In this document: positions 1 through 64,000 of the stretch, one piece after another
How the letters are laid out: each line of letters starts with the position of its first letter
Position numbering within the stretch: the stretch's first letter is position 1
The notes under the pieces: generated by a model
Seen by the model: only the letters and a program-made list of their open reading frames with translations
Told to the model about the DNA's origin: nothing
Database searches by the model: none
NCBI GenBank assembly: GCA_902800355.1
Contig: CADCEE010000001.1
Coordinates: 24,625 to 88,624 of the forward strand
Length of the DNA: 64,000 bases
Origin: an uncultured Erysipelotrichaceae bacterium
GTDB taxonomy: Bacteria; Bacillota_I; Bacilli_A; RFN20; CAG-826
Reading direction: 5' to 3'
Program-made: the position numbers and the translations under genes

Positions 1-1277
1 AAGTCCAAGCTATTTTAGCAATGACTTTAAGAAGATTAACTGGTATTGAAACCGATAAACTTGAAGCCGAAAAAGCTCAACTTGAGGCTAACATTAAAGA
101 ATATAACCACATCTTATCTTCTAGAGAAAATGAGATTGAAGTTGTTGTTAAAGAATTATTAGAAATTAAAGAGAAATACGCAGATGCACGTAGAACTGAA
201 ATTACTAATGATGCCGCTAACATCGACGATGAAGATTTAATCCCACAAGAAAATATCGTTGTTGCTATTACTCGTGGTGGATATGTTAAGAGATTAACAT
301 CCGATTCCTTTAAAGCACAAAATAGAGGTGGTCGTGGTGTTAGAGGTATGTCCACTAATGAAAATGATATTGTGGACAATATGGTCTATACCAAAACCCA
401 TACCGACTTACTCTTCTTTACCGATTTCGGTAAAGTCTATAGAATTCGTGGTTATATGATCCCAGAATTCTCTAAAGCTAGTAAGGGTGTTCCAATTATT
501 AACTTAATTAACATCGAAAAAGGCGAAAACGTTAAAGCTATTATTGCTTGTGATGAATATCAAGAAGATCATTATTTAATGTTCTTTACCAAGAAAGGTG
601 TTGTTAAGAAAACACTTATTAGTGAATATGAATCCATTCGTCAAAATGGTAAGATTGCTATCTCTATGAGAGAAGGCGATACCTTATTCGCAGTTAAAGA
701 AGTCCATGAGGATACCATTATCGGTATTGCTGCAAGTAATTCCAAGATGGTGAACTTTAAAGGTGAAGAAGTTAGACCAATGGGTCGTACCGCTAGTGGT
801 GTTAAAGGTATCGAACTCGCTGAAAGCGAGGAAGTTGTTGGAGTTACTACATCCTTAGAAGGTGAACACATCTTAGCGATGACCACAAAAGGATTTGGCA
901 AACTCACTCCTGTCTTTGATGCGGACGGAGATACCACATATAGAATTACCAAACGTGGTGCTAAAGGTGTTACAACCTTAAAAGCTACTGACAAAGTTGG
1001 TGATTTAATTGCTGTTAAGGCTGTCTCTTTAGAAGATGACTTAATGTGCATTACTTCTGCTGGTATTGTTATTAGAACTCCACTTTCTCAAATCAGAATT
1101 TGTGGTAGAAATACTTCAGGTGTCAAAATTATGAACCTCGAAGGTAGACAAAAAATCGTTTCTATCGCCATTGTTCCTCATGAAGAACCATCTGAAGAGG
1201 GAGAAGTTGAAGCTGAAGAAGCGGAAACTGAAGCTGCTCCAGCAGTGGAAGAATTTAAAGATACTTCTTTAGAATAA
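1..1277 (+). CDS. gyrA: DNA gyrase subunit A, C-terminal part (5' end lies upstream of the window)
   Basis: The frame is open from the window edge. It has a GyrA-box-like QNRGGRGVRG, repeated beta-pinwheel blade motifs (GGYVKR, FGKVYR, KGVVKK, GFGKL, AGIVIR) and an acidic Glu-rich tail. Confidence 0.9.
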   Translation, partial: VQAILAMTLRRLTGIETDKLEAEKAQLEANIKEYNHILSSRENEIEVVVKELLEIKEKYADARRTEITNDAANIDDEDLIPQENIVVAITRGGYVKRLTSDSFKAQNRGGRGVRGMSTNENDIVDNMVYTKTHTDLLFFTDFGKVYRIRGYMIPEFSKASKGVPIINLINIEKGENVKAIIACDEYQEDHYLMFFTKKGVVKKTLISEYESIRQNGKIAISMREGDTLFAVKEVHEDTIIGIAASNSKMVNFKGEEVRPMGRTASGVKGIELAESEEVVGVTTSLEGEHILAMTTKGFGKLTPVFDADGDTTYRITKRGAKGVTTLKATDKVGDLIAVKAVSLEDDLMCITSAGIVIRTPLSQIRICGRNTSGVKIMNLEGRQKIVSIAIVPHEEPSEEGEVEAEEAETEAAPAVEEFKDTSLE

Positions 1278-1315
1278 TTAACCTAATTATTAGTTAAATA
1301 AAGGACATAAATAGT

Positions 1316-2599
1316 ATGTTAGATATTAATTTAATTAGAGAAAAGCCTGAATACGTTAAAGAGGCTCTTAAAAAGAAACTCTGGGATACAGATTTCACAG
1401 AACTCTTATCCTGGGATAAAGAAAAACGAGAACTCTTAAAAGTTGTTGAAGATAATAAGGCAGAAATGAATAGACTTTCAGCTTCTGTTCCTGCTGCTAA
1501 AAAAGCTGGAGAAGATGTTTCTAAGATCTTCATGCAAGTTAAAGAAATTGCAAAGAAAAATGCGGAATTTGAGGCAAAATTAGAGCAAATTTCCGCTAAA
1601 ATGACCGAATTTCTTGAAACTTTACCAAACATTCCAGATGATGATTTAGTAGGTGGTGGAAAAGAAAATAATAAGGTCATTCATGTGTACGGCAAGAAGC
1701 CAGAATTTAGCTTTAAAATGAAGGACCATGTTGAACTCGCAACTTCCTTAGGATTAGTCGATTATGACCGTGGTGCTAAGGTTGCTGGTAGAGGGAGCTG
1801 GGTCTACACAAATTTAGGAGCTCAACTTGAGTGGGCATTACTTAATTTCTTCATTTCTGAGCACTTAAAGGATGGTTATGAATTTATACTACCACCACAC
1901 TTATTAAGTGAACAAAGTGGATACGTTGCTGGTCAATTCCCAAAGTTTAGAGAAGATGTTTTCTGGCTTGAGGGACTTGAACCAAAAAGATTCTTACTCC
2001 CAACTGCAGAAACAGCATTAGTGAATCTTCATAGAGATGAGATTATGAGTGAAGATGATCTTCCAAGAAAATATTTCGCTTATACTCCATGTTATAGAAG
2101 AGAAGCAGGAAGTTATCGTACCGAAGAAAGAGGTATGATTAGAGGATATCAATTCGACAAAGTCGAAATGGTGCAATATACCAAACCAGAAGAAAGCGAT
2201 AAGGCTTTTGAAGAATTAGTGGGAAAAGCCGCTAGCTTAGTGGATAAACTTGGATTACATTTCCAAATTTCTAAATTAGCTGCTGGAGATATCTCCCACT
2301 CTATGGCTAGAACTTATGATATTGAAGTTTATATTCCTTCAATTGGTATTTATAAAGAAGTTAGCTCTGCTAGTAACGCTAGAGACTATCAAGCTAGACG
2401 TGGAAAAGTGAGATATAGAGACTCCGCTACTGGTAAAACCAGATTCGTTCATACCTTAAACGCTTCTGGACTTGCTACTAGCCGTGTATTCCCTGCTATC
2501 TTAGAACAATATCAACAAGAAGATGGCTCAGTCGTTGTCCCTGAAGTCTTAAGACCATTTATGGGCGGACTTGAAGTCATTAGACCCGTTAAAAAATAA
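1316..2599 (+). CDS. serS: Seryl-tRNA synthetase
   Basis: 427 aa with an N-terminal coiled-coil arm (MLDINLIREKPE...). Class II motifs are present (LLPTAE, CYRREAGS, GYQFDKVEM, LNASGLATSR). Confidence 0.95.
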   Translation: MLDINLIREKPEYVKEALKKKLWDTDFTELLSWDKEKRELLKVVEDNKAEMNRLSASVPAAKKAGEDVSKIFMQVKEIAKKNAEFEAKLEQISAKMTEFLETLPNIPDDDLVGGGKENNKVIHVYGKKPEFSFKMKDHVELATSLGLVDYDRGAKVAGRGSWVYTNLGAQLEWALLNFFISEHLKDGYEFILPPHLLSEQSGYVAGQFPKFREDVFWLEGLEPKRFLLPTAETALVNLHRDEIMSEDDLPRKYFAYTPCYRREAGSYRTEERGMIRGYQFDKVEMVQYTKPEESDKAFEELVGKAASLVDKLGLHFQISKLAAGDISHSMARTYDIEVYIPSIGIYKEVSSASNARDYQARRGKVRYRDSATGKTRFVHTLNASGLATSRVFPAILEQYQQEDGSVVVPEVLRPFMGGLEVIRPVKK

Positions 2600-2620
2600 T
2601 TATCAAGATTATGCAAATTG

Positions 2621-2646
2621 CCTTCTCTTTATGAGAAGGTTTTTTG
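2621..2646 (+). terminator. Rho-independent terminator of serS
   Basis: Stem ccttctc/gagaagg with loop tttat, followed by a T-run (2640-2645). Confidence 0.75.
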
Positions 2647-2653
2647 TTATAAT
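2645..2653 (+). promoter_or_regulatory. Extended -10 promoter (TGTTATAAT) placed 6 nt upstream of the ATG at 2660, implying a leaderless mRNA
   Basis: TGnTATAAT match. No Shine-Dalgarno sequence lies between it and the ATG. Confidence 0.5.
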
Positions 2654-2659
2654 GTTTCT

Positions 2660-3001
2660 ATGGCATATTTAAAAGATTTTTCAGGCAGAATCATATTAGA
2701 AATCAATAGCTCAGGTATAAGAGAATTCGGTGGTGTTTATAAATACAAACTAGATGGAGATTATATCAAAGAGTGGAGTGGAAAAATCCTTTATAAGATT
2801 GAAGGGGACGTCATTAAAGATTTCTATGGAAGAATTTGTCTACAATGCGCTGGAGGACAGATTAAAAGATTCGGTGGCCAAATAATGTATAAATATGATG
2901 AACAATATATCAAAGAATATAGTGGCCAAATCATCTATCGATTCGATGGATTTTGGACTCATAAAGAGAAGTTGGCAATCTTCACATTACTATTTGAATA
3001 A
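2660..3001 (+). CDS. Small repeat protein (113 aa) with 7-8 tandem ~12-aa units, resembling 4-fold beta-flower type repeat proteins
   Basis: The unit [DE]xxG+I(ILY)Y+h recurs: DFSGRIILEI, EFGGVYKYKL, EWSGKILYKI, DFYGRICLQC, RFGGQIMYKY, EYSGQIIYRF. I moved the start from the track's TTG at 2618 to the ATG at 2660 because 2621-2646 is the serS terminator. Confidence 0.6.
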   Translation: MAYLKDFSGRIILEINSSGIREFGGVYKYKLDGDYIKEWSGKILYKIEGDVIKDFYGRICLQCAGGQIKRFGGQIMYKYDEQYIKEYSGQIIYRFDGFWTHKEKLAIFTLLFE

Positions 3002-3025
3002 GTGCGAAATTTGCACTTTTTCTTT
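3001..3025 (+). terminator. Rho-independent terminator
   Basis: Stem agtgc/gcact followed by tttttc. Confidence 0.6.
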
Positions 3026-3061
3026 ACTATATATCCTTATTTATATTAATATAATGACGAG

Positions 3062-4264
3062 GTGAGCATTATGACACTTAAAGAAATACGCAAAAACTGC
3101 AAATTAACTCAAAAGGAAGCTAGCGATGTTGTTGGCATGCCTTTAAGAACTTATGTTGATTATGAAACTAAAGAAAAAGAAGTGGATCAAATCAAATTAC
3201 AAGGTATTAAAGATCGTTTATTAGAACACGCTAGTAAAGACACTTCTATCTTAAAAGATAAGGTTTTATTAATTACTGGTGGTACTGGTAGTTTTGGTCA
3301 CGCTGTTGTTGACCGTTTCTTGGATTCTGAAATTAAAGAGATTCGTATTTTATCTCGTGATGAAAAGAAACAAGATGATATGCGAAAGGCATATAATAAC
3401 TCCAAATTAAAATTCTATATTGGAGATGTGAGAAATCTAGATTCTATTATCGATGCTTTTAAAGGTGTTGATTATGTTTTCTCTGCTGCTGCTTTAAAAC
3501 AAGTTCCTTCATGTGAATTTTATCCAATGGAAGCAGTAAGAACTAATGTTATTGGTAGTGATAATGTTATTACTGCCTGTGTCCGTAATGGAGTGAAAAA
3601 GGCTATCTTCTTATCTACTGATAAGGCTGCTTATCCAATTAATGCTATGGGTATCTCTAAAGCATTAATGGAAAAGAACGTTATTGCAAGAAGTAGACAA
3701 CTTCTTCCAGGTGACACTATCTTATGTTTAACTAGATACGGTAACGTTATGGCCTCTAGAGGGTCAGTTATTCCTTTATTCTTAAATCAAATCCATGAAG
3801 GAAAGCCAATTACTATTACTAATCCAGATATGACTAGATTCATGATGACTTTAGATGATGCGGTTGATTTAGTGTTATATGCTTTTGAAAATGGCGAACA
3901 AGGTGATTTATTTGTTCAAAAAGCTCCAGCAGCCTCTATTGATACACTTGCTAAAGCCATTATTGAATTAACTGGTTCTAAAACTGGTATTTCATATATT
4001 GGCACTAGACACGGTGAAAAACTATATGAGACTCTTGTTACACAAGAAGAAATGCTCAAATCAGTAGATATGGGCAACTTCTTCTGCATTAAAGCGGATA
4101 ATCGTGATCTTAACTACGAGAAATATTTCTCTAAAGGAAATAAAAAACTTAATTTAGGCGAAAGTTATACATCCCACAACACTGGTAGATTAGATGTTGA
4201 AGGAATGAAAGAACTTCTTAAGAAACTCGAATTATTTGGTGGACCTGTTAGACAACATGAATAA
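3062..4264 (+). CDS. capE: UDP-GlcNAc 4,6-dehydratase/5-epimerase (CapE/FnlA/WbjB family) with an extra N-terminal XRE-type helix-turn-helix of about 55 aa
   Basis: The core LLITGGTGSFGHAV Rossmann motif and the CapD-like extended SDR body are present. The N-terminus LKEIRKNCKLTQKEASDVVGMPLRTYVDYE matches the HTH_3 pattern. The start could be GTG 3062 or ATG 3071. Confidence 0.8.
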   Translation: MSIMTLKEIRKNCKLTQKEASDVVGMPLRTYVDYETKEKEVDQIKLQGIKDRLLEHASKDTSILKDKVLLITGGTGSFGHAVVDRFLDSEIKEIRILSRDEKKQDDMRKAYNNSKLKFYIGDVRNLDSIIDAFKGVDYVFSAAALKQVPSCEFYPMEAVRTNVIGSDNVITACVRNGVKKAIFLSTDKAAYPINAMGISKALMEKNVIARSRQLLPGDTILCLTRYGNVMASRGSVIPLFLNQIHEGKPITITNPDMTRFMMTLDDAVDLVLYAFENGEQGDLFVQKAPAASIDTLAKAIIELTGSKTGISYIGTRHGEKLYETLVTQEEMLKSVDMGNFFCIKADNRDLNYEKYFSKGNKKLNLGESYTSHNTGRLDVEGMKELLKKLELFGGPVRQHE

Positions 4265-5360
4265 AATTTTAGTTACTGGCGCAAAAGGATTTATCGGAAA
4301 ACATCTTTGTCTTAAATTAGAAAGACTTGGATATATTGTTTTTAAGTATGACGTCGATTCTTCCTATGAAGAATTGGATAAATATGTTTCTGAATGTGAT
4401 TTTGTAGTCCATTTAGCAGGCATTAATCGTCCTTTAACTATTGAAGAGTTTTATGAAGGTAACACTAATTTTACAAAGTACTTAATTGATTTAATTAAAA
4501 CTAAAATGGGATTAGAGCTACCAGTTATTATGTCTAGCTCTACTCAAGCCGCTTTAGATAATGATTATGGTAAGAGTAAGAAAATGGGAGAGGATTATTT
4601 ATTTAATTCAGGTTTACCAGTTTACGTTTATCGACTTGCTAATGTCTTTGGAAAATGGTGTAGACCAAACTATAATTCTGCCGCAGCGACATTTTGCTAT
4701 AACATCGCTCATAACTTAGATATCTCTATTAGAGATAGAGAATATGTTGTTCATTATAATTATGTCGACGATATTGTTAATGAATTTATTAGAGTGATTA
4801 AATCCGAATCTAAAGGTTCTAAAGAAATCTTATCTGTTAAACCAGTTTATGATTGTTCTTTAGGAAAACTTGCAGACTTACTTTATTACTTTAAACAAGA
4901 AATTGAATCTAGTAGACATTTACCACTTATCCATGATGAATTTGAATTGAAATTATTCAAAACCCTCTGTGATTATTTATCTGATGAAGGTTATACCTTC
5001 AACTACGCTGAAGATGCTCGAGGAAGTTTTGAAGAATTATATAAATCAAAGAAGTGGGGACAAATCTCTGATAATGTAGCTTTCCCAGGAATCACTAAAG
5101 GTGGGCATTATCACACTTATAAAAAAGAAATCTTCTACACTGTTATTGGGGAAAGTGAAATTAAACAAAGAAACATCAAAACTAATGAAATGATTGTTAA
5201 TAAAGTTAGTGGAACCAACCCAGAACCAATTGAAATTAAAGTAGGCTATACCCATCAAATTACCAACATTGGTAAAATTGATACACACACAATCATGTGG
5301 ATCAGCGAAATATATAATCCAGATACACACGATACATTTAAAGAAGAGGTGGAAAAATGA
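4257..5360 (+). CDS. capF: CapF/FnlB/WbjC-like bifunctional reductase/epimerase (SDR domain plus C-terminal cupin)
   Basis: MNKILVTGAKGFIGKHL Rossmann motif, about 367 aa, with a His-rich cupin-like C-terminal half (GGHYHTYK...YTHQITN). Its ATG overlaps the capE stop. It lies between capE and capG as in known UDP-L-FucNAc operons. Confidence 0.75.
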   Translation: MNKILVTGAKGFIGKHLCLKLERLGYIVFKYDVDSSYEELDKYVSECDFVVHLAGINRPLTIEEFYEGNTNFTKYLIDLIKTKMGLELPVIMSSSTQAALDNDYGKSKKMGEDYLFNSGLPVYVYRLANVFGKWCRPNYNSAAATFCYNIAHNLDISIRDREYVVHYNYVDDIVNEFIRVIKSESKGSKEILSVKPVYDCSLGKLADLLYYFKQEIESSRHLPLIHDEFELKLFKTLCDYLSDEGYTFNYAEDARGSFEELYKSKKWGQISDNVAFPGITKGGHYHTYKKEIFYTVIGESEIKQRNIKTNEMIVNKVSGTNPEPIEIKVGYTHQITNIGKIDTHTIMWISEIYNPDTHDTFKEEVEK

Positions 5361-6481
5361 AAAAGAAAATTAAAGTAGTAACCATTATTGGTACCCGCCC
5401 TGAAATAATTCGCCTATCCGAAGTTATTAAAGCTTTAGATAAAGATGAAGAGATCGAACATATCTTAGTTCATACTGGGCAAAATTATGACTATGAATTA
5501 AATCAAATCTTCTTTGAAGAACTAGATTTAAGAGCGCCAGACTATTATTTAAACTGTGCTGGTAAAAATTTAGGTGAAACCATTGGTAATGCGATTGCTA
5601 AATCATATGATTTACTAAAAGAAATTAATCCAGACGCGGTTTTAATTCTAGGTGACACCAATTCTGCTTTATGTGCCATCTCTGCTAAAAGGTTAAAACT
5701 CCCTATCTTCCATATGGAAGCTGGTAATAGATGTGGTGACTGGAATGTTCCAGAAACTATTAATAGAAAGATCGTTGACCATATCTCTGATATTAATCTA
5801 CCTTACACTAATCACGCTTACGCTAATTTAATGAAAGAAGGCATTGAACCAGAATTTACATTTGTTACTGGTTCTCCAATGCTTGAAGTCTTAAATGCTC
5901 AAAATCATAAAATTGAAGCTAGTAAAGTCTTAGAAGAATTAGGCTTAGAAAAAGGTAAATATATTGTGGTTTCTTCACATAGAGAAGAAAACATTGATAT
6001 TGAAAAGAATTTCAATCAATTAATGCCTGCAATTAATGATATCGCTGAGAAGTATCAAATGCCTGTTATCTTCTCTACTCACCCAAGAACAAAAAAGAGA
6101 TTAGAGGCTAATAACTTCAAGATGCATCCACTTGTGAGGAATTTAAAACCACTAGGTTTCTTAGAATATGTAAAATTACAAGAAAATGCCTTTATCGTCT
6201 TAAGCGATAGCGGCACTCTTACAGAAGAAAGTGCAATGAGACACTTCCCAGCAGTTCTTATTAGAACTTCTACTGAAAGACCAGAGGGAGTGGAAGCTGG
6301 TAGTATTGTTGTTTCTGGAATCGATAGACAAGGTATTATGCTTGCGATTGATACTGAATTAATGAGATATAAATTCGCTAAGACACCAGAAAATTATGAC
6401 GTCACTGACGTCTCGGCAAGAGTCGTAAATCACATCAAAACAAAAATTGATGTTGTGAATAAAGAGATTTGGAAGAAGTAA
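5357..6481 (+). CDS. capG: UDP-N-acetylglucosamine 2-epimerase (non-hydrolysing; CapG/FnlC/WbjD type)
   Basis: 374 aa. VVTIIGTRPEIIRLS N-terminus, with HREEN and SDSGTLTEE motifs typical of the WecB family. Confidence 0.85.
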   Translation: MKKKIKVVTIIGTRPEIIRLSEVIKALDKDEEIEHILVHTGQNYDYELNQIFFEELDLRAPDYYLNCAGKNLGETIGNAIAKSYDLLKEINPDAVLILGDTNSALCAISAKRLKLPIFHMEAGNRCGDWNVPETINRKIVDHISDINLPYTNHAYANLMKEGIEPEFTFVTGSPMLEVLNAQNHKIEASKVLEELGLEKGKYIVVSSHREENIDIEKNFNQLMPAINDIAEKYQMPVIFSTHPRTKKRLEANNFKMHPLVRNLKPLGFLEYVKLQENAFIVLSDSGTLTEESAMRHFPAVLIRTSTERPEGVEAGSIVVSGIDRQGIMLAIDTELMRYKFAKTPENYDVTDVSARVVNHIKTKIDVVNKEIWKK

Positions 6482-7444
6482 TTACTTCTTCTTTTCTTTT
6501 ATATAGATTACTAATAAAGGTAAAGACATTGATATGGCGTAGAGTAACACCATTGAACCAATAATCATTAAAGTGTTAGGCATAACCGCAGGTACATCTT
6601 TAGTGATTGCCTTAAAGGCCATATAAACACCAAAGCCACCAAAAATACCGATTAAAGATAAGCAAATAGTTAATATATTAAACAAGGTTTTAAAACCACC
6701 TTGTTTATAAGTATCTTTATAAATCATGAAATTGAGGAACGCTCCGGCTAAAGAGCAGATAAAGAAGAAAATACAAATCATTTTTCCAGCATAAGCATCA
6801 AAAATACCAATCGCTAACGTTACTCCTAATAAGAAAGTAGCGATAAAAGCAAATAGAAAATGGAACTTTTCTTTTTTGAAAATATTAACTATTTGAGTAA
6901 ATGTTTCTTTAAAACTAGATTTTCCGTTTTTTGTTTTATCAGATTTATTAATCTGTGGTTTATCTTTTGAAGGAACTATGCCTTCTTCTATATTATTTTC
7001 CAGTTTTTCTTGGGTGACATATAAAGTATCAATATTACCAATGATTGTTTTAAAACAATCTACATAGATACTATATTTTCCACTTGGAACATAAATAACA
7101 CATAACGGATTAAATGTTTCAGTTACAACGTATAAAGATTTCATCTTATTAAGAACGTCATAAAAAGAATTGATTTGGATTTCTTTTAATTTAGAAACCT
7201 CAGCGATAAATGTTTCTTTATCAAAAGAAGCAGACTTAAATAAGAAAATCATTACTCCGACATCAATAACGTTGACTTGGATTTGCACAATATCTTTAAA
7301 AGAAATTGTGTCTTCATCGACATAATAAAACTCTGAAAGATCGTTTCTAGCGATAATTTCTTTAATTGGAGAAGTGTCTTTATTAACTAAAGAAAGGTGT
7401 TCTTGAAACGAAATTATAGAACCGTCTTTTCGAATGAATTTCAT
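6482..7444 (-). CDS. Hypothetical membrane protein (soluble N-terminal domain, Lys-rich linker, about 4 C-terminal TM helices)
   Basis: 320-aa ORF. Hydrophobic segments FHFLFAFIATFLLGVTLAIGIF, ICIFFFICSLAGAFLNFMIY, ILTICLSLIGIFGGFGVYMAF and LMIIGSMVLLYAISMSLPLLVIYI. No family recognised. Confidence 0.6.
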   Translation of the reverse strand: MKFIRKDGSIISFQEHLSLVNKDTSPIKEIIARNDLSEFYYVDEDTISFKDIVQIQVNVIDVGVMIFLFKSASFDKETFIAEVSKLKEIQINSFYDVLNKMKSLYVVTETFNPLCVIYVPSGKYSIYVDCFKTIIGNIDTLYVTQEKLENNIEEGIVPSKDKPQINKSDKTKNGKSSFKETFTQIVNIFKKEKFHFLFAFIATFLLGVTLAIGIFDAYAGKMICIFFFICSLAGAFLNFMIYKDTYKQGGFKTLFNILTICLSLIGIFGGFGVYMAFKAITKDVPAVMPNTLMIIGSMVLLYAISMSLPLLVIYIKEKKK

Positions 7445-7533
7445 AGTATGTATTGTATATTATAGGCTCAAATAAATAAATATACTTATTTAAAATGCCA
7501 TATATCAGTATAATAGTTATAAGAGGATTTTTT

Positions 7534-7905
7534 ATGAAATTTTTAAAATGTAAAATCTGTGGCAAGATTGTCGCAGTCGTCAACGAACGTCAAGTTCCTA
7601 CTATTTGCTGTGGTCAACCAATGGAAGAGATGGTCCCTAATACTTCTGATGGAGCGGTTGAAAAACACGTTCCTGTTTATGAAGTTAAAGGTAATGTTGT
7701 CCATGTTAAAGTGGGAAGTGTTGAACACCCAATGTTAGACAACCATTATATTGAATGGATCGCTGTTAAGACCAATCTTGGTAATCAAAGAAAAGTTTTA
7801 AAACCAGGTGAAAAACCAGAAGCTAAATTTGCTTTACTCCCAGGTGAAAAAGTTTTGGAAGTTTTAGAACACTGTAATTTACACGGTTTATACTCGGCTA
7901 AATAA
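7534..7905 (+). CDS. dfx: Desulfoferrodoxin (2Fe superoxide reductase)
   Basis: N-terminal desulforedoxin-like CKICG...CCG, followed by the SOR centre motifs EKHVP, HPM and HCNLHGL. RBS aagagga at 7521-7527. The track's earlier start at 7495 was not adopted. Confidence 0.9.
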   Translation: MKFLKCKICGKIVAVVNERQVPTICCGQPMEEMVPNTSDGAVEKHVPVYEVKGNVVHVKVGSVEHPMLDNHYIEWIAVKTNLGNQRKVLKPGEKPEAKFALLPGEKVLEVLEHCNLHGLYSAK

Positions 7906-7911
7906 ATTTAA

Positions 7912-9192
7912 ATGCGAATATTATTTGTTTTAGAGTGCGCTAACCAGTCCACTAACGGCACGACAGCGACTTGTTTAAGATTTGCTAAAGAGCTCGAAAA
8001 GAAGGGCCACGAAATCACCATTATCGGTTGTGACCGTATCATTGGAGAGAAGTGGCACCGCTACTATGGGCTCCCTAAATATAAATACCCATTTACCGAT
8101 AACCTCATCGTTAAAGATGGTTTTATATTGTGTAAATTAGTCTATGAAACAATGTTTGAAGCTTTAAAAGGACAAGATTTAGTTCATCTATTCTTACCTT
8201 TTAAGCTCGCAAATGTATTTAGACTTTTAGCCCAAGAACAAGGTATTGCCTGTACTACCGCTTTCCATATTGTTCCACAAAACATTACGGGTTGTATGCA
8301 CTTAGCAAAATCTAAACTCATTAATGGGATAATACTTTATTCCTTTAAACGTTATATTTATAACCAAGTTAGATATGTCCATTGCCCAAGTCAAATGGCC
8401 GCGGACTTAATGATGAAGCATCACTTTAAAAACAATGTTCCAAAAGTTATTTCTAATGGAGTTATTCCTTTCTTCCATAAAATTGAAGGAGTAGAAAAAC
8501 CAGAGGAATATAAAGATAAGTTTGTCATCTGTATGTCTGGTAGATTAACAGATGAAAAACGACAAGATTTATTAATCAAAGCTGCAGCGAGATCTAAATA
8601 TAATCAAAAAATCCAAGTCATATTATGTGGACAAGGTCCTAACTATGACAGATTAATGAAATTAACTAAGAAAAAAGGTCTTGCTAATCCAATTCAAATT
8701 AAGTTCTGTAAACCAGAAGAGTTAAGAAATATTCTTAATTATATTGATTTATATATCCATGCTTCCGATTATGAGATTGAAGGTATCTCTTGTATTGAAG
8801 CGATTACATGTGGAGCGGTACCACTTATTTCAAATCATAAGTTCTGCGCCACTAAAGATTTCGCTTTAGATAAAGAGAAATGTTTATTTAGACACGGTTC
8901 ATCCAAAGACTTATGTAGAAAAATCGAATGGTTCATCGAACATCCAAGTGAAGTGGAAGAACTTAAAAAGTTATACGCTGAAGAATCTAAGAAATACGCT
9001 TTATCCTATCAAGTTGATGCTTTAGAACAAATGTTTATTGATGCTTATAACGAGCAAAAAGAAGGAAAAGATTTACATTCGACTAAACCTAGAAGAAAAG
9101 ATAAACGCTTGTTAAGAAGAGCGCATCGAGCTGCTGAAAAACAAAGAAAACATCCAGAAATCCTAGCGAAATATTTTAAGACTCCATCTTAA
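7912..9192 (+). CDS. Glycosyltransferase family 4 (GT-B) with a strongly basic C-terminal tail; possibly a glycolipid synthase
   Basis: N-terminus MRILFVLE...NGTTA...GHEITIIG, and an E-x7-E-like region (YEIEGISCIEAITCGAVPL). The tail is KPRRKDKRLLRRAHRAAEKQRK. Confidence 0.7.
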   Translation: MRILFVLECANQSTNGTTATCLRFAKELEKKGHEITIIGCDRIIGEKWHRYYGLPKYKYPFTDNLIVKDGFILCKLVYETMFEALKGQDLVHLFLPFKLANVFRLLAQEQGIACTTAFHIVPQNITGCMHLAKSKLINGIILYSFKRYIYNQVRYVHCPSQMAADLMMKHHFKNNVPKVISNGVIPFFHKIEGVEKPEEYKDKFVICMSGRLTDEKRQDLLIKAAARSKYNQKIQVILCGQGPNYDRLMKLTKKKGLANPIQIKFCKPEELRNILNYIDLYIHASDYEIEGISCIEAITCGAVPLISNHKFCATKDFALDKEKCLFRHGSSKDLCRKIEWFIEHPSEVEELKKLYAEESKKYALSYQVDALEQMFIDAYNEQKEGKDLHSTKPRRKDKRLLRRAHRAAEKQRKHPEILAKYFKTPS

Positions 9193-9219
9193 TAGATGGA
9201 GCTTTCTTTTATTGACAAT

Positions 9220-9242
9220 AAAAAACCTCGATTAATTCGAGG
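9220..9242 (-). terminator. Terminator of the minus-strand tRNA pair
   Basis: Stem cctcga/tcgagg with loop ttaat. An A-run on the plus strand gives a U-run on the minus strand. Confidence 0.65.
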
Positions 9243-9253
9243 ATATTTACGTT

Positions 9254-9330
9254 TGGTAGCTGAGGACGGATTTGAACCGCCGACCTTGAAGGTATGAACT
9301 TCCTGCTCTAGCCAACTGAGCTACTCAGCC
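9254..9330 (-). tRNA. tRNA-Met (anticodon CAU; the loop TTCATAC looks elongator-like, but Ile2-lysidine cannot be excluded)
   Basis: The reverse complement ggctgagtagctcagttggctagagcaggaagttcatacc...ggttcaaatcc...cagctacca folds as a cloverleaf with an encoded CCA. Confidence 0.85.
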
Positions 9331-9334
9331 ATAT

Positions 9335-9410
9335 TGGTGGATCTAAAGAGACTCGAACTCTCGACCCCCTGAATGCAAATCAGGTGCTCTCCCAACTGAG
9401 CTATAGACCC
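9335..9410 (-). tRNA. tRNA-Ala (anticodon UGC)
   Basis: The reverse complement gggtctatagctcagttgggagagcacctgatttgcattcagg...gttcgagtctc...tagatccacca has the G3:U70 identity pair, a TGC anticodon and an encoded CCA. Confidence 0.92.
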
Positions 9411-9528
9411 ATGTGAGTTTTTCAACTCGCAACAAAGATTATACTTATTTTTAATTATTGTGACAACAATTATTCTAATTATTATTAGAGGGTATCTTTT
9501 TATAAACAAAATTGTATATAATAGATAT

Positions 9529-9606
9529 GCCGTTGCGATGGTTAACTATGAACCAGGTCAGGACAGGAATGTAGCAGCCTTAAGTAACTTAGTCATGTGC
9601 GACGGT
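9529..9606 (+). ncRNA. ffs: Small (4.5S-type) signal recognition particle RNA
   Basis: Domain IV core ccaggtcagg-aca-GGAA-tgt-agcagcc matches the universal SRP RNA motif (E. coli CCAGGUCAGGUCCGGAAGGAAGCAGCC). A terminal helix forms between gccgttgcg and tgcgacggt, followed by ttttt. TATAAT at 9517-9522 lies 6 nt upstream. Confidence 0.85.
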
Positions 9607-9615
9607 TTTTATAAG

Positions 9616-10086
9616 ATGAAAAATTTAAAAGAAAAATATATGTCCTTGGCGTTAAAAGAAGCCAAAAAAGCTGCCTTAATTGATGAGGTTCCTATTGGCT
9701 GCGTGATTGTTAAAGATAACAAAGTTATTTCTCGTGGATTTAATAAAAGAGAAACGAAAAATGACGTCACTAGTCATGCGGAAATTGAGGCTATTAGAAA
9801 AGCTAGTAAAAAACTTAATGATTGGCAGCTAATTGACTGCGATTTATATGTGACAATTGAACCTTGTATTATGTGTACTGGAGCCATCATTCAATCTCGA
9901 ATTAGAAATGTTTATTATGGAAGCGAAGATCCTAAAGGTGGGGGATTAGTCAGTTCACTAAAAGTTAGTGAAATAAAAAATCTAAATCACTACCCTAATA
10001 TTGAAGGAGGCATCCTTAAGGATGAATGCTCAAATATTGTTAAACAATACTTCGCAAAGAAGAGAAAAAATAAAACACTTGGTTAA
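9616..10086 (+). CDS. tadA: tRNA-specific adenosine deaminase
   Basis: HAEIEAI and PCIMCTGAI zinc motifs and the EVPIGCVIV N-terminal strand. Start is ATG 9616 or 9640. The longer track ORF (9460) runs across ffs and is rejected. Confidence 0.88.
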   Translation: MKNLKEKYMSLALKEAKKAALIDEVPIGCVIVKDNKVISRGFNKRETKNDVTSHAEIEAIRKASKKLNDWQLIDCDLYVTIEPCIMCTGAIIQSRIRNVYYGSEDPKGGGLVSSLKVSEIKNLNHYPNIEGGILKDECSNIVKQYFAKKRKNKTLG

Positions 10087-10107
10087 TTCCAAGTTTTTTA
10101 TTGTATA

Positions 10108-12633
10108 ATGTATGCTATGTTTTCAAAGAAAAAAGCAAACGTTGAAGTAGAAAGAGTATCTACGGATGTATCAGTTGGTTTAAACGAAGAACAAGTCGAA
10201 GCTAGAAAACTAGCGGGCTTAATTAATAAAACCAAAATGATTGCGGGTAAAACATATTGGGAAATTATTCGCACTGATGTTTTATCATTCTTTAACATCA
10301 TGCTTTTTGTAATTGCAGGATTTATCATCTTTGCTAACGCTATGGATTCATCTGGAAAAACCCATTGGTATTCAGGTTTATTCTTTGTAATAGTTTTATT
10401 AACTAATATCGTTGTTGGCTTATATCAAGATTTAAAAGCTAAACACTTGATGAGTAAGCTTAAAGTTATTACCACTAGTAGTTGTAAAGTGGTAAGAAAC
10501 GGTGAGACTATTGAAATTCAACCAAGCGAGATTGTTATTGATGATATCTTAGTAATTTCTGCCGGAGAACAAATTCCCTCTGACTGTGTGCTTTTAGAAG
10601 GTAATGTCTTTGTTAATGAATCAATGTTAACCGGAGAAAGTCTTAATGTTGGTAAGTCAGTAGGTGACACTTTATATAGTGGTAGCTATTTAACTAGTGG
10701 TAGCTGCTATGCGAGAGTAGAAAAAGTTGGTAAAGAAAACTATATCGAATCTTTAACTGAAAAGGCTAGAGCCTTTAAAAGAAATCCATCTCAAATTTTA
10801 AGATCTTTAAAAATCTTATTTAGATATCTTGGCATCATCATTATTATCCTTGCCGTTATTATCTTTGCCACCTATGGTGCTTTAGGCTTATTTAACTCTG
10901 TTGAAAGTTTTGCAGGAATGATTAGACCAATCGCTGGTCAATTCGTTGGTATGATTCCAGCTGGATTATATTTATTAACATCTTTAGCTTTAGCTAGTGG
11001 TGTTCTTTCTTTATTTAGAAAAAGAGCAAATGTTCAAGATTTCTATTCTATAGAGATGCTTGCTAGAAGTGATGTCATATGCGTTGATAAAACTGGCACG
11101 ATTACTGATGGGAATTTAAATGTTTCTAAAGTGGTGAATTTATCAGTATTAAGTGATGAAGAAATCGCTCAAATTATTAACTCCATTGAAGTCGCTACTG
11201 GAGATACTAACGCTACCGCTAAAGCCTTATTACAACGCTTTGGTAAAGCTAAAACATTTGAATGTGAAAAGGTTTTAGCTTTCATGAGTGATAATAAATA
11301 TTCTGGTGTATCCACAAAATTAGGTACCACCTATCTATTAGGTGCCATTGAATTTTTAAATGTTAAAAATAAAGACGCTTTGATTAAACAAAGTGAAGAA
11401 TATACCTCTAAAGGTTTCCGTTTATTAATTCTTTCCAAAGGAAAATCGCCAATTAATGGGGATAAATATACTGATGAAGTAGAAGCCTTAGCCTTTATTG
11501 TGTTACAAGACCATGTTAAAGAAGACGCTTTAGCGACATTTAAATGGTTCCAAGATAATAATGTCCAAGTTAAGGTGATTTCTGGAGATAATGCTTTAAC
11601 TGTTAGCGAAATCGCTAGAGTGGCTGGTATTAATGGAGCGGAGAAATATGTTTCTTTAGAAGGCATGTCTATCGACGAGGTGAAAATGATCGCTAACGAC
11701 TATGTCGTATTTGGAAGAGTCACCCCAGAACAAAAAGAAGCTTTAGTGGTTGCTTTAAAAGAAGCAAAACACACTGTAGCGATGGTGGGTGACGGAGTTA
11801 ATGATATGCTCGCTCTTAAAAGAGCGGATTGCTCTATTGCGATGAATTCTGGTTCTTTAGGAGCAAGAAACGTCTCTCACGTTGTTTTATTAGATGATAA
11901 TTTCTCTACTATGCCTTCTGTAGTAGGAGAAGGAAGAAGAGTTATTAATAACTTACAAAGAACTGGATCTTTATTTGTTACTAAGACTTTATTTGTGGGT
12001 GCTCTTAGCATCTTCTTCTTAATTGCTTCTTTAATTAATAAAGAAATCATTTATCCATTCTCCACAAATAATATGATTCTTTGGGAAGTCTTTGGTATTG
12101 GATTAGTTTCCTTCTTTATTGCGTTAGAGCCAGATAGTAAACCAATTAGACCAGGTTTTTTAAGAAACATCATGAGAAACTCGATACCTTATGCTGCGTT
12201 GCTTTTAGTAGCGGTATTAGCAAGCTATATGCTTTTAGTGTTAAATGAACATGGGCTTTATACTGGAGTTAGAGAATATGGTGTATCTATATTAGATACA
12301 GCAGCAGGAAGATACGGTGCTACCACAATCGCCATACTTTCAGTATCTATCTTATCGATGTTTGTTTTATATCTTACTTGTCAGCCATTAAACCTCTATA
12401 GAGGAATTGTGGTAGGCAGTTTTGCCGCTGTACAAATTGGTATTATCCTTGCCTTTAACTTTGCAGGTGGAGAAACCAATGTTTTAAATATTAATTTTGC
12501 TCGATTGACCGGAGAGAACTGGGCGGCAATTATTGTGATAGTTGCAGTATTAGGTTTCTTAGGGGTTACTATAAATAGTATTCATACATCATTACAGGCT
12601 ATTAAAAAGAAGGAAAATAAAAATGAAGATTAA
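10108..12633 (+). CDS. Cation-transporting P-type ATPase (P2/Ca-Mg-like; ion not determinable)
   Basis: 841 aa. TGES actuator motif, DKTGTIT phosphorylation site, the MVGDGVNDMLAL hinge, and about 10 TM helices. Confidence 0.88.
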   Translation: MYAMFSKKKANVEVERVSTDVSVGLNEEQVEARKLAGLINKTKMIAGKTYWEIIRTDVLSFFNIMLFVIAGFIIFANAMDSSGKTHWYSGLFFVIVLLTNIVVGLYQDLKAKHLMSKLKVITTSSCKVVRNGETIEIQPSEIVIDDILVISAGEQIPSDCVLLEGNVFVNESMLTGESLNVGKSVGDTLYSGSYLTSGSCYARVEKVGKENYIESLTEKARAFKRNPSQILRSLKILFRYLGIIIIILAVIIFATYGALGLFNSVESFAGMIRPIAGQFVGMIPAGLYLLTSLALASGVLSLFRKRANVQDFYSIEMLARSDVICVDKTGTITDGNLNVSKVVNLSVLSDEEIAQIINSIEVATGDTNATAKALLQRFGKAKTFECEKVLAFMSDNKYSGVSTKLGTTYLLGAIEFLNVKNKDALIKQSEEYTSKGFRLLILSKGKSPINGDKYTDEVEALAFIVLQDHVKEDALATFKWFQDNNVQVKVISGDNALTVSEIARVAGINGAEKYVSLEGMSIDEVKMIANDYVVFGRVTPEQKEALVVALKEAKHTVAMVGDGVNDMLALKRADCSIAMNSGSLGARNVSHVVLLDDNFSTMPSVVGEGRRVINNLQRTGSLFVTKTLFVGALSIFFLIASLINKEIIYPFSTNNMILWEVFGIGLVSFFIALEPDSKPIRPGFLRNIMRNSIPYAALLLVAVLASYMLLVLNEHGLYTGVREYGVSILDTAAGRYGATTIAILSVSILSMFVLYLTCQPLNLYRGIVVGSFAAVQIGIILAFNFAGGETNVLNINFARLTGENWAAIIVIVAVLGFLGVTINSIHTSLQAIKKKENKNED

Positions 12634-13525
12634 TCCAGAAGTATTAAGGGCTTTAAAAGAAAATAGGCCAGTAGTTGCTCTCGAGAGCACCATTATTTCA
12701 CATGGCATGCCTTATCCTAAGAATGTCGAAACAGCTTTAAAAGTTGAAGAGACTATTCGAAGTCATGGAGCGGTACCTGCCACTATTGGAATTATTGATG
12801 GAGAACCAATTGTTGGTATGACTCCAGAAGAAATTGAAGAATTTGGTAAAAGAAAAGGTGTTTTAAAAGTTTCTAGAAGAGACTTACCTGTTGTATATGC
12901 TAAAAAGTTATGGGGTGCTACTACTGTAGCAACCACTATGATTATTGCTGCTCAAGCTGGTATTGAAGTATTTGTCACTGGTGGTATTGGTGGTGTCCAT
13001 AGAGGGGCGACAGAAACCATGGATATTTCTGCTGACTTACAAGAACTCGCTAAGACTAATGTCACAGTCGTATGTGCGGGTGCAAAAGCAATTTTAGATT
13101 TACCTCTTACTCTAGAATATCTAGAGACTATGGGCGTTCCGGTTTTAGGATATAAAACCGAGGAACTTCCTGCTTTTTATAATTCCCATTCCGGATTAAA
13201 AGTTGATTATAAAGTAGAATCTGCTTATGAGATGGCCAAAATCATCAAATCAAAACGTGAAAATGGCTTAGTGGGTGGTATTTTACTTACTAATCCAATT
13301 CCAGAACAATATGAAATGCCTAAAGACGTTATCGATAAGGCGATTGATACAGCTTTAAAAGAAATGGATAAACAAGGCATTAAAGGAAAAGAATGTACCC
13401 CATTCTTACTTAAGACTATTACTGACTTAACTGGTGGGGACTCTTTAGAGAGCAACATAAAATTAGTGTTAAATAACGCGGCGGTCGGTAGTGAAGTCGC
13501 CAAAGAATACTGTAAGATTAAATAG
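12623..13525 (+). CDS. psuG: Pseudouridine-5'-phosphate glycosidase
   Basis: 300 aa. VVALESTIISHGMPYP, the GGIGGVHRG region and overall IndA-family colinearity. Confidence 0.88.
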   Translation: MKINPEVLRALKENRPVVALESTIISHGMPYPKNVETALKVEETIRSHGAVPATIGIIDGEPIVGMTPEEIEEFGKRKGVLKVSRRDLPVVYAKKLWGATTVATTMIIAAQAGIEVFVTGGIGGVHRGATETMDISADLQELAKTNVTVVCAGAKAILDLPLTLEYLETMGVPVLGYKTEELPAFYNSHSGLKVDYKVESAYEMAKIIKSKRENGLVGGILLTNPIPEQYEMPKDVIDKAIDTALKEMDKQGIKGKECTPFLLKTITDLTGGDSLESNIKLVLNNAAVGSEVAKEYCKIK

Positions 13526-13528
13526 GAT

Positions 13529-14080
13529 ATGAAAACTGGACATGCTTTAGCAATTACTTTAAAAGACATGATGGCTCATCAACCACTTGAAACCATCTCC
13601 GTTTTAGAATTGTCTAAAAAGTGTGGTATCAGTAGAAAAACATTCTATTATCATTATCACGATACCTATGATTTACTCACTCAGGTATTTTTAGAAGAAA
13701 GAATTCCAGGAGTGAATAACGCGACTACCTTCCAAGAACTGATTGTCTTTGTTTTTGAATACTATAAAGATAACCAAGCCTTTGTTGATGCGACCCTTCA
13801 AAGTGCAGGCAGTGATTTATTCTCAGAGTTTGTTTATAACGTGTTTTATACAACTGCTTTAAAGTTCATCAAAAAGATCGATGAAGAGAATATTCTCCAT
13901 CCTAACACCAAGAAATCAATTGCGAGATTTTATGCCTATGGATATGGTAATTCCACTGTCTATTATTTGACTAACTATAAAAACAAAACACTCATTGGTT
14001 TGATGAACTCTTTTAACTTCATTGATAAGGAAAATTTCAAGAAAAATGTGCAAAAAGCCATTAATTTGGAGAAAAAATAA
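13529..14080 (+). CDS. TetR/AcrR-family transcriptional regulator (DhaS-like)
   Basis: N-terminal HTH ISVLELSKKCGISRKTFYYHYHDTYDLL. 183 aa. Confidence 0.75.
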   Translation: MKTGHALAITLKDMMAHQPLETISVLELSKKCGISRKTFYYHYHDTYDLLTQVFLEERIPGVNNATTFQELIVFVFEYYKDNQAFVDATLQSAGSDLFSEFVYNVFYTTALKFIKKIDEENILHPNTKKSIARFYAYGYGNSTVYYLTNYKNKTLIGLMNSFNFIDKENFKKNVQKAINLEKK

Positions 14081-15252
14081 TGAAAAACTTTAATTTTGTA
14101 TCTCCTACTAAAATATATTTTGGACCAGGCAAAGAGAACGATGTTGGCGCGATTTTAAAAGAATATGGCGCTTGCAAAGTTTTAATCGTCATTGGCAAAA
14201 ATTCAGTCATTAGAAGTGGTTTATTAGAAAGAGTAGTTGTCTCTTTAAGTAAGGCTGTTATTCCTTTTGAATTACTTAGAGGAGTAAGAGCAAATCCAAC
14301 ATTTGATTTAGTTGAAGAAGGATTAAAAATAATTAGAGAAAACAAGATTGATTTCATTCTCGCTATTGGTGGCGGTAGTGTTATTGACACCGCGAAATGT
14401 ATCGCTGTCAATTACTATCATAATGGAGGAGTCAAAGAAATTAATCTTCATCGAGCTGAGCCAACTAAGGCATTACCAGTTGGAGTTATCTTAACTATCT
14501 CTGCAGCGGGAAGTGAGATGTCTAATTCTTGTGTTGTTCAAGATGATGAAACCGGAATTAAGGTTGGATTTAATTCAGATCTTATTAGACCTGTCTTTGC
14601 TATTGAAAATCCAGAGTTAACATTCTCCTTACCTAAAGAACAAATTGCTTATGGTGTGGTCGATATCTTAATGCACACATTAGAAAGATATTTCTCACCA
14701 AGCGAAAAATATGAACTTGCTGATGAATTCGCTCTTGGACTTATTAAAAATGTTTTAGAAGTTGGTTTATTAACATATCAAAATCCAGATAATTATGATT
14801 ATCAAGCATCTTTGATGCTTGCATCATCTTTGTCGCATAATGGATTAACCAACATTGGTAAAAAAATGTGCTTCCCAGTACATCAATTAGAACATCCACT
14901 TAGTGGAACTTTCCCAAATATTGCGCATGGCTTAGGGTTAGCAGTTTTATTTCCTGCTTGGTGTCGATATTACTATAAATATGATATTGAGAAATTCACT
15001 ACTCTTGGAGAAAGAGTGTTTGATATTTATTCAGGAGATAAAGAAGCTGATGCTTTAGCAACTATTGACGCTTTTGAAGAATATTTTGGTCGTATGAATC
15101 TTCCTCATAAACTATCAGATTTAGGTGTGAAAAAAGAAGACATCGATGTATTAGTTAACAAAGTTACTAATAATAACACTCGTACAGTATTTCATCACAC
15201 AAAACCAATAAATGATGAAGTAGCGAGAAAAATATATTATTCTTGTTTATAA
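14080..15252 (+). CDS. Iron-containing (group III) alcohol dehydrogenase
   Basis: The GGGSVIDTAK motif and metal-ligand histidines (HxxxH, LEHPLSG...HG). 390 aa. Confidence 0.85.
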   Translation: MKNFNFVSPTKIYFGPGKENDVGAILKEYGACKVLIVIGKNSVIRSGLLERVVVSLSKAVIPFELLRGVRANPTFDLVEEGLKIIRENKIDFILAIGGGSVIDTAKCIAVNYYHNGGVKEINLHRAEPTKALPVGVILTISAAGSEMSNSCVVQDDETGIKVGFNSDLIRPVFAIENPELTFSLPKEQIAYGVVDILMHTLERYFSPSEKYELADEFALGLIKNVLEVGLLTYQNPDNYDYQASLMLASSLSHNGLTNIGKKMCFPVHQLEHPLSGTFPNIAHGLGLAVLFPAWCRYYYKYDIEKFTTLGERVFDIYSGDKEADALATIDAFEEYFGRMNLPHKLSDLGVKKEDIDVLVNKVTNNNTRTVFHHTKPINDEVARKIYYSCL

Positions 15253-15258
15253 CAACTT

Positions 15259-16416
15259 ATGAAAAAAGAGAACGTTTTTGGACTTATTATGTATCTAATC
15301 ATCTTCGCATTCGCGGTGGTGTATGGTTTTACTGTTCTCCAAACTCATTTTAAGTCTTCGGCGATGACTGCAGTCTGGCAATACGCTATATATATCATCG
15401 GATGTATTGTTGCTGGAGTTTTAATTAGTGCAATTTTATTTGAGTTAGGCCACGCTCTTGGGGCGAAAGCTGGTGGATATAAAATTGTTAGATTTACAAT
15501 TTTGTATTTCTCTATTTATTCTGATAAAGGCAAACGCAAGTTTGGTTTTAGAAAATTTGATGGATTAACTGGAGAAACCTTAATTGTTCCAAATTATGAA
15601 AAGAAAGAGAAACCAAATCCAATTCCATATTTAATATATGGACCAATATTTAATCTAGCGTGGTTTGCGGGAGCATTATTCTGCTTCTTCTACTACAAAA
15701 ACGGTTCTAACTTTGATGGCGATATGGCGTATGCTTTCTTAACTGTTGGCTTGATCTCATTAATTTTATTAATTTATGATATTGTTCCTATTAAAAGCGA
15801 TGTTACTACGAACGGATATTGGTTATTCTCTTTATTAAAGAGTAAAGATTATCAAACCTATAATGATTTATTACTTGCTAGAAATGACTCTAACGGAAAT
15901 GTCGTAGTCGAAACTAGCGCTAAAAAAGGTGATAAACCAGTTAAACAAATTAATCTTAATCGAGTCGAAGGAAAATTATTATCGGCAGCGACATTAATTG
16001 ATGAAAAGAAATATGAAGAAGCTTCTAATTTATTAGAAGAAGTATTAGCTAAACCAGATGAATTAACTAATAAAGGTTATTTAGAGGCTAACGAACAAAA
16101 ACTATATATTAAGATTATGACTTTATCTCATGAAGAAATGAGTGAATACTATGATAATGAAGTCGCCTTATCTTTAAAAAGAGATATCTCTAGTGATCGT
16201 ACCTTAATTGGTATTAGAACATATATCTTAATGGCGGGTTTATTTGATAAATCAAGAAGTGAATGTGCATTGGCTCTTTCAAAGGTCGCTAAAGCGTATA
16301 AAAACACTATTCCTAGCCGTAAACATCCTGAACTAGTGTTATTTAATGATGCATTAGAAAAGGTGTGCCAAGCACACCCTAAATGGGAATTAGATATTTA
16401 TAAACTCTACGAATAA
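15259..16416 (+). CDS. Membrane protein with a degenerate zincin-like motif (FELGH in place of HExxH) and a helical-repeat C-terminal domain
   Basis: About 4 N-terminal TM helices. LFELGHALGAKAGGYK resembles the M50/DUF3267 active-site helix but lacks the first His. The C-terminal half is alpha-helical and TPR-like. Confidence 0.45.
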   Translation: MKKENVFGLIMYLIIFAFAVVYGFTVLQTHFKSSAMTAVWQYAIYIIGCIVAGVLISAILFELGHALGAKAGGYKIVRFTILYFSIYSDKGKRKFGFRKFDGLTGETLIVPNYEKKEKPNPIPYLIYGPIFNLAWFAGALFCFFYYKNGSNFDGDMAYAFLTVGLISLILLIYDIVPIKSDVTTNGYWLFSLLKSKDYQTYNDLLLARNDSNGNVVVETSAKKGDKPVKQINLNRVEGKLLSAATLIDEKKYEEASNLLEEVLAKPDELTNKGYLEANEQKLYIKIMTLSHEEMSEYYDNEVALSLKRDISSDRTLIGIRTYILMAGLFDKSRSECALALSKVAKAYKNTIPSRKHPELVLFNDALEKVCQAHPKWELDIYKLYE

Positions 16417-17847
16417 TTATAATCCGAAGAAGCTTGGATTAATTAATTGTGTCCAAATTAAGAAATAAGTAATTAAGGATACGATATCAACTATAGTTGT
16501 TGTAAAAGGCCCACAGACCACTGCTGGGTCTAATTTTATTAATTTGGCTAAGAATGGTAATGAACAACCAACCATTCTAGAAATGATCATTGTGACAAAT
16601 AATGTACCGCCAACTAAGGCTGCGATAAGTAATTTACCCTGGACTACATTAGTAGTGACATCAGAAATGGATTTAGTATCAACAATACCAACACTCATTT
16701 CAAACATTAACCAACCAAAAGCAAAGACAGATACTATTCCACCTATAACGGCAGCGACTCTAAATTCTTTCCAAGCGACTTTCCAAAAGTCATTTTTATC
16801 AAATTCGTCTAGAGATAATGATCTAACGATCATTGTAGTAGTTTGACCACCAGAGTTTCCACCTGCGTCCATAATAAGTGGAGTAAATACCGCAAGGATA
16901 GCAAATTTACCAATTTCAGCTTCGAATCCAGAAAGAATTAAAGTGGAGAACACTTGTAAGATCATTAATGTGATAATCCATGGAACACATTTCAATACTA
17001 GTTTATGAACTGGTGTCTTTAAATATGGATCAGACATATCAGAGATAGCCGCCATGTGAGCGATATCTTCACTGGTCTCTTCTTCGATAATATCAACAAC
17101 GTCATCGATGGTGATAATACCGACAATCTTGTTTTCATCATTAGTGACCGCCATTGCTGTTAAGTCATAACGTTTAAACATTTTAGCGACATCTTCTTGG
17201 TCGTCGTTGACATTGCAAGAGACAAAGTCCTTATTCATAATATCGGATAAGATTTCGTCTTCTTTTGCAAATATTAAATCATCTAAATCAACAGTACCTG
17301 TTAGAGTTCTTTTAGAATCTCTAACAAAGATTGTATAAACAGTTTCAGCATCTCTACCTTTTTCTCTAATTAACTTAATTGCATCTTTAACTGAAGTGTC
17401 TTCCTTCATTTCGATATATTCTGTCGTCATGACACTTCCAGCAGTATCTTCTTTGTAATTTAAAAGTTTGTTAACGTCATTACGCATTTCTTTAGGACAT
17501 ACTTTTAAAACCCTGTTAACAATGTTTGCTGGTAATTGTTGAATAGCATCAGTAATATCGTCAGCGTATGATTCGTTAATAAGATCAACGAGTTCTTTAT
17601 CTGAGAATGCATTAATAATTAATTCTTGTTGGTCCGAAGATAATTCTGCGAAAAATTCAGCAGCGTATTCGTTATTTACAACTTTGAAGATATATAAAAG
17701 TATTTTGACATCATCAACATCCTCCATTGCTTCAGCAATATCGATGTTTGGAATAGTATCAAAAATCTCGATGACTGTTTTTCGATCTCTTTTTTTGATA
17801 GCAGTCAAAAGCTGTTCTTTTAATTCTTCAATTTCAATTTCTTCCAT
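16417..17847 (-). CDS. mgtE: Magnesium transporter MgtE
   Basis: MgtE N-domain, a CBS pair (TAGSVMTTEYI..., IVGIITIDDVVD) and a C-terminal 5-TM domain with the AGGNSGGQ signature. Start moved to the MEEIEIEEL methionine at 17847. Confidence 0.9.
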   Translation of the reverse strand: MEEIEIEELKEQLLTAIKKRDRKTVIEIFDTIPNIDIAEAMEDVDDVKILLYIFKVVNNEYAAEFFAELSSDQQELIINAFSDKELVDLINESYADDITDAIQQLPANIVNRVLKVCPKEMRNDVNKLLNYKEDTAGSVMTTEYIEMKEDTSVKDAIKLIREKGRDAETVYTIFVRDSKRTLTGTVDLDDLIFAKEDEILSDIMNKDFVSCNVNDDQEDVAKMFKRYDLTAMAVTNDENKIVGIITIDDVVDIIEEETSEDIAHMAAISDMSDPYLKTPVHKLVLKCVPWIITLMILQVFSTLILSGFEAEIGKFAILAVFTPLIMDAGGNSGGQTTTMIVRSLSLDEFDKNDFWKVAWKEFRVAAVIGGIVSVFAFGWLMFEMSVGIVDTKSISDVTTNVVQGKLLIAALVGGTLFVTMIISRMVGCSLPFLAKLIKLDPAVVCGPFTTTIVDIVSLITYFLIWTQLINPSFFGL

Positions 17848-17920
17848 ACTTACACAAATTATAAGCATTAAAAAAGTTGATAACAAACTTTTTTTGTTAA
17901 GCTATCAACTTTCTTATTTA

Positions 17921-19243
17921 TTATTTACCGGATACAACGAGTTTTTTAACTATAACTGAAGGACAGTTTGTTCCGCTCATGAATTCTCTACTGTCGTTAG
18001 CGACTGATGCAATTGAGTTGAATAAACTAACTAAATTACCAGATACGGTAATGATATCGAGTGGATGATCAACTTTTCCATCTTTAACTAAGAATCCGGT
18101 TGATTGTAAAGAAAAATTGCCAGTTCTAGAATTTAATCCTGCATGTAAACCAGATATATCAGTGATATAAACCCCATTTCCAATTTCTTTGAAAAGGTCA
18201 TCCTGAGATTTTCTTCCAGGCATCATCTTTAAATATGTTGGAGATGTGTAAACTTTGCTACCCGCAGTAACTCCGTTACCAGTAGATTCTACTCCGTCCT
18301 TAGCGGCGGTAGTTAAATTATAGAGATAAGTTTGTAGAATACCATTTTTGATAATTGCTCTATTTGAGGTAGCAACGCCTTCATCATCAAATGATTTTGC
18401 AAAAACAGTTTTATTAATTGGTAAATCTTCAATTGTGACATGCTTAGAAGCAACTTTTTGACCAAGTTTACCAATAAATAATGAAGAATTCTTTTGTACG
18501 TCTTCTGCAATAGCACTAGAAACATACGCAGACATTAATGAACTAACAACTGAAGGTGCTAAAACAGCATTGTAGGTTGCTGATTCACATGGGAATCCAC
18601 CTAATTGTGATACGGTTTCTTTGGCTATTGCCTTTACTAAATCACTTGGGACAAATTTATCAAAATCATTTCCAAAATATAACTCAAATCCGGTTTTGGT
18701 TTGTTCTTTTTCTTTTGCTACAGCAGATCCGTAATACGCAAAGAAATTTGATTTTTGAGAAAGCTTTAATCCATGAGTGTTTATAATAGTTGATGAACTG
18801 CTTGTTTCATCATAAGCAACTGTTGCAACTTCAATAATTCTAGGATCAGCTTTTTTCAATTCGTCCTCAATTTGTTTCGCGATCTGAATCTTTTTTTCTA
18901 CTGGAATATTGCCTAATTGACGATTAAAAGTATTAATTTTTCTGTATTTTTCGCTTCCTTTAAAGATAAAAACAGGATCATCATTTTCTACAACAGATGC
19001 ATTAGCAATAATTTGCTCAACAAAATATTCAGCCATCTTATTGTTATAGACATCGCTTGAGATTGAACCCATTTTTCCTTTATATATTCCACGTGCGTAA
19101 AAACTAAATGATTTGTTGTTTGAATAAGAATCAATCTCTCCATGGAATAGAGAGAATGATAAAGATGTTGTTGAGGAAAAACTAAATTCAGCTTCTTCTA
19201 TTCCAGCAGCTTTAGCTAGTTCAAAAAATCTATCGAATTTCAT
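17921..19243 (-). CDS. pmbA: TldE/PmbA-family metalloprotease partner
   Basis: 440 aa. PmbA_TldD fold signature (GNFSLQSTGFLVKDGK) and pairing with the adjacent tldD. Confidence 0.8.
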   Translation of the reverse strand: MKFDRFFELAKAAGIEEAEFSFSSTTSLSFSLFHGEIDSYSNNKSFSFYARGIYKGKMGSISSDVYNNKMAEYFVEQIIANASVVENDDPVFIFKGSEKYRKINTFNRQLGNIPVEKKIQIAKQIEDELKKADPRIIEVATVAYDETSSSSTIINTHGLKLSQKSNFFAYYGSAVAKEKEQTKTGFELYFGNDFDKFVPSDLVKAIAKETVSQLGGFPCESATYNAVLAPSVVSSLMSAYVSSAIAEDVQKNSSLFIGKLGQKVASKHVTIEDLPINKTVFAKSFDDEGVATSNRAIIKNGILQTYLYNLTTAAKDGVESTGNGVTAGSKVYTSPTYLKMMPGRKSQDDLFKEIGNGVYITDISGLHAGLNSRTGNFSLQSTGFLVKDGKVDHPLDIITVSGNLVSLFNSIASVANDSREFMSGTNCPSVIVKKLVVSGK

Positions 19244-20643
19244 TATTTTAATTCTCCTCCTCTACCGCCAACTAATATTTCGCTAACACGAATAGTAGGT
19301 TGCCCAACATTTGTACGTATACTACCGCTTGCGGCACCACACATACCTTGTGCTAAGGCTAAATCATTACCCACCATATCAATTTTCTTAAGGATATCTT
19401 CACCTTTTCCAATTAAAGTTGCGCCTTTAACTGGTTCAGCGATTTTTCCATCTCTAATAATGTATGCTTCTGAACAACCAAAGTTAAATTCGCCTGTGGT
19501 TGGATCAACAGAACCACCATTAAATGAAACAGCGTATAATCCTAATTTTGTAGCTTTGATAATATCTTCTGGTTTTGATTTTCCATTATCAATATATGTG
19601 TTGCTCATTCTACTGGTTGGACAATATTTATAGTTCTGTCTTCTGCAAGAACCATTTCCTTCTTTGCCCATTCTTCTACCATTAAAATCATCAATCATGA
19701 AATTAACTAATTTTCCATCTTTAATCAAAACACGTTTTGTACCGAGATTTCCTTCATCATCAATATCAATTGATCCCCAGGCATTTGGAATAGTGGAATC
19801 ATCAACTGCGGTAACAATTGGAGACGCAATCATCTCTCCTTCTTTACCAGCAAAACAGCTCAAACCTCTTGAAACCGCACTAGCTTCTAGTGGATGTCCA
19901 CATGCTTCGTGGAATAATACTCCGCCCCAACCATTACCAATAACAACTGGCATTTTTCCGCTTGGACATTCTTTAGCGTTAAGCATCAATAAAGCTGTTT
20001 TAACAGCTTTAAGTGCTGATTCTTTTGGTTTAACTTTTGTTCTAAAATAGGAAATGTCTTCTTGGGCACCTGGTCCTTCAAATCCAGTTTCCATACCGCT
20101 TTCATTTGCAACGACAACAGAATAGGCTAATCTTGCAAATTCTGTTTCTCTTTTAAACCATTTTCCTTTGGAATTATAGATAGCAACAAAACGATAATTA
20201 CTTCCAAAACTACCAATGTATCTTACGATTCTTGGATCTTTTAATTCTTCAATTGCGTTTGTACCTTCTCTAACTAAGGCGATTTTTTCTTCCTGACTTA
20301 AAGATTTATAACTCTTTTTAATAGGATTTCTATTTGGAGCTTTAATTAAATCTAAGTGATCTACTGTAAGGATTCTTTCTCCAACAAAGGATTTATTTAA
20401 AGACTCTGCGAGAGTTAATAATCCTTTTCTAGTTAAGTCACTTGTATATCCATACACTGATCTATTTTCTTTCAATATTCTTAAGCCGACTCCTGAAGTG
20501 ACTCCTGTAGAAGAAGTAGAGACCTTACCATTTTCAATAGTAAGACCACTTCCAACACTATCTTCAAAGAAGATTTCAGAGTAGTCAGCGCCAGTTTCTA
20601 ACATCTTATTAAGAACTTCTATAGCTAATTTTTTGCTTATCAT
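19243..20643 (-). CDS. tldD: TldD-family metalloprotease
   Basis: 466 aa. HEACGHPLE zinc motif and a C-terminal GxC...G region. Overlaps pmbA by 1 nt. Confidence 0.88.
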   Translation of the reverse strand: MISKKLAIEVLNKMLETGADYSEIFFEDSVGSGLTIENGKVSTSSTGVTSGVGLRILKENRSVYGYTSDLTRKGLLTLAESLNKSFVGERILTVDHLDLIKAPNRNPIKKSYKSLSQEEKIALVREGTNAIEELKDPRIVRYIGSFGSNYRFVAIYNSKGKWFKRETEFARLAYSVVVANESGMETGFEGPGAQEDISYFRTKVKPKESALKAVKTALLMLNAKECPSGKMPVVIGNGWGGVLFHEACGHPLEASAVSRGLSCFAGKEGEMIASPIVTAVDDSTIPNAWGSIDIDDEGNLGTKRVLIKDGKLVNFMIDDFNGRRMGKEGNGSCRRQNYKYCPTSRMSNTYIDNGKSKPEDIIKATKLGLYAVSFNGGSVDPTTGEFNFGCSEAYIIRDGKIAEPVKGATLIGKGEDILKKIDMVGNDLALAQGMCGAASGSIRTNVGQPTIRVSEILVGGRGGELK

Positions 20644-20740
20644 GACTAGCCTCCTTCACAAAGTATATATATTTTAAGATAATAATATCTTTAAAATAAA
20701 GATTTTTATTCTCTTGTCATTCTATTAAAATAGAAGTGTC

Positions 20741-21790
20741 ATGAAGTTACGTATTAATATGCTTAGCAGCGCTGAAACCGTTAAAGGGCAAGGTGTTGCT
20801 AGTGCTTTTAGAGAACAAGTCACTTTAATCGAAGAGATGAAGGAAGATTTTGAAGTAGCGATTAATTCCAGATCCTCTAAATTCGATATATATCACATAC
20901 ATACTGTTGATCCAAAGTTCAAAATTAGGATGACTAAAAAACATTTGAACATAATATATGTCCATTTTGTTCCTACGAAGAATGATGGAAGTTTAAAATT
21001 ACCTAAATTTGCTAATTGGGTTTTTAATAGGCACGTTATTAGAACATACAGAAAGGCTGATGAAGTCGTTGTGGTGAACCCATGCTTTATTCAAGAGCTC
21101 GAAAAAATAAAAATCCCAAAAGAAAAGATAACCTATATACCTAATTTTGTTGACCACGATAAATTTAAAGAACTTGAAAGGGACAAAATTATAGAGTTAA
21201 AAAATAAGTACGGGATTCCACTTGATAGATTTGTTGTTTTAGGATGTGGCCAAATCCAAACAAGAAAAGGGTTTGATGATTTTGTAAAAACCGCTATTCA
21301 AAATCCAGATATTACGTTTGTCTGGGTGGGCGGATTTTCTTTCGGCAAATATACAGATGGATATAAAAAATATAAGAAATTATTGGAAAATTTGCCACAA
21401 AATATGCTTCGTTTACCTATTATTGATAGAAAATATATGAATGAAGTATTTAATATTTGCGATGTATTATTTATGCCTTCGTTCATTGAATTATTCCCAA
21501 TGACGATCCTTGAAGCTTGTAATGTTAACAAACCATTTTTGGTCCGTGACCTTGATTTATATAAACCAATTTTATTCCAAAAATACTGTAAAGGAAATTC
21601 AGTAGATGAGTTTTCAAAAGAACTTCAAAAACTCAAGAATGACATAACCTACTACAAAGAGTGTTCCGAAAATTCCAAATTTATTTCCAATTTCTATAAT
21701 AAGGATATATTAAAGAAGACTTGGAAGGACTATTATTTCCGAGTCTACGATAAATGGCTTTCAAAAAAGAAACAAAAAAATATAAAATAA
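20741..21790 (+). CDS. Glycosyltransferase family 4 (GT-B), glycolipid-synthase-like
   Basis: 349 aa. GQGVASAF N-terminus and a C-terminal ELFPMTILEACNVNKP (E-x7-E) motif. Confidence 0.7.
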   Translation: MKLRINMLSSAETVKGQGVASAFREQVTLIEEMKEDFEVAINSRSSKFDIYHIHTVDPKFKIRMTKKHLNIIYVHFVPTKNDGSLKLPKFANWVFNRHVIRTYRKADEVVVVNPCFIQELEKIKIPKEKITYIPNFVDHDKFKELERDKIIELKNKYGIPLDRFVVLGCGQIQTRKGFDDFVKTAIQNPDITFVWVGGFSFGKYTDGYKKYKKLLENLPQNMLRLPIIDRKYMNEVFNICDVLFMPSFIELFPMTILEACNVNKPFLVRDLDLYKPILFQKYCKGNSVDEFSKELQKLKNDITYYKECSENSKFISNFYNKDILKKTWKDYYFRVYDKWLSKKKQKNIK

Positions 21791-21807
21791 GAAACGAGGT
21801 AGAAAAA

Positions 21808-22263
21808 ATGAATAAATACATGAGAATGGCTATCAACGAAGCCAGAAAAGGTATCCGAGCTGGTCATGGAGGACCTTTTGGTGCTGTTATTGTTAAAGAC
21901 GGAGTTGTTATTGGAAAAGGGCATAACCAAGTTTTAAAAAATAATGATCCAACTTGCCACGGCGAGATGATGGCAATTCATAAAGCTTGTAAAGCTCTTA
22001 AAACTTATGATTTGAGTGGTTGTGAATTATATACCACTGGCGAACCTTGCCCAATGTGTATGTCAGCAATCTTATGGGCTAATATTGAAAAAGTATATTA
22101 CGGGTGTAATATAATTGACACCGAAGAAATAGGTTTCAGAGATGCAAAATTCTATGAAATGCAAAAACCTGGTGAAAGAGAAAAACTTGTTATCGAATTA
22201 GATAGAAAAGCTTGTCTAAAGCTTTACGGCGAATATACTAGACTCAATCATACTATTTATTAA
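21808..22263 (+). CDS. guaD: Guanine deaminase (CDA-fold, GuaD type)
   Basis: GGPFGAVIVKDG, DPTCHGEMMAI and PCPMCMSAI motifs, colinear with B. subtilis GuaD as I recall it. RBS gaggt upstream. The track start at 21754 was not adopted. Confidence 0.8.
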   Translation: MNKYMRMAINEARKGIRAGHGGPFGAVIVKDGVVIGKGHNQVLKNNDPTCHGEMMAIHKACKALKTYDLSGCELYTTGEPCPMCMSAILWANIEKVYYGCNIIDTEEIGFRDAKFYEMQKPGEREKLVIELDRKACLKLYGEYTRLNHTIY

Positions 22264-22271
22264 TTTCAAGA

Positions 22272-22305
22272 AGCGGACACATAATTAAAGCGGTCCGCTT
22301 TTTCT
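22272..22305 (+). terminator. Rho-independent terminator
   Basis: Stem gcggac/gtccgc followed by tttttc. Confidence 0.75.
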
Positions 22306-22425
22306 TTTACTTGTAAAAAGAATTTAAAGTGATAGTCTATTAGATGTAGATGAAATTATTTATTTGAGCGATTTGTTAAATTTTTTTAATATCGGTTTTT
22401 TCATGCGCTCAAGAAAGGAGACTCA

Positions 22426-23772
22426 ATGTATAAAAGTGAGTATTTAAATAATTTGTTAGAAGATGTCAAAAGAAGATACGGCAACGAAAAAGAATTTGTT
22501 GCTGCGGTCGAAGAATTTTTTGATTCAATGGATTTTTTAGTAGAGAAAGATCCACGCATTGAAGAATATTCTATTCTTGAAAGATTAATTGTCCCTGAAA
22601 GAGTAATTGAAATGCGAGTCCCATGGGTTGATGATAGTGGAAAAATTAGAGTCAACACCGGCTACCGTGTTCAATTCAATTCTGCGATTGGACCTTATAA
22701 AGGCGGAATGAGATTCCACCCATCTGTTAATTTATCAATTCTTAAGTTCTTAGGTTTTGAACAAACATTTAAAAACAGTTTAACTGGACTCCCTATGGGA
22801 GGAGGTAAAGGCGGAGCAGACTTCGACCCACGCGGAAAGAGTGATGGAGAAGTTATGAGATTCTGCCAATCCTTCATGTCAGAATTATTTAGACATATTG
22901 GGCCAGATACAGACGTCCCTGCTGGTGACCTTGGATTTGGTGCTAGAGAAGTCGGCTACATGTTTGGAATGTATAAGAAATTAAGAGATGAATGGAGTGG
23001 TGTTTTCACCGGTAAAGGACTCTCTTATGGTGGCTCCCTTGCTAGACCTGAAGCAACAGGTTATGGATTACTCTATTATGCTAGAGAAATGCTCAAAACT
23101 TACTACAAAACCGACTTCAAAGGCAAGAAAATCATTATTTCTGGCTGTGGGAAGGTCGGCGGAATGGCCGCTGAAAAAGCCCATCAACTTGGTGCAATTT
23201 TAGTGGGTATGAGTGATATCGATGGCTATGTTGCCGATCCAAACGGATTAGATGTTCCTTATATTGTTGAATTAAGTAAAAAGAAAGGCATGTTCTCTAA
23301 GGAATATGCTGCGACACATAAAGGTGCAAAATTTGTCGAAGGACCTAGAGGATTATGGTCTGTACCATGTGAAATTGCTCTTCCATGTGCAACACAAGGC
23401 GAAATTGCTTTAAAAGAAGCTGAAATTTTAAAGGCTAATGGCTGCTATATGTTAGTTGAAGGTGCAAATATGCCTACTGACGTTGAAGCAATTAGATATT
23501 TCAATACCCATGATGTTTTATTTGCTCCAGGAAAAGCTAGTAACGCTGGTGGCGTGGCCGTTTCAGGACTTGAAATGAGCCAAAATGCTATGCATTTAAG
23601 TTGGACCTTTGAAGAAGTTGATCAAAAATTAGAAGAAATCATGAAGAAGATTTTCAAAGCATGTCATGATACTGCAGTACAATTTGGTCAACCACGTAAT
23701 TTAGCTTTAGGCGCTAATATTGCCGGATTCTTAAAAGTCTATGACGCCATGCTTGCTCAAGGTGTTTGCTAA
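22426..23772 (+). CDS. gdhA: NADP-specific glutamate dehydrogenase
   Basis: 448 aa. GPYKGGMRFHP, the KNSLTGLPMGGGKGG catalytic Lys region and a GxGxxG dinucleotide fold. Confidence 0.93.
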   Translation: MYKSEYLNNLLEDVKRRYGNEKEFVAAVEEFFDSMDFLVEKDPRIEEYSILERLIVPERVIEMRVPWVDDSGKIRVNTGYRVQFNSAIGPYKGGMRFHPSVNLSILKFLGFEQTFKNSLTGLPMGGGKGGADFDPRGKSDGEVMRFCQSFMSELFRHIGPDTDVPAGDLGFGAREVGYMFGMYKKLRDEWSGVFTGKGLSYGGSLARPEATGYGLLYYAREMLKTYYKTDFKGKKIIISGCGKVGGMAAEKAHQLGAILVGMSDIDGYVADPNGLDVPYIVELSKKKGMFSKEYAATHKGAKFVEGPRGLWSVPCEIALPCATQGEIALKEAEILKANGCYMLVEGANMPTDVEAIRYFNTHDVLFAPGKASNAGGVAVSGLEMSQNAMHLSWTFEEVDQKLEEIMKKIFKACHDTAVQFGQPRNLALGANIAGFLKVYDAMLAQGVC

Positions 23773-24989
23773 TGATTAAAACTGTTAAGGCTCCTCATAT
23801 CTTGCTTCCTAGAAAGGGAGTAGATATGTCTAAATATGCGGTCATCGCCTGTGACCAATACACTTCTAATCTTGAATATTGGGATTCTCTTAAAAAAGAA
23901 ATTGGTAATGAGGTCTCAACTTTCAACATGATTTATCCAGAAGCGTATTTAGAAAATACCGACAACGATAAATACATTGAAGGTATCAATAAAAACATTG
24001 CTCATTATTTAGGAAATAATGATTTGGAAGATATTGGGGAATGTTTTATTCTCGTAGAAAGAGTTACTTCTTATGGAGTAAGACGTTTAGGTCTTATCTT
24101 AGCGGTAGATCTAGAAGACTATTCTTATGAAAAAGGTACTAACGCTTTAATTAGAGCGAGTGAGGCTACAATTGTAGAAAGAATTCCTCCAAGATTAAAG
24201 ATTAGAAAAGACGCTCCAATTGAATTACCGCATATTTTAGTGTTATTCGATGACCCTAAGAAGACTATCGTTGAAGAGTTATATGCTCAAAGGGACAAAT
24301 TAGAAAAAGTCTATGACTTTGAACTTAATAAAGACGGTGGTCATATCCGCGGTTATAAAGTTATTAACACTAAAGAAGTAATTACTAAGTTTGATGATTT
24401 ATTCCTTAGGAATAACAATGGGTTGTTATTCATTGTTGGTGATGGTAATCACTCCTTAGCTACAGCAAAAGCACACTGGGAAATTGTAAAAAAGGATTTA
24501 TCTCCTGAAGAAAGAGAAAATCATCCAGCCAGATTTGCTTTAGTGGAAGCTAATAATTTATATGATGATGGAATCATCTTTGAACCAATTCATAGAGTCT
24601 TATTTAATGTCGAAAAAGATTTTGAAAAACAGTTAAGAAACGTATGCACTGGTGAATTTAAATCCTTTACATACACATCTAGCGAAGGAAAGAAGGAATT
24701 AAAACTTCCAAAGAACGCTCCTAAAGCATATTTAATGGTGCAAACTTTCTTGGATGTTTATTTAAGACTACATCCACAAGCAAAAATCGACTTCATTCAT
24801 GATGAAGAAGAACTACTTGCGGTATGTGATAAAAATCCTGGCAGTGTTGCTATAGCAATGCCTGCTTTAACTAAAGAGGACTTATTTGATTATTTGGCCT
24901 CTGGCACTGTGCTTCCTAGAAAATCATTCTCAATGGGGCACGCAAATGAAAAACGCTATTATCTCGAAGCCAAGAGAATAATAAATTAA
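23772..24989 (+). CDS. DUF1015-family protein
   Basis: GDGNHSLATAKAHW motif, about 405 aa. The position next to serC/serA is one I recall as frequent for this family. Its ATG overlaps the gdhA stop (TAATG). Confidence 0.7.
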   Translation: MIKTVKAPHILLPRKGVDMSKYAVIACDQYTSNLEYWDSLKKEIGNEVSTFNMIYPEAYLENTDNDKYIEGINKNIAHYLGNNDLEDIGECFILVERVTSYGVRRLGLILAVDLEDYSYEKGTNALIRASEATIVERIPPRLKIRKDAPIELPHILVLFDDPKKTIVEELYAQRDKLEKVYDFELNKDGGHIRGYKVINTKEVITKFDDLFLRNNNGLLFIVGDGNHSLATAKAHWEIVKKDLSPEERENHPARFALVEANNLYDDGIIFEPIHRVLFNVEKDFEKQLRNVCTGEFKSFTYTSSEGKKELKLPKNAPKAYLMVQTFLDVYLRLHPQAKIDFIHDEEELLAVCDKNPGSVAIAMPALTKEDLFDYLASGTVLPRKSFSMGHANEKRYYLEAKRIIN

Positions 24990-25008
24990 TTTATTAAAGG
25001 AGAAAAAT

Positions 25009-26094
25009 ATGGCTAGAATTTATAACTTTTCTGCCGGTCCAGCTATGCTTCCTGAAGAAGTATTAAAAGAGGCTGCAGAGGAAATGCTTGATTACCGTGG
25101 ATGTGGAATGTCCGTCATGGAAATGTCCCACAGATCCAAGGTTTATCAACAAATTATTGATGAAGCGGAAGCAGACTTAAGAAAATTAGTGGGTATCCCA
25201 GATAATTATCGTGTCTTATTCCTTCAAGGTGGTGCCACACTTCAATTTGGTATGATTCCAATGAATTTAATGACCGTTAATAAGAAAGCGGACTATATTC
25301 ATTCTGGCGTCTGGACCAAAAAAGCGATGCAAGATGCCAAATTCTTTGGTCAAGTTAATGTTGCGGGAAGTAGTGAAGATGCACAATTTAAACATGTCCC
25401 AGATGTTCATAAACTTAAATTAGATCCTGAAGCAGACTATGTCTATATGTGTGATAACAACACAATTTATGGAACTAAATTCAAAGAATATCCTGATACA
25501 GGTAAAGTCCCATTAATTTGTGATATGTCATCTTGTTTCTTATCTGAACCAATCGATGTTAAAAAGTTTGGAATGATTTACGCTGGTGCGCAAAAGAATG
25601 TTGGCCCAGCTGGAGTGACTATCATCATCATTAGAGATGATTTAGTGGAACGTAGTAAAGAATTACCACTTCCTGTCTATTTAAGATATGCTCCACATGT
25701 GGAAAATGGTTCTATGTATAACACTCCACCAACTTATGGCATTTATATTTGTGGTAAAGTCTTCAAATGGTTACTCGCTACTGGTGGACTTGAAAAGAGA
25801 AAACAATTAAATGAAGAAAAAGCCAAGATCTTATATGACTATTTAGATAGTTCTTCATTCTATAAACCAAGCGTGGAAAAAGATTCACGTTCATTAATGA
25901 ACGTTACTTTCAGAACTCCAAGTGATGAATTAGACGCTGCATTCTTAGAAGGCGCGAAAAAATATAAATTCACTAACTTAAAAGGTCATAGATCTACAGG
26001 TGGATTAAGAGCCTCTATCTATAACGCTATGCCAATTGAAGGGGTTAAAGCCTTAGTGAAATATATGAAAGAGTTCGAAGAAGAACATAAATAG
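25009..26094 (+). CDS. serC: Phosphoserine aminotransferase
   Basis: MARIYNFSAGPAMLPEEVL N-terminus, AGAQKNVGPAG PLP-Lys motif, 361 aa. Confidence 0.93.
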   Translation: MARIYNFSAGPAMLPEEVLKEAAEEMLDYRGCGMSVMEMSHRSKVYQQIIDEAEADLRKLVGIPDNYRVLFLQGGATLQFGMIPMNLMTVNKKADYIHSGVWTKKAMQDAKFFGQVNVAGSSEDAQFKHVPDVHKLKLDPEADYVYMCDNNTIYGTKFKEYPDTGKVPLICDMSSCFLSEPIDVKKFGMIYAGAQKNVGPAGVTIIIIRDDLVERSKELPLPVYLRYAPHVENGSMYNTPPTYGIYICGKVFKWLLATGGLEKRKQLNEEKAKILYDYLDSSSFYKPSVEKDSRSLMNVTFRTPSDELDAAFLEGAKKYKFTNLKGHRSTGGLRASIYNAMPIEGVKALVKYMKEFEEEHK

Positions 26095-26102
26095 GTATCA
26101 CA

Positions 26103-27251
26103 ATGGAAAGAAAAATTTATTGTTTAAACAAAATTTCAAAAGTTGGTTTAGCTGTTCTTCCAAGTAACTACAAAGTAGTTGAAGAATTAGAAGGTAGTGA
26201 TGCTGTACTTGTTAGAAGTGCGGCAATGCATGAAATGGAATTACCTGAATCAGTAGCTTGTGTTGCTAGAGCAGGAGCAGGAGTTAATAATATCCCTTTA
26301 GATAAATATGCCGAAAAAGGTGTTGTGGTATTTAACACCCCAGGGGCTAACGCTAACGCTGTTAAAGAATTAACTATCGCCATGATGTTACTTGCTGCAA
26401 GAGACATTAGAGGCTCCATGGAATGGGTCAAAGCTAATAAAGAAGATCCGGAAATCAATAAGACCATGGAAAAAGCAAAGTCTGCTTTTGCTGGAACTGA
26501 AATCTTAGGGAAGACCTTAGGTGTTATCGGCTGTGGCGCTATTGGTGCTTTAGTGGCTGATGCAGCTAGAAAACTCGGGATGAAAGTTGTTGGTGTTGAA
26601 CCATCAATGGGAACTAGAGAACGTTATAAAGAATTATTAGCGGGTGTTGAGTTCGTAGAATTAGACGAATTACTTAAATTCAGTGATTATATCACTGTTC
26701 ACGTCCCACTTATGGATGCCACTAGAGGCATGATTAATAAAGCAGCATTAGCTAAAGCTAAAGATGGCGTTATTGTCATTAATGCAGCTAGAGATGCTCT
26801 TGTTAATGATGATGATATGAAAGAAGCTTTAGCTTCAGGCAAAGTCAGAAGATATGTTACTGATTTCCCTAACGCTAAGAGCGCTAATACCGAAGGTGTT
26901 GTTGCTATCTCTCACTTAGGTGCTTCTACTGAAGAAGCTGAAGATAACTGTGCGATGATGGCAGCTAACCAAGTTGTAGACTTCGTAGAAAATGGTAATA
27001 TTGTTAACTCAGTTAACTATCCTAACTTAACTCTTGGAGCAAAAGCTGGTCCTAGATTAGTAGTCTTATCTAAAGGTGATGCTTCTAGTGAAGTAATGGA
27101 AGCCGTTAAGAAGTTAGGTTTAAAAGCTGTTAAAATGGTTAATGGTGTTAAAGGGAACTTCGGCGCTACTTTAGTAGAATTAGATAAAGAAGTTAAAGAA
27201 GTTAAGGCTATTGAATCGTTGCCAAACGTTATCAAAGTATTAGTTAAATAA
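26103..27251 (+). CDS. serA: D-3-phosphoglycerate dehydrogenase (short form)
   Basis: 2-hydroxyacid dehydrogenase fold (GVIGCGAIG, NAARDALV, the HLGAST catalytic His). Sits in a context with serC. Confidence 0.85.
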   Translation: MERKIYCLNKISKVGLAVLPSNYKVVEELEGSDAVLVRSAAMHEMELPESVACVARAGAGVNNIPLDKYAEKGVVVFNTPGANANAVKELTIAMMLLAARDIRGSMEWVKANKEDPEINKTMEKAKSAFAGTEILGKTLGVIGCGAIGALVADAARKLGMKVVGVEPSMGTRERYKELLAGVEFVELDELLKFSDYITVHVPLMDATRGMINKAALAKAKDGVIVINAARDALVNDDDMKEALASGKVRRYVTDFPNAKSANTEGVVAISHLGASTEEAEDNCAMMAANQVVDFVENGNIVNSVNYPNLTLGAKAGPRLVVLSKGDASSEVMEAVKKLGLKAVKMVNGVKGNFGATLVELDKEVKEVKAIESLPNVIKVLVK

Positions 27252-27262
27252 CTCATTTATAA

Positions 27263-27297
27263 AACAGGTGTTAATAAAATGACATCTGTTTTTTTAT
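27263..27297 (+). terminator. Rho-independent terminator of the gdhA-serA unit
   Basis: Stem aacaggtg/catctgtt followed by a 6-T run (27291-27296). Confidence 0.75.
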
Positions 27298-27361
27298 TGA
27301 TTGAATCAAGTAACTTTTGAATTATAATGTAGGTAGAACCTATAAGGAGATTATTGAATAT

Positions 27362-28570
27362 ATGAAAAAAAGATTATTAATGGTCATTCCTACTATTGCT
27401 TTGTTAGCTAGCTGTGGGAAAGCCGACCCACTAGCGGAAGTAAGTAAATCTTTACCAGGCGATGTTGATGTGGTTAACCCTAGCCAAGTGGAACAAGGTG
27501 TAATCGATGAATATATTTCTGATGCATTTAATGAAATGTTCTATTCTTTAGAATATAAAGCAGTTTATAGCTTATCAGTCGATTTAAGTTTATCTCTTAA
27601 TGGAGCAACTGAAGCCGGCGCTTTTACTGGCTCAGCTAGAGTTAAAGGTAACGTACTTCTTGGCTATGATGTGCATGTTATAGAAGAAATCCCTTATTCT
27701 TCAGTCTTTCTTAAAGTGTCTGGTCTAACAGTCGAATCTAATATTAGCTTACCTGATAGCATGAAACAGAAAATGCCAGTTCCTGAAAACATCTCTATAA
27801 AAGATGTCGATTTATTTGCCTATGGATTTGAATCAGAATTAGGAGCCTTTGGCTTTGTTGATTTATCAAATCACGCTCTTCAAGATGCAGCTAAAAATGC
27901 ACTTGTTTCTAGTGGATTAGCAGAAGAAGATATTAATGAATATCTAGATACTTTACTTGGAGAAAAAACTCAAGGAAGTGAATATCGTCCAGGTTTAGCA
28001 GCGATTGATTTAGTTGATTTATTTACACAAATTGATAAATATAGAGCCTCTCAAGGCGCTGAACCATCTTCAGAAGATATACTCCAACACCCAATTACCT
28101 ATCTTCTTTCTATGGGTGATGCAGAAATGGAAAGTATTAGAATTGATTTCAACGAATTAATGGAAGATATTCTTCCAGCACTCTCTCCAGTTGTGGGAAC
28201 TAAATATACAGTAGAAAGTGCTGATGTTGTTGGCTTAGAAAAGACTTCTATTGTTATGAATGTAAGTAGTAGCCAAGTTGCTGCTGCTATGGGAATTCCA
28301 GAAAATCAAATGCCTGTTAATGGTGTGGCAGGAGTGTTACTTTCTGTTGGTGTAGATAAAGGCTCAGAAGATTACGCTCTTGAAGAGTTAAATTTATCAG
28401 CAAATGTGTCTGGTAATATGGAAGGTTTCTCTTTCTCATTTAACGGCTCAGTTAGTTTAACTGTTTCATATAACGATCAAGCGACTATGGAGACTTTAAG
28501 CGAAGCGCAAATGGACACTTATAGACCAATTACTAATGAGCTTGCTCAATTAATTATTTCATTAATGTAA
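27362..28570 (+). CDS. Lipoprotein of unknown function
   Basis: Signal peptide MKKRLLMVIPTIALLASCGK with an L-A-S-C lipobox. No family recognised. Confidence 0.7.
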   Translation: MKKRLLMVIPTIALLASCGKADPLAEVSKSLPGDVDVVNPSQVEQGVIDEYISDAFNEMFYSLEYKAVYSLSVDLSLSLNGATEAGAFTGSARVKGNVLLGYDVHVIEEIPYSSVFLKVSGLTVESNISLPDSMKQKMPVPENISIKDVDLFAYGFESELGAFGFVDLSNHALQDAAKNALVSSGLAEEDINEYLDTLLGEKTQGSEYRPGLAAIDLVDLFTQIDKYRASQGAEPSSEDILQHPITYLLSMGDAEMESIRIDFNELMEDILPALSPVVGTKYTVESADVVGLEKTSIVMNVSSSQVAAAMGIPENQMPVNGVAGVLLSVGVDKGSEDYALEELNLSANVSGNMEGFSFSFNGSVSLTVSYNDQATMETLSEAQMDTYRPITNELAQLIISLM

Positions 28571-28586
28571 TTTGTTTACAAATTAA

Positions 28587-28610
28587 AGGAGCGATTTCTC
28601 GCTCCTTTTC
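28587..28610. terminator. Bidirectional terminator between convergent genes
   Basis: Stem aggagcga/tcgctcct with loop tttc. It is flanked by an A-run upstream and a T-run downstream. Confidence 0.7.
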
Positions 28611-28627
28611 GTTTGCTTAAATTTCTA

Positions 28628-29545
28628 TTATTTAATAATGGTTCCGCTTTTTTCTTCAAATGCTTTAGCAGCGTTTTCTAAAGCGGCAATAATTGCTTTC
28701 TTACCTGGACATCTAGTTAAGAATTTCACACAGGCATTCACTTTTGGATACATACTTCCTTTTGCGAAATAATCGCCTTTTAGATATTCTTTAATTTCGT
28801 CTAATGAAACTTTTTCTAACTTGATTTCATTTGGTTGCTTATAGTTGATGCAAACATTATCAATAGCGGTGAGAATGACTAAATAATCAGCTCCTACGAG
28901 TTCTGCAACTAATGCTGAAGCATAGTCTTTATCAATAACAGCAGCAACACCTTCTAATTTGTTGCCTTCTTTAATAACTGGGATTCCGCCCCCACCAGCA
29001 CAGATAACGACATTACCAGATTTCACAAGTTGAGAAATAACTTCTTTTTCTTCGATGTCCACTGGAAGTGGAGATGGGACTACTCTTCTATAGCCTCTAC
29101 CAGCGTCTTCTTTAACAGTCCATCCTTTTTCTTTAGCGACTTTTTCTGCTTCTTCTTTAGACATAAATCCACCGACAGGTTTAGATGGATTTTGGAATAA
29201 AGGATCGTTTTTGTCTACGACAACTTGAGTAACAACAGTCGCGACATTTCTTTTAACACCTTGTGCTTTTAATTCGTTTTGTAGGGCGTTTTGTAAATGG
29301 AAACCAATATAACCTTGAGACATGGCTCCGCATTCAGGGAATGGCATGTCTGGGACGCTTTTAGCGTCTGTAAATGCGTTGTTGATCATTCCTACTTGTG
29401 GTCCATTACCGTGGACGATGACAACTTCGTGTCCGTCTTTCATGAGTTTAACAATGTATTTGGCTACATTGCTCACTAAAACTTTTTGTTCTTCGGCGTT
29501 ATTGCCTAATGCATTACCGCCTAAACTAACTACATATCTAGACAT
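28628..29545 (-). CDS. arcC: Carbamate kinase
   Basis: 305 aa. VVSLGGNAL, IVHGNGPQVG and the GGGGIPV motif. Confidence 0.92.
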   Translation of the reverse strand: MSRYVVSLGGNALGNNAEEQKVLVSNVAKYIVKLMKDGHEVVIVHGNGPQVGMINNAFTDAKSVPDMPFPECGAMSQGYIGFHLQNALQNELKAQGVKRNVATVVTQVVVDKNDPLFQNPSKPVGGFMSKEEAEKVAKEKGWTVKEDAGRGYRRVVPSPLPVDIEEKEVISQLVKSGNVVICAGGGGIPVIKEGNKLEGVAAVIDKDYASALVAELVGADYLVILTAIDNVCINYKQPNEIKLEKVSLDEIKEYLKGDYFAKGSMYPKVNACVKFLTRCPGKKAIIAALENAAKAFEEKSGTIIK

Positions 29546-29624
29546 TTAATTTTTACCTCGAGAAAATAATATACCTATTAGAGTTATTAATGAATAAATA
29601 AACAAAAAATAGTATTATAAACGT

Positions 29625-30380
29625 ATGTACCCAAATTTATTTGGAATTAATGATTTTTCTTACGTGGTGATGATCTTTTTAGGAGTTATCGCTGCTTCAG
29701 TTATATTTTTTATCTACTTAAGTAAAAACGGAGTAGAGAAGAAATCATTTTTAGATTTGTCGATTGTGATTATCGTTACCGTGATTGTGGGTATTATTTT
29801 CGCTATTTTAGTGGAGAATGTTTATGAAGCGATTAAAGCTTCAGTAAATAACGTTGCCCCTAAATGGACTTGGGCAATGACGTTCTATGGAGGATTGGTG
29901 TTTGGTATACCAGCTTTTATCCTTATGTACCGCTACTATTATTTAAGAAATAATCCACCGATATTTAAAAAGATTTTGGTGATTGCTCCTGGAAGTGTTG
30001 CTATTGGTCACGCTTTTGGAAGAATTGGATGTTTTTTAAGTGGGTGTTGCTATGGGATCACCACTCACACTCATTTAGATGTTAATTTCCCTGGAATTGG
30101 AGAGCATCTACCAACTCAGCTTATTGAAATGGCATTTTTATTCATTTTAGGTGGTATATTAGTTTTCCTTGCTTTTAAGCACGTTACAAATTACACCGCG
30201 ATTATCTATTTATTTGCCTATTCTATTTTCCGCTTTATTATAGAATTCTTTAGAGGAGATGAAAGAGGCCAACTAGCGGGATTATCTCCTTCTCAATATT
30301 GGTGCATCATCCTCTTTTTACTAGCGGGTCTACTCATTTATTTCTATCAGAAGAAAGTGTTTAAAAAAGATGAAATTTAG
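29625..30380 (+). CDS. lgt: Prolipoprotein diacylglyceryl transferase
   Basis: Polytopic membrane protein with the HAFGRIGCFLSGCCYG signature and FRFIIEFFRGD. Confidence 0.88.
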   Translation: MYPNLFGINDFSYVVMIFLGVIAASVIFFIYLSKNGVEKKSFLDLSIVIIVTVIVGIIFAILVENVYEAIKASVNNVAPKWTWAMTFYGGLVFGIPAFILMYRYYYLRNNPPIFKKILVIAPGSVAIGHAFGRIGCFLSGCCYGITTHTHLDVNFPGIGEHLPTQLIEMAFLFILGGILVFLAFKHVTNYTAIIYLFAYSIFRFIIEFFRGDERGQLAGLSPSQYWCIILFLLAGLLIYFYQKKVFKKDEI

Positions 30381-31122
30381 GTTTTCAGATTTATTGATTT
30401 TTGCCCTTTTATTTATCTTTGTCGCTGCTTTTCCAGTGGATTTATTTCGTATCGATGAGACTTATAAATTATTGATTCATATCTCTTTAAGAACTCTTAT
30501 CCTTGTTTACTATATTTATATTTGTTTTGTGAATAGAATTAATATATTTAAGTTTTATAACTTAAAAAGATTACTTTTATTCCTCCCATTTTTACTTGCT
30601 TGTTTCTCTAATTTAATTGCCTTTGGCCTAGACGGTGGTCACTTTGCTAGTGTAACAATGACACCTGGATATTTATCTTTATTCATTATCTTCCATTTCT
30701 TAGGAGCGATAGTGGAAGAGTTCTTGTTTAGATTATTTATTCAAAGCGCTTTAGTTAGAGTGGGATCTATAAAAAGAATCATTTATGGAGCAACGATATT
30801 CGCTTTATTCCATTTACTGAATATGGTAAATATTTCTACAGTAGATGGACTTGTCACTATCTTAATTCAAGTCGCTTATAGCTTTGGACTAGGAATCCTA
30901 TTAGGATTTGTTTATGAATATACTTATTCTTTACCGGCTTGTATCTTACTCCACTTTGCATTTAATTTCTTTAATACAGTCTTATATCAATATATGGGAT
31001 GTGTAACTTCTAATTTTGCTTTCTATTTAACCGCGGTGGTGATCGCTTTAGTTTTAGTGGCCTATACTTTCTTAATTTACTGGTTTGTTTTAAGAAGAAA
31101 CGACAGATATTTTAAAGAATAA
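30370..31122 (+). CDS. CPBP-family intramembrane glutamic endopeptidase (Abi/CAAX protease-like)
   Basis: The EEFLFRLF, FALFHL and HFAFNF motifs lie in successive TM helices. Confidence 0.8.
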   Translation: MKFRFSDLLIFALLFIFVAAFPVDLFRIDETYKLLIHISLRTLILVYYIYICFVNRINIFKFYNLKRLLLFLPFLLACFSNLIAFGLDGGHFASVTMTPGYLSLFIIFHFLGAIVEEFLFRLFIQSALVRVGSIKRIIYGATIFALFHLLNMVNISTVDGLVTILIQVAYSFGLGILLGFVYEYTYSLPACILLHFAFNFFNTVLYQYMGCVTSNFAFYLTAVVIALVLVAYTFLIYWFVLRRNDRYFKE

Positions 31123-31174
31123 TATTCTTTTATAACTACCTATTTTATGTAAACATAATATTTGGAGGTTATTT

Positions 31175-31411
31175 ATGATAAATATCAGCATCCATTCTGC
31201 TTTTGAAAATTTTAACGATATTTTTGATAAATGCATAAAAGACGACTCAATTTATAGAATTAAAACCGATAAGGGGAACGTTATAATGCTAAGTGAAAAG
31301 CGTTACTTAAAAATGCTTGAAACAGTCGAAAATGTATCACTATTACAATCATTAAAAGAAATCAATCAAACTCCTATTGATGAATTTGAAAAATATCCAC
31401 CTTGGAACTAG
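31175..31411 (+). CDS. Small Phd/YefM-like antitoxin-fold protein (orphan)
   Basis: 78 aa. The N-terminal pattern (I...SAFENFNDIFDKC...D.IYRIKTDKGNVIMLSEKRYLKMLE) resembles the Phd/YefM N-domain. No toxin ORF follows. Confidence 0.45.
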   Translation: MINISIHSAFENFNDIFDKCIKDDSIYRIKTDKGNVIMLSEKRYLKMLETVENVSLLQSLKEINQTPIDEFEKYPPWN

Positions 31412-31426
31412 ATTCAAAATGCAGAA

Positions 31427-31455
31427 AACAAAAATGGCCTGATGGCTGTTTTTGT
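31427..31455 (+). terminator. Rho-independent terminator
   Basis: Stem aaaaatggcc/ggctgttttt (with G-U pairs) that runs into a T-rich tail. Confidence 0.55.
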
Positions 31456-31464
31456 TTGTCTTTA

Positions 31465-31493
31465 TTGCTTGTTATTAATTATAAACATATAAT
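31465..31493 (+). promoter_or_regulatory. Sigma-70-type promoter TTGCTT-17 nt-TATAAT, 6 nt upstream of the ATG at 31500 (leaderless start of the purine-catabolism operon)
   Basis: Hexamers at 31465-31470 and 31488-31493. No SD sequence lies before the ATG. Confidence 0.55.
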
Positions 31494-31499
31494 TATTGC

Positions 31500-32048
31500 A
31501 TGGCGGAATGCATTATCTTAGCCGGTGGCAAGTCTACCAGAATGGGCTCTAATAAGATGCTTTTAGATTATAAAGGTCATCCATTACTTTGGTATACCAT
31601 CCAAAGTGTGAGACCATTTGTTACTAGAATTATTGTTGTTACTGGTAAATATGATCAAGAAATTAGAGAAGCTTTAAAAGAAGAAAAAGTCACTTTTGTT
31701 TATAACAAGGATTATGAGTCAGGGATGTTCTCTAGTGTTTTAACTGGTGTAAAAGAAACTAAAGATGATTTTATGGTGCTTCCTGGAGATTGTCCTTTTG
31801 TTAAAAAGGAAACGTTTGAAAAAGTATTAAAAGGAAAAGGGGAAATCCGTTACCCAAAATGTGGGGATTTAGAAGGTCACCCCCTTTATATATCAAAGAA
31901 ATATAAAGATGAATTGTTAACTTTTGGATTAGATAATAATCTAAAAATGTTTCGCGATAGCAAAAAATGTGAAATAATATTTGTTGAAGACAAAAATATA
32001 GGGATGAATCTAAATAATAAATTAGATTTTTATCATTTGCCTAACTGA
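31500..32048 (+). CDS. mocA: MobA-like nucleotidyltransferase (molybdenum cofactor cytidylyltransferase MocA/YgfJ type)
   Basis: ILAGGKSTRMGSNK N-terminal motif, 182 aa. It sits immediately upstream of the molybdenum hydroxylase subunits. Confidence 0.75.
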   Translation: MAECIILAGGKSTRMGSNKMLLDYKGHPLLWYTIQSVRPFVTRIIVVTGKYDQEIREALKEEKVTFVYNKDYESGMFSSVLTGVKETKDDFMVLPGDCPFVKKETFEKVLKGKGEIRYPKCGDLEGHPLYISKKYKDELLTFGLDNNLKMFRDSKKCEIIFVEDKNIGMNLNNKLDFYHLPN

Positions 32049-32062
32049 GAAAGGAAGATAGT

Positions 32063-32845
32063 ATGAAAGTTAATGAGTACTACCGAGCGTCTTCTTTAGA
32101 AGATGCTTATCAAAAACTCCAAGCCTCACCAAAAAATGCGATTCTCGCTGGTGGTCTTTGGATGAAAAAAATGGGTCAGAGTTATGACACTATTATTGAT
32201 TTATCAAAACTTGGTTTAGATAAGATTGAAGACAAAAAAGACGAAGTAGTCGTTGGATCAATGGTCACTCAACGTGATTTTGAAAATTCCAAAATCGTTT
32301 CTTTTTTATACGCGGGCGCACCTGCATTTGCGGTAAGAGAAGTGATGGGAGTGAATTTTAGAAATCTCGCTACTATTGGAGGATCAATCATGGGAAGATA
32401 TCCATTCTCTGATGTGATTACTGGCTTACTTCCATATGATGTAGAACTTGAATTCTATCCAGCTCAAAAAATGAGTTTAGAAGAATACTTAAACTATAAA
32501 GGGAAAATGAACGCTATTTTGGTAGCGGTTCATATTAAAAAGGGTGAAGGTAAAGGTTACTTTAAAAAAGTAAAGACTACCGCATTAGATTTCCCAATTG
32601 TAAATATCGCTGTTAGTAAAGTTAGCGGAGAATATCGTGTTGTTGTTGGTGCTAGACCAATGGTGGCCGCTAGAAGCTACAAGGCTATGGAATATTTAAA
32701 TAACGGAGGAAAAGATTTTGCTAAAGCCGCAGAATTAGCGGTCGAAGAACTTTCCTTCATGGATAATAAAGATTCCTCTAAAGAATATCGCGTTGATTTA
32801 GCGAAAGTTTACGTTAGAAGAGGATTAGAGGAGGTAAGTAAATAA
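32063..32845 (+). CDS. Molybdenum hydroxylase FAD-binding subunit (YgfM/CoxM-like)
   Basis: 260 aa, the same length class as E. coli YgfM as I recall it. FAD_binding_5-type N-terminus (ILAGGLWM...). It precedes the Fe-S and Mo subunits. Confidence 0.75.
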   Translation: MKVNEYYRASSLEDAYQKLQASPKNAILAGGLWMKKMGQSYDTIIDLSKLGLDKIEDKKDEVVVGSMVTQRDFENSKIVSFLYAGAPAFAVREVMGVNFRNLATIGGSIMGRYPFSDVITGLLPYDVELEFYPAQKMSLEEYLNYKGKMNAILVAVHIKKGEGKGYFKKVKTTALDFPIVNIAVSKVSGEYRVVVGARPMVAARSYKAMEYLNNGGKDFAKAAELAVEELSFMDNKDSSKEYRVDLAKVYVRRGLEEVSK

Positions 32846-33294
32846 TGTTAGTGACATTTTATTTAAATAACACTCAGGTTAGTTATGATGTTAGACCTGA
32901 TGAATATTTATCGCAAACATTACGTAGCCACGGTATTAAATCCGTAAAAGTTGGATGTAATGAATCTACTTGTGGTAGCTGTACCCTTTTATTAGATGAT
33001 AAACCAGTGATGTCTTGTAGTGTTCTTACTGCTTCTATTGAAGGTAAACACGTGACCACTGTTGAAGGTATTCAAGAAGAGGCTGCTAAAATCTCTTACT
33101 ACTTCGCTGAAGAAGGAGCAGATCAATGTGGCTTCTGTAATACAGGTTATGCTTTAGTGGTCTATTCTCTTAAGAGAACCATTAAAAATCCTACTGAAGA
33201 ACAAATAATTGATTATATCGTTGGCAATTTATGCCGCTGTAGTGGGCTTCAAAGTCAGCTTAATGCAATTAAAGCCTACTTAAAGGAGGAATAA
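32845..33294 (+). CDS. Molybdenum hydroxylase [2Fe-2S] subunit
   Basis: CNESTCGSCT plus CGFCNTG...CRCSG, the two canonical 2Fe-2S cysteine clusters. Confidence 0.88.
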   Translation: MLVTFYLNNTQVSYDVRPDEYLSQTLRSHGIKSVKVGCNESTCGSCTLLLDDKPVMSCSVLTASIEGKHVTTVEGIQEEAAKISYYFAEEGADQCGFCNTGYALVVYSLKRTIKNPTEEQIIDYIVGNLCRCSGLQSQLNAIKAYLKEE

Positions 33295-33297
33295 GTC

Positions 33298-35625
33298 ATG
33301 GCTGTCGATAAGAAGAAATTAAAAGTTGTTAATAACAAGACCCATTCAATTGATGGTCAAGGTTTAATGCAAGGTAGAAGCTATTATACTGACGATCTTG
33401 CTGAACAAAATTCTTTAGTCATTAAGATTTTAAGATCTCCACATGCTTTTGCTCATATCAAATCAATTGATGTTAGCGAAGCCCAAAAATTAAACGGAGT
33501 GGAGTTAGTCTTAACTTATAAAGATGTTCCACATGTCTCTTTCTCTAGAGCGGGTCAAGGATATCCAGAACCATCTCCACATGATAAATTCATCTTAGAT
33601 GAATATGTGAGATACGTTGGTGATGAAGTAGCAATGGTCGCCGCAATTAATGAAAGAGTAGCAGAAGAAGCTCTTAAATTAATCAAAGTGGAATTTGAAG
33701 TTTTAGAACCTGTTTTAGATTTTGAAACTGCTTATGAAAATAAATCAGTCATCCATCCAGAAGACGGCATTAAAGAGATGTTCCCAATTGGTTTTGATCC
33801 TAAAAAGAATGTCGCTGCTAGTTATGAAATGGAAGTTGGTGATGTAGAAAAAGAACTTGCTAAATCTGATGTCATCGTCGATGAAACATTCTATTCCCAA
33901 GCACAAGCTCATGCGATGCTTGAAACTCATTCTAGTAATGCTAGATTAGACACTCATAATAGATTAGTTATTTATTCTTCTACTCAAACTCCATTCCATA
34001 TGAGAAGAATTATGGCCACCACTTTAGGTTTACCAGTCTCTAAAATTAGATTTATTAAACCTCGTGTTGGTGGTGGATTTGGTGGTAAACAAGCATTCCA
34101 TGGAGAAATGTTCTGTGCTTTAACTACGTTAAGAACAGGAAAGCCATCTAAATTAGTCTACACTAGAGAAGAAGTCTTTGGTGCTTCATATACACGTCAT
34201 CCAATGCGTATTCGTATGCGTATTGGAGCGATGAAAGATGGAAGAATTAACGCAATTGATTGTCGTTCTTTAAGTGATACAGGTGCTTATGGAGAACATA
34301 GCTTGACCGTCTTTATGATTGTCGGCAGTAAAGTTCTTCCTTTATATAATAAAGTCGATGCGGTGAAGTTTGGTGGAAGAGTTGTTTATACTAACCACGT
34401 TCCAGCAGGTGCATATCGTGGATATGGCGCTATTCAAGGTAACTATGCTTTAGAAGCTACTGTTGATATTCTCGCAGAAAAACTTGGCATGGACCCAAAA
34501 GTTCTTAGAGAAAAGAACTCCATGAAAGAAAAAGAAACTTCACCAATCTTTGAGATTATGGGTGAAGGTACCAAAGGTACAGCAATGATTATGGAATCTT
34601 GCAAACTTCCTTACTGTATCAAACGTGGTGCGGAACTCATCGGCTGGGATAAAAAATGGCCAAGAGTCAAAGTTAGCGACACTAAAGTTAGAGGATATGG
34701 CATGGCAATTGCTATGCAAGGTAGTGGTATTCCATTTATGGATATGGGTAGCTGTTCTATCAAACTCAACGATGGTGGTAGCTATAACGTTACTGTTGGT
34801 GCTACTGATATTGGCCAAGGTAGTGATACTTTAATTGCTCAAATCGTTGCTGAAGAATTACAAACAACAGTGGATAACATTTTAATTTATTCCTCAGATA
34901 CAGATTTAACTCCATTTGATTGTGGTGCTTATGCTTCCTCTACCACATATATTAGTGGTAATGCAGCCTGGAGAGCGGCTATTAAGATGAGAGAAAGACT
35001 TATTAAAGAAGCTGCTGAATATTTAGGCGAGAAACCTGAAAATGTAGAATTCGACGGCAAGATCTTTACTAGTAAAGATAAACAAGTTTCTTTATATGAT
35101 CTAAGTGTTCAATTCTTATATAATAAGAACTTACATCAAGTGAGTATCACTGAATCATATTATGGACATGTTTCTCCACCTCCATTTATGGCAGCTTACG
35201 CTGAAGTGGAAGTTGATTTAGAAACTGGTGAATACGATATCCTTAACTATGTAACTGTTACGGATTGTGGCACCACCATTAACCCAATGCTTGCAAGAGG
35301 CCAAGTTGAAGGTGGTATTGTTCAAGGTTTAGGTATGGCCTGTTTTGAAGATGTGAAATACGACAAGAAAGGTAATTTACTTAGTAATAACTTCCTTGGT
35401 TATCACATCCCAACTCATAAAGAGATTCATAAATTAACATCTGAATTTGCAGACTCCTATGAACCAACAGGTCCATTCGGTGCTAAATCAGTTGGTGAAA
35501 TTGGTATTGATACTCCTCCAGCGGTTATTTGTAACGCAATTTATAACGCAACTGGTGTGCGTGTACATACTTTACCAATCACCCCAGAAAAGATTTTAAA
35601 GGGAATTAAAGAACTTAAAAAATAA
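33298..35625 (+). CDS. Molybdopterin-binding large subunit of a xanthine dehydrogenase-family enzyme (XdhD-like; together with the preceding Fe-S subunit it equals a split XdhD)
   Basis: 775 aa. Ald_Xan_dh_C N-domain, RVGGGFGGK motif, AYRGYG and GEIG regions. Confidence 0.85.
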   Translation: MAVDKKKLKVVNNKTHSIDGQGLMQGRSYYTDDLAEQNSLVIKILRSPHAFAHIKSIDVSEAQKLNGVELVLTYKDVPHVSFSRAGQGYPEPSPHDKFILDEYVRYVGDEVAMVAAINERVAEEALKLIKVEFEVLEPVLDFETAYENKSVIHPEDGIKEMFPIGFDPKKNVAASYEMEVGDVEKELAKSDVIVDETFYSQAQAHAMLETHSSNARLDTHNRLVIYSSTQTPFHMRRIMATTLGLPVSKIRFIKPRVGGGFGGKQAFHGEMFCALTTLRTGKPSKLVYTREEVFGASYTRHPMRIRMRIGAMKDGRINAIDCRSLSDTGAYGEHSLTVFMIVGSKVLPLYNKVDAVKFGGRVVYTNHVPAGAYRGYGAIQGNYALEATVDILAEKLGMDPKVLREKNSMKEKETSPIFEIMGEGTKGTAMIMESCKLPYCIKRGAELIGWDKKWPRVKVSDTKVRGYGMAIAMQGSGIPFMDMGSCSIKLNDGGSYNVTVGATDIGQGSDTLIAQIVAEELQTTVDNILIYSSDTDLTPFDCGAYASSTTYISGNAAWRAAIKMRERLIKEAAEYLGEKPENVEFDGKIFTSKDKQVSLYDLSVQFLYNKNLHQVSITESYYGHVSPPPFMAAYAEVEVDLETGEYDILNYVTVTDCGTTINPMLARGQVEGGIVQGLGMACFEDVKYDKKGNLLSNNFLGYHIPTHKEIHKLTSEFADSYEPTGPFGAKSVGEIGIDTPPAVICNAIYNATGVRVHTLPITPEKILKGIKELKK

Positions 35626-35626
35626 T

Positions 35627-36937
35627 ATGCTCGACTTACTTCTAGTAAACGGATTTGCTTATATAGATGAACGATATCAAAAAGTGAATATCGGTATTTC
35701 TGGTGAGCGTATTTCCTATATAGGAAAAGAAACACCTAACGCCACTAGGGTAATCGATGTTCACCATAACCGTATCCTTCCTGGATTTATTGATCCACAC
35801 GTTCATTTTGCTTTATATTGCGGCACTATTACTAGTAGAGACGATTTTGTCGGTGGCAGTAAATCTGCCATATACGGAGGGGTAACCACAATAGTGGATT
35901 TCCTAGACCCAAGTAGAAACGCTAAAGAATTAGTGGAAACTTATAATAGACGATTAAAAGAAGCTAAAGGCTGTAACGTCGATTATCATTTTCATGCTTG
36001 TATTAAAGAGCCTGATGGTGATTTAGAAGAATACGTCTTAAAGATGAAGGATTTAGGAATTAATACAGTGAAGTTATTCACTACTTATTCTGAGACCCAC
36101 CGCCAAACAAAAGATGAGGATATTAAGAAATTATTAAAGCTATCCAGAAAATATAAATTTGTTGTTTGTGCTCATATTGAAAAAAACAGTTTGATCAAGC
36201 ACGATGAAGGTTTGACTTATAAAGATTTACCAAAAGCTAGAAGTAGCGCTGCGGAAACTATTGAAGCCATGAAATTATGCGAGATGGCTGTTAAGAGTAA
36301 AGGCAAGTTATATATGGTTCACTGTTCTAGTGGCTATACATTAGAAAGCATTGTGAATACGTATGGTAAATATCTTGGTAAATACATCTTTATCGAATCA
36401 TGCCCACAATACTTTATGTTTAATAATGAGGTGCTCAAAAAAGATAATGGTTATTTATATACATTCGCTCCACCTTTAAGAAGTGAAGTTGAACGTAGAA
36501 AGTTATGCAAATATTTCGATTACCTTAGTTCAATTGGTACAGACCACTGCGCATTTAATAAACTAGATAAAGAGTCTCATCCACATTTAAATGGACATCC
36601 ATTAGGAGTCGGTGGAATCGAATCTAGCTTCTTATCAATGTATGAACTTTTTGGTGATAAAGTTATTTCCAAAATGTGTCAAAATACCGCGAAAATTCAA
36701 AGATTTAAGCACAAAAACGGTATAAAACTTAAAAATTATGCTGATTTAGTGATTATGTCTAGTGACCCACAAATCGTTGGTAAGCCACATGGAAACGTGG
36801 ACTATTCTATATATGAAGGAATGCATTTATCTAACAAGATTGTCTCTACAATTGCTAGAGGTAAGTTTGTGTTAAAAGACGGTAAATTCTATCCTCATAA
36901 AGGTCAACTTATAAAATGCGAGATGAGAAGATTATGA
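35627..36937 (+). CDS. Cyclic amidohydrolase (dihydropyrimidinase/hydantoinase HyuA-like)
   Basis: PGFIDPHVHF metal motif and an internal K/H/H/D ligand pattern (VKLF..., VCAHIE, GTDHC). 436 aa. Confidence 0.75.
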   Translation: MLDLLLVNGFAYIDERYQKVNIGISGERISYIGKETPNATRVIDVHHNRILPGFIDPHVHFALYCGTITSRDDFVGGSKSAIYGGVTTIVDFLDPSRNAKELVETYNRRLKEAKGCNVDYHFHACIKEPDGDLEEYVLKMKDLGINTVKLFTTYSETHRQTKDEDIKKLLKLSRKYKFVVCAHIEKNSLIKHDEGLTYKDLPKARSSAAETIEAMKLCEMAVKSKGKLYMVHCSSGYTLESIVNTYGKYLGKYIFIESCPQYFMFNNEVLKKDNGYLYTFAPPLRSEVERRKLCKYFDYLSSIGTDHCAFNKLDKESHPHLNGHPLGVGGIESSFLSMYELFGDKVISKMCQNTAKIQRFKHKNGIKLKNYADLVIMSSDPQIVGKPHGNVDYSIYEGMHLSNKIVSTIARGKFVLKDGKFYPHKGQLIKCEMRRL

Positions 36938-38232
36938 ACGCTTTAATTAATGTTAGAATTTTTGATTATGAGAATTATATCGAATCTGGATATGTTGTTT
37001 TTGATGAACATGTTCAAGAAGTCGGTAAGATGAGTGATTTCAAAAATAAAGGTTATAAAGTGATAGACGGAAAAGGTCAATTACTCATGCCTAATTTTGT
37101 ATGCGCTCATTCACATATTTATTCTATTTTTGCTCGAGGACTTATTCTTCCATTTAATCCAAAGAACTTCCAAGAGATTTTAGACCAGATGTGGTGGAAG
37201 ATTGATAGAGAAATTGATAACCCAGTTTCTTATTATTCTGGTATTGCTGCGGGAAGTGAATTTTTACTTAATGGAGTGACTACTATTATTGATCATCACG
37301 CTTCTGGAAAAGATATTTTAGGTTCATTAACTGCTTTAAAGAAAGCTCTTGATAATACCTTACACTTAAGAAGCATCTTATGTTTTGAAACTAGTGATAG
37401 ATATAACATTAATGAATGTATTAAAGAAAATATTAGCTTTGCTAATAGGTATCATACCTCCCACGTAAGCGGGTTATTTGGTATGCATGCCTCTATGAGT
37501 TTAAGCGAAGAAACTCTTAAGAAGATTTCTAAAAAGCTAAAGGATTTACCAATTCATATTCATGTTGCAGAAAGTGATATGGATGTGGTTGATAGCGAAG
37601 CCAAATATCACACTTCAATCATTGAAAGATTAGATAAGCATAATCTTATAAACGAAGATTCTTTAATTGTTCATGGAGTGTTTTTATCCGATAAAGAACT
37701 CGACATTATAAAAAAGAGAAAAGCTTATATGGTTGTTAATACTACTAGTAACTTAAATAACGCTGTTGGAATTACTGATATTAAGAAATTTATTGATAAA
37801 GGTATCCCAGTGATGGTTGGTAATGATGGCTTATCTTCTTCTATGGCGATTGAATATCAAAATGCGATGTATTTAACTCATTTAAAAAATGCATCACCAA
37901 CTGCATTAAACGTTAGTCACATTTTAACGATGATTAATAATGCTTATGATTACGCTTCTAGAAGATTAGGAATTAAATTAGGAAAGATTAAAAGTGGTTA
38001 CGTTTCTGACTTTATGTTAGTTAACTACACCCCATTCACTGAGATGAATAGTGGTAACGCTTTTGGTCATATATTCTACGGCTTATTCCCTAATTTTAGA
38101 CCTAATGATGTTTATGTTGACGGGAAACATCTAGTTAAATCTGGCGAATTAGTTTCACCTAAAGTGAAAACTGAATTAATAGAATCAAGAAAATATAGTG
38201 AAACTCTTTGGAAAAGAGTAAAGGAGAAATAA
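36934..38232 (+). CDS. ssnA: SsnA-like aminohydrolase (chlorohydrolase/deaminase family)
   Basis: Amidohydrolase_1 fold (NFVCAHSHIYS, IHIHVAES, HGVFLS, GNDG). ATGA overlap with the upstream gene. The track's alternative start is 36916. Confidence 0.7.
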   Translation: MNALINVRIFDYENYIESGYVVFDEHVQEVGKMSDFKNKGYKVIDGKGQLLMPNFVCAHSHIYSIFARGLILPFNPKNFQEILDQMWWKIDREIDNPVSYYSGIAAGSEFLLNGVTTIIDHHASGKDILGSLTALKKALDNTLHLRSILCFETSDRYNINECIKENISFANRYHTSHVSGLFGMHASMSLSEETLKKISKKLKDLPIHIHVAESDMDVVDSEAKYHTSIIERLDKHNLINEDSLIVHGVFLSDKELDIIKKRKAYMVVNTTSNLNNAVGITDIKKFIDKGIPVMVGNDGLSSSMAIEYQNAMYLTHLKNASPTALNVSHILTMINNAYDYASRRLGIKLGKIKSGYVSDFMLVNYTPFTEMNSGNAFGHIFYGLFPNFRPNDVYVDGKHLVKSGELVSPKVKTELIESRKYSETLWKRVKEK

Positions 38233-38234
38233 TT

Positions 38235-39320
38235 ATGGATCTATCTACAAAATTTGATGGCTTAGTTCTTAAAAACCCACTTATGCCAGCAGCGGGACCA
38301 CTTGTTGGTGACGCTGAAAAAATGCTTTGGCTTAAAGAACAAGGTTTAGGTGCATTAGTGGCTAAGACCATTTCCACAAAAGACGCTCATATTCCACATC
38401 CATGTATTATCGGAGAAGGAAATAATGCGATCTTTAACTGCGAACTCTGGACAGAATATCCAAAAGAAAAATGGATTAATGAATTCCTTCCAGAATTAGT
38501 GGCGAAAAAAGGAGATACACCTCTAATTATTTCTGTTGGTTACACCAAAGAAGATATGGAAGTCCTTATTCCTGTTTTAGATAAATTTGCGGATGCCTTT
38601 GAAGTGAGCTGCCACTATGTTGGCACTGACCATGAAATGATGGCAGAAGTTGTTAGAACCATTAGAAAGCATACTAAAAAACCTTTCTATATGAAAATCT
38701 CACCACACATCCCTGATCCTGCTCATTTTGCCCACACTATTAAAGAAAATGGAGCTAATGGAGTAGTTGCTATTAACTCCCTTGGTCCTAGCATGGTTAT
38801 TGATGTCGAAAAACGTCAAATGGCCTGTTCAAATGATAAAGGATTTGTCTGGATGTCAGGTCCAGTGGTTAAACCATTAGCTTTAGCTACTGTTTATACT
38901 ATTAAACAAGCTGAGCCATCCTTAACCGTTATTGGTGTTGGTGGAGTTGCTAGCGCTAAAGATGTGATTGAATTCTTATTAGCCGGTGCAAGTGCGGTAG
39001 GTATGCTATCCGCCCCTATGTTAAGAGGCAAAGAATTATATGCTAAAGTCATCGCTGACTTACCAAAAGAATTAGAGAAATATGGATTTAAATCTGTTCA
39101 AGAAGTTATTGATACTCATTTAACAAATAAAGTGACTTATGAACATGAAATGCCTTGTGTTAACAAAGAAAAATGTACTCACTGTGGAATGTGTATGAGA
39201 AACTGCCCATATTTCGCGATTGAAATGAATGAAGAAAAGGTGCCAGTATTTGATGCATCTAAATGTTTTAGATGCGGATTATGTGCCTCTAAATGTCCAG
39301 TTAAAGCTATTAAGTTTTAG
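38235..39320 (+). CDS. Dihydroorotate/dihydropyrimidine dehydrogenase-like flavoprotein with two C-terminal [4Fe-4S] ferredoxin motifs (PreA-like)
   Basis: DHOD class-1 TIM barrel (LKNPLMPAAGP, TIST..., GVGGV), then CTHCGMCMRNCP and CFRCGLCASKCP. RBS aaggag at 38221-38226. Confidence 0.8.
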   Translation: MDLSTKFDGLVLKNPLMPAAGPLVGDAEKMLWLKEQGLGALVAKTISTKDAHIPHPCIIGEGNNAIFNCELWTEYPKEKWINEFLPELVAKKGDTPLIISVGYTKEDMEVLIPVLDKFADAFEVSCHYVGTDHEMMAEVVRTIRKHTKKPFYMKISPHIPDPAHFAHTIKENGANGVVAINSLGPSMVIDVEKRQMACSNDKGFVWMSGPVVKPLALATVYTIKQAEPSLTVIGVGGVASAKDVIEFLLAGASAVGMLSAPMLRGKELYAKVIADLPKELEKYGFKSVQEVIDTHLTNKVTYEHEMPCVNKEKCTHCGMCMRNCPYFAIEMNEEKVPVFDASKCFRCGLCASKCPVKAIKF

Positions 39321-39326
39321 TAAGTA

Positions 39327-41423
39327 ATGAAAATGAAAAAGTTTGATACATCAGTTAAAAAAGTAGATAACGAAGAGAAGATGTCTGGAAGAGCCATCTT
39401 CACTGGCGACATCCAAATGGATGATGCCTATTTCGCTATACAAGTTAGAAGTGAAAAAGCCCATGCGAAGTTAAAAGGAATTTATGTCCCTAAACTTCCT
39501 AAAGATTACTATTTCATTTCTGCAAAAGACATCGTTAAAGAAAACGTTGTGAATATTATTGCTTCCGATTGGCCAGTCTTCGCTGATAAGAAAGTAAATT
39601 ATATTGGTGAGGCTATTGGTTTAATCGTTGGTCCTGATAAAGGCATGTGTATGTATTTAGCAAGCCTAGTCAAAGGGGAATATGAAGAATTAGAGCCAGT
39701 CTTTGAGATGAAGAATTCTTACGTTCATAAAGAATTCACCAAAGGTGACGTCTCTAAATTTAAAAGCGCAAAAAAAGTATTCTCAGAAGAATTCACTACC
39801 GGCTATCAAGAACAAGTCTATTTAGAGCCTCAAGCCATGTTAATGTATATTCAAAACGATCAAATCGTGGTTAAAGCCTCAATGCAGTGTCCTTTCTATA
39901 TCCATAAAGCGATCATGAGAACTTTGGGATGTAAAGAGAAGGATGTAAGAGTCATTCAACCAGCGGTAGGGGGTGCATTTGGTGGTAAGGAACATTACCC
40001 ATCTTTAATGGCTGCTCAACTTGCCACTGCAATTGTGAAAATTAAAAAACCAATTAAGATGTTCTTCGATAGAAAAGAAGACATTACCTATACCACAAAA
40101 CGTCACCCATCTAAGACAGAGATTTCTGCTTATGTGGACGCAAAAAATAACATCATTGGTGTGAAGATTCATGTTGGTATTGATGGCGGAGCGTATGTTG
40201 GTTGCTCTATGGTTGTTTTATCACGTGCTTTAATCGCTGCGACTAATACTTATACATTTGAAAATGTTAGTGTTAGTGGAGATGCATATTGCACAAATAA
40301 AGTTCCAAGTGCGGCATTCCGTGGATTTGGTTCACCTCAATCAATATTCGCATTTGAACTATTTATTAATCACCTTGCTGACTATTTAAAAGTAGACCGC
40401 ATGGAATTAAGAATGAAATATCTTGTAAAACAAGGTGATATCACTTCTACCTCTGGTTTATTTAGAGACCCAATCATCTTAAAAGAACTTGTTGATAAAG
40501 CTATGGAGATGAGTGACTATAAACATAAAGTTAAACTTTATTCTAAAGAAAAATCATATCGCGGAATTGGCTTATCGATGTTCTTGCACGGCTGTGGATT
40601 CACTGGAAGTGGAGAATCCGATTTAATTAAAGCGCAATTAAGAATCAAGAAAGATAAAAACGATATTGTGACTTTCTATACTTCTCAAGTTGATTTTGGT
40701 CAAGGTAATAGAACTACATTAAAAAGAATTGTCGTTGATACTTTAGGTATTCCTGAAGATCACGTCATCTATGACGCCCCTGACACTAATGAAACTCTTT
40801 CTACTGGCCCAACTGCTGCTAGTAGAACTATTATCATCGTTGGTGGACTTGCTGCTAAAGCAGCTCAACATTTAAAGAGCATTTGGAAAGATGGAGAAGA
40901 ACAAGAAATCGTCGAACCATATGTTGGTCCTGCTTATATCAAATGGGATGAGGCCACTATGCAAGGGGACGCTTATCCAGGTTATGCTTGGGGAGTGAAT
41001 ATTGTTGAAGTCTCTGTTGATCCTGTAACATATGAAGTTAATGTTGAAGGCTGTTGGTCAACTTATGACGTTGGACACGCCATTGATGAAAGAATTATCA
41101 TGGGTCAAGCAGATGGTGGCTTAGCGCAAGCCTTAGGCTGGGCATATTTAGAAAAAGAAGTGGCGGAAAACGGAATGTTTAAACAAAGAACAATGTCTGA
41201 TTATGCTATTCCTACCTCTATGGATCTTCCTGTTTTGGAAACTGAAGTCCTTGATAATCCATTTAAATATGGAGCCTTTGGGGCAAAAGGTGCTGGAGAA
41301 TTAACTTTTGTTGGTGGAGCTCCTGCCTTTGCTCTTGCTTTAGAGCAAGCAATTGGCAAAAAAGTCCACGACATTCCAGCCACACCAGAATATATTATGG
41401 AGCTAATGAATCATGAAAATTAG
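39327..41423 (+). CDS. xdhA: Xanthine dehydrogenase-family molybdopterin-binding subunit (XdhA-like)
   Basis: 698 aa. AVGGAFGGKE, FRGFGSPQ and GAKGAGE motifs. Confidence 0.8.
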   Translation: MKMKKFDTSVKKVDNEEKMSGRAIFTGDIQMDDAYFAIQVRSEKAHAKLKGIYVPKLPKDYYFISAKDIVKENVVNIIASDWPVFADKKVNYIGEAIGLIVGPDKGMCMYLASLVKGEYEELEPVFEMKNSYVHKEFTKGDVSKFKSAKKVFSEEFTTGYQEQVYLEPQAMLMYIQNDQIVVKASMQCPFYIHKAIMRTLGCKEKDVRVIQPAVGGAFGGKEHYPSLMAAQLATAIVKIKKPIKMFFDRKEDITYTTKRHPSKTEISAYVDAKNNIIGVKIHVGIDGGAYVGCSMVVLSRALIAATNTYTFENVSVSGDAYCTNKVPSAAFRGFGSPQSIFAFELFINHLADYLKVDRMELRMKYLVKQGDITSTSGLFRDPIILKELVDKAMEMSDYKHKVKLYSKEKSYRGIGLSMFLHGCGFTGSGESDLIKAQLRIKKDKNDIVTFYTSQVDFGQGNRTTLKRIVVDTLGIPEDHVIYDAPDTNETLSTGPTAASRTIIIVGGLAAKAAQHLKSIWKDGEEQEIVEPYVGPAYIKWDEATMQGDAYPGYAWGVNIVEVSVDPVTYEVNVEGCWSTYDVGHAIDERIIMGQADGGLAQALGWAYLEKEVAENGMFKQRTMSDYAIPTSMDLPVLETEVLDNPFKYGAFGAKGAGELTFVGGAPAFALALEQAIGKKVHDIPATPEYIMELMNHEN

Positions 41424-41880
41424 TTTTGTTATTAATAATAAAAAAGTATCTCTCGATGTTGAACCTTCAATGCGTTTATTAGATGTTATTCGTAATGAAT
41501 TACATTTAACAGGCACTAAAGAAGGATGCGGAGAAGGTGAATGCGGAGCATGTACCGTTTTAATTAACGAAGAACCTGTTAATTCATGCTTATATCCAGC
41601 GATAAACGCTGCTAATAAAAACATTATGACTATTGAAGGATTTAGGGAAACTAATGAATATCGAGTCATCGCTGATGCCTTTGCCGATAGAGGTGGATCT
41701 CAATGTGGATTCTGCACCCCTGGCATGATTTTAGTGACTTATTCTTTATTAAAAAAGAATCCTCATCCTAGTGAAGAAGAAATTAGATTTGCTTTATCCG
41801 GTAACTTATGTAGATGTACTGGCTATCAAGCGATTGTTGATGCTGTGAAAGTAGCAGCAGTGAAAGGAATTAAATTATGA
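41413..41880 (+). CDS. xdhC: Xanthine dehydrogenase [2Fe-2S] subunit (E. coli XdhC-like)
   Basis: CGEGECGACT plus CGFCTPG...CRCTGY. Confidence 0.85.
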   Translation: MKISFVINNKKVSLDVEPSMRLLDVIRNELHLTGTKEGCGEGECGACTVLINEEPVNSCLYPAINAANKNIMTIEGFRETNEYRVIADAFADRGGSQCGFCTPGMILVTYSLLKKNPHPSEEEIRFALSGNLCRCTGYQAIVDAVKVAAVKGIKL

Positions 41881-42719
41881 TTCAACATTTTGTTCCTACC
41901 ACATTAAAAGAAGCTCTAAAGATTTTAGATGAGCGTGACTGCTATATTATGGCTGGTGGCACTGATTTAATGGTCCAAAAACATCGAGGCAGTGGTTTGT
42001 TACCTAATTTTGATAAAGACGTATTATATGTGATGAATATTAAAGAACTTGATTATATCAAAACTGACGCGGAAGGTAATTTACGTATTGGGGCGATGAA
42101 TCGATACTGTGAACTTATGAATTCATCGCTAGTCCCAGATATCTTTAAGACCGTATTTAAAGAAATTGCCTCACCTAATATTAGAAATATGGCGACTTTA
42201 GTGGGCAATATTGCTAATGCTTCTCCTGCAGGAGATAGTTTATTACCTCTTAACCTTTTTAACGCACGTGTTGTTTTATCTAGCGTTAAAGGAAATAGAG
42301 AAGTTTTAGTAGAAGACTTCATTCAAGGTGTTAGAAAGATTGACCGTCAGAAAAATGAATTAATTACTGAAGTGATTATTCCTAATTGCGACTTAAATTT
42401 CTACTATCGAAAAGTCGGTTCTAGAAAAGCAGAATCTATCACTAAAGTTTCGCTTATGGGCGGCTATAAAATTGAAGGCGGAAAGATTAAAGATTTACGT
42501 ATTGTTTTTGGAAGTATTTCCGTAAAAGTCGTCAGAAATCACTTTATTGAAGAGAAATATCAAGGAAAATCCGTTAATGAGTTAAGAGCGAGAATCGATG
42601 ATATCATTAACGAATATGACCATGAAATCAAACCAATTACTGACCAAAGATCAACGATGGAATATCGTAAAAAAGTTGCTAAGAATTTGTTGAGGGATTT
42701 CCTCAAACATGTCAAATAA
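41877..42719 (+). CDS. xdhB: Xanthine dehydrogenase FAD-binding subunit (XdhB-like)
   Basis: 280 aa. IMAGGTDLMV FAD motif and a CO_deh_flav_C-like C-terminus. Confidence 0.8.
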   Translation: MIQHFVPTTLKEALKILDERDCYIMAGGTDLMVQKHRGSGLLPNFDKDVLYVMNIKELDYIKTDAEGNLRIGAMNRYCELMNSSLVPDIFKTVFKEIASPNIRNMATLVGNIANASPAGDSLLPLNLFNARVVLSSVKGNREVLVEDFIQGVRKIDRQKNELITEVIIPNCDLNFYYRKVGSRKAESITKVSLMGGYKIEGGKIKDLRIVFGSISVKVVRNHFIEEKYQGKSVNELRARIDDIINEYDHEIKPITDQRSTMEYRKKVAKNLLRDFLKHVK

Positions 42720-42737
42720 ATTTAAAGGAGGTGGGCA

Positions 42738-43982
42738 ATGAATTATATTAAAGGATACCGCTGTACAATCTGTGGAAAATTCTTTGAAACTCAAGAAGCA
42801 CTTTTAACCTGCCCTGATTGCGGTGAAAAAGGCATTTTAGATGTTGAATATGACTATGAAGCCCTTAAAAAAGTCTTAACGAAAGACTATTTTGAGAAAA
42901 ATCGTAACTATTCAATGTGGAGATACGCTCCGCTTATGGGTATTAAAGAAGATCACATAGATGAAATGCTTCGTATCGGCTGGACTCCACTTGTGAAGTC
43001 GCGTAATTTAGCTAAAGAGTTAGGAATTAAAGAACTCTATATTAAGGATGACGGACTTAATCCAAGTGGAAGTAGCAAGGATAGAGCTAGTGGAGTAGCG
43101 GTACTTAAAGCCATTGAAGCAGGAGCGAAAGTTATATCCTGTTCTTCTACTGGAAACGCTGCTAGTAGCTGTGCTTGTCACGCTGCTCATATGGGTTTAC
43201 CTGCAGTAATTTTTGTTCCTAAACGTGCTCCAATTGGTAAATTAACTCAAATCTCTTTATATGGAGCCACATTAGTAATTGTGGATGGAGATTATAAAGC
43301 TGCATTTAGCTTATCTAAACAAGCAATTGCAAGACATGGTTGGTATAACCGAAATGCCGCCATTAATCCATTTATGGTGGAAGGCAAAAAGACAGTTTCA
43401 TTAGAAATTGCCGAACAACTTAATTTTAAACCGACTGATTGGGTGGTTGTCTCCGTAGGAGATGGCTGTACAATTGGTGGAGTTTATAAAGGTTTTAATG
43501 AACTTCATAAGTTAGGTCTTATTTCTAGAGTTCCACGAATCTTAGGTGTGCAGTCTACAGGCTGCGAACCATTCGTTGTTGCTGCTAAAAATCATGAACC
43601 TCTTAAGGAATGTGATGAGAATACTTTAGCGGATAGTATCGCGGTTGGTATTCCAAGAAATCCAATTAAAGCTCTTAGAGCGGTTGAATACTCTAAAGGC
43701 GCTTGGATTAGTGTTCCTGATGAAGAAATCATTAAAGCTATGGGTTTATTAGGAAAAACTGAAGGTATCTTTGGAGAACCTGCAGGTGTCACAGGAGTGG
43801 CAGGACTTGCTAAAGCTCTTAAAGAAGGAATCATCAAAAAAGATGAATCAGTTACTATAATTGTCACTGGTAACGGACTGAAAGATCCTAATAACGCTCA
43901 AAAGGCCATCGTTAAGCCAGACTTAATGGAGCCAAACATTGAAAAGTTAGACATTTACTTAAAAGAAAAAGGAGTAATTTAA
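42738..43982 (+). CDS. Fold-type II PLP enzyme, threonine-synthase-like, with an N-terminal zinc ribbon
   Basis: CTICG...CPDCG ribbon. The LNPSGSSKDRAS PLP-lysine motif resembles NPTGSFKDR. 414 aa. Confidence 0.65.
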   Translation: MNYIKGYRCTICGKFFETQEALLTCPDCGEKGILDVEYDYEALKKVLTKDYFEKNRNYSMWRYAPLMGIKEDHIDEMLRIGWTPLVKSRNLAKELGIKELYIKDDGLNPSGSSKDRASGVAVLKAIEAGAKVISCSSTGNAASSCACHAAHMGLPAVIFVPKRAPIGKLTQISLYGATLVIVDGDYKAAFSLSKQAIARHGWYNRNAAINPFMVEGKKTVSLEIAEQLNFKPTDWVVVSVGDGCTIGGVYKGFNELHKLGLISRVPRILGVQSTGCEPFVVAAKNHEPLKECDENTLADSIAVGIPRNPIKALRAVEYSKGAWISVPDEEIIKAMGLLGKTEGIFGEPAGVTGVAGLAKALKEGIIKKDESVTIIVTGNGLKDPNNAQKAIVKPDLMEPNIEKLDIYLKEKGVI

Positions 43983-43984
43983 AT

Positions 43985-45352
43985 ATGTCAAAAATCCCAT
44001 TTGGTCCAACATATGATGAAATGTTGAACCCAAGCCATCAAGACCCTGAAGTAAGAAAAAAGGCATTGAAGGCAAAAGAAGAGAATGAACTCGATCCAAT
44101 CAATCTCTTTAACATTACTTGGAAAAATGAAAAGGACGAAGTTAACAAGATTGTGCTTCCAAAAGCCTTAACTGGTGTAGAAGCAAATATCGTTGTCTTA
44201 CTTGGTAAATATTTCCCAAGTGGATCTCATAAGGTCGGACCTGCCTATTCCACCTTAATCGAAGGATGTGTCGATGGAGAAATTATCCCAGGAAAACACA
44301 CAATTTTAGGTCCAAGTACTGGTAACTTCGGTATCGGAGTTAGTTATATAACTAACTTAATGAAGTATGACGCGATTGTCATTATGCCAGACAATATGTC
44401 TAAAGAAAGATATCAAAGAATTCAAAAGTATGGAGCAAAATTAGATTTAACTCCAGGTAGTGAATCTGACGTTATCTTAACTTTAGAGAGAACTTACGAA
44501 TTAAAGAAAGATCCAAAAAATAGAACATTGGCTCAATTTGAATTATTACCTAACTATCGTTTCCATAGACACGTCACCGGTAATAGCTGTATCGAAGCTG
44601 TTAAGGGCATTGGTAATGGTAGAATTGCCGCTTTCTGTAGCGCTCCTGGTAGTGCAGGAACTTTAGCAGCTGGTGATCAAATCAAAGTGGCATTCCCAGA
44701 ATGTAAAATCGTTGCTTTAGAACCACATGAATGTAGTACACTCACCAATGGTGGTCGTGGACAGCACCGTATTGAAGGTATCGGAGATAAGATGTGTACA
44801 TTAATCCACAACGTCTTAACTACCGACTTCATTACTCAAATCGTTGATGATAACTGTGTAAGAGGCTTAGAAGTTATTCACGAAGGTACTGATATCTTAG
44901 TGAAACACGGAGTGGACAAGAAAGTGGCCGAATCTATGGTCAACTTATTCGGTGTCTCCGGTATTTGTAATATCTTAGGTGCCATTAAAATGGCAAAATA
45001 CCTCAAATTAGGTCCTGAAGATAACGTTGTCACTATCGCTACTGATAGCTTTGATAGATATGACTCTGTTATTGAAAATTTAAAAGAAAGAGAATTAGAA
45101 GTTACTCCTAACGTCTTAGAAAGATGGTTTGAAGACGTCTTTATGGGCGCGGATACTTCTATGGTTTTAGATACACGTGGTAAAGAAGCTAAAGAAGCCT
45201 TATTCGCTCAAAAAGAAAAAGACTGGTTACCATTTGGTTATTCTAAAGAATATCTCGATAGCATGAAGAAACCAGAATTCTGGGAAGAAGAATATAACAA
45301 GATTCATGCTTACGATAAAAAGATTAAGGAACTTAGAGGAAAGGAAATTTAA
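43985..45352 (+). CDS. Fold-type II PLP enzyme (cysteine synthase/Trp-synthase-beta-like), function unknown
   Basis: [12 protein letters not shown] lysine motif and a Gly-rich phosphate loop ([12 protein letters not shown]). 455 aa. Confidence 0.55.
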
Positions 45353-45354
45353 TA

Positions 45355-46569
45355 ATGAAAGTACCTTTTGAAAAAGTATTAGAAAAAGCCCAAGCCTATA
45401 AGGCTGACATGGTCAAATTCCTCAGAGACATGGTCGCTATTCCTTCTGAATCATGTGAAGAAAGAGATGTCGTTCTCCGCATTAAAGAAGAAATGGAAAA
45501 AGTAGGATTTGATAAAGTTGTTATCGATCCAATGGGAAATATCTTAGGATATATTGGACACGGCAAACACCTTATTGGTATGGACGCTCATATTGACACT
45601 GTCGGTATTGGCGAAATCAAAAACTGGACATTTGATCCTTACAAAGGATTTGAAGATGATGTCCATATCGGTGGTCGTGGCACTTCTGACCAAGAAGGCG
45701 GTATGGCCTCAATGGTCTACGCTGCTAAAATCATTAAGGATTTAGGTTTAGAAGATGACTATACCTTAGTGATTACCGGTACAGTACAAGAAGAAGACTG
45801 TGATGGACTTTGCTGGCAATATATTATCGAAGAAGATAAAGTCAGACCAGAATTCGTCGTTTCTACTGAACCAACCAGCTGTAGAATTTATCGTGGACAT
45901 AGAGGAAGAATGGAAATCAAAGTTTCTGTTCGTGGTATCTCTTGCCATGGCTCTGCCCCTGAAAGAGGCGATAACGCCATCTATAAGATGGCACCAATCA
46001 TTGAGCAAGTTAAAGAACTCAATGAAAAAGGACTTGCTTATGACCCATTCTTAGGTAAAGGTACAGTCACTATTTCTCAGATCTTCCATAAATCACCATC
46101 TAGATGCGCAGTTGCTGATGGCTGTTGGATCTCTTTAGATAGAAGATTAACAGTGGGTGAAAACGATAAAACCTCTATCGCGGAAATCGAAGCTCTTCCA
46201 GGAGTTAAAGCCGCTAACGCCAAAGTTGAGATGTATCGTTATGAAAGACCATCTTATACTGGTTTACTTTACCCAACAGAATGTTATTTCCCAACTTGGG
46301 TCATTCCTGAAGAATCAGTATTTGTCCAATCCATGAAACAAGGATATGAAGGCTTATTTAAAAAAGCCCCTGTTATCGATAAATGGACATTCTCCACTAA
46401 TGGTGTTTCCATTATGGGAAGATACGGTATTCCTTGTATCGGATTTGGTCCAGGTGATGAAAAAGAAGCTCACGCACCAAATGAAAAAACTAGAAAAGAA
46501 GACCTCGTTATCTGTGCAGCAATGTATGCAGTTTTACCAGGCCTCTATCTAGAAAATTTAAAGAAATAA
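45355..46569 (+). CDS. ygeY: YgeY-like M20-family hydrolase
   Basis: 404 aa. M20 metal ligands ([23 protein letters not shown], the final HAPNE). The neighbourhood is that of YgeY in E. coli. Confidence 0.75.
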
Positions 46570-46597
46570 TTTATTAAGAAAGGATATAAATTAAATT

Positions 46598-47608
46598 ATG
46601 GAAAAAGTCGCACCAAGATTTGCTGGTAGACACTTAATTACTTTAGAAGATTTCACCAAAGAAGAAATCGACTACATGCTCAAAGTCTCTAGAGACTTAA
46701 AAAATGCATTCTATGCTAATGAACCAACAGATTGGCTCACTAACAAAACCGGATTCTTAATGTTCTTTGAACAATCCACAAGAACCCGTAACTCCTTTGA
46801 AAGTGGTATGGCCCAATTAGGCGGACACGCTACCTTCTTAGACACCTCTATGATGCAAATCGCTCACGGAGAAAGCGCCAAAGATACTGCAGTTATCTTA
46901 TCTAGCTTTGGCCACATGATTGCTTGCCGTTATTGTAACTGGGGTTTAGGTAACAAATATATTCGCGAAATGGCGAAATATTCCACAGTCCCAATTATCA
47001 ACTTACAATGTGATTTATATCACCCAATGCAAGCTCTTGCAGATTTAATGACCATCGAAGATGAATTCGGTCATACTGAACACTTAAAAGTATCTGTTAT
47101 TTGGGCAATGGCTACAACTCATAAGAAACCAATTTCTGTTCCAGTTTCTCAAGTCTTGCTCTTCCCAAGATACGGAATTGATGTCACTCTTGCTTATCCA
47201 GAGGGATATGATTTACCAGACTGGGTTATTGAAAAAGCTAGAAAGAACGCAGCTGAACATGGTGGTAGTTTAACTATTACCCATGATATGGATGCCGCTT
47301 ATAAAGACGCTGATGTCGTCTTCCCTAAGAACTGGGGTAGCTGGGTTACTAACCAATCCACAACCGTTGTTGATGATGCCTTATTAGCCTTAAAAGCTTG
47401 GAAATGTACTCCAGAAAAGATGGCTTTAGCAAAACCTGGATGTAGATATATGCACGCTCTTCCAGCTGATAGAGTTAACGAAGTCGTTGATGAAGTTATT
47501 GATGGACCACAATCTGTTGTTTATCAAGAAGCTGAAAATAGAATCCACACTGCTAAAGCAGTCATGGCATTATTTGTCCACGATAAACTCCCATCTGATA
47601 GAAGATAG
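46598..47608 (+). CDS. Carbamoyltransferase of the ATCase/OTCase superfamily, non-OTC (YgeW-like; substrate unknown)
   Basis: The STRTRNSFE carbamoyl-phosphate motif, HPMQ and HALPA are present. The ornithine-binding DxxxSMG motif is absent. Confidence 0.65.
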   Translation: MEKVAPRFAGRHLITLEDFTKEEIDYMLKVSRDLKNAFYANEPTDWLTNKTGFLMFFEQSTRTRNSFESGMAQLGGHATFLDTSMMQIAHGESAKDTAVILSSFGHMIACRYCNWGLGNKYIREMAKYSTVPIINLQCDLYHPMQALADLMTIEDEFGHTEHLKVSVIWAMATTHKKPISVPVSQVLLFPRYGIDVTLAYPEGYDLPDWVIEKARKNAAEHGGSLTITHDMDAAYKDADVVFPKNWGSWVTNQSTTVVDDALLALKAWKCTPEKMALAKPGCRYMHALPADRVNEVVDEVIDGPQSVVYQEAENRIHTAKAVMALFVHDKLPSDRR

Positions 47609-47633
47609 TCTATATTTTTAGGAGATTTTCATC

Positions 47634-48266
47634 ATGAAAGATATCAAAAAGTTCATGGGACTCATTTTAGTGTCCCTCGCGATTATCTTTGGCGTTCTCG
47701 TCATGGTTGATCAATATAAGCTATTTGAATCATTAGGTAGCCTATCATTCGCTAGTAGACCTGAAATTGGAACATCTATTACTGTTATCTTATATTTATT
47801 AACAAATGTTCTCTTATTAGTGGTTCCAATTGTTAACTTATTATTACTTATCTTTAACAAAAGAGAACCATATAAGGCTATTGTTAAATGTGCGATTGTT
47901 ATCGTTGCTAAATTCTTATTTATTATCTTTATCGATATCATTGTCTTAATGATTGTCGGTGTTAGTGGAGAAGCTTGGAGCGAATACTTATTTGGTGGTA
48001 ACAGCTTAGCTATCGTTAGAGTCTTAATCTTTGGTGCTGGCTTATTATTAGTAGAACTCTCTGGTATGAAGTCTTTAGAAGGCAAAATGGCTAGAGCCGT
48101 ATTAATTACTGTCGGTGCGGGATTAACAATCTTTGGCTTAATCTTCTACTATGCAAAAGGTACAGAAATGAATGCCTTACAAATCTTAGGCTTAATCAGC
48201 GCGATTGCTTGCTTAGGCGGACTCGTTGTTTACTCTTTCTTACCTCAAACTAGAGAATACAAATAG
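47634..48266 (+). CDS. Small polytopic membrane protein (about 6 TM), last gene of the purine operon
   Basis: 210 aa and almost entirely hydrophobic helices. No family recognised. Confidence 0.55.
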   Translation: MKDIKKFMGLILVSLAIIFGVLVMVDQYKLFESLGSLSFASRPEIGTSITVILYLLTNVLLLVVPIVNLLLLIFNKREPYKAIVKCAIVIVAKFLFIIFIDIIVLMIVGVSGEAWSEYLFGGNSLAIVRVLIFGAGLLLVELSGMKSLEGKMARAVLITVGAGLTIFGLIFYYAKGTEMNALQILGLISAIACLGGLVVYSFLPQTREYK

Positions 48267-48287
48267 TTGATACTTAATAGTAAAGAA

Positions 48288-48314
48288 ACTGGTGGAGCAA
48301 TCCATCAGTTTTTA
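48288..48314 (+). terminator. Rho-independent terminator of the purine operon
   Basis: Stem actggtgg/ccatcagt followed by ttttt. Confidence 0.7.
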
Positions 48315-48345
48315 TTTATTTCATTTGTTAGTTTGCTATAAAAAA

Positions 48346-48469
48346 ATCGCCAGAGGTGGAGAACCAGTGTGCGACCTCGACGCATTCCTTCGGGAATGGA
48401 TGTAGCGATCCAGGATGTTAACTGCCATGGCTGACGAATAAGTATCTTCCAATCGGGAGATATTTTTTT
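48346..48469 (+). ncRNA. Candidate small RNA (about 120 nt) of unknown class, ending in its own terminator
   Basis: A locally GC-rich island with no ORF. An internal cattcc-UUCG-ggaatg hairpin lies at 48383-48398. The terminator stem is tatcttcc/gggagata (48443-48462) plus a 7-T run. A second hairpin, acgcgta/tacgcgt, follows at 48479-48496. Confidence 0.4.
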
Positions 48470-48674
48470 ATTCTTTTTACGCGTATGCCTACGCGTGCGA
48501 TTTTCTATTATAATAATTTATATATTTATTATTTTTTTATATTTCTAATATGAAAAATTAATAAAAATCACTAATATATTGCGAATATTCAAATTATTTT
48601 CAAAAAAGTAATTTAACAAAGTTAAATTAAAAATGTATTAATAAAAAAAGTGAAAAAATATTTAAAAAAAACGC

Positions 48675-48703
48675 TTGAAATAGTTTTCTAAAAGGCGCAT
48701 ACT
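48675..48703 (+). promoter_or_regulatory. Putative promoter of the giant RNA: TTGAAA-17 nt-CATACT, preceded by about 170 nt of extreme AT-rich DNA
   Basis: Hexamers at 48675-48680 and 48698-48703. Confidence 0.4.
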
Positions 48704-48767
48704 TGTAGACATCCAACACCGAAAGGCGCTTGGGTGAGAGTAAATTAATGATAGTTAATTAACTCTC

Positions 48768-49077
48768 AAGACTGGATAAGTCAATCACCGCGAAAAGAAG
48801 AAGTTGATACAGCGGACTACTAAGAATTAAAACAAGAATCTTAGACTAATGATTGCTCCAGCACGATAGATCTTCAGATTTATCAAGGCACATCCTCCCC
48901 GTTACAGTGGACGCTGAGTTAGAACTTAACAGCTGAAAAACCACCGCCTGACAAGATCAAAGAGGACCGATATGAGGTAATAGCCATATCCACGACCGAA
49001 TCACGCTAAAATCAACTTAAAACGTGAAATAAGTAATTGAGATTGCAAGATACTCAATACGAAAAAGGTTCGAAGTT
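48768..49077 (+). repeat. Module 1 of the tandem RNA repeat
   Basis: Anchors are aagactgg...tcaatca, gaattaaaaca, taatgattgc, cctccc, ctgagttagaacttaacag, ccaccgcctgacaagatcaaagagg and tcaacttaaa. Confidence 0.7.
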
Positions 49078-49400
49078 CAGCTAACGTCAGACAATCAGCC
49101 CATTACACGACGTTGATAGTAAGGCATCTAGAATTAAAACATCTAGTTAATGATTGCAGTTAACTTGGCATTAGTAATAATGACTAAACGGCCTACCTCC
49201 CTTCTAAAGTGGTCACTGAGTTAGAGCTTAACAGTGTAGAAAATCCACCGCCGGACACGATCAAAGAGGTAAAAAAGAAGTCCTATTAACTAAAAAGAAT
49301 AGGAAAAGCCTAATCCACATTATTCAACTCAAAGTGTGGTGAGACTTAGAAAGATCACAAACTCCTGGTACTTTCTAAGCAGAAACGGATTAATAAGCTT
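49078..49400 (+). repeat. Module 2 of the tandem RNA repeat
   Basis: The same anchors appear in the same order: acaatca, gaattaaaaca, taatgattgc, cctccc, ctgagttagagcttaacag, ccaccgccggacacgatcaaagagg and tcaactcaaa. Confidence 0.7.
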
Positions 49401-49700
49401 AAGACTAGGTAAGACAATCAGGTCCTTGAATTGAGTGGGGACCTCTGGAAATTAAAAGCTTCCAGTTAAATGATTGCACTAGCAAAGGGTTAGAAGAGAT
49501 TCTAATCATCGGTACGTTCCTCCCTGATGGCAACATCACTGGTCTCCGCGTTAAAGTTTGACGGAGTAAACCCAGCACCGGACATGACAAAGAGGAAAAC
49601 AGCCTTGAAGTTAATAACTAAAGGAAGCTGGCCATCGATACGCTATTCAATTCAAAACGTATCAAAATCAAGAAGCACCACCAGCCAAAAGGAACTTAAC
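49401..49700 (+). repeat. Module 3 of the tandem RNA repeat (most diverged)
   Basis: Anchors are aagactagg...acaatca, aaattaaaag, aaatgattgc, cctccc, a hairpin ctccg/cggag in place of gctg/cagc, caccggacatgacaaagagg and tcaattcaaa. Confidence 0.65.
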
Positions 49701-49745
49701 TTGGATGTTGTGACAGGGTGAAAATCCCTGCACAATATAACGGTT

Positions 49746-49773
49746 AGCGGAAAAGAGAAAATCCGCTTTTTTT
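49746..49773 (+). terminator. Rho-independent terminator at the end of the giant RNA
   Basis: Stem agcgga/tccgct with a 10-nt loop, followed by a 7-T run. Confidence 0.75.
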
Positions 49774-49810
49774 CTGCCCTTTTTGTTTAGCAGTCTTCAA
49801 CACAAAGTGC

Positions 49811-49841
49811 TTGCTTCTCTCTCTCTCTCTATTCTTATAAT
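49811..49841 (+). promoter_or_regulatory. Putative promoter TTGCTT-19 nt-TATAAT whose spacer is mostly a (CT)7 dinucleotide tract
   Basis: TTGCTT 49811-49816, (CT)7 49817-49830, TATAAT 49836-41. An RBS (aagaggag) and the ATG at 49872 follow. Confidence 0.5.
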
Positions 49842-49871
49842 TAAAACAATTATAAAGAGGAGAGATTTTTT

Positions 49872-51326
49872 ATGAATAAAAAGAAAACTCTATTATTACT
49901 AACCACAATTGCGACATCTTTAGCGGTTGGCACTATCGCATTGATGCCTCATAATGAAGAAACATCCTCCTTGATGTTAAACTCTGCAAAAAGAGGTGTG
50001 ACGAATTCATTAACCATTAGTAATAATTTATATTTACTTAGTAGCACGTATAAAACATATCGTGTTGTTACTTCTAATGGTAACTACGTGAAATTGTGTG
50101 TTCGTGGCGAATATAGCACGTTTGCACAAAATAGCAAAATTAGATTAACTGGTACTGGATATATTAACGTTGAAAAAGAAGACAGTACTTATCATGCGAT
50201 TACCGGTATTGAATCAATCACTGTTAATTATGTAAGATGTCCTGATTATATCAGCGCTCCTAGTGTGACTGAGGCTGGGCAAGCAGGAGATTTATCTATT
50301 CAATGGGGATATGTTGATTCTTCGGGGAATTTATTATATGAAAGCGCTAGAAGTGTCTCTCCTAGCGAAGCTCTTGATTTAAGCGATGTCTCCCCTAGAT
50401 ATTTCAAGCTCAACAAGGTGTGGAACGCCACTAATAGTGCAATTCTTATTCAATCCATCACTATTAACTACACCTGTAGTGAATCTATTGATGATAAATC
50501 AATCCTAGACTCTAAATTTGATTCTGTTTACGCTACTGATCCAGTCAAAAATGGTAATATTTGGACTTATGGATATTATCCACAAACACTTGTTGATCCA
50601 GATTCAGAAGTTGGATATAAACTATATAGCTTATATGATGAGTCTTGGACTAAATTAACTAATGGATATTACTTTGTAAATAATAAAGCATACGCTAGAG
50701 TGCAAGCCAAGAGTACTGGATATAACAACGAATATGTCATTGATGATTATTATTGGTTTGAAGTAGAACCAGTAACATGGAAATTCTTAGATTATAAGTA
50801 CAATAAGAGCACACTTAAAAAGTTATGTAATGTAGTCGTTTCTGAAAAGGTTTTAGGCACATCAGTATTTGATGTAGCAGGTAACAATCCAACCAGCTAT
50901 ACAGTTAGCACAGCACTTGGACAATTTATGAATGAACTATATAACAAGATGTTACCGGCTAGCAAAAGCACCAGAATATACAATTACGAATTAAGTGGTG
51001 GACCAGAAAACTATAGTCCATATACTGGAATGTTCCCATTAACATATACAACCTTATATGATTCTGATAGTAAGTGGGGCTTACATAATCAAACCGACAG
51101 AATTGCTTATTCCACTGACTATGCTAGAAGTCAAGAATATGATTTCCTTTCAAGCGGTTACGCTGAAAGCGATGGCAAAATTTCTATGCATTATTGGTCA
51201 AGAAGCTTTAATAGCGGAAAGCCATGGCACGTTAGAGCAGACGGAGGATGCTATACAACCATAGTTGAATATTCTAACTATATTGGTGTTAGACCAGCCT
51301 GTAGAATAGTGGAATCAGGTTACTAA
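49872..51326 (+). CDS. Secreted or anchored protein with a DUF6273-like C-terminal region
   Basis: N-terminal signal/anchor MNKKKTLLLLTTIATSLAVGTIAL. The C-terminus has HYWSRS...GVRPACRI, which resembles the WLRS...GVRPA signature as I recall it. Confidence 0.6.
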   Translation: MNKKKTLLLLTTIATSLAVGTIALMPHNEETSSLMLNSAKRGVTNSLTISNNLYLLSSTYKTYRVVTSNGNYVKLCVRGEYSTFAQNSKIRLTGTGYINVEKEDSTYHAITGIESITVNYVRCPDYISAPSVTEAGQAGDLSIQWGYVDSSGNLLYESARSVSPSEALDLSDVSPRYFKLNKVWNATNSAILIQSITINYTCSESIDDKSILDSKFDSVYATDPVKNGNIWTYGYYPQTLVDPDSEVGYKLYSLYDESWTKLTNGYYFVNNKAYARVQAKSTGYNNEYVIDDYYWFEVEPVTWKFLDYKYNKSTLKKLCNVVVSEKVLGTSVFDVAGNNPTSYTVSTALGQFMNELYNKMLPASKSTRIYNYELSGGPENYSPYTGMFPLTYTTLYDSDSKWGLHNQTDRIAYSTDYARSQEYDFLSSGYAESDGKISMHYWSRSFNSGKPWHVRADGGCYTTIVEYSNYIGVRPACRIVESGY

Positions 51327-51336
51327 TAAAACGACA

Positions 51337-51368
51337 AACACTGGTGGAGTGATTCGCTGGTGTTTTTC
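51337..51368 (+). terminator. Rho-independent terminator
   Basis: Stem aacactgg/ctggtgtt (with G-U pairs) followed by ttttt. Confidence 0.6.
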
Positions 51369-51427
51369 TTTTGCTTCTTAATTTGACTTTGTAACATTTG
51401 CTATAATGTCTCTAAGAGGATTCATGT

Positions 51428-51940
51428 ATGTTAAATGTTATAAAAACTAGAAGAGCGTGCCGCTCATTCTCTAATAGAGAAGTAGAAGATAATAAGATCA
51501 AAGAGATTGTGGAGGCTGGTTTACTCGCTCCTAGTGGAATGAATAGACAAACTCCAATTATTATCGTCATTAAAGATAAAAAAACTAGAGATGACTTAAT
51601 GAAACTCAATAGTAAGATTATGGGTCGAGAAATGGATACTTTTTATGGAGCGCCTGTAATTTTACTAGTAGCCGCTCATAAAGATGGCTTATCGATTCAT
51701 GACGGGGCCGCTACAATTGAAAATATGTTACTTGAGGCTACTAACCAAGGCTTAGCGTCTTGTTGGATCCATCGAGCAAAAGAAGAATTAGAATTAGAAG
51801 AAGGCAGAAAGATATTATCTTTCACTGGTTTAAATTTTGATGATTATATCGGAATTGGCCACGTGATCATTGGCTATCCAACTGAAGGTTATAAACCGGC
51901 ACCAAAAGTCATTAAAGAAGGAAGAGTTTTTGTGAAATAA
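51428..51940 (+). CDS. Nitroreductase-family flavoprotein
   Basis: 170 aa. TRRACRSF N-terminal motif, APSGMNRQ and the overall NfsB/FRase fold pattern. Confidence 0.8.
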   Translation: MLNVIKTRRACRSFSNREVEDNKIKEIVEAGLLAPSGMNRQTPIIIVIKDKKTRDDLMKLNSKIMGREMDTFYGAPVILLVAAHKDGLSIHDGAATIENMLLEATNQGLASCWIHRAKEELELEEGRKILSFTGLNFDDYIGIGHVIIGYPTEGYKPAPKVIKEGRVFVK

Positions 51941-52102
51941 AAGCTGATTATTATCAGCTTGTTCATAGCTTGCTTAAGTCCTAAAATGGATGAAATTTTT
52001 TAGTTTCATCAAACAAATATTGATGCTAAATCAATTATTGTTTGTTATATAGAGTGTATTATACATATAATAATAGGTGAAATATTTATTTCAAAAATAG
52101 TT

Positions 52103-55100
52103 ATGAAAAGTAAACATTTGCGATTCTTAGCTTTGCCTATCGTTTCACTATTACTATTTGGATGTACAACTTCTCCTAAAAAAGAGGATATTTTTGATGG
52201 CACCGATACACCAGTTGTTGAGCATCAACATACTTTTAGTGACTCATGGTCTTTTAATAATCAAACCCACTGGCACGCTTCTACATGTGAACACAGTGGA
52301 ATAAGAAAAGATGAGGAACTCCATGATTTTGATGTAGTGGAGACTCCTGCTACTTTTGAAAAAGAAGGCAAGTTGGTTTATACATGTAAAGTTTGTTACT
52401 ATTCTGAAACTAAGATTACTCCAGTGCTCACACATAACTATTCTTCTTCCTGGGAAAGCGATCGTACTAGTCATTGGCACACTTGCTCTGATAAAGGATA
52501 TGAAAGCGTCCGCAAAGATTTAGAGGATCATTCTTTTGTTGAAACAATTACAAAACCTACATTTGAACTAGACGGATTAAAAGAATATACTTGCTCTATT
52601 TGTGGCTATTCTTATTCAATAAGCATCCCAAAACTCACACACTCATATTCAAGTGATTGGGATTACGATGAACATGGTCATTGGCATCACTGTATCGATG
52701 AAGGATACACCGATGATGTAGTTGACTACGCTATTCACGATTATGAAATAGAAACTGTGTCTCCTACTTATGAAGAAGCAGGCCGCACAATTTATACTTG
52801 TAAGGAATGTGAATATTCTTATTATGTTGAAATTAATCCAATCGACCACAATTATTCTGACAAATACGCTAGTGATGATGAAGGTCATTGGCATCCATGT
52901 ATCGATAAAGGTTACGAAGATTTAAAGGGTGATTATGAAAAACATACCTTCTCTTCTGAGGTAGTGGATCCAACTTACACTTCTGAAGGATTCACTGTTC
53001 ATACTTGTGAAGAATGTGGTTTTAAATATACCGATGAAAAAGTAGATAAACTAGAACATCATTACTTTGATAAATGGGAAAATGATGCATGGGGTCATTG
53101 GCACATTTGTAGTGATGAAGGATATGATGATTTAAAAATTGGCTATTCCTCGCATAATTATGATTCAGAAATTGCAGTACAACCAACAATGTTTGAAGCT
53201 GGCGTTGAAAAATTTACTTGTGAAGAATGTGGTTTCACATACACAAAGAAAGTTCCATCATTTTATGAGCAATGTATCAATAGCTGCGATTATAGATTGG
53301 TTGATAACTCGTACTATCGTTTGTTTAAAGTGCCAGAAAACATCAGCGTTGTTTATGTCCCTGATGAATATAATGGATTGCCGGTTAGACAATTAGATTC
53401 TCACTGTTTACATTCTAATGTTACCGAATTGCATTTAGGAAGGAATGTGACTTCTGTACAATATTATGAGTTATATTGGTACGCTCCTAATATCGAAGTA
53501 TTGGAATTAAATGATTATTTTACTTATGTTCCATTCTATTTTTATAACTTGTCTAAACTCCGAGAAATCTATTTTGGTAATTGTGAGGAAATTAGCTTTT
53601 ATCAATTTTCGCAACTATCGACTTTTAAAACGATAAGAGTTAGCAAAGATAATTCTCGTTTTACTGAATCTGATGGTGCTATTTATGACAAAGGGATGAC
53701 AACATTATATTTCTGTCCGCGAGACAAAGAAGGGACTTTTGTTTTGCCAGATTCAGTCACTAATATTTATGAATATGCATTTGCGTATTCTGGTATTACA
53801 TCAATTGATTTATCTTCAGTAAATACTATTTCAAATTACGCATTTGCGTATTCGGGTATTACATCAATTGATTTATCTTCAGTAACTTACATTAACAATT
53901 ATGCATTTTATCATTGTGAAGAATTGAACTCTGTTATTCTTCCAACAAACTCTAATTACGCCCTTCACTATCATTCATTTGAATATTGCTCAAATTTAGA
54001 AGAGATAACACTCAGTGCTAATCCGTATTCATCTTCTGATGAGGTGTTTTATGAATGCGAAAGCATTTCCAAACTCAATATCGGTAAAAATGTAACTTAC
54101 TTTCCGTCTTCTCTTTTCAAGAATGCATGTATCACAGAAGTCACTATTGAAGACGAAAATAATGCTTTATGTGTTAAAGATGGCTTTTTATTAGACTCTT
54201 CCCAATTCGAATTATATATGTGTATAGACAAAAACGCTTCCAATATTATAGTTCCTGATTCAGTTCAAGTTATTAATTCATTTGCATTTGCTAATTGTTC
54301 TATGGAATCTATTGATTTAAATAATACTGATAATTCTAATGAAGGTTGTTTTTATAATTGTGTCAATCTTAAAGAAGTTGACTTATCTAAAGATTGCAAT
54401 AGTGCCTATTATCGTATGTTTTACAATTGCCAGTCTTTAAAAAGAATAATTTTATCAGAGAATATTAGGCGTCTTGATAACCAATGTTTCTACAATTGTT
54501 TTGCTCTAGAAGAAATTGTTGGATTAGATCGATGTACTGCTATTAATAAAGGATGCTTTGAAAATTGTAATCAAATGATTCATTCTTATGGGAACATCAA
54601 ATATGTTGGTAATCCGGATAACCCATATTGTGTTGCCCTAGGACCAGATAGTGATTATTTTGAATCAGATATTATTGAATTTGTGGATGATTGTGAAATA
54701 GTTGCTTCCGAAGCTTTTAGCTATCTTCTTACTAATTACATTATTGGTAACAACGGTTACACAGTTAAATTAAATAACGTTAAGTCATTAAGCAATTATT
54801 GTTTTAGAGGAACATCAATTATCAATATTGATTTTGGAACATCATTATCATATATAGGCAGTTATGCTTTTTCCTACACTCAGATATCCTCATTAGTCTT
54901 ACCTGATACACTTACTACTATTGAATATTGTGCGTTTAGCAATTGCACGAATTTAGCTTCGATTTTTATTCCAAAATCTGTAACTTATATCAATGAAATC
55001 ACCTTCAATTATGACTATAACATTACTAGCATTGTAGTTGAAGAAGGCAGTCAATATTTTGAAGTGTATAAAAATGCTTTATATTCAATAAACTCAAAAC

Positions 55101-55366
55101 AATTAATATTTGATTTTTCTTTCTCAGATACTTTGATTGTCAAAAAAGATACTGTCTACGTTAACTGGTATTTTTTGGATGGCAGAGATTCTTATGTAAC
55201 ACCAATAGCGACTATTTTTTATGAGCATACCGAAGAGGAATATTATCAATGTGGTTTTTCAAATTCGAATTCATATTTAATAAGCAATGCGAAAAGATAT
55301 TTCTATTCTGAAACCCCTCAAGTCGATTGTTGGCATTATGTTGAAGGAGTACCGACATTATGGTAA
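52103..55366 (+). CDS. Large surface lipoprotein with five N-terminal Cys/His-rich ~69-aa repeats followed by BspA-type leucine-rich repeats
   Basis: Lipobox LLLFGC. There are five copies of H.Y...W..D...HWH.C.D.GY...(10)...H.F...(9)..PT...G...YTC..CGY.Y. The C-terminal 700 aa have repeated I.IP..V..I...AF..C..L..I units. Confidence 0.75.
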   Translation: MKSKHLRFLALPIVSLLLFGCTTSPKKEDIFDGTDTPVVEHQHTFSDSWSFNNQTHWHASTCEHSGIRKDEELHDFDVVETPATFEKEGKLVYTCKVCYYSETKITPVLTHNYSSSWESDRTSHWHTCSDKGYESVRKDLEDHSFVETITKPTFELDGLKEYTCSICGYSYSISIPKLTHSYSSDWDYDEHGHWHHCIDEGYTDDVVDYAIHDYEIETVSPTYEEAGRTIYTCKECEYSYYVEINPIDHNYSDKYASDDEGHWHPCIDKGYEDLKGDYEKHTFSSEVVDPTYTSEGFTVHTCEECGFKYTDEKVDKLEHHYFDKWENDAWGHWHICSDEGYDDLKIGYSSHNYDSEIAVQPTMFEAGVEKFTCEECGFTYTKKVPSFYEQCINSCDYRLVDNSYYRLFKVPENISVVYVPDEYNGLPVRQLDSHCLHSNVTELHLGRNVTSVQYYELYWYAPNIEVLELNDYFTYVPFYFYNLSKLREIYFGNCEEISFYQFSQLSTFKTIRVSKDNSRFTESDGAIYDKGMTTLYFCPRDKEGTFVLPDSVTNIYEYAFAYSGITSIDLSSVNTISNYAFAYSGITSIDLSSVTYINNYAFYHCEELNSVILPTNSNYALHYHSFEYCSNLEEITLSANPYSSSDEVFYECESISKLNIGKNVTYFPSSLFKNACITEVTIEDENNALCVKDGFLLDSSQFELYMCIDKNASNIIVPDSVQVINSFAFANCSMESIDLNNTDNSNEGCFYNCVNLKEVDLSKDCNSAYYRMFYNCQSLKRIILSENIRRLDNQCFYNCFALEEIVGLDRCTAINKGCFENCNQMIHSYGNIKYVGNPDNPYCVALGPDSDYFESDIIEFVDDCEIVASEAFSYLLTNYIIGNNGYTVKLNNVKSLSNYCFRGTSIINIDFGTSLSYIGSYAFSYTQISSLVLPDTLTTIEYCAFSNCTNLASIFIPKSVTYINEITFNYDYNITSIVVEEGSQYFEVYKNALYSINSKQLIFDFSFSDTLIVKKDTVYVNWYFLDGRDSYVTPIATIFYEHTEEEYYQCGFSNSNSYLISNAKRYFYSETPQVDCWHYVEGVPTLW

Positions 55367-57357
55367 TAAAAAAATTATTCTTATCAGTCGTTATTACTTC
55401 TTTATTATCAGTAGCGGCGTGTGGAGTGATCAATAATGATCCAGGAATTCACATCCCTGATATTCCTGGTGATCCTGACCCTATAGATCCTATCGACCCA
55501 ATTGATCCTATCGACCCAATTGATCCAATTGATCCAATTGACCCAATTGAAGAAGAAAATCATATTGAAGTTACTGACCTCGCTAATAGTTACTATTTAG
55601 GTGAAACTTTTGATGATGTTTATCGTTTAAAAGTGAAGTTATTTTATAACGGAGCAGAAAAAGATATTTCCTATCGCCATACATATTTTAATTTCGTGAT
55701 TAAAGATAGTGATGGAAATATCATTGATCACACCACTCCATTTGAAAAAGCTGGTGACTACACTTTACAAATCAAATTAACTCAGGACGAAACAATTGTC
55801 TCAAATATTGTTAACTTCAAAGTGGAAGAAGCTCCAAGCAAAACTTTAACAAAGAAATCAGAAATCCCAGATGGATTTACTTATCATGACTTTGAGAATT
55901 CTTGCTTGAGTAATTTATCTCTTCCAACCAAAGGTAATATTAATGTTTTAGTCATTCCAGTAGAAATCACCGACTATCCATTTGCTAGTGCGGGATATGG
56001 AAATGACTATGTTAGCGCAATTACTAGAGCCTTTAAAGGAGATGGAGCGAAAGATACAGGTTATTGGGAATCAATTTCTTCTTATTATAGGAAAGCATCG
56101 AACGGCCAACTTAATTTGAATTTTGATATCGCCGATGTGTATGAATCTAACGAAAGTTCTAGTTTCTTTATAAGCAATGGAGATTATGCTTCTGCAATTA
56201 TTGGAAATCGTGCGATTGAAAACTTTAAACAGAAAAATGGTGTTACCTCCACTAGAAAATATGACAATGACAATGATGGTTATATTGATGCTGTGTGGAT
56301 GGTTTATAGTGCACCTGATTATTCAACCGGCGCTTATGGAGGAGAAGTTAGTGTCTTCTGGGCGTTCTGCTGGCATGATTATAGTTCAGAACCAAATTTT
56401 AATTCCCCAAATATGCATGGCTTTGCCTGGGCAAGTATTGATTTCCTTTTAGTAGGTTCTGATGCCCCTAATGTTGACGCTCATACATTTATTCATGAAA
56501 CTGGCCACTTATTATCCTTACCAGATTATTATTCCTACGATAATAGTTTTGGCCCACAAGGTGGCTTAGCGATGATGGATTTAAATATTGGTGATCAAGA
56601 TGCATTTAGCAAAATGGCATTTGGATGGTATGACCCATATGTGGTAACTGAAGACTGTATTGTCACACTTAAACCAAACGAATCTTCAGGAGATTGTATT
56701 ATTCTTGCTAATTCTTGGAACGGAACCGCGTTTGATGAATATCTATTACTTGATCTACAAACTCCAACTGGACTTAATGAATTGGATTCATCGACTTCTT
56801 ATAACTTTAGACCAACTTATTTCTCTGAGCCTGGTATTAGAATGTATCATATTGACGCTAGATTAGGAGAATTCAAATATTTCACTAGTGCAGAAAATAA
56901 TGGCGTTAGTGGAACTGATATAGTTATGAATGAAGATACTGATAGTTATTATCTAAGCGATGAGTCAGTAAGAAATATTCTTTCTGAAGGAGAAGTTGGA
57001 AAAATATCTCAAGATATTTCAATTCCATTATCAAGGAGACATTCTGGATATACAGTTTTAAACGCTAATTCTTCAAGCCGTGCTCTAGTTAGTTCTGAAC
57101 CATACAATATGAATAGATTAATCACTTTAATCGGTGCTGATAATAAGAGCCCAGAATTAGATTCTTGTTATTCCTCTAATAATTCGCTATTTAAAAAAGG
57201 TGATTCTTGGACAGTTAATGGAAAAACTTTACGTTTCTTCTCTGGGGTTAATGGAGTCTTTAATAACGATGATGATTTTAGCTATGCATTCACTGTTTTA
57301 GAGTGTTCTACTAGTGAAGCGAAGCTTTTAATTAAAAAGGTAAAAACAGCGAGTTAA
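55360..57357 (+). CDS. Lipoprotein zinc metalloprotease (M6/immune-inhibitor-A-like) with a (Pro-Ile-Asp)n linker
   Basis: Lipobox LLSVAACG, a run of about eight PID tripeptide units, and a FIHETGHLLSLPDYY zincin motif of the HExxHxxGxPD type. Confidence 0.7.
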   Translation: MVIKKLFLSVVITSLLSVAACGVINNDPGIHIPDIPGDPDPIDPIDPIDPIDPIDPIDPIDPIEEENHIEVTDLANSYYLGETFDDVYRLKVKLFYNGAEKDISYRHTYFNFVIKDSDGNIIDHTTPFEKAGDYTLQIKLTQDETIVSNIVNFKVEEAPSKTLTKKSEIPDGFTYHDFENSCLSNLSLPTKGNINVLVIPVEITDYPFASAGYGNDYVSAITRAFKGDGAKDTGYWESISSYYRKASNGQLNLNFDIADVYESNESSSFFISNGDYASAIIGNRAIENFKQKNGVTSTRKYDNDNDGYIDAVWMVYSAPDYSTGAYGGEVSVFWAFCWHDYSSEPNFNSPNMHGFAWASIDFLLVGSDAPNVDAHTFIHETGHLLSLPDYYSYDNSFGPQGGLAMMDLNIGDQDAFSKMAFGWYDPYVVTEDCIVTLKPNESSGDCIILANSWNGTAFDEYLLLDLQTPTGLNELDSSTSYNFRPTYFSEPGIRMYHIDARLGEFKYFTSAENNGVSGTDIVMNEDTDSYYLSDESVRNILSEGEVGKISQDISIPLSRRHSGYTVLNANSSSRALVSSEPYNMNRLITLIGADNKSPELDSCYSSNNSLFKKGDSWTVNGKTLRFFSGVNGVFNNDDDFSYAFTVLECSTSEAKLLIKKVKTAS

Positions 57358-57360
57358 TTT

Positions 57361-59154
57361 ATGAAAAAAAGTATCATTACTAGTGTTTGTATATTAGCTA
57401 TTGTCGCTAGCACCTCAGCTGCAACAATGTTTGCGCTTCAAGGAGCGGGAGTGATTAATGTTTTTGCTGACGAAGTAAAAGTAGTGTTCAGGAACTATGA
57501 TAATTCTTTCTTATGGAAAGATGTTATCCCTGCTGGTAGTAACGCTGTTTATGGTGGAGCGGTTCCTCAAAGATCAAGTAACGATATGTATGACTATACT
57601 TTTGTAAGCTGGGATAAATCATTGAAGAACGTTTTGACTGATACCGTTTTTTACGCTCAATTCCAAAATAAAATTAAAGAATATAAAGTCTCATTCCAAA
57701 ACTGGAATCATAAAGAACTTTATGTTGATTATGTTTCCAAAGGAAAAACCGCCGAATATGTTGGAGCGGTTCCAACTAGAGAACCAGATGAACATAATTC
57801 TTATACATTTGTCGGATGGGATAAACCATTAACTAATGTTAATGAAGACCGTATTATTACCGCCTTATATGAGGCCACTCCTGTTAATTATACAGTAACA
57901 TTTAAAAATGGGGATGATGTCCTTTATCGTGATCACGTTCCATATTTAGGTACAGCGACATATCGAGGTTTAGAACCAACAAAAGAACGCACTGCTTCAA
58001 CAGAATTTGTCTTTGTTGGTTGGGATAAACCATTAACTGGAGTGTCTTCAGACTTTGAAACATATGCTCTTTTCGAAGAAAAGGCTATAACGCATACAGT
58101 TGAATTCTATAATTATGATTCTACGCTTTTATATACCGCTTATGTTTCAAATCATGGAACAGCGACATATGTCGGTTCCACTCCATATCGAGAGCCAGAA
58201 GGTCCTTATGCTTATACATTTAATGGCTGGAATCGTGAATTAACTAATGTGACTAGTAGTTTTAGTACTGTTGCTCAATTTACTACAACTGAAAGACTTA
58301 TTCCTACTCATTTCTATAATTATGACGACACTTATTTATATACCGCATATTCAAATTATGGTAAGCCAGCCTTTTATGCTGGAGCAATGCCATATCGAGA
58401 AGAAGATGATATGTATGTTTATGAGTTTGATGGTTGGGATAGAGACGTTTCCTACATCACTGAAGAAACAATCACATACGCTGTATTTTCTAAAGAATTA
58501 AGAACTTATAAATGCGTATTCAAAAATTATGACGACTCAATCTTATATGTAACATATGTTCCTGCTGGGGAGACTGCAGTCTATATTGGAGATACTCCAA
58601 TAAAAGAGACCGACGTCAACGTCGTCTTCCGCTTTATCGGATGGAATAAGCCATTAGAGAATATTTATTCAGACACAGTCTTTACTGCTGAGTTTGAGAT
58701 TTATGAAACTGGTGGTGGAGGAAAAACAGAATATTTTGAAGTTTATTTCTATAATTATGACGGAGAACCTTTAGATTGCGATATTGTCGAAAAAGGAACA
58801 AACGCTAGTTATGAATGGACAACACCGGATAGACCATATTCTTCGGATTATGGCTCATATTATTTCTCTTCTTGGGATAAGAGCTTTGATGAAGTCTATG
58901 ATGATATGAAGGTGTTTGCTCAATTTGAAACTGATTCCTACTATATTGTTACTTACCGTAATCCTTGGGGTGAACTTCTTTTTGAAGATTATATATATAA
59001 ATATAACGGCAGTCAAAAATCAACATATAGAGGTCCATTATATGAATATTTGCTTCCTGAAAACGGTTTCATAGGATGGGATAAAGATCTTAATAATATC
59101 AATTCTTCAATAACTGTTTATCCAGTGTATGAGAAAGAGGAGTCTAGTTTATGA
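57361..59154 (+). CDS. Secreted protein made of about 8 InlB B-repeat (Listeria-Bacteroides repeat) units
   Basis: Signal peptide, then the repeated Y.V.F.NYD...L....V..G..A.Y.G..P.R....Y.Y.F.GWDK.L.NV unit. Confidence 0.75.
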   Translation: MKKSIITSVCILAIVASTSAATMFALQGAGVINVFADEVKVVFRNYDNSFLWKDVIPAGSNAVYGGAVPQRSSNDMYDYTFVSWDKSLKNVLTDTVFYAQFQNKIKEYKVSFQNWNHKELYVDYVSKGKTAEYVGAVPTREPDEHNSYTFVGWDKPLTNVNEDRIITALYEATPVNYTVTFKNGDDVLYRDHVPYLGTATYRGLEPTKERTASTEFVFVGWDKPLTGVSSDFETYALFEEKAITHTVEFYNYDSTLLYTAYVSNHGTATYVGSTPYREPEGPYAYTFNGWNRELTNVTSSFSTVAQFTTTERLIPTHFYNYDDTYLYTAYSNYGKPAFYAGAMPYREEDDMYVYEFDGWDRDVSYITEETITYAVFSKELRTYKCVFKNYDDSILYVTYVPAGETAVYIGDTPIKETDVNVVFRFIGWNKPLENIYSDTVFTAEFEIYETGGGGKTEYFEVYFYNYDGEPLDCDIVEKGTNASYEWTTPDRPYSSDYGSYYFSSWDKSFDEVYDDMKVFAQFETDSYYIVTYRNPWGELLFEDYIYKYNGSQKSTYRGPLYEYLLPENGFIGWDKDLNNINSSITVYPVYEKEESSL

Positions 59155-62100
59155 AAATAGTTTTAAAACGTCTTCTATCTCATTTAATTGTTGCCGGCAC
59201 TATTGCTACAAGCGGTACAATCGCTGGTTTAATGGTGCAAACAATTCGTGGTGAAATGCAAATTACTAATCCAGAGTTACGCTATACTTGTAAATTCTAT
59301 AATTATGATGACACTTTACTATACGTAACACGTGTTGAGCCAACTCATGACGCTATATATCAAGGCAATTTACCAACTAGACCAGATTCTACATATTACC
59401 GTTATGAATTCTCTGGTTGGGATAATGATTTGACTTCTATTAGATGCGACATGACTTATCATGCCTTATATGAAAAAAAGAGCAATGACTACACTGTGAA
59501 GTTTGTTAACTATGATGGTGAGATTTTATACGAAACATTAGTTACAGCCGGTGATAGCGTCCATTATCCATACGAAAATCCAACTAGACCAAGCGACGCT
59601 CAATATGGCTATGCTTTTACTGGATGGGATGAGCCAACTACAAACATTATTAAAGACACTACTTTTGTAGCTCAATATAAGAAAGTTAAGCAAAAATATA
59701 AAGTATATTACTTTAACTATGATGAAAGCCTTTTATATGTTGATACAGTTTATTATGGAGCAACCTCAACTTATAAAGGAGATACATTTACTGGCCCAAC
59801 CGCTGAAGTAGGCTATTCTTATGAATTTAAAGAATGGAGTGATTCTACTAGCTCTATTACCGAAGATAAAGCGGTTATCGCTATTTTTGAATTAGTTAGA
59901 AATAAATACGCAGTCACATTCTATAACCACGATAATACTGTCCTATATGTTGACCATGTATTTTATGGTGATAGTGGAGTGTATCGCGGACAAACCCCTT
60001 ACCATCAGCCTGATGAAGATTATGCATATGAATTCGTTGGTTGGGACCGTGAATTTAATAATATTACCGAAGATACTTCAGTTTACGCTTTATTTAGACA
60101 AACCAATCCAGATTGTGACATTGTATTTAAAAACTACGATGACACAATTTTAGAAAAACATCATGTGAAATATGGTTCTGAAGTCGTTTATGCTGGAGAA
60201 GAACCTTCTAAACCAGAAACCGAAAAATATGTTTATGAATTTGCTGGTTGGGATAGAGATACTTCAGCGGTCACGGGTAGCTTTGATGTTTATCCAGTAT
60301 TTGAAGAACATCTAAAAGAATATACTGTCACTTTCTTAAATTATGATGAATCAGAATTAGCAAAAGTCGATGTCCCTTATGGAGATGACGCTACAAAATA
60401 TTATCTAGAAGTGCCAACTAGACCTGATGATGATTTTTATACTTATCAATTTGAACGTTGGAGTGATGATGTTTCCTTTGTCGTTAAAGATATGACTGTT
60501 GTTGCTATATACGAAGCAACGCCAAAAGAACAAAACAAAGGTGATTCTGAAGACGGAAAAGGTGGAGATCAGGGAGATCATGGTCATCCAGATCCAGATC
60601 CAGGTGATCCTCCAGTAGGACCACCAGCAACTGAATTTAGTGTATTGTTTAAAAATTATGATGGTGAAGAACTAGATGCTCATAAAGTTATTGTTCCTGG
60701 GCGTCCATGTCCATATGATCATACTAAACCAATACCAACTAGACCAGACGACAAAAGACACACTAATTATGAGTTCTGCTCTTGGGATAAAGATTTAAGT
60801 GCAGTTTATAGTAACATTACTACTTATGCCCAATATGTGATTAAAGAAGATATATTTACAAAATATATTGTTACCTTTAGAAATGGTGATGGCACATTAT
60901 TATATGAATGTGTTTGTGAAGAAAATGAATTACCAACTTATCCTGATGGTATGATTCCTAAATTAAAGGGCTACATATTTGTTGGTTGGGATAAACCATT
61001 AACTAGATGTACAAGTTCTTATACTGTTTATGCGACTTTTTCTCTTGCAAATAGTGGTTCTGGAGGATTTATCCCTGGAGATGGTGACATGGAAGGTGAT
61101 GCTGGTAGTGTTTCTGGCAAATTCGGTGGTGAGCCAGTCGATAAATCTGTTGGCACTATGGTTACCGCCTATAGTAGTAGCGTCTATTTAAGAGAAAGAA
61201 GTTTTGGTGACTTTAAAAATAATAAATGGGAAGATGTGAGACCATACTCTAATAAGAGTGCGGATTTCTCACCTTTAAATCTTACTTCTGATTTAGTGAA
61301 TCAAGCTGGATTTAAATCATATACTGCGGACATGCATTTTAACGAATACCGTTCATATACTCCATCTCCGATGTATAATCTTTCATTCCCTAAATCATTC
61401 TCAGATGATGCTTATGATCCAATCGCAGCAAATGATTTTTCCTTTACTTATTCTCCTTTTGAAATAAATGAAGAAAGATATCTTAAACTTAAAGAATATA
61501 GCTATAGCGATACCGCAAATATCACTTACTATGAAGATTATAAAGATTATGTATACAATACATATCTCACCGTTAATGATGAAGAAAGAGAATTCTTTAC
61601 TGAATTTGCTAATGACAATAATCTTTCTGTTTCCAACATTAATGAAATCATTAACTGTAAAACATTTATTTCCGAATATGCGAAATATAATTTATCCGCT
61701 GAAGATTATCCAGAAGATAGCAACTACGGCATTTATTTCTTAAAAGAAGCTAGAGAAGGTATATGTAACAACTTCGCTACTTCTTTAACACTTTTATATC
61801 GCGCCCTTGGATTACCAGCAAGATTCACTGTTGGTTATTATGTTAAGCCTGCCAGCGAAGGATTATCTAGGGATATTAATGAAAAATTTGCTCATGCTTG
61901 GACAGAAATATTCTTAGACGATATTGGTTGGGTTTATGTTGACGGTACGGGTGGAGCTACTAATGGCGATGCTGATGGAGATTCTTCTGAAGAAGAGGAA
62001 GAAGATCCAATTCCAAGAAATCCATACAACCCATTTGGTGAATGTTTATTAGATGAACCATTATTAACCATTGATGTTGTCCCAGAACAATCGACTAAAG

Positions 62101-62576
62101 TATATGATGGCACTCCAATGTCAGTTAGAGCGGAAGTTAGTGGACAATTCCTTAATGAAGGTGATTATTTTGAGGCTAATGTTTCTGATGTGAAGACTGA
62201 TGTCGGTTCATACGTCACTCGTTGTCGACCACGTATTTATAATGCAGAAGGAAAAGATGTCACCAAGAAATACGTTGGCATGGTGCAGATGAATTACCAT
62301 ACATATTCAATTACAAAACGCACAATAGAAATCACAACCGGAAGTGCGGAAATTGATAGAGGCCCAAATGTTTCTTTAAGTTGCACTGACTTCATTATCA
62401 ATTCTGGTAGCTTTGTTAGTGGCGATACCTTGTTAGTGTTATCAAGTACCACATTAACACGTCCAGGTACCGCAGAAAATGTATTTAATGAATACATCAT
62501 TAAAAATGGAAACGGCGTTAATGTCTCTAATAATTACAAGGTAATTATTCATAACGGTAATTTAAGAATCAGGTAA
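59151..62576 (+). CDS. Large surface protein with about 8 InlB B-repeats, Gly/Asp/Pro linkers, a transglutaminase-like cysteine protease core and a C-terminal MBG-type repeat
   Basis: N-terminal anchor. The same B-repeat unit recurs. The transglutaminase triad context is GICNNFATS...FAHAWTEIFLDDIGWVYVDGTG. A C-terminal VYDGTPM motif is present. Confidence 0.75.
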   Translation: MKIVLKRLLSHLIVAGTIATSGTIAGLMVQTIRGEMQITNPELRYTCKFYNYDDTLLYVTRVEPTHDAIYQGNLPTRPDSTYYRYEFSGWDNDLTSIRCDMTYHALYEKKSNDYTVKFVNYDGEILYETLVTAGDSVHYPYENPTRPSDAQYGYAFTGWDEPTTNIIKDTTFVAQYKKVKQKYKVYYFNYDESLLYVDTVYYGATSTYKGDTFTGPTAEVGYSYEFKEWSDSTSSITEDKAVIAIFELVRNKYAVTFYNHDNTVLYVDHVFYGDSGVYRGQTPYHQPDEDYAYEFVGWDREFNNITEDTSVYALFRQTNPDCDIVFKNYDDTILEKHHVKYGSEVVYAGEEPSKPETEKYVYEFAGWDRDTSAVTGSFDVYPVFEEHLKEYTVTFLNYDESELAKVDVPYGDDATKYYLEVPTRPDDDFYTYQFERWSDDVSFVVKDMTVVAIYEATPKEQNKGDSEDGKGGDQGDHGHPDPDPGDPPVGPPATEFSVLFKNYDGEELDAHKVIVPGRPCPYDHTKPIPTRPDDKRHTNYEFCSWDKDLSAVYSNITTYAQYVIKEDIFTKYIVTFRNGDGTLLYECVCEENELPTYPDGMIPKLKGYIFVGWDKPLTRCTSSYTVYATFSLANSGSGGFIPGDGDMEGDAGSVSGKFGGEPVDKSVGTMVTAYSSSVYLRERSFGDFKNNKWEDVRPYSNKSADFSPLNLTSDLVNQAGFKSYTADMHFNEYRSYTPSPMYNLSFPKSFSDDAYDPIAANDFSFTYSPFEINEERYLKLKEYSYSDTANITYYEDYKDYVYNTYLTVNDEEREFFTEFANDNNLSVSNINEIINCKTFISEYAKYNLSAEDYPEDSNYGIYFLKEAREGICNNFATSLTLLYRALGLPARFTVGYYVKPASEGLSRDINEKFAHAWTEIFLDDIGWVYVDGTGGATNGDADGDSSEEEEEDPIPRNPYNPFGECLLDEPLLTIDVVPEQSTKVYDGTPMSVRAEVSGQFLNEGDYFEANVSDVKTDVGSYVTRCRPRIYNAEGKDVTKKYVGMVQMNYHTYSITKRTIEITTGSAEIDRGPNVSLSCTDFIINSGSFVSGDTLLVLSSTTLTRPGTAENVFNEYIIKNGNGVNVSNNYKVIIHNGNLRIR

Positions 62577-62577
62577 T

Positions 62578-64000
62578 ATGAGATACGAAGAGTACGAGAA
62601 GAAAATTATTAAAAGAGCCAAGATTCGTAAAACAATCTATCGTTTTCGTTTTCCAATAATTATTGTTTCTTCTTTAGGCATTATTACCGCCGGAGTGTTA
62701 ATTGGCACTAAAGGCATAGTTAGTGAAAAAAGAAGACTGCAGGCTACTTATATTTATGGCGATACTTTATCTTATTTATCAACCGCTTTTATGAGCACCG
62801 CTTCTTATGAGTTTGCAGAAGTTAATAGTAGCGAATGGAGTGAAGTTGCCCCTTACTTAGTAGGCGAATATAAGATGCGTTCTCGTGGTTTGAACTCTTT
62901 TAAATCATATTACTACGGTGATATTCAAGAATTTAAAATCGCTCCTAAGGAAATTGTCGCTACTGTTTTACAAGATAAAATGACTTATGGAGATGAACCT
63001 ACTCTTAAATTAGAAGGTTTATGTTATGGCGATGTATTTGTGGATAGTTACACAATGAATTGCCAAAACCGTGAACAAGATCAATGGTCAATCACTCCTA
63101 ACGCTGATTCAATTAAGATTCTTGCTAAAGACGGTAAAGATGTCACTAATAACTATAAGATTGTTGCCCAAAGTAAATCTGTGGATATATTAAAAAGATC
63201 TTTAACTATATCTACTGGTAGCTCTTCTAAACAATATGATGGTAGTCCTTTAACAAATAACCAATTTAATATCCTTAGCGGCTCACTAGTGGAAGGGGAT
63301 AGTATTTCTTTAGCGTCGTCTAGTTCTATTACTAATGCCGGAAGCATTTCTAATGAACACACTTATCAAATTAAGAGTGCTGATGATTTAGATATGACTG
63401 AACATTACGATATTTCATTACAAAAAGGAACATTAAATATCACTAAGAGAAATCTTACTATAAGCTCTCCAAATAAAGAGTTTACTTATGATGGCTTAGA
63501 TAAGAAGTTTTCTCTTGATGATGTTTATATTAGCGATGGAGATGGACTCGTCAGTGGAGAAGAAATTGTTTATGAATATAAAGATAGCAATGAATTTGTT
63601 AACGCTGGACAATATTCAAACTCTTTCAAGGCGAAAATTTATAACGGGGACGTTGATGTTTCTAATAACTACTCTATCGAATATGATTTTGGTTCCACAG
63701 TCATTAAAAAGCGCGATTTAGAAATTAAAAGTGATAGTGGATCATTTACTTATGATAAAAAACCACACTTAGTTGATACAGCAACTATTACTAGTGGTTC
63801 TTTAGCAGAAAAAGATGAACTTTCAGTTACTTATAATCCTCAATATGTTGATAGCGGAGTTTATGATAATGAACTAACTTTTTCAATCGTAGATAAAACA
63901 ACAAAAGCTGATATGATTTCTAACTACAACATTAATTATGTCTATGGACAAATCACAATCAATAAAGTCGATATCACTTTATCTTTAGATAAAAAAGAAG
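62578..64000 (+). CDS. Membrane-anchored protein with repeated MBG-type (YDG) domains; 3' end beyond the window (absent from the supplied ORF track)
   Basis: The ATG at 62578 lies 1 nt after the previous stop. Hand translation shows an open frame to 64000. There is an N-terminal TM (FPIIIVSSLGIITAGVLIG) and repeated L.I..R.L.I......YDG..... units (KQYDGSPL, FTYDGLDK, FTYDKKPH). Confidence 0.7.
   Translation, partial: MRYEEYEKKIIKRAKIRKTIYRFRFPIIIVSSLGIITAGVLIGTKGIVSEKRRLQATYIYGDTLSYLSTAFMSTASYEFAEVNSSEWSEVAPYLVGEYKMRSRGLNSFKSYYYGDIQEFKIAPKEIVATVLQDKMTYGDEPTLKLEGLCYGDVFVDSYTMNCQNREQDQWSITPNADSIKILAKDGKDVTNNYKIVAQSKSVDILKRSLTISTGSSSKQYDGSPLTNNQFNILSGSLVEGDSISLASSSSITNAGSISNEHTYQIKSADDLDMTEHYDISLQKGTLNITKRNLTISSPNKEFTYDGLDKKFSLDDVYISDGDGLVSGEEIVYEYKDSNEFVNAGQYSNSFKAKIYNGDVDVSNNYSIEYDFGSTVIKKRDLEIKSDSGSFTYDKKPHLVDTATITSGSLAEKDELSVTYNPQYVDSGVYDNELTFSIVDKTTKADMISNYNINYVYGQITINKVDITLSLDKKE

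Follow-up and report, generated by a model that had tools for sequence, protein, structure and literature searches.

A predicted free-standing gene for a ~1,064-nt structured RNA with three paralogous, cow-rumen-1-containing domains in uncultured rumen Bacilli

Ribosomal RNAs, RNase P, group II introns, OLE, GOLLD and ROOL are rich sources of new biochemistry, and ROOL and GOLLD are frequently located in prophages or beside tRNAs. Tandem aptamers such as the glycine riboswitch are about 100 nt in size, locate in 5' leaders together with an expression platform, and serve a conserved regulon. In the sponge RNAs CsrB and RsmZ, the repeated unit is a small GGA hairpin of some 15-20 nt, and the many GGA motifs in its loops bind a protein of the CsrA family. 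ROOL, GOLLD and OLE form RNA-only homo-oligomers (PMC12286853), and the mean length of ROOL is given as 581 nt (PMC5737381). The cow-rumen-1 motif was described by Weinberg et al., 2017 (PMC5737381). Rfam holds this motif as RF02946, an entry of 61 nt filed as "Gene; sRNA". In the literature on "cow-rumen-1" or RF02946, the supplement of the 2017 paper aside, we found no paper discussing the motif.

Here we analyze a window, a stretch of 64,000 nucleotides from an uncultured Erysipelotrichaceae bacterium. Comparative sequence evidence indicates that positions 48710-49773 of the + strand, on which all features below are given, are a free-standing gene for a ~1,064-nt structured non-coding RNA of uncultured ruminant-gut Bacilli. 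The predicted transcript (48710..49773) is bounded by a conserved promoter and terminator and lacks a conserved ORF. Its predicted layout begins with a leader of two hairpins, continues with three paralogous domains of ~310 nt each and ends with a 3' hairpin followed by the terminator.

Each domain carries one full-length match to RF02946 (model positions 1-61; gathering score 53.4 bits), at 48904..48965 in module 1 (71.1 bits), 49206..49269 in module 2 (70.7 bits) and 49536..49595 in module 3 (75.3 bits). An earlier sequence-only reading had taken the locus for a structured RNA of an unrecognised family, and had named a match to a known family beforehand as a finding that would speak against it. 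Such a match was found, yet it identifies a fragment and does not explain the whole object. The hairpin called D in that reading, together with the CCACCGCCKGACA..GATCAAAGAGG block, is cow-rumen-1, and to this extent the family is a recognised one. We do not regard the match as refuting, because the model, which Rfam lists as a stand-alone sRNA, accounts for only 61 of the ~310 nt in a module.

Each module shares with the Rfam model the stem P1, the bulged hairpin and the conserved tail CCGGACAcGAUCGAAGAGG, and the locus shares with it the rumen environment. In all three modules the stem and the bulged hairpin are 93-100% paired, with changes on both sides. On the other hand, the motif is here not a self-contained RNA of ~61 nt but the internal core of a ~310-nt domain, present three times within a 1,064-nt unit. 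The tail that the model annotates as "unpaired" forms helices C and T with sequence beyond the model, and the hairpin loop including its inner 3 bp pairs ~150 nt downstream, in the pseudoknot PK1. PK1 and these inner 3 bp are competing pairings, and module 3 lacks the latter, one of the pairs there reading CU in 54 sequences. Genomes contain 94 further RF02946 matches in 29 loci, and the motif is always present 3, 5 or 7 times per array.

The RNA gene appears to have its own sigma-70-type promoter and intrinsic terminator. The promoter (48675..48703) consists of a -35 TTGAAA (48675-80), a 17-nt spacer and a -10 CATACT (48698-703), and an A-rich tract locates 5' of it at about 48655-48672. A consensus scan picked up the TTGAAA/CATACT pair. 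In a 25-locus alignment, the A-tract, the TTGACR/TTGCAA hexamer and the cATACT/TAtAAT hexamer occupy identical columns, and the candidate promoter that had been proposed from the single sequence aligns with the conserved promoter of all homologues. The terminator proposed at 49746..49773 likewise holds: its stem (GCGGA/UCCGC) is 95% paired, with 5/5 pairs changed on both sides, and is followed by a conserved T-run. A simple terminator scanner overlooked 49746-49773, because the loop is too long.

In the leader, hairpin P1 (48713..48734; CCAA/UGGG, an inner stem and a GAAA-type loop) is 91% paired, and 4/4 pairs are changed on both sides. Hairpin P2 (48735..48768) is composed of an outer helix UGAGA/UCUCA and an inner helix AAUUAAU/GUUAAUU, capped by a conserved YGAUAR loop; the two helices are 87% and 99% paired, with 11/12 pairs changed on both sides. 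At the other end, a 3' hairpin (49710..49735; UGUG-A-CAGGG/CCCUG-CACA) precedes a conserved ACGGUUA (49739-45). This hairpin is variable in length and poorly aligned, so that only 41-44% of it is paired in the homologue alignment; it folds in 98% of homologues, with a mean energy of -13.8 vs -5.0 kcal/mol for shuffles. By eye, the loop of leader hairpin P1 (AACCG) could pair with the 3' ACGGUUA, a possibility that we dropped, since the complementary letters stand at non-homologous positions in different sequences.

The free-standing, structured ~1.06-kb RNA with three homologous modules that the sequence-only reading had proposed is upheld, except for its family status and its closing helix. 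That reading joined the two ends of the molecule by an 8-nt helix (48709-16 with 49701-08). The complementarity is real in the window but is not conserved, with 6/8 positions only 19-58% paired among 61 homologues. We reject this helix, with which the local, covarying leader hairpin P1 competes and which it displaces.

The module boundaries proposed earlier (48768/49078/49401/49700) agree well with the structural bounds of 48770-49078, 49079-49400 and 49401-49697. Aligned with one another, the three modules have a mean column identity of 69%. Tandem Repeats Finder reported no array on the locus, because the copies are too diverged. We found 123 related loci in rumen Bacilli/Erysipelotrichaceae genomes and rumen metagenomes, comprising 29 loci in 25 rumen metagenome-assembled genomes and 94 metagenome loci with a common architecture. 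The order of modules is 1-2-3 in about 100 arrays, 1-2-1-2-3 in about 13 and 1-2-1-2-1-2-3 in a single one, so (1-2)n-3 is the only array grammar found.

Modules are orthologous by position in 75/75 cases. Identity between same-position modules across loci is 0.66-0.74, vs 0.51 between modules within a locus. This positional orthology marks the triplication as ancient and shows that the array is no minisatellite. The additional modules of the 5-module RNAs are also old: their a and b copies are 67-72% identical, and at least 5/6 pairs of PK1 are kept in 100% of cases. The free variation in copy number that had been named as a sign of a neutral repeat is thus not seen, given copies only ~51% identical, a single grammar and old extra copies. 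These comparisons indicate that the three domains go back to an ancient triplication and that positions 1, 2 and 3 have stayed distinct ever since. Module 3 has peculiarities of its own, namely an extra hairpin, helix H and a tail shorter by 1 nt.

Single-sequence folding energies are unremarkable (per-module z of -0.7, -1.1 and -1.4), so the case for structure rests on comparative evidence. The curated structure has 231 nested and pseudoknot pairs, with 17 further pairs, and includes nine pseudoknot helices. Across 61 non-redundant homologues, its 231 pairs are 93.3% paired, vs 81.2% in shuffled alignments and 30-43% in slid ones, and 0/500 shuffles reach this level. Changes on both sides occur at 167 pairs (1,912 cells), vs 111 pairs and 535 cells in shuffles, and the covariation score is 0.391 vs 0.167 shuffled and 0.06-0.08 slid. 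The homologues were aligned with plain MAFFT, and relatedness among the sequences inflates the shuffle-based statistics, an effect for which the slid controls account in part.

The three modules are composed of the following helices. Module 1 (48770..49078) opens with helices Ma (48770-75/48858-62), Mb (48780-87/48850-56) and Mc (48788-91/48812-15), and contains hairpins A (48820-44), B (48865-84), D (48912-35), E (48969-90) and G (49033-60), as well as helices C (48893-97/48962-66), cow-rumen-1 P1 (48907-10/48941-44) and F (49000-05/49023-28). Module 2 (49079..49400) has Ma (49079-84/49160-65), Mb (49092-97/49151-56) and Mc (49098-100/49123-25), hairpins A (49128-46), B (49167-84), D (49214-36), E (49281-304), F (49314-40) and G (49345-79), and helices C (49196-99/49266-69), P1 (49209-12/49245-48) and X (49308-10/49387-89). 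Module 3 (49401..49697) comprises Ma (49403-08/49479-83), Mb (49413-20/49471-77) and Mc (49421-26/49438-43), hairpins A (49445-65), B (49488-507), the extra hairpin (49525-38), D (49545-65), E (49603-24) and F (49636-64), and helices C (49517-21/49593-97), P1 (49539-42/49572-75) and H (49627-31/49681-85). A tail-closing pair in module 3, 49576:49592, is without exception either CG (36 sequences) or UA (25 sequences). The junction loop CCGGACA contains an invariant GGA, one per module.

Many of these stems had been read from the window sequence, and the homologues confirm them. Helix C and hairpins D and F of all three modules, A of module 2, and B in modules 2 and 3 lie at the coordinates given earlier and are conserved, with compensatory changes; module 3 has a hairpin E that is likewise present and conserved with such changes. 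The proposed hairpins A (modules 1 and 3), B (module 1) and E (modules 1 and 2) are variable in length and poorly aligned; each folds in at least 98% of the 61 homologues, with energies far below shuffles.

Three further pairings cross the nested helices. In PK1, the D-loop binds the 3' end of the same module. The loop GAACUU (48922-27) pairs with AAGUUC (49073-78) in module 1 (48922..49078), which is 98% paired, with adjacent pairs AU43/GC17 and CG43/UA16, and shares positions with the inner 3 bp of the Rfam hairpin. In module 2 (49224..49400), GAGCUU (49224-29) pairs with AAGCUU (49395-400), 99% paired, with GC46/AU13 and CG46/UA13. In module 3 (49554..49697), AAGUUU (49554-59) pairs with GAACUU (49692-97), 99% paired with few double changes; an alternative register at 49698-702 gave a poorer fit.

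PK2 connects the Mc-loop with the F-loop. AGUUGAU (48802-08) pairs with AUCAACU (49011-17) in module 1 (48802..49017), 96.5% paired, its terminal pair being UA29/CG21/UG7. The module 2 pairing (49112..49328), GUUGA (49112-16) with UCAAC (49324-28), is 100% complementary and invariant, hence uninformative alone, and its support is the homology with modules 1 and 3. In module 3 (49429..49652), AAUUGA (49429-34) pairs with UCAAUU (49647-52), 97% paired with UA47/UG8/CG6; the sequence is unlike that of modules 1 and 2, and complementarity is kept.

The third pairing, helix T, crosses helix C to give an H-type pseudoknot. In module 1 (48886..48949), AGGC (48886-89) pairs with GCCU (48946-49) in the cow-rumen-1 tail; its equivalents are 49189-92/49250-53 in module 2 and 49509-13/49577-81 in module 3. 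Helix T is 96.2% paired, compared with 88.6% in shuffles and 10-59% when slid. Among its informative pairs are GC36/AU15 and CG47/AU5/UA2/GC2, and the module 3 copy is almost invariant.

RNAalifold proposed long-range helices at 48945-51/49509-16, 48898-99/49742-43 and 49074-78/49395-99, all without compensatory change. These predictions stem from complementarity among the homologous pseudoknot strands of separate modules, and we replaced them with helix T and PK1 inside each module. A scan of all column pairs for covariation between modules gave only G-U-rich correlations as expected from shared ancestry, none of which was accepted; every clean non-nested signal lies within one module. On this comparative basis, each domain is predicted to fold on itself, into a 5' sub-domain (Ma, Mb, Mc, A and B) and a 3' sub-domain built round the cow-rumen-1 motif (C, P1, D, E and F). 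The two sub-domains appear to be locked by three intra-domain pseudoknots: T crossing C, the D-loop with the 3' end, and the Mc-loop with the F-loop.

The gap has no credible ORF, as claimed from the window alone: none exceeds 64 aa in 48267-49871, and the longest ORF per homologue has a median of 62 aa, vs 72 aa in shuffled sequences (62 non-redundant homologues). GC content rises from 0.135 in 48500-48699 to 0.39-0.44 across the RNA, in line with the lower AT content noticed earlier, and A exceeds T throughout on the + strand. The assignment to this strand from G-U pairs also proves sound, since 700 G-U cells vs 240 A-C cells fit the + strand. A purine-catabolism-like operon lies upstream, as previously described, and genes for secreted and BspA-type LRR surface proteins lie downstream.

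Across loci, we detected no conserved gene neighborhood; the commonest neighbor family, Cthe_2159/Big_2 surface proteins, is found in 13/63 loci, mostly downstream on the same strand. No transposase or integrase occurs among the neighbors and no phage-like family among the recurrent ones, and searches of viral contigs, phage records and plasmids gave no match. The tRNAs closest to the RNA in the window are 39 kb away. The RNA gene is often present in several copies per genome, and at six loci (L038, L056, L081, L106, L107 and L122) complete genes stand in tandem, and every one of them carries a promoter and a terminator.

Evidence of expression comes from 28 contigs of 17 samples that consist of the RNA only. 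They are bounded by the predicted start and terminator, beginning 0-30 nt past the start and stopping before the T-run, whereas 0/50 contigs of all other samples are RNA-only. These contigs look like assembled transcripts, and we infer that the 17 samples are metatranscriptomes and that the RNA is abundantly transcribed in uncultured rumen Bacilli. Repeat collapse during assembly was rejected as their source, because samples with flank-bearing contigs never yield RNA-only ones, and vice versa.

Like ROOL, GOLLD, OLE and raiA, the RNA is large, ORF-free and apparently abundant, and has multistem junctions and pseudoknots with covariation; at 1,064 nt, it also exceeds the 500 nt used to describe large ornate RNAs. 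It shares a Firmicutes or rumen origin with ROOL, which averages 581 nt vs about 1,064 nt here (PMC5737381). A permissive Rfam scan of 48200-49900 (E<=10), which included OLE, GOLLD, ROOL, raiA and HEARO, gave no sequence or structure match to these RNAs. Nor did any riboswitch, T-box, RNase P, tmRNA, 6S or intron match appear at E<=10, in keeping with the sequence-only reading. The locus lacks the prophage or tRNA setting of ROOL and GOLLD, and it has no conserved partner genes like those described for OLE. Whereas each ornate RNA has one unique homo-oligomerising fold (PMC12286853), here three paralogous domains are on one chain.

How such an RNA would work can be approached from its architecture. 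We consider it rather likely that this ~1,064-nt free-standing RNA gene with autonomous domains encodes a trans-acting multivalent platform. The domains would be autonomous folding units strung on one transcript, because every long-range pairing lies within one domain and intact 5- and 7-domain variants exist; covariation is blind to tertiary contacts between modules, e.g. A-minor, so absent pairing is no proof of autonomy. The platform may offer a common partner 3 (or 5, or 7) copies of an identical invariant surface, to which the junction loop CCGGACAYGAUCRAAGAGG and, in hairpin A, the AUUAAA loop would belong. This hypothetical partner may be a protein, a different nucleic acid or further copies of the RNA. 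The sponge RNAs CsrB and RsmZ provide a working analogy, as trans-acting RNAs with one repeated element in a species-variable number, although their repeats are 15-20 nt long and the domains here are pseudoknotted and 310 nt long. The diverged, individually conserved positions argue that the domains may not be simply interchangeable binding sites.

The same position-specific conservation of modules 1, 2 and 3 would also fit asymmetric roles in one assembly. In such a model, an ancestral ~310-nt homo-oligomeric RNA was fused by tandem duplication, and its three specialised domains assemble into a closed pseudo-symmetric particle, or possibly multimerise into an RNA-only multimer like ROOL, GOLLD or OLE, with the 5- and 7-domain genes as alternative stoichiometries and no protein partner required for the architecture. 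Three paralogous domains on one chain are the expected look of a fused homo-oligomer, and the size, junctions, pseudoknots, rumen/Firmicutes setting and apparent high expression resemble ornate RNAs. We nevertheless find this model unlikely, if worth keeping in mind: intact-domain 5- and 7-module variants are hard to square with a strictly closed three-fold particle, inter-module covariation was not detected, and the RNA has no Rfam similarity to ROOL, GOLLD or OLE and, unlike ROOL and GOLLD, is not linked to phages or tRNAs. If true, it would give the tandem-domain fusion of oligomeric proteins a counterpart in RNA and would naturally connect the single-chain with the homo-oligomeric ornate RNAs.

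A cis-acting leader, in which tandem riboswitch-like aptamers control terminator read-through into the downstream secreted-protein gene, seems very improbable. That gene is on the same strand, 100 nt past the terminator, the Cthe_2159/Big_2 family recurs as described, and tandem homologous aptamers exist, the glycine riboswitch being an example. Duplicated homologous domains adjoining on one RNA could indeed give multivalency or cooperativity in both systems. In contrast to that riboswitch, the domains here are of ~310 nt, number three or more and are followed by their own terminator, and the downstream genes vary in most loci, leaving neither a conserved downstream gene class nor an expression platform. 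The terminator hairpin looks constitutive and has no conserved competing anti-terminator, apparent transcripts stop at it, complete genes stand in tandem with their own signals, and 1 kb far exceeds any known riboswitch. Even less credit, close to none, is due to the idea of a DNA-level tandem repeat, decayed mobile element or pseudogene with incidental hairpins. The variable module number (3, 5 or 7), the several copies per genome and the weak single-sequence z-scores would suit it; set against them are the absence of a Tandem Repeats Finder array, hundreds of compensatory changes, a conserved promoter and terminator, and the lack of any ORF or transposase, integrase, phage or plasmid match. 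With ~51% identity within the locus and yet positional orthology across species, this idea is already effectively refuted by orthology and covariation.

Non-coding RNAs of this size and with so intricate a fold are, to our knowledge, a rarity in bacteria, and this locus adds a member of ~1.06 kb, for which the comparative support is unusually strong. In the literature searched, we found no bacterial non-coding RNA with three anciently duplicated, separately conserved, triple-pseudoknotted domains and 5- and 7-domain versions. The three-domain architecture bears directly on the recent finding of homo-oligomeric ornate RNAs, and the RNA is a defined target for cryo-EM and chemical probing. Already known was the 61-nt cow-rumen-1 piece of each domain; new, as judged from the literature searched, are the whole ~310-nt domain and the ~1,060-base three-domain RNA. 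The cow-rumen-1 "sRNA" is a fragment of each domain, and other short motifs derived from metagenomes may be fragments too.

Our analysis demonstrates that the locus encodes a free-standing, non-coding and strongly constrained RNA of about 1.06 kb, consisting of a leader, three paralogous triple-pseudoknotted domains (modules 1–3) and a terminator. In the 1.6-kb interval from the end of a membrane-protein gene (48266) to the start of the next gene (49872), the largest ORF is at most 64 aa, in line with the sequence-only reading, which had seen no credible ORF in this gap. The GC content is 13.5% in the spacer at 48500–48699 and 39–44% from about 48700 to 49700, close to where the drop in AT-richness had been placed (about 48705), and A exceeds T on the + strand along the whole RNA. 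Upstream of all homologous loci (L-numbers, from rumen genomes and metagenomes), the alignment reveals an A-tract, a TTGACR/TTGCAA hexamer, a 17-nt spacer and a cATACT/TAtAAT hexamer. The promoter proposed earlier, TTGAAA (48675–48680) and CATACT (48698–48703) on the + strand, aligns with these elements. Downstream, the loci share a variable hairpin, a conserved ACGGUUA and a terminator with a covarying stem and a T-run, which in the window is the intrinsic terminator already noted at 49746–49773 (+). The predicted RNA thus spans about 48710 to 49773 (+), roughly 1,064 nt.

The gene content on both sides agrees with the context described earlier. On the 5′ side lies a long purine/xanthine-catabolism-like operon of the anaerobic type (35627–47608), all on one strand, encoding two amidohydrolases, a DHO-dehydrogenase-like Fe-S protein, three xanthine-dehydrogenase-type subunits, two PLP enzymes, an M20 peptidase and a carbamoyltransferase. 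On the 3′ side are a secreted protein of 484 aa without a Pfam match (49872–51326) and a BspA-type LRR surface protein (52103–55366). A perfect (TC)7.5 dinucleotide run (49816–49830) sits between the RNA terminator and the RBS of the secreted-protein gene. We also notice a GC-richer element of about 150 nt (48318–48470, +) between the terminator of the membrane-protein gene (48284–48313) and the AT-rich spacer. It has a stable predicted fold (−45.8 kcal/mol, z −2.75), its own terminator-like hairpin at the end (48440–48465) with a T-run, a second such hairpin 3′ of it (48478–48497) and no Rfam match. It is kept at 88–94% only in the close relatives L026, L010, L029 and L082, where the whole flank is equally conserved, and may be a small RNA gene or a remnant. 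Elsewhere, at 9257–9618, two tRNA genes (−) adjoin a small SRP RNA gene (+, 64.9 bits), an ordinary arrangement unrelated to the RNA.

The family had been taken as unrecognised. However, the cow-rumen-1 model of Rfam (RF02946; 61 positions, type “Gene; sRNA”) matches every module on the + strand, at 48904–48965, 49206–49269 and 49536–49595, with 70.7–75.3 bits against a gathering score of 53.4 bits. These matches correspond to hairpin D plus the block CCACCGCCKGACA.GATCAAAGAGG of the earlier reading. No other Rfam model reaches even E=10 in 48200–49900, including OLE, GOLLD, ROOL, raiA and HEARO, which the reading had singled out for this check, and the riboswitches, T-box, RNase P, tmRNA, 6S and introns, whose signatures it had not seen. 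The motif was taken into Rfam from Weinberg et al. 2017 (PMC5737381), whose main text contains no discussion of it; nor does the other literature searched mention it.

The structure was curated from RNAalifold and a scan for covarying column pairs on a MAFFT alignment of 61 homologues less than 96% identical to each other (A2), giving 231 pairs in 45 helices. Standard pairs form in 93.3% of cells, compared with 81.2 ± 0.2% after shuffling (0/500) and 30–43% when the columns are slid by 1–3. Pairs changed on both sides number 167 (shuffled 111, slid 57–73), cells changed on both sides 1,912 (535 and 146–243), and the covariation score is 0.391 (0.167 and 0.06–0.08). G-U cells outnumber A-C cells by 700 to 240, consistent with the + strand and with the earlier strand argument. 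Pair counts bear out the proposed helix C, hairpin D and hairpin F in every module, hairpins A and B in module 2, and hairpins B and E in module 3. The length-variable, poorly aligning hairpins (A, B and E of module 1, E of module 2, A of module 3) were folded per sequence; they likewise hold, since at least 98% of the sequences form each of them, at energies much lower than those of shuffles. Two supposed conserved blocks, GACAAUCA and UGAUUGC, turn out to be opposite strands of helix Mb. The helix suggested as a possible closure of the whole molecule was rejected: six of its eight positions are paired in 19–58% of homologues, and the 5′ end instead folds locally into P1, a covarying hairpin. 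A weak point is that single-sequence folding energies are unremarkable (z −0.7 to −1.4).

Three pseudoknots absent from the sequence-only reading lie within each module. PK1 joins the loop of hairpin D (GARCUU) to AAGYUC at the 3′ end of its own module; it is 98–99% paired and shows strict two-state covariation (e.g. AU43/GC17, CG43/UA16). PK2 forms between the Mc loop (GUUGAU) and the F loop (AUCAAC), the module 3 version being AAUUGA with UCAAUU. Helix T links MGGY, directly 5′ of helix C, to RCCK in the tail of cow-rumen-1, crossing helix C (96.2% paired vs 88.6% shuffled). The pair 49576:49592, closing the tail loop, is CG in 36 sequences and UA in 25. The “single-stranded tail” and the hairpin loop of the Rfam motif thus both pair with sequence beyond the 61-nt model. 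The inner 3 bp of the Rfam hairpin (48917–48926, 49219–49228, 49549–49558) overlap the PK1 5′ strand; they covary partially in modules 1 and 2 (GC41/AU9/GU9), but module 3, with CU in 54 sequences, is unable to form them. Either alternative conformers or a model built on too short a window may account for this.

Every clean long-range signal in the covariation scan is intra-module. A fairly clean two-state correlation (UA41/CG12/UG2) links 49076, a PK1 3′-strand base of module 1, with 49359, a hairpin G loop base of module 2 (A2 columns 533 and 904); the register of their neighbours does not fit a helix, and the correlation could reflect a base triple or shared ancestry.

As the reading had it, the modules are diverged tandem copies: those of the window align at 69% mean column identity, and Tandem Repeats Finder reports no array at the locus because they are too diverged. 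Among 89 aligned modules, the nearest neighbour in another locus occupies the same position for 75/75 modules. Between loci, modules share a mean identity of 0.66 at position 1, 0.69 at position 2 and 0.74 at position 3, compared with 0.46–0.55 across positions and 0.51 within a locus. Position-specific HMMs called about 100 arrays as 1-2-3, about 13 as 1-2-1-2-3 and one as 1-2-1-2-1-2-3, and the grammar is therefore (1-2)n-3. Five-module RNAs (about 1.69 kb) occur in L009, L019 (1045–2766), L042, L052, L068, L072, L078, L085, L089, L117, L123 and L125, and a seven-module RNA in L061. PK1 complementarity is retained in every extra module. The paired copies in five-module genes are only 67–72% identical, so these duplications are old. 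These comparisons show that the triplication is ancient and not a minisatellite; the free variation in repeat number that the reading named as contrary evidence is not what we find.

A degenerate pattern for the module 1/2 tail returned 35 stretches from a species-representative genome collection. Twenty-nine, all with cow-rumen-1 matches, belong to 25 rumen MAGs (cow, buffalo, goat and reindeer) that carry the labels Bacilli, Bacillales or Erysipelotrichaceae; the other six lack a covariance-model match and were set aside as chance matches. A module 3-specific pattern returned 94 stretches from metagenome contigs. Almost every complete locus carries exactly three RF02946 matches on a single strand, spaced about 300–320 nt and then about 318–335 nt. 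The window RNA and that of RUG11432 (L026) share at least 96% identity, whereas the flanks reach only 89–92% against L026 and L029. Multiple loci are present in several genomes, for example four arrays in RUI564. Whole genes stand either as tandem pairs, in which both genes have their own promoter and terminator, or as several dispersed copies in one genome, with at least four arrays in one MAG (cases of the two kinds are L038, L039, L056, L081, L106, L107, L122; L017+L019, L013+L024, L008+L027, L028+L035). Viral contigs, phage records and plasmids gave no match.

Immediate neighbour genes are not conserved across 63 loci. The commonest family, Cthe_2159/Big_2 surface proteins, accounts for 13/63, and the remainder are ordinary metabolic genes. 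In 13/63 loci (e.g. L118 622–2931), genes for large secreted or surface proteins lie close to the RNA, in most cases downstream and on the same strand. At other loci they encode Cthe_2159 carbohydrate-binding plus Big_2 proteins; their counterparts in the window are the 484-aa secreted protein and the BspA-type LRR protein. The abundance of such genes in these genomes may be all that lies behind this recurrence.

Contig boundaries suggest that the RNA is abundantly transcribed. From 17 JGI samples, 28 contigs consist of the RNA alone with at most 60 nt outside; their 5′ ends lie 0–30 nt past the predicted start and their 3′ ends before or inside the terminator stem, and all 28 lack the promoter and the T-run. 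Two more contigs from these samples have at most 151 extra nt. In other samples and WGS sets, flanking DNA is present in 50/50 contigs, even those as short as 1,082 nt. This sample-wise split is the pattern that metatranscriptomes versus metagenomes would give, and it opposes repeat collapse in assembly as the source. Several five- and seven-module versions are RNA-only contigs of full predicted length, about 1,680–1,690 nt for five modules. Some RNA-only contigs (L057, 1–1189; L068, 1–2364; L063) join the RNA to an inverted or repeated piece of itself, apparently an artefact of assembling a very abundant transcript.

Coding function, a DNA-level repeat and cis-regulation each find little support. 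The interval 48266–49872 holds no ORF above 64 aa; same-position orthology and old duplicated copies speak against a DNA-level repeat; and cis-regulation is opposed by neighbours that differ among loci and by apparent transcripts ending before or within the terminator stem. The domains probably fold autonomously, because the detected long-range pairs are all intra-domain and the five- and seven-domain variants are intact. Our best guess is that the RNA would act in trans as a multivalent platform, showing identical invariant loops several times to a common partner. The main rival is that the domains pack into a pseudo-symmetric particle, or that the RNA multimerises, as ROOL, GOLLD and OLE do (PMC12286853). 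The position-specific conservation of modules 1, 2 and 3 means that the domains are not simply interchangeable, which keeps this rival alive.

The core motif is already catalogued as RF02946, whereas the literature searched holds no description of the size of the parent RNA, its tripartite paralogous architecture, its pseudoknots, the five- and seven-domain variants or its apparent expression. Our findings correct the scope of RF02946 and place the RNA among the large ornate bacterial ncRNAs.
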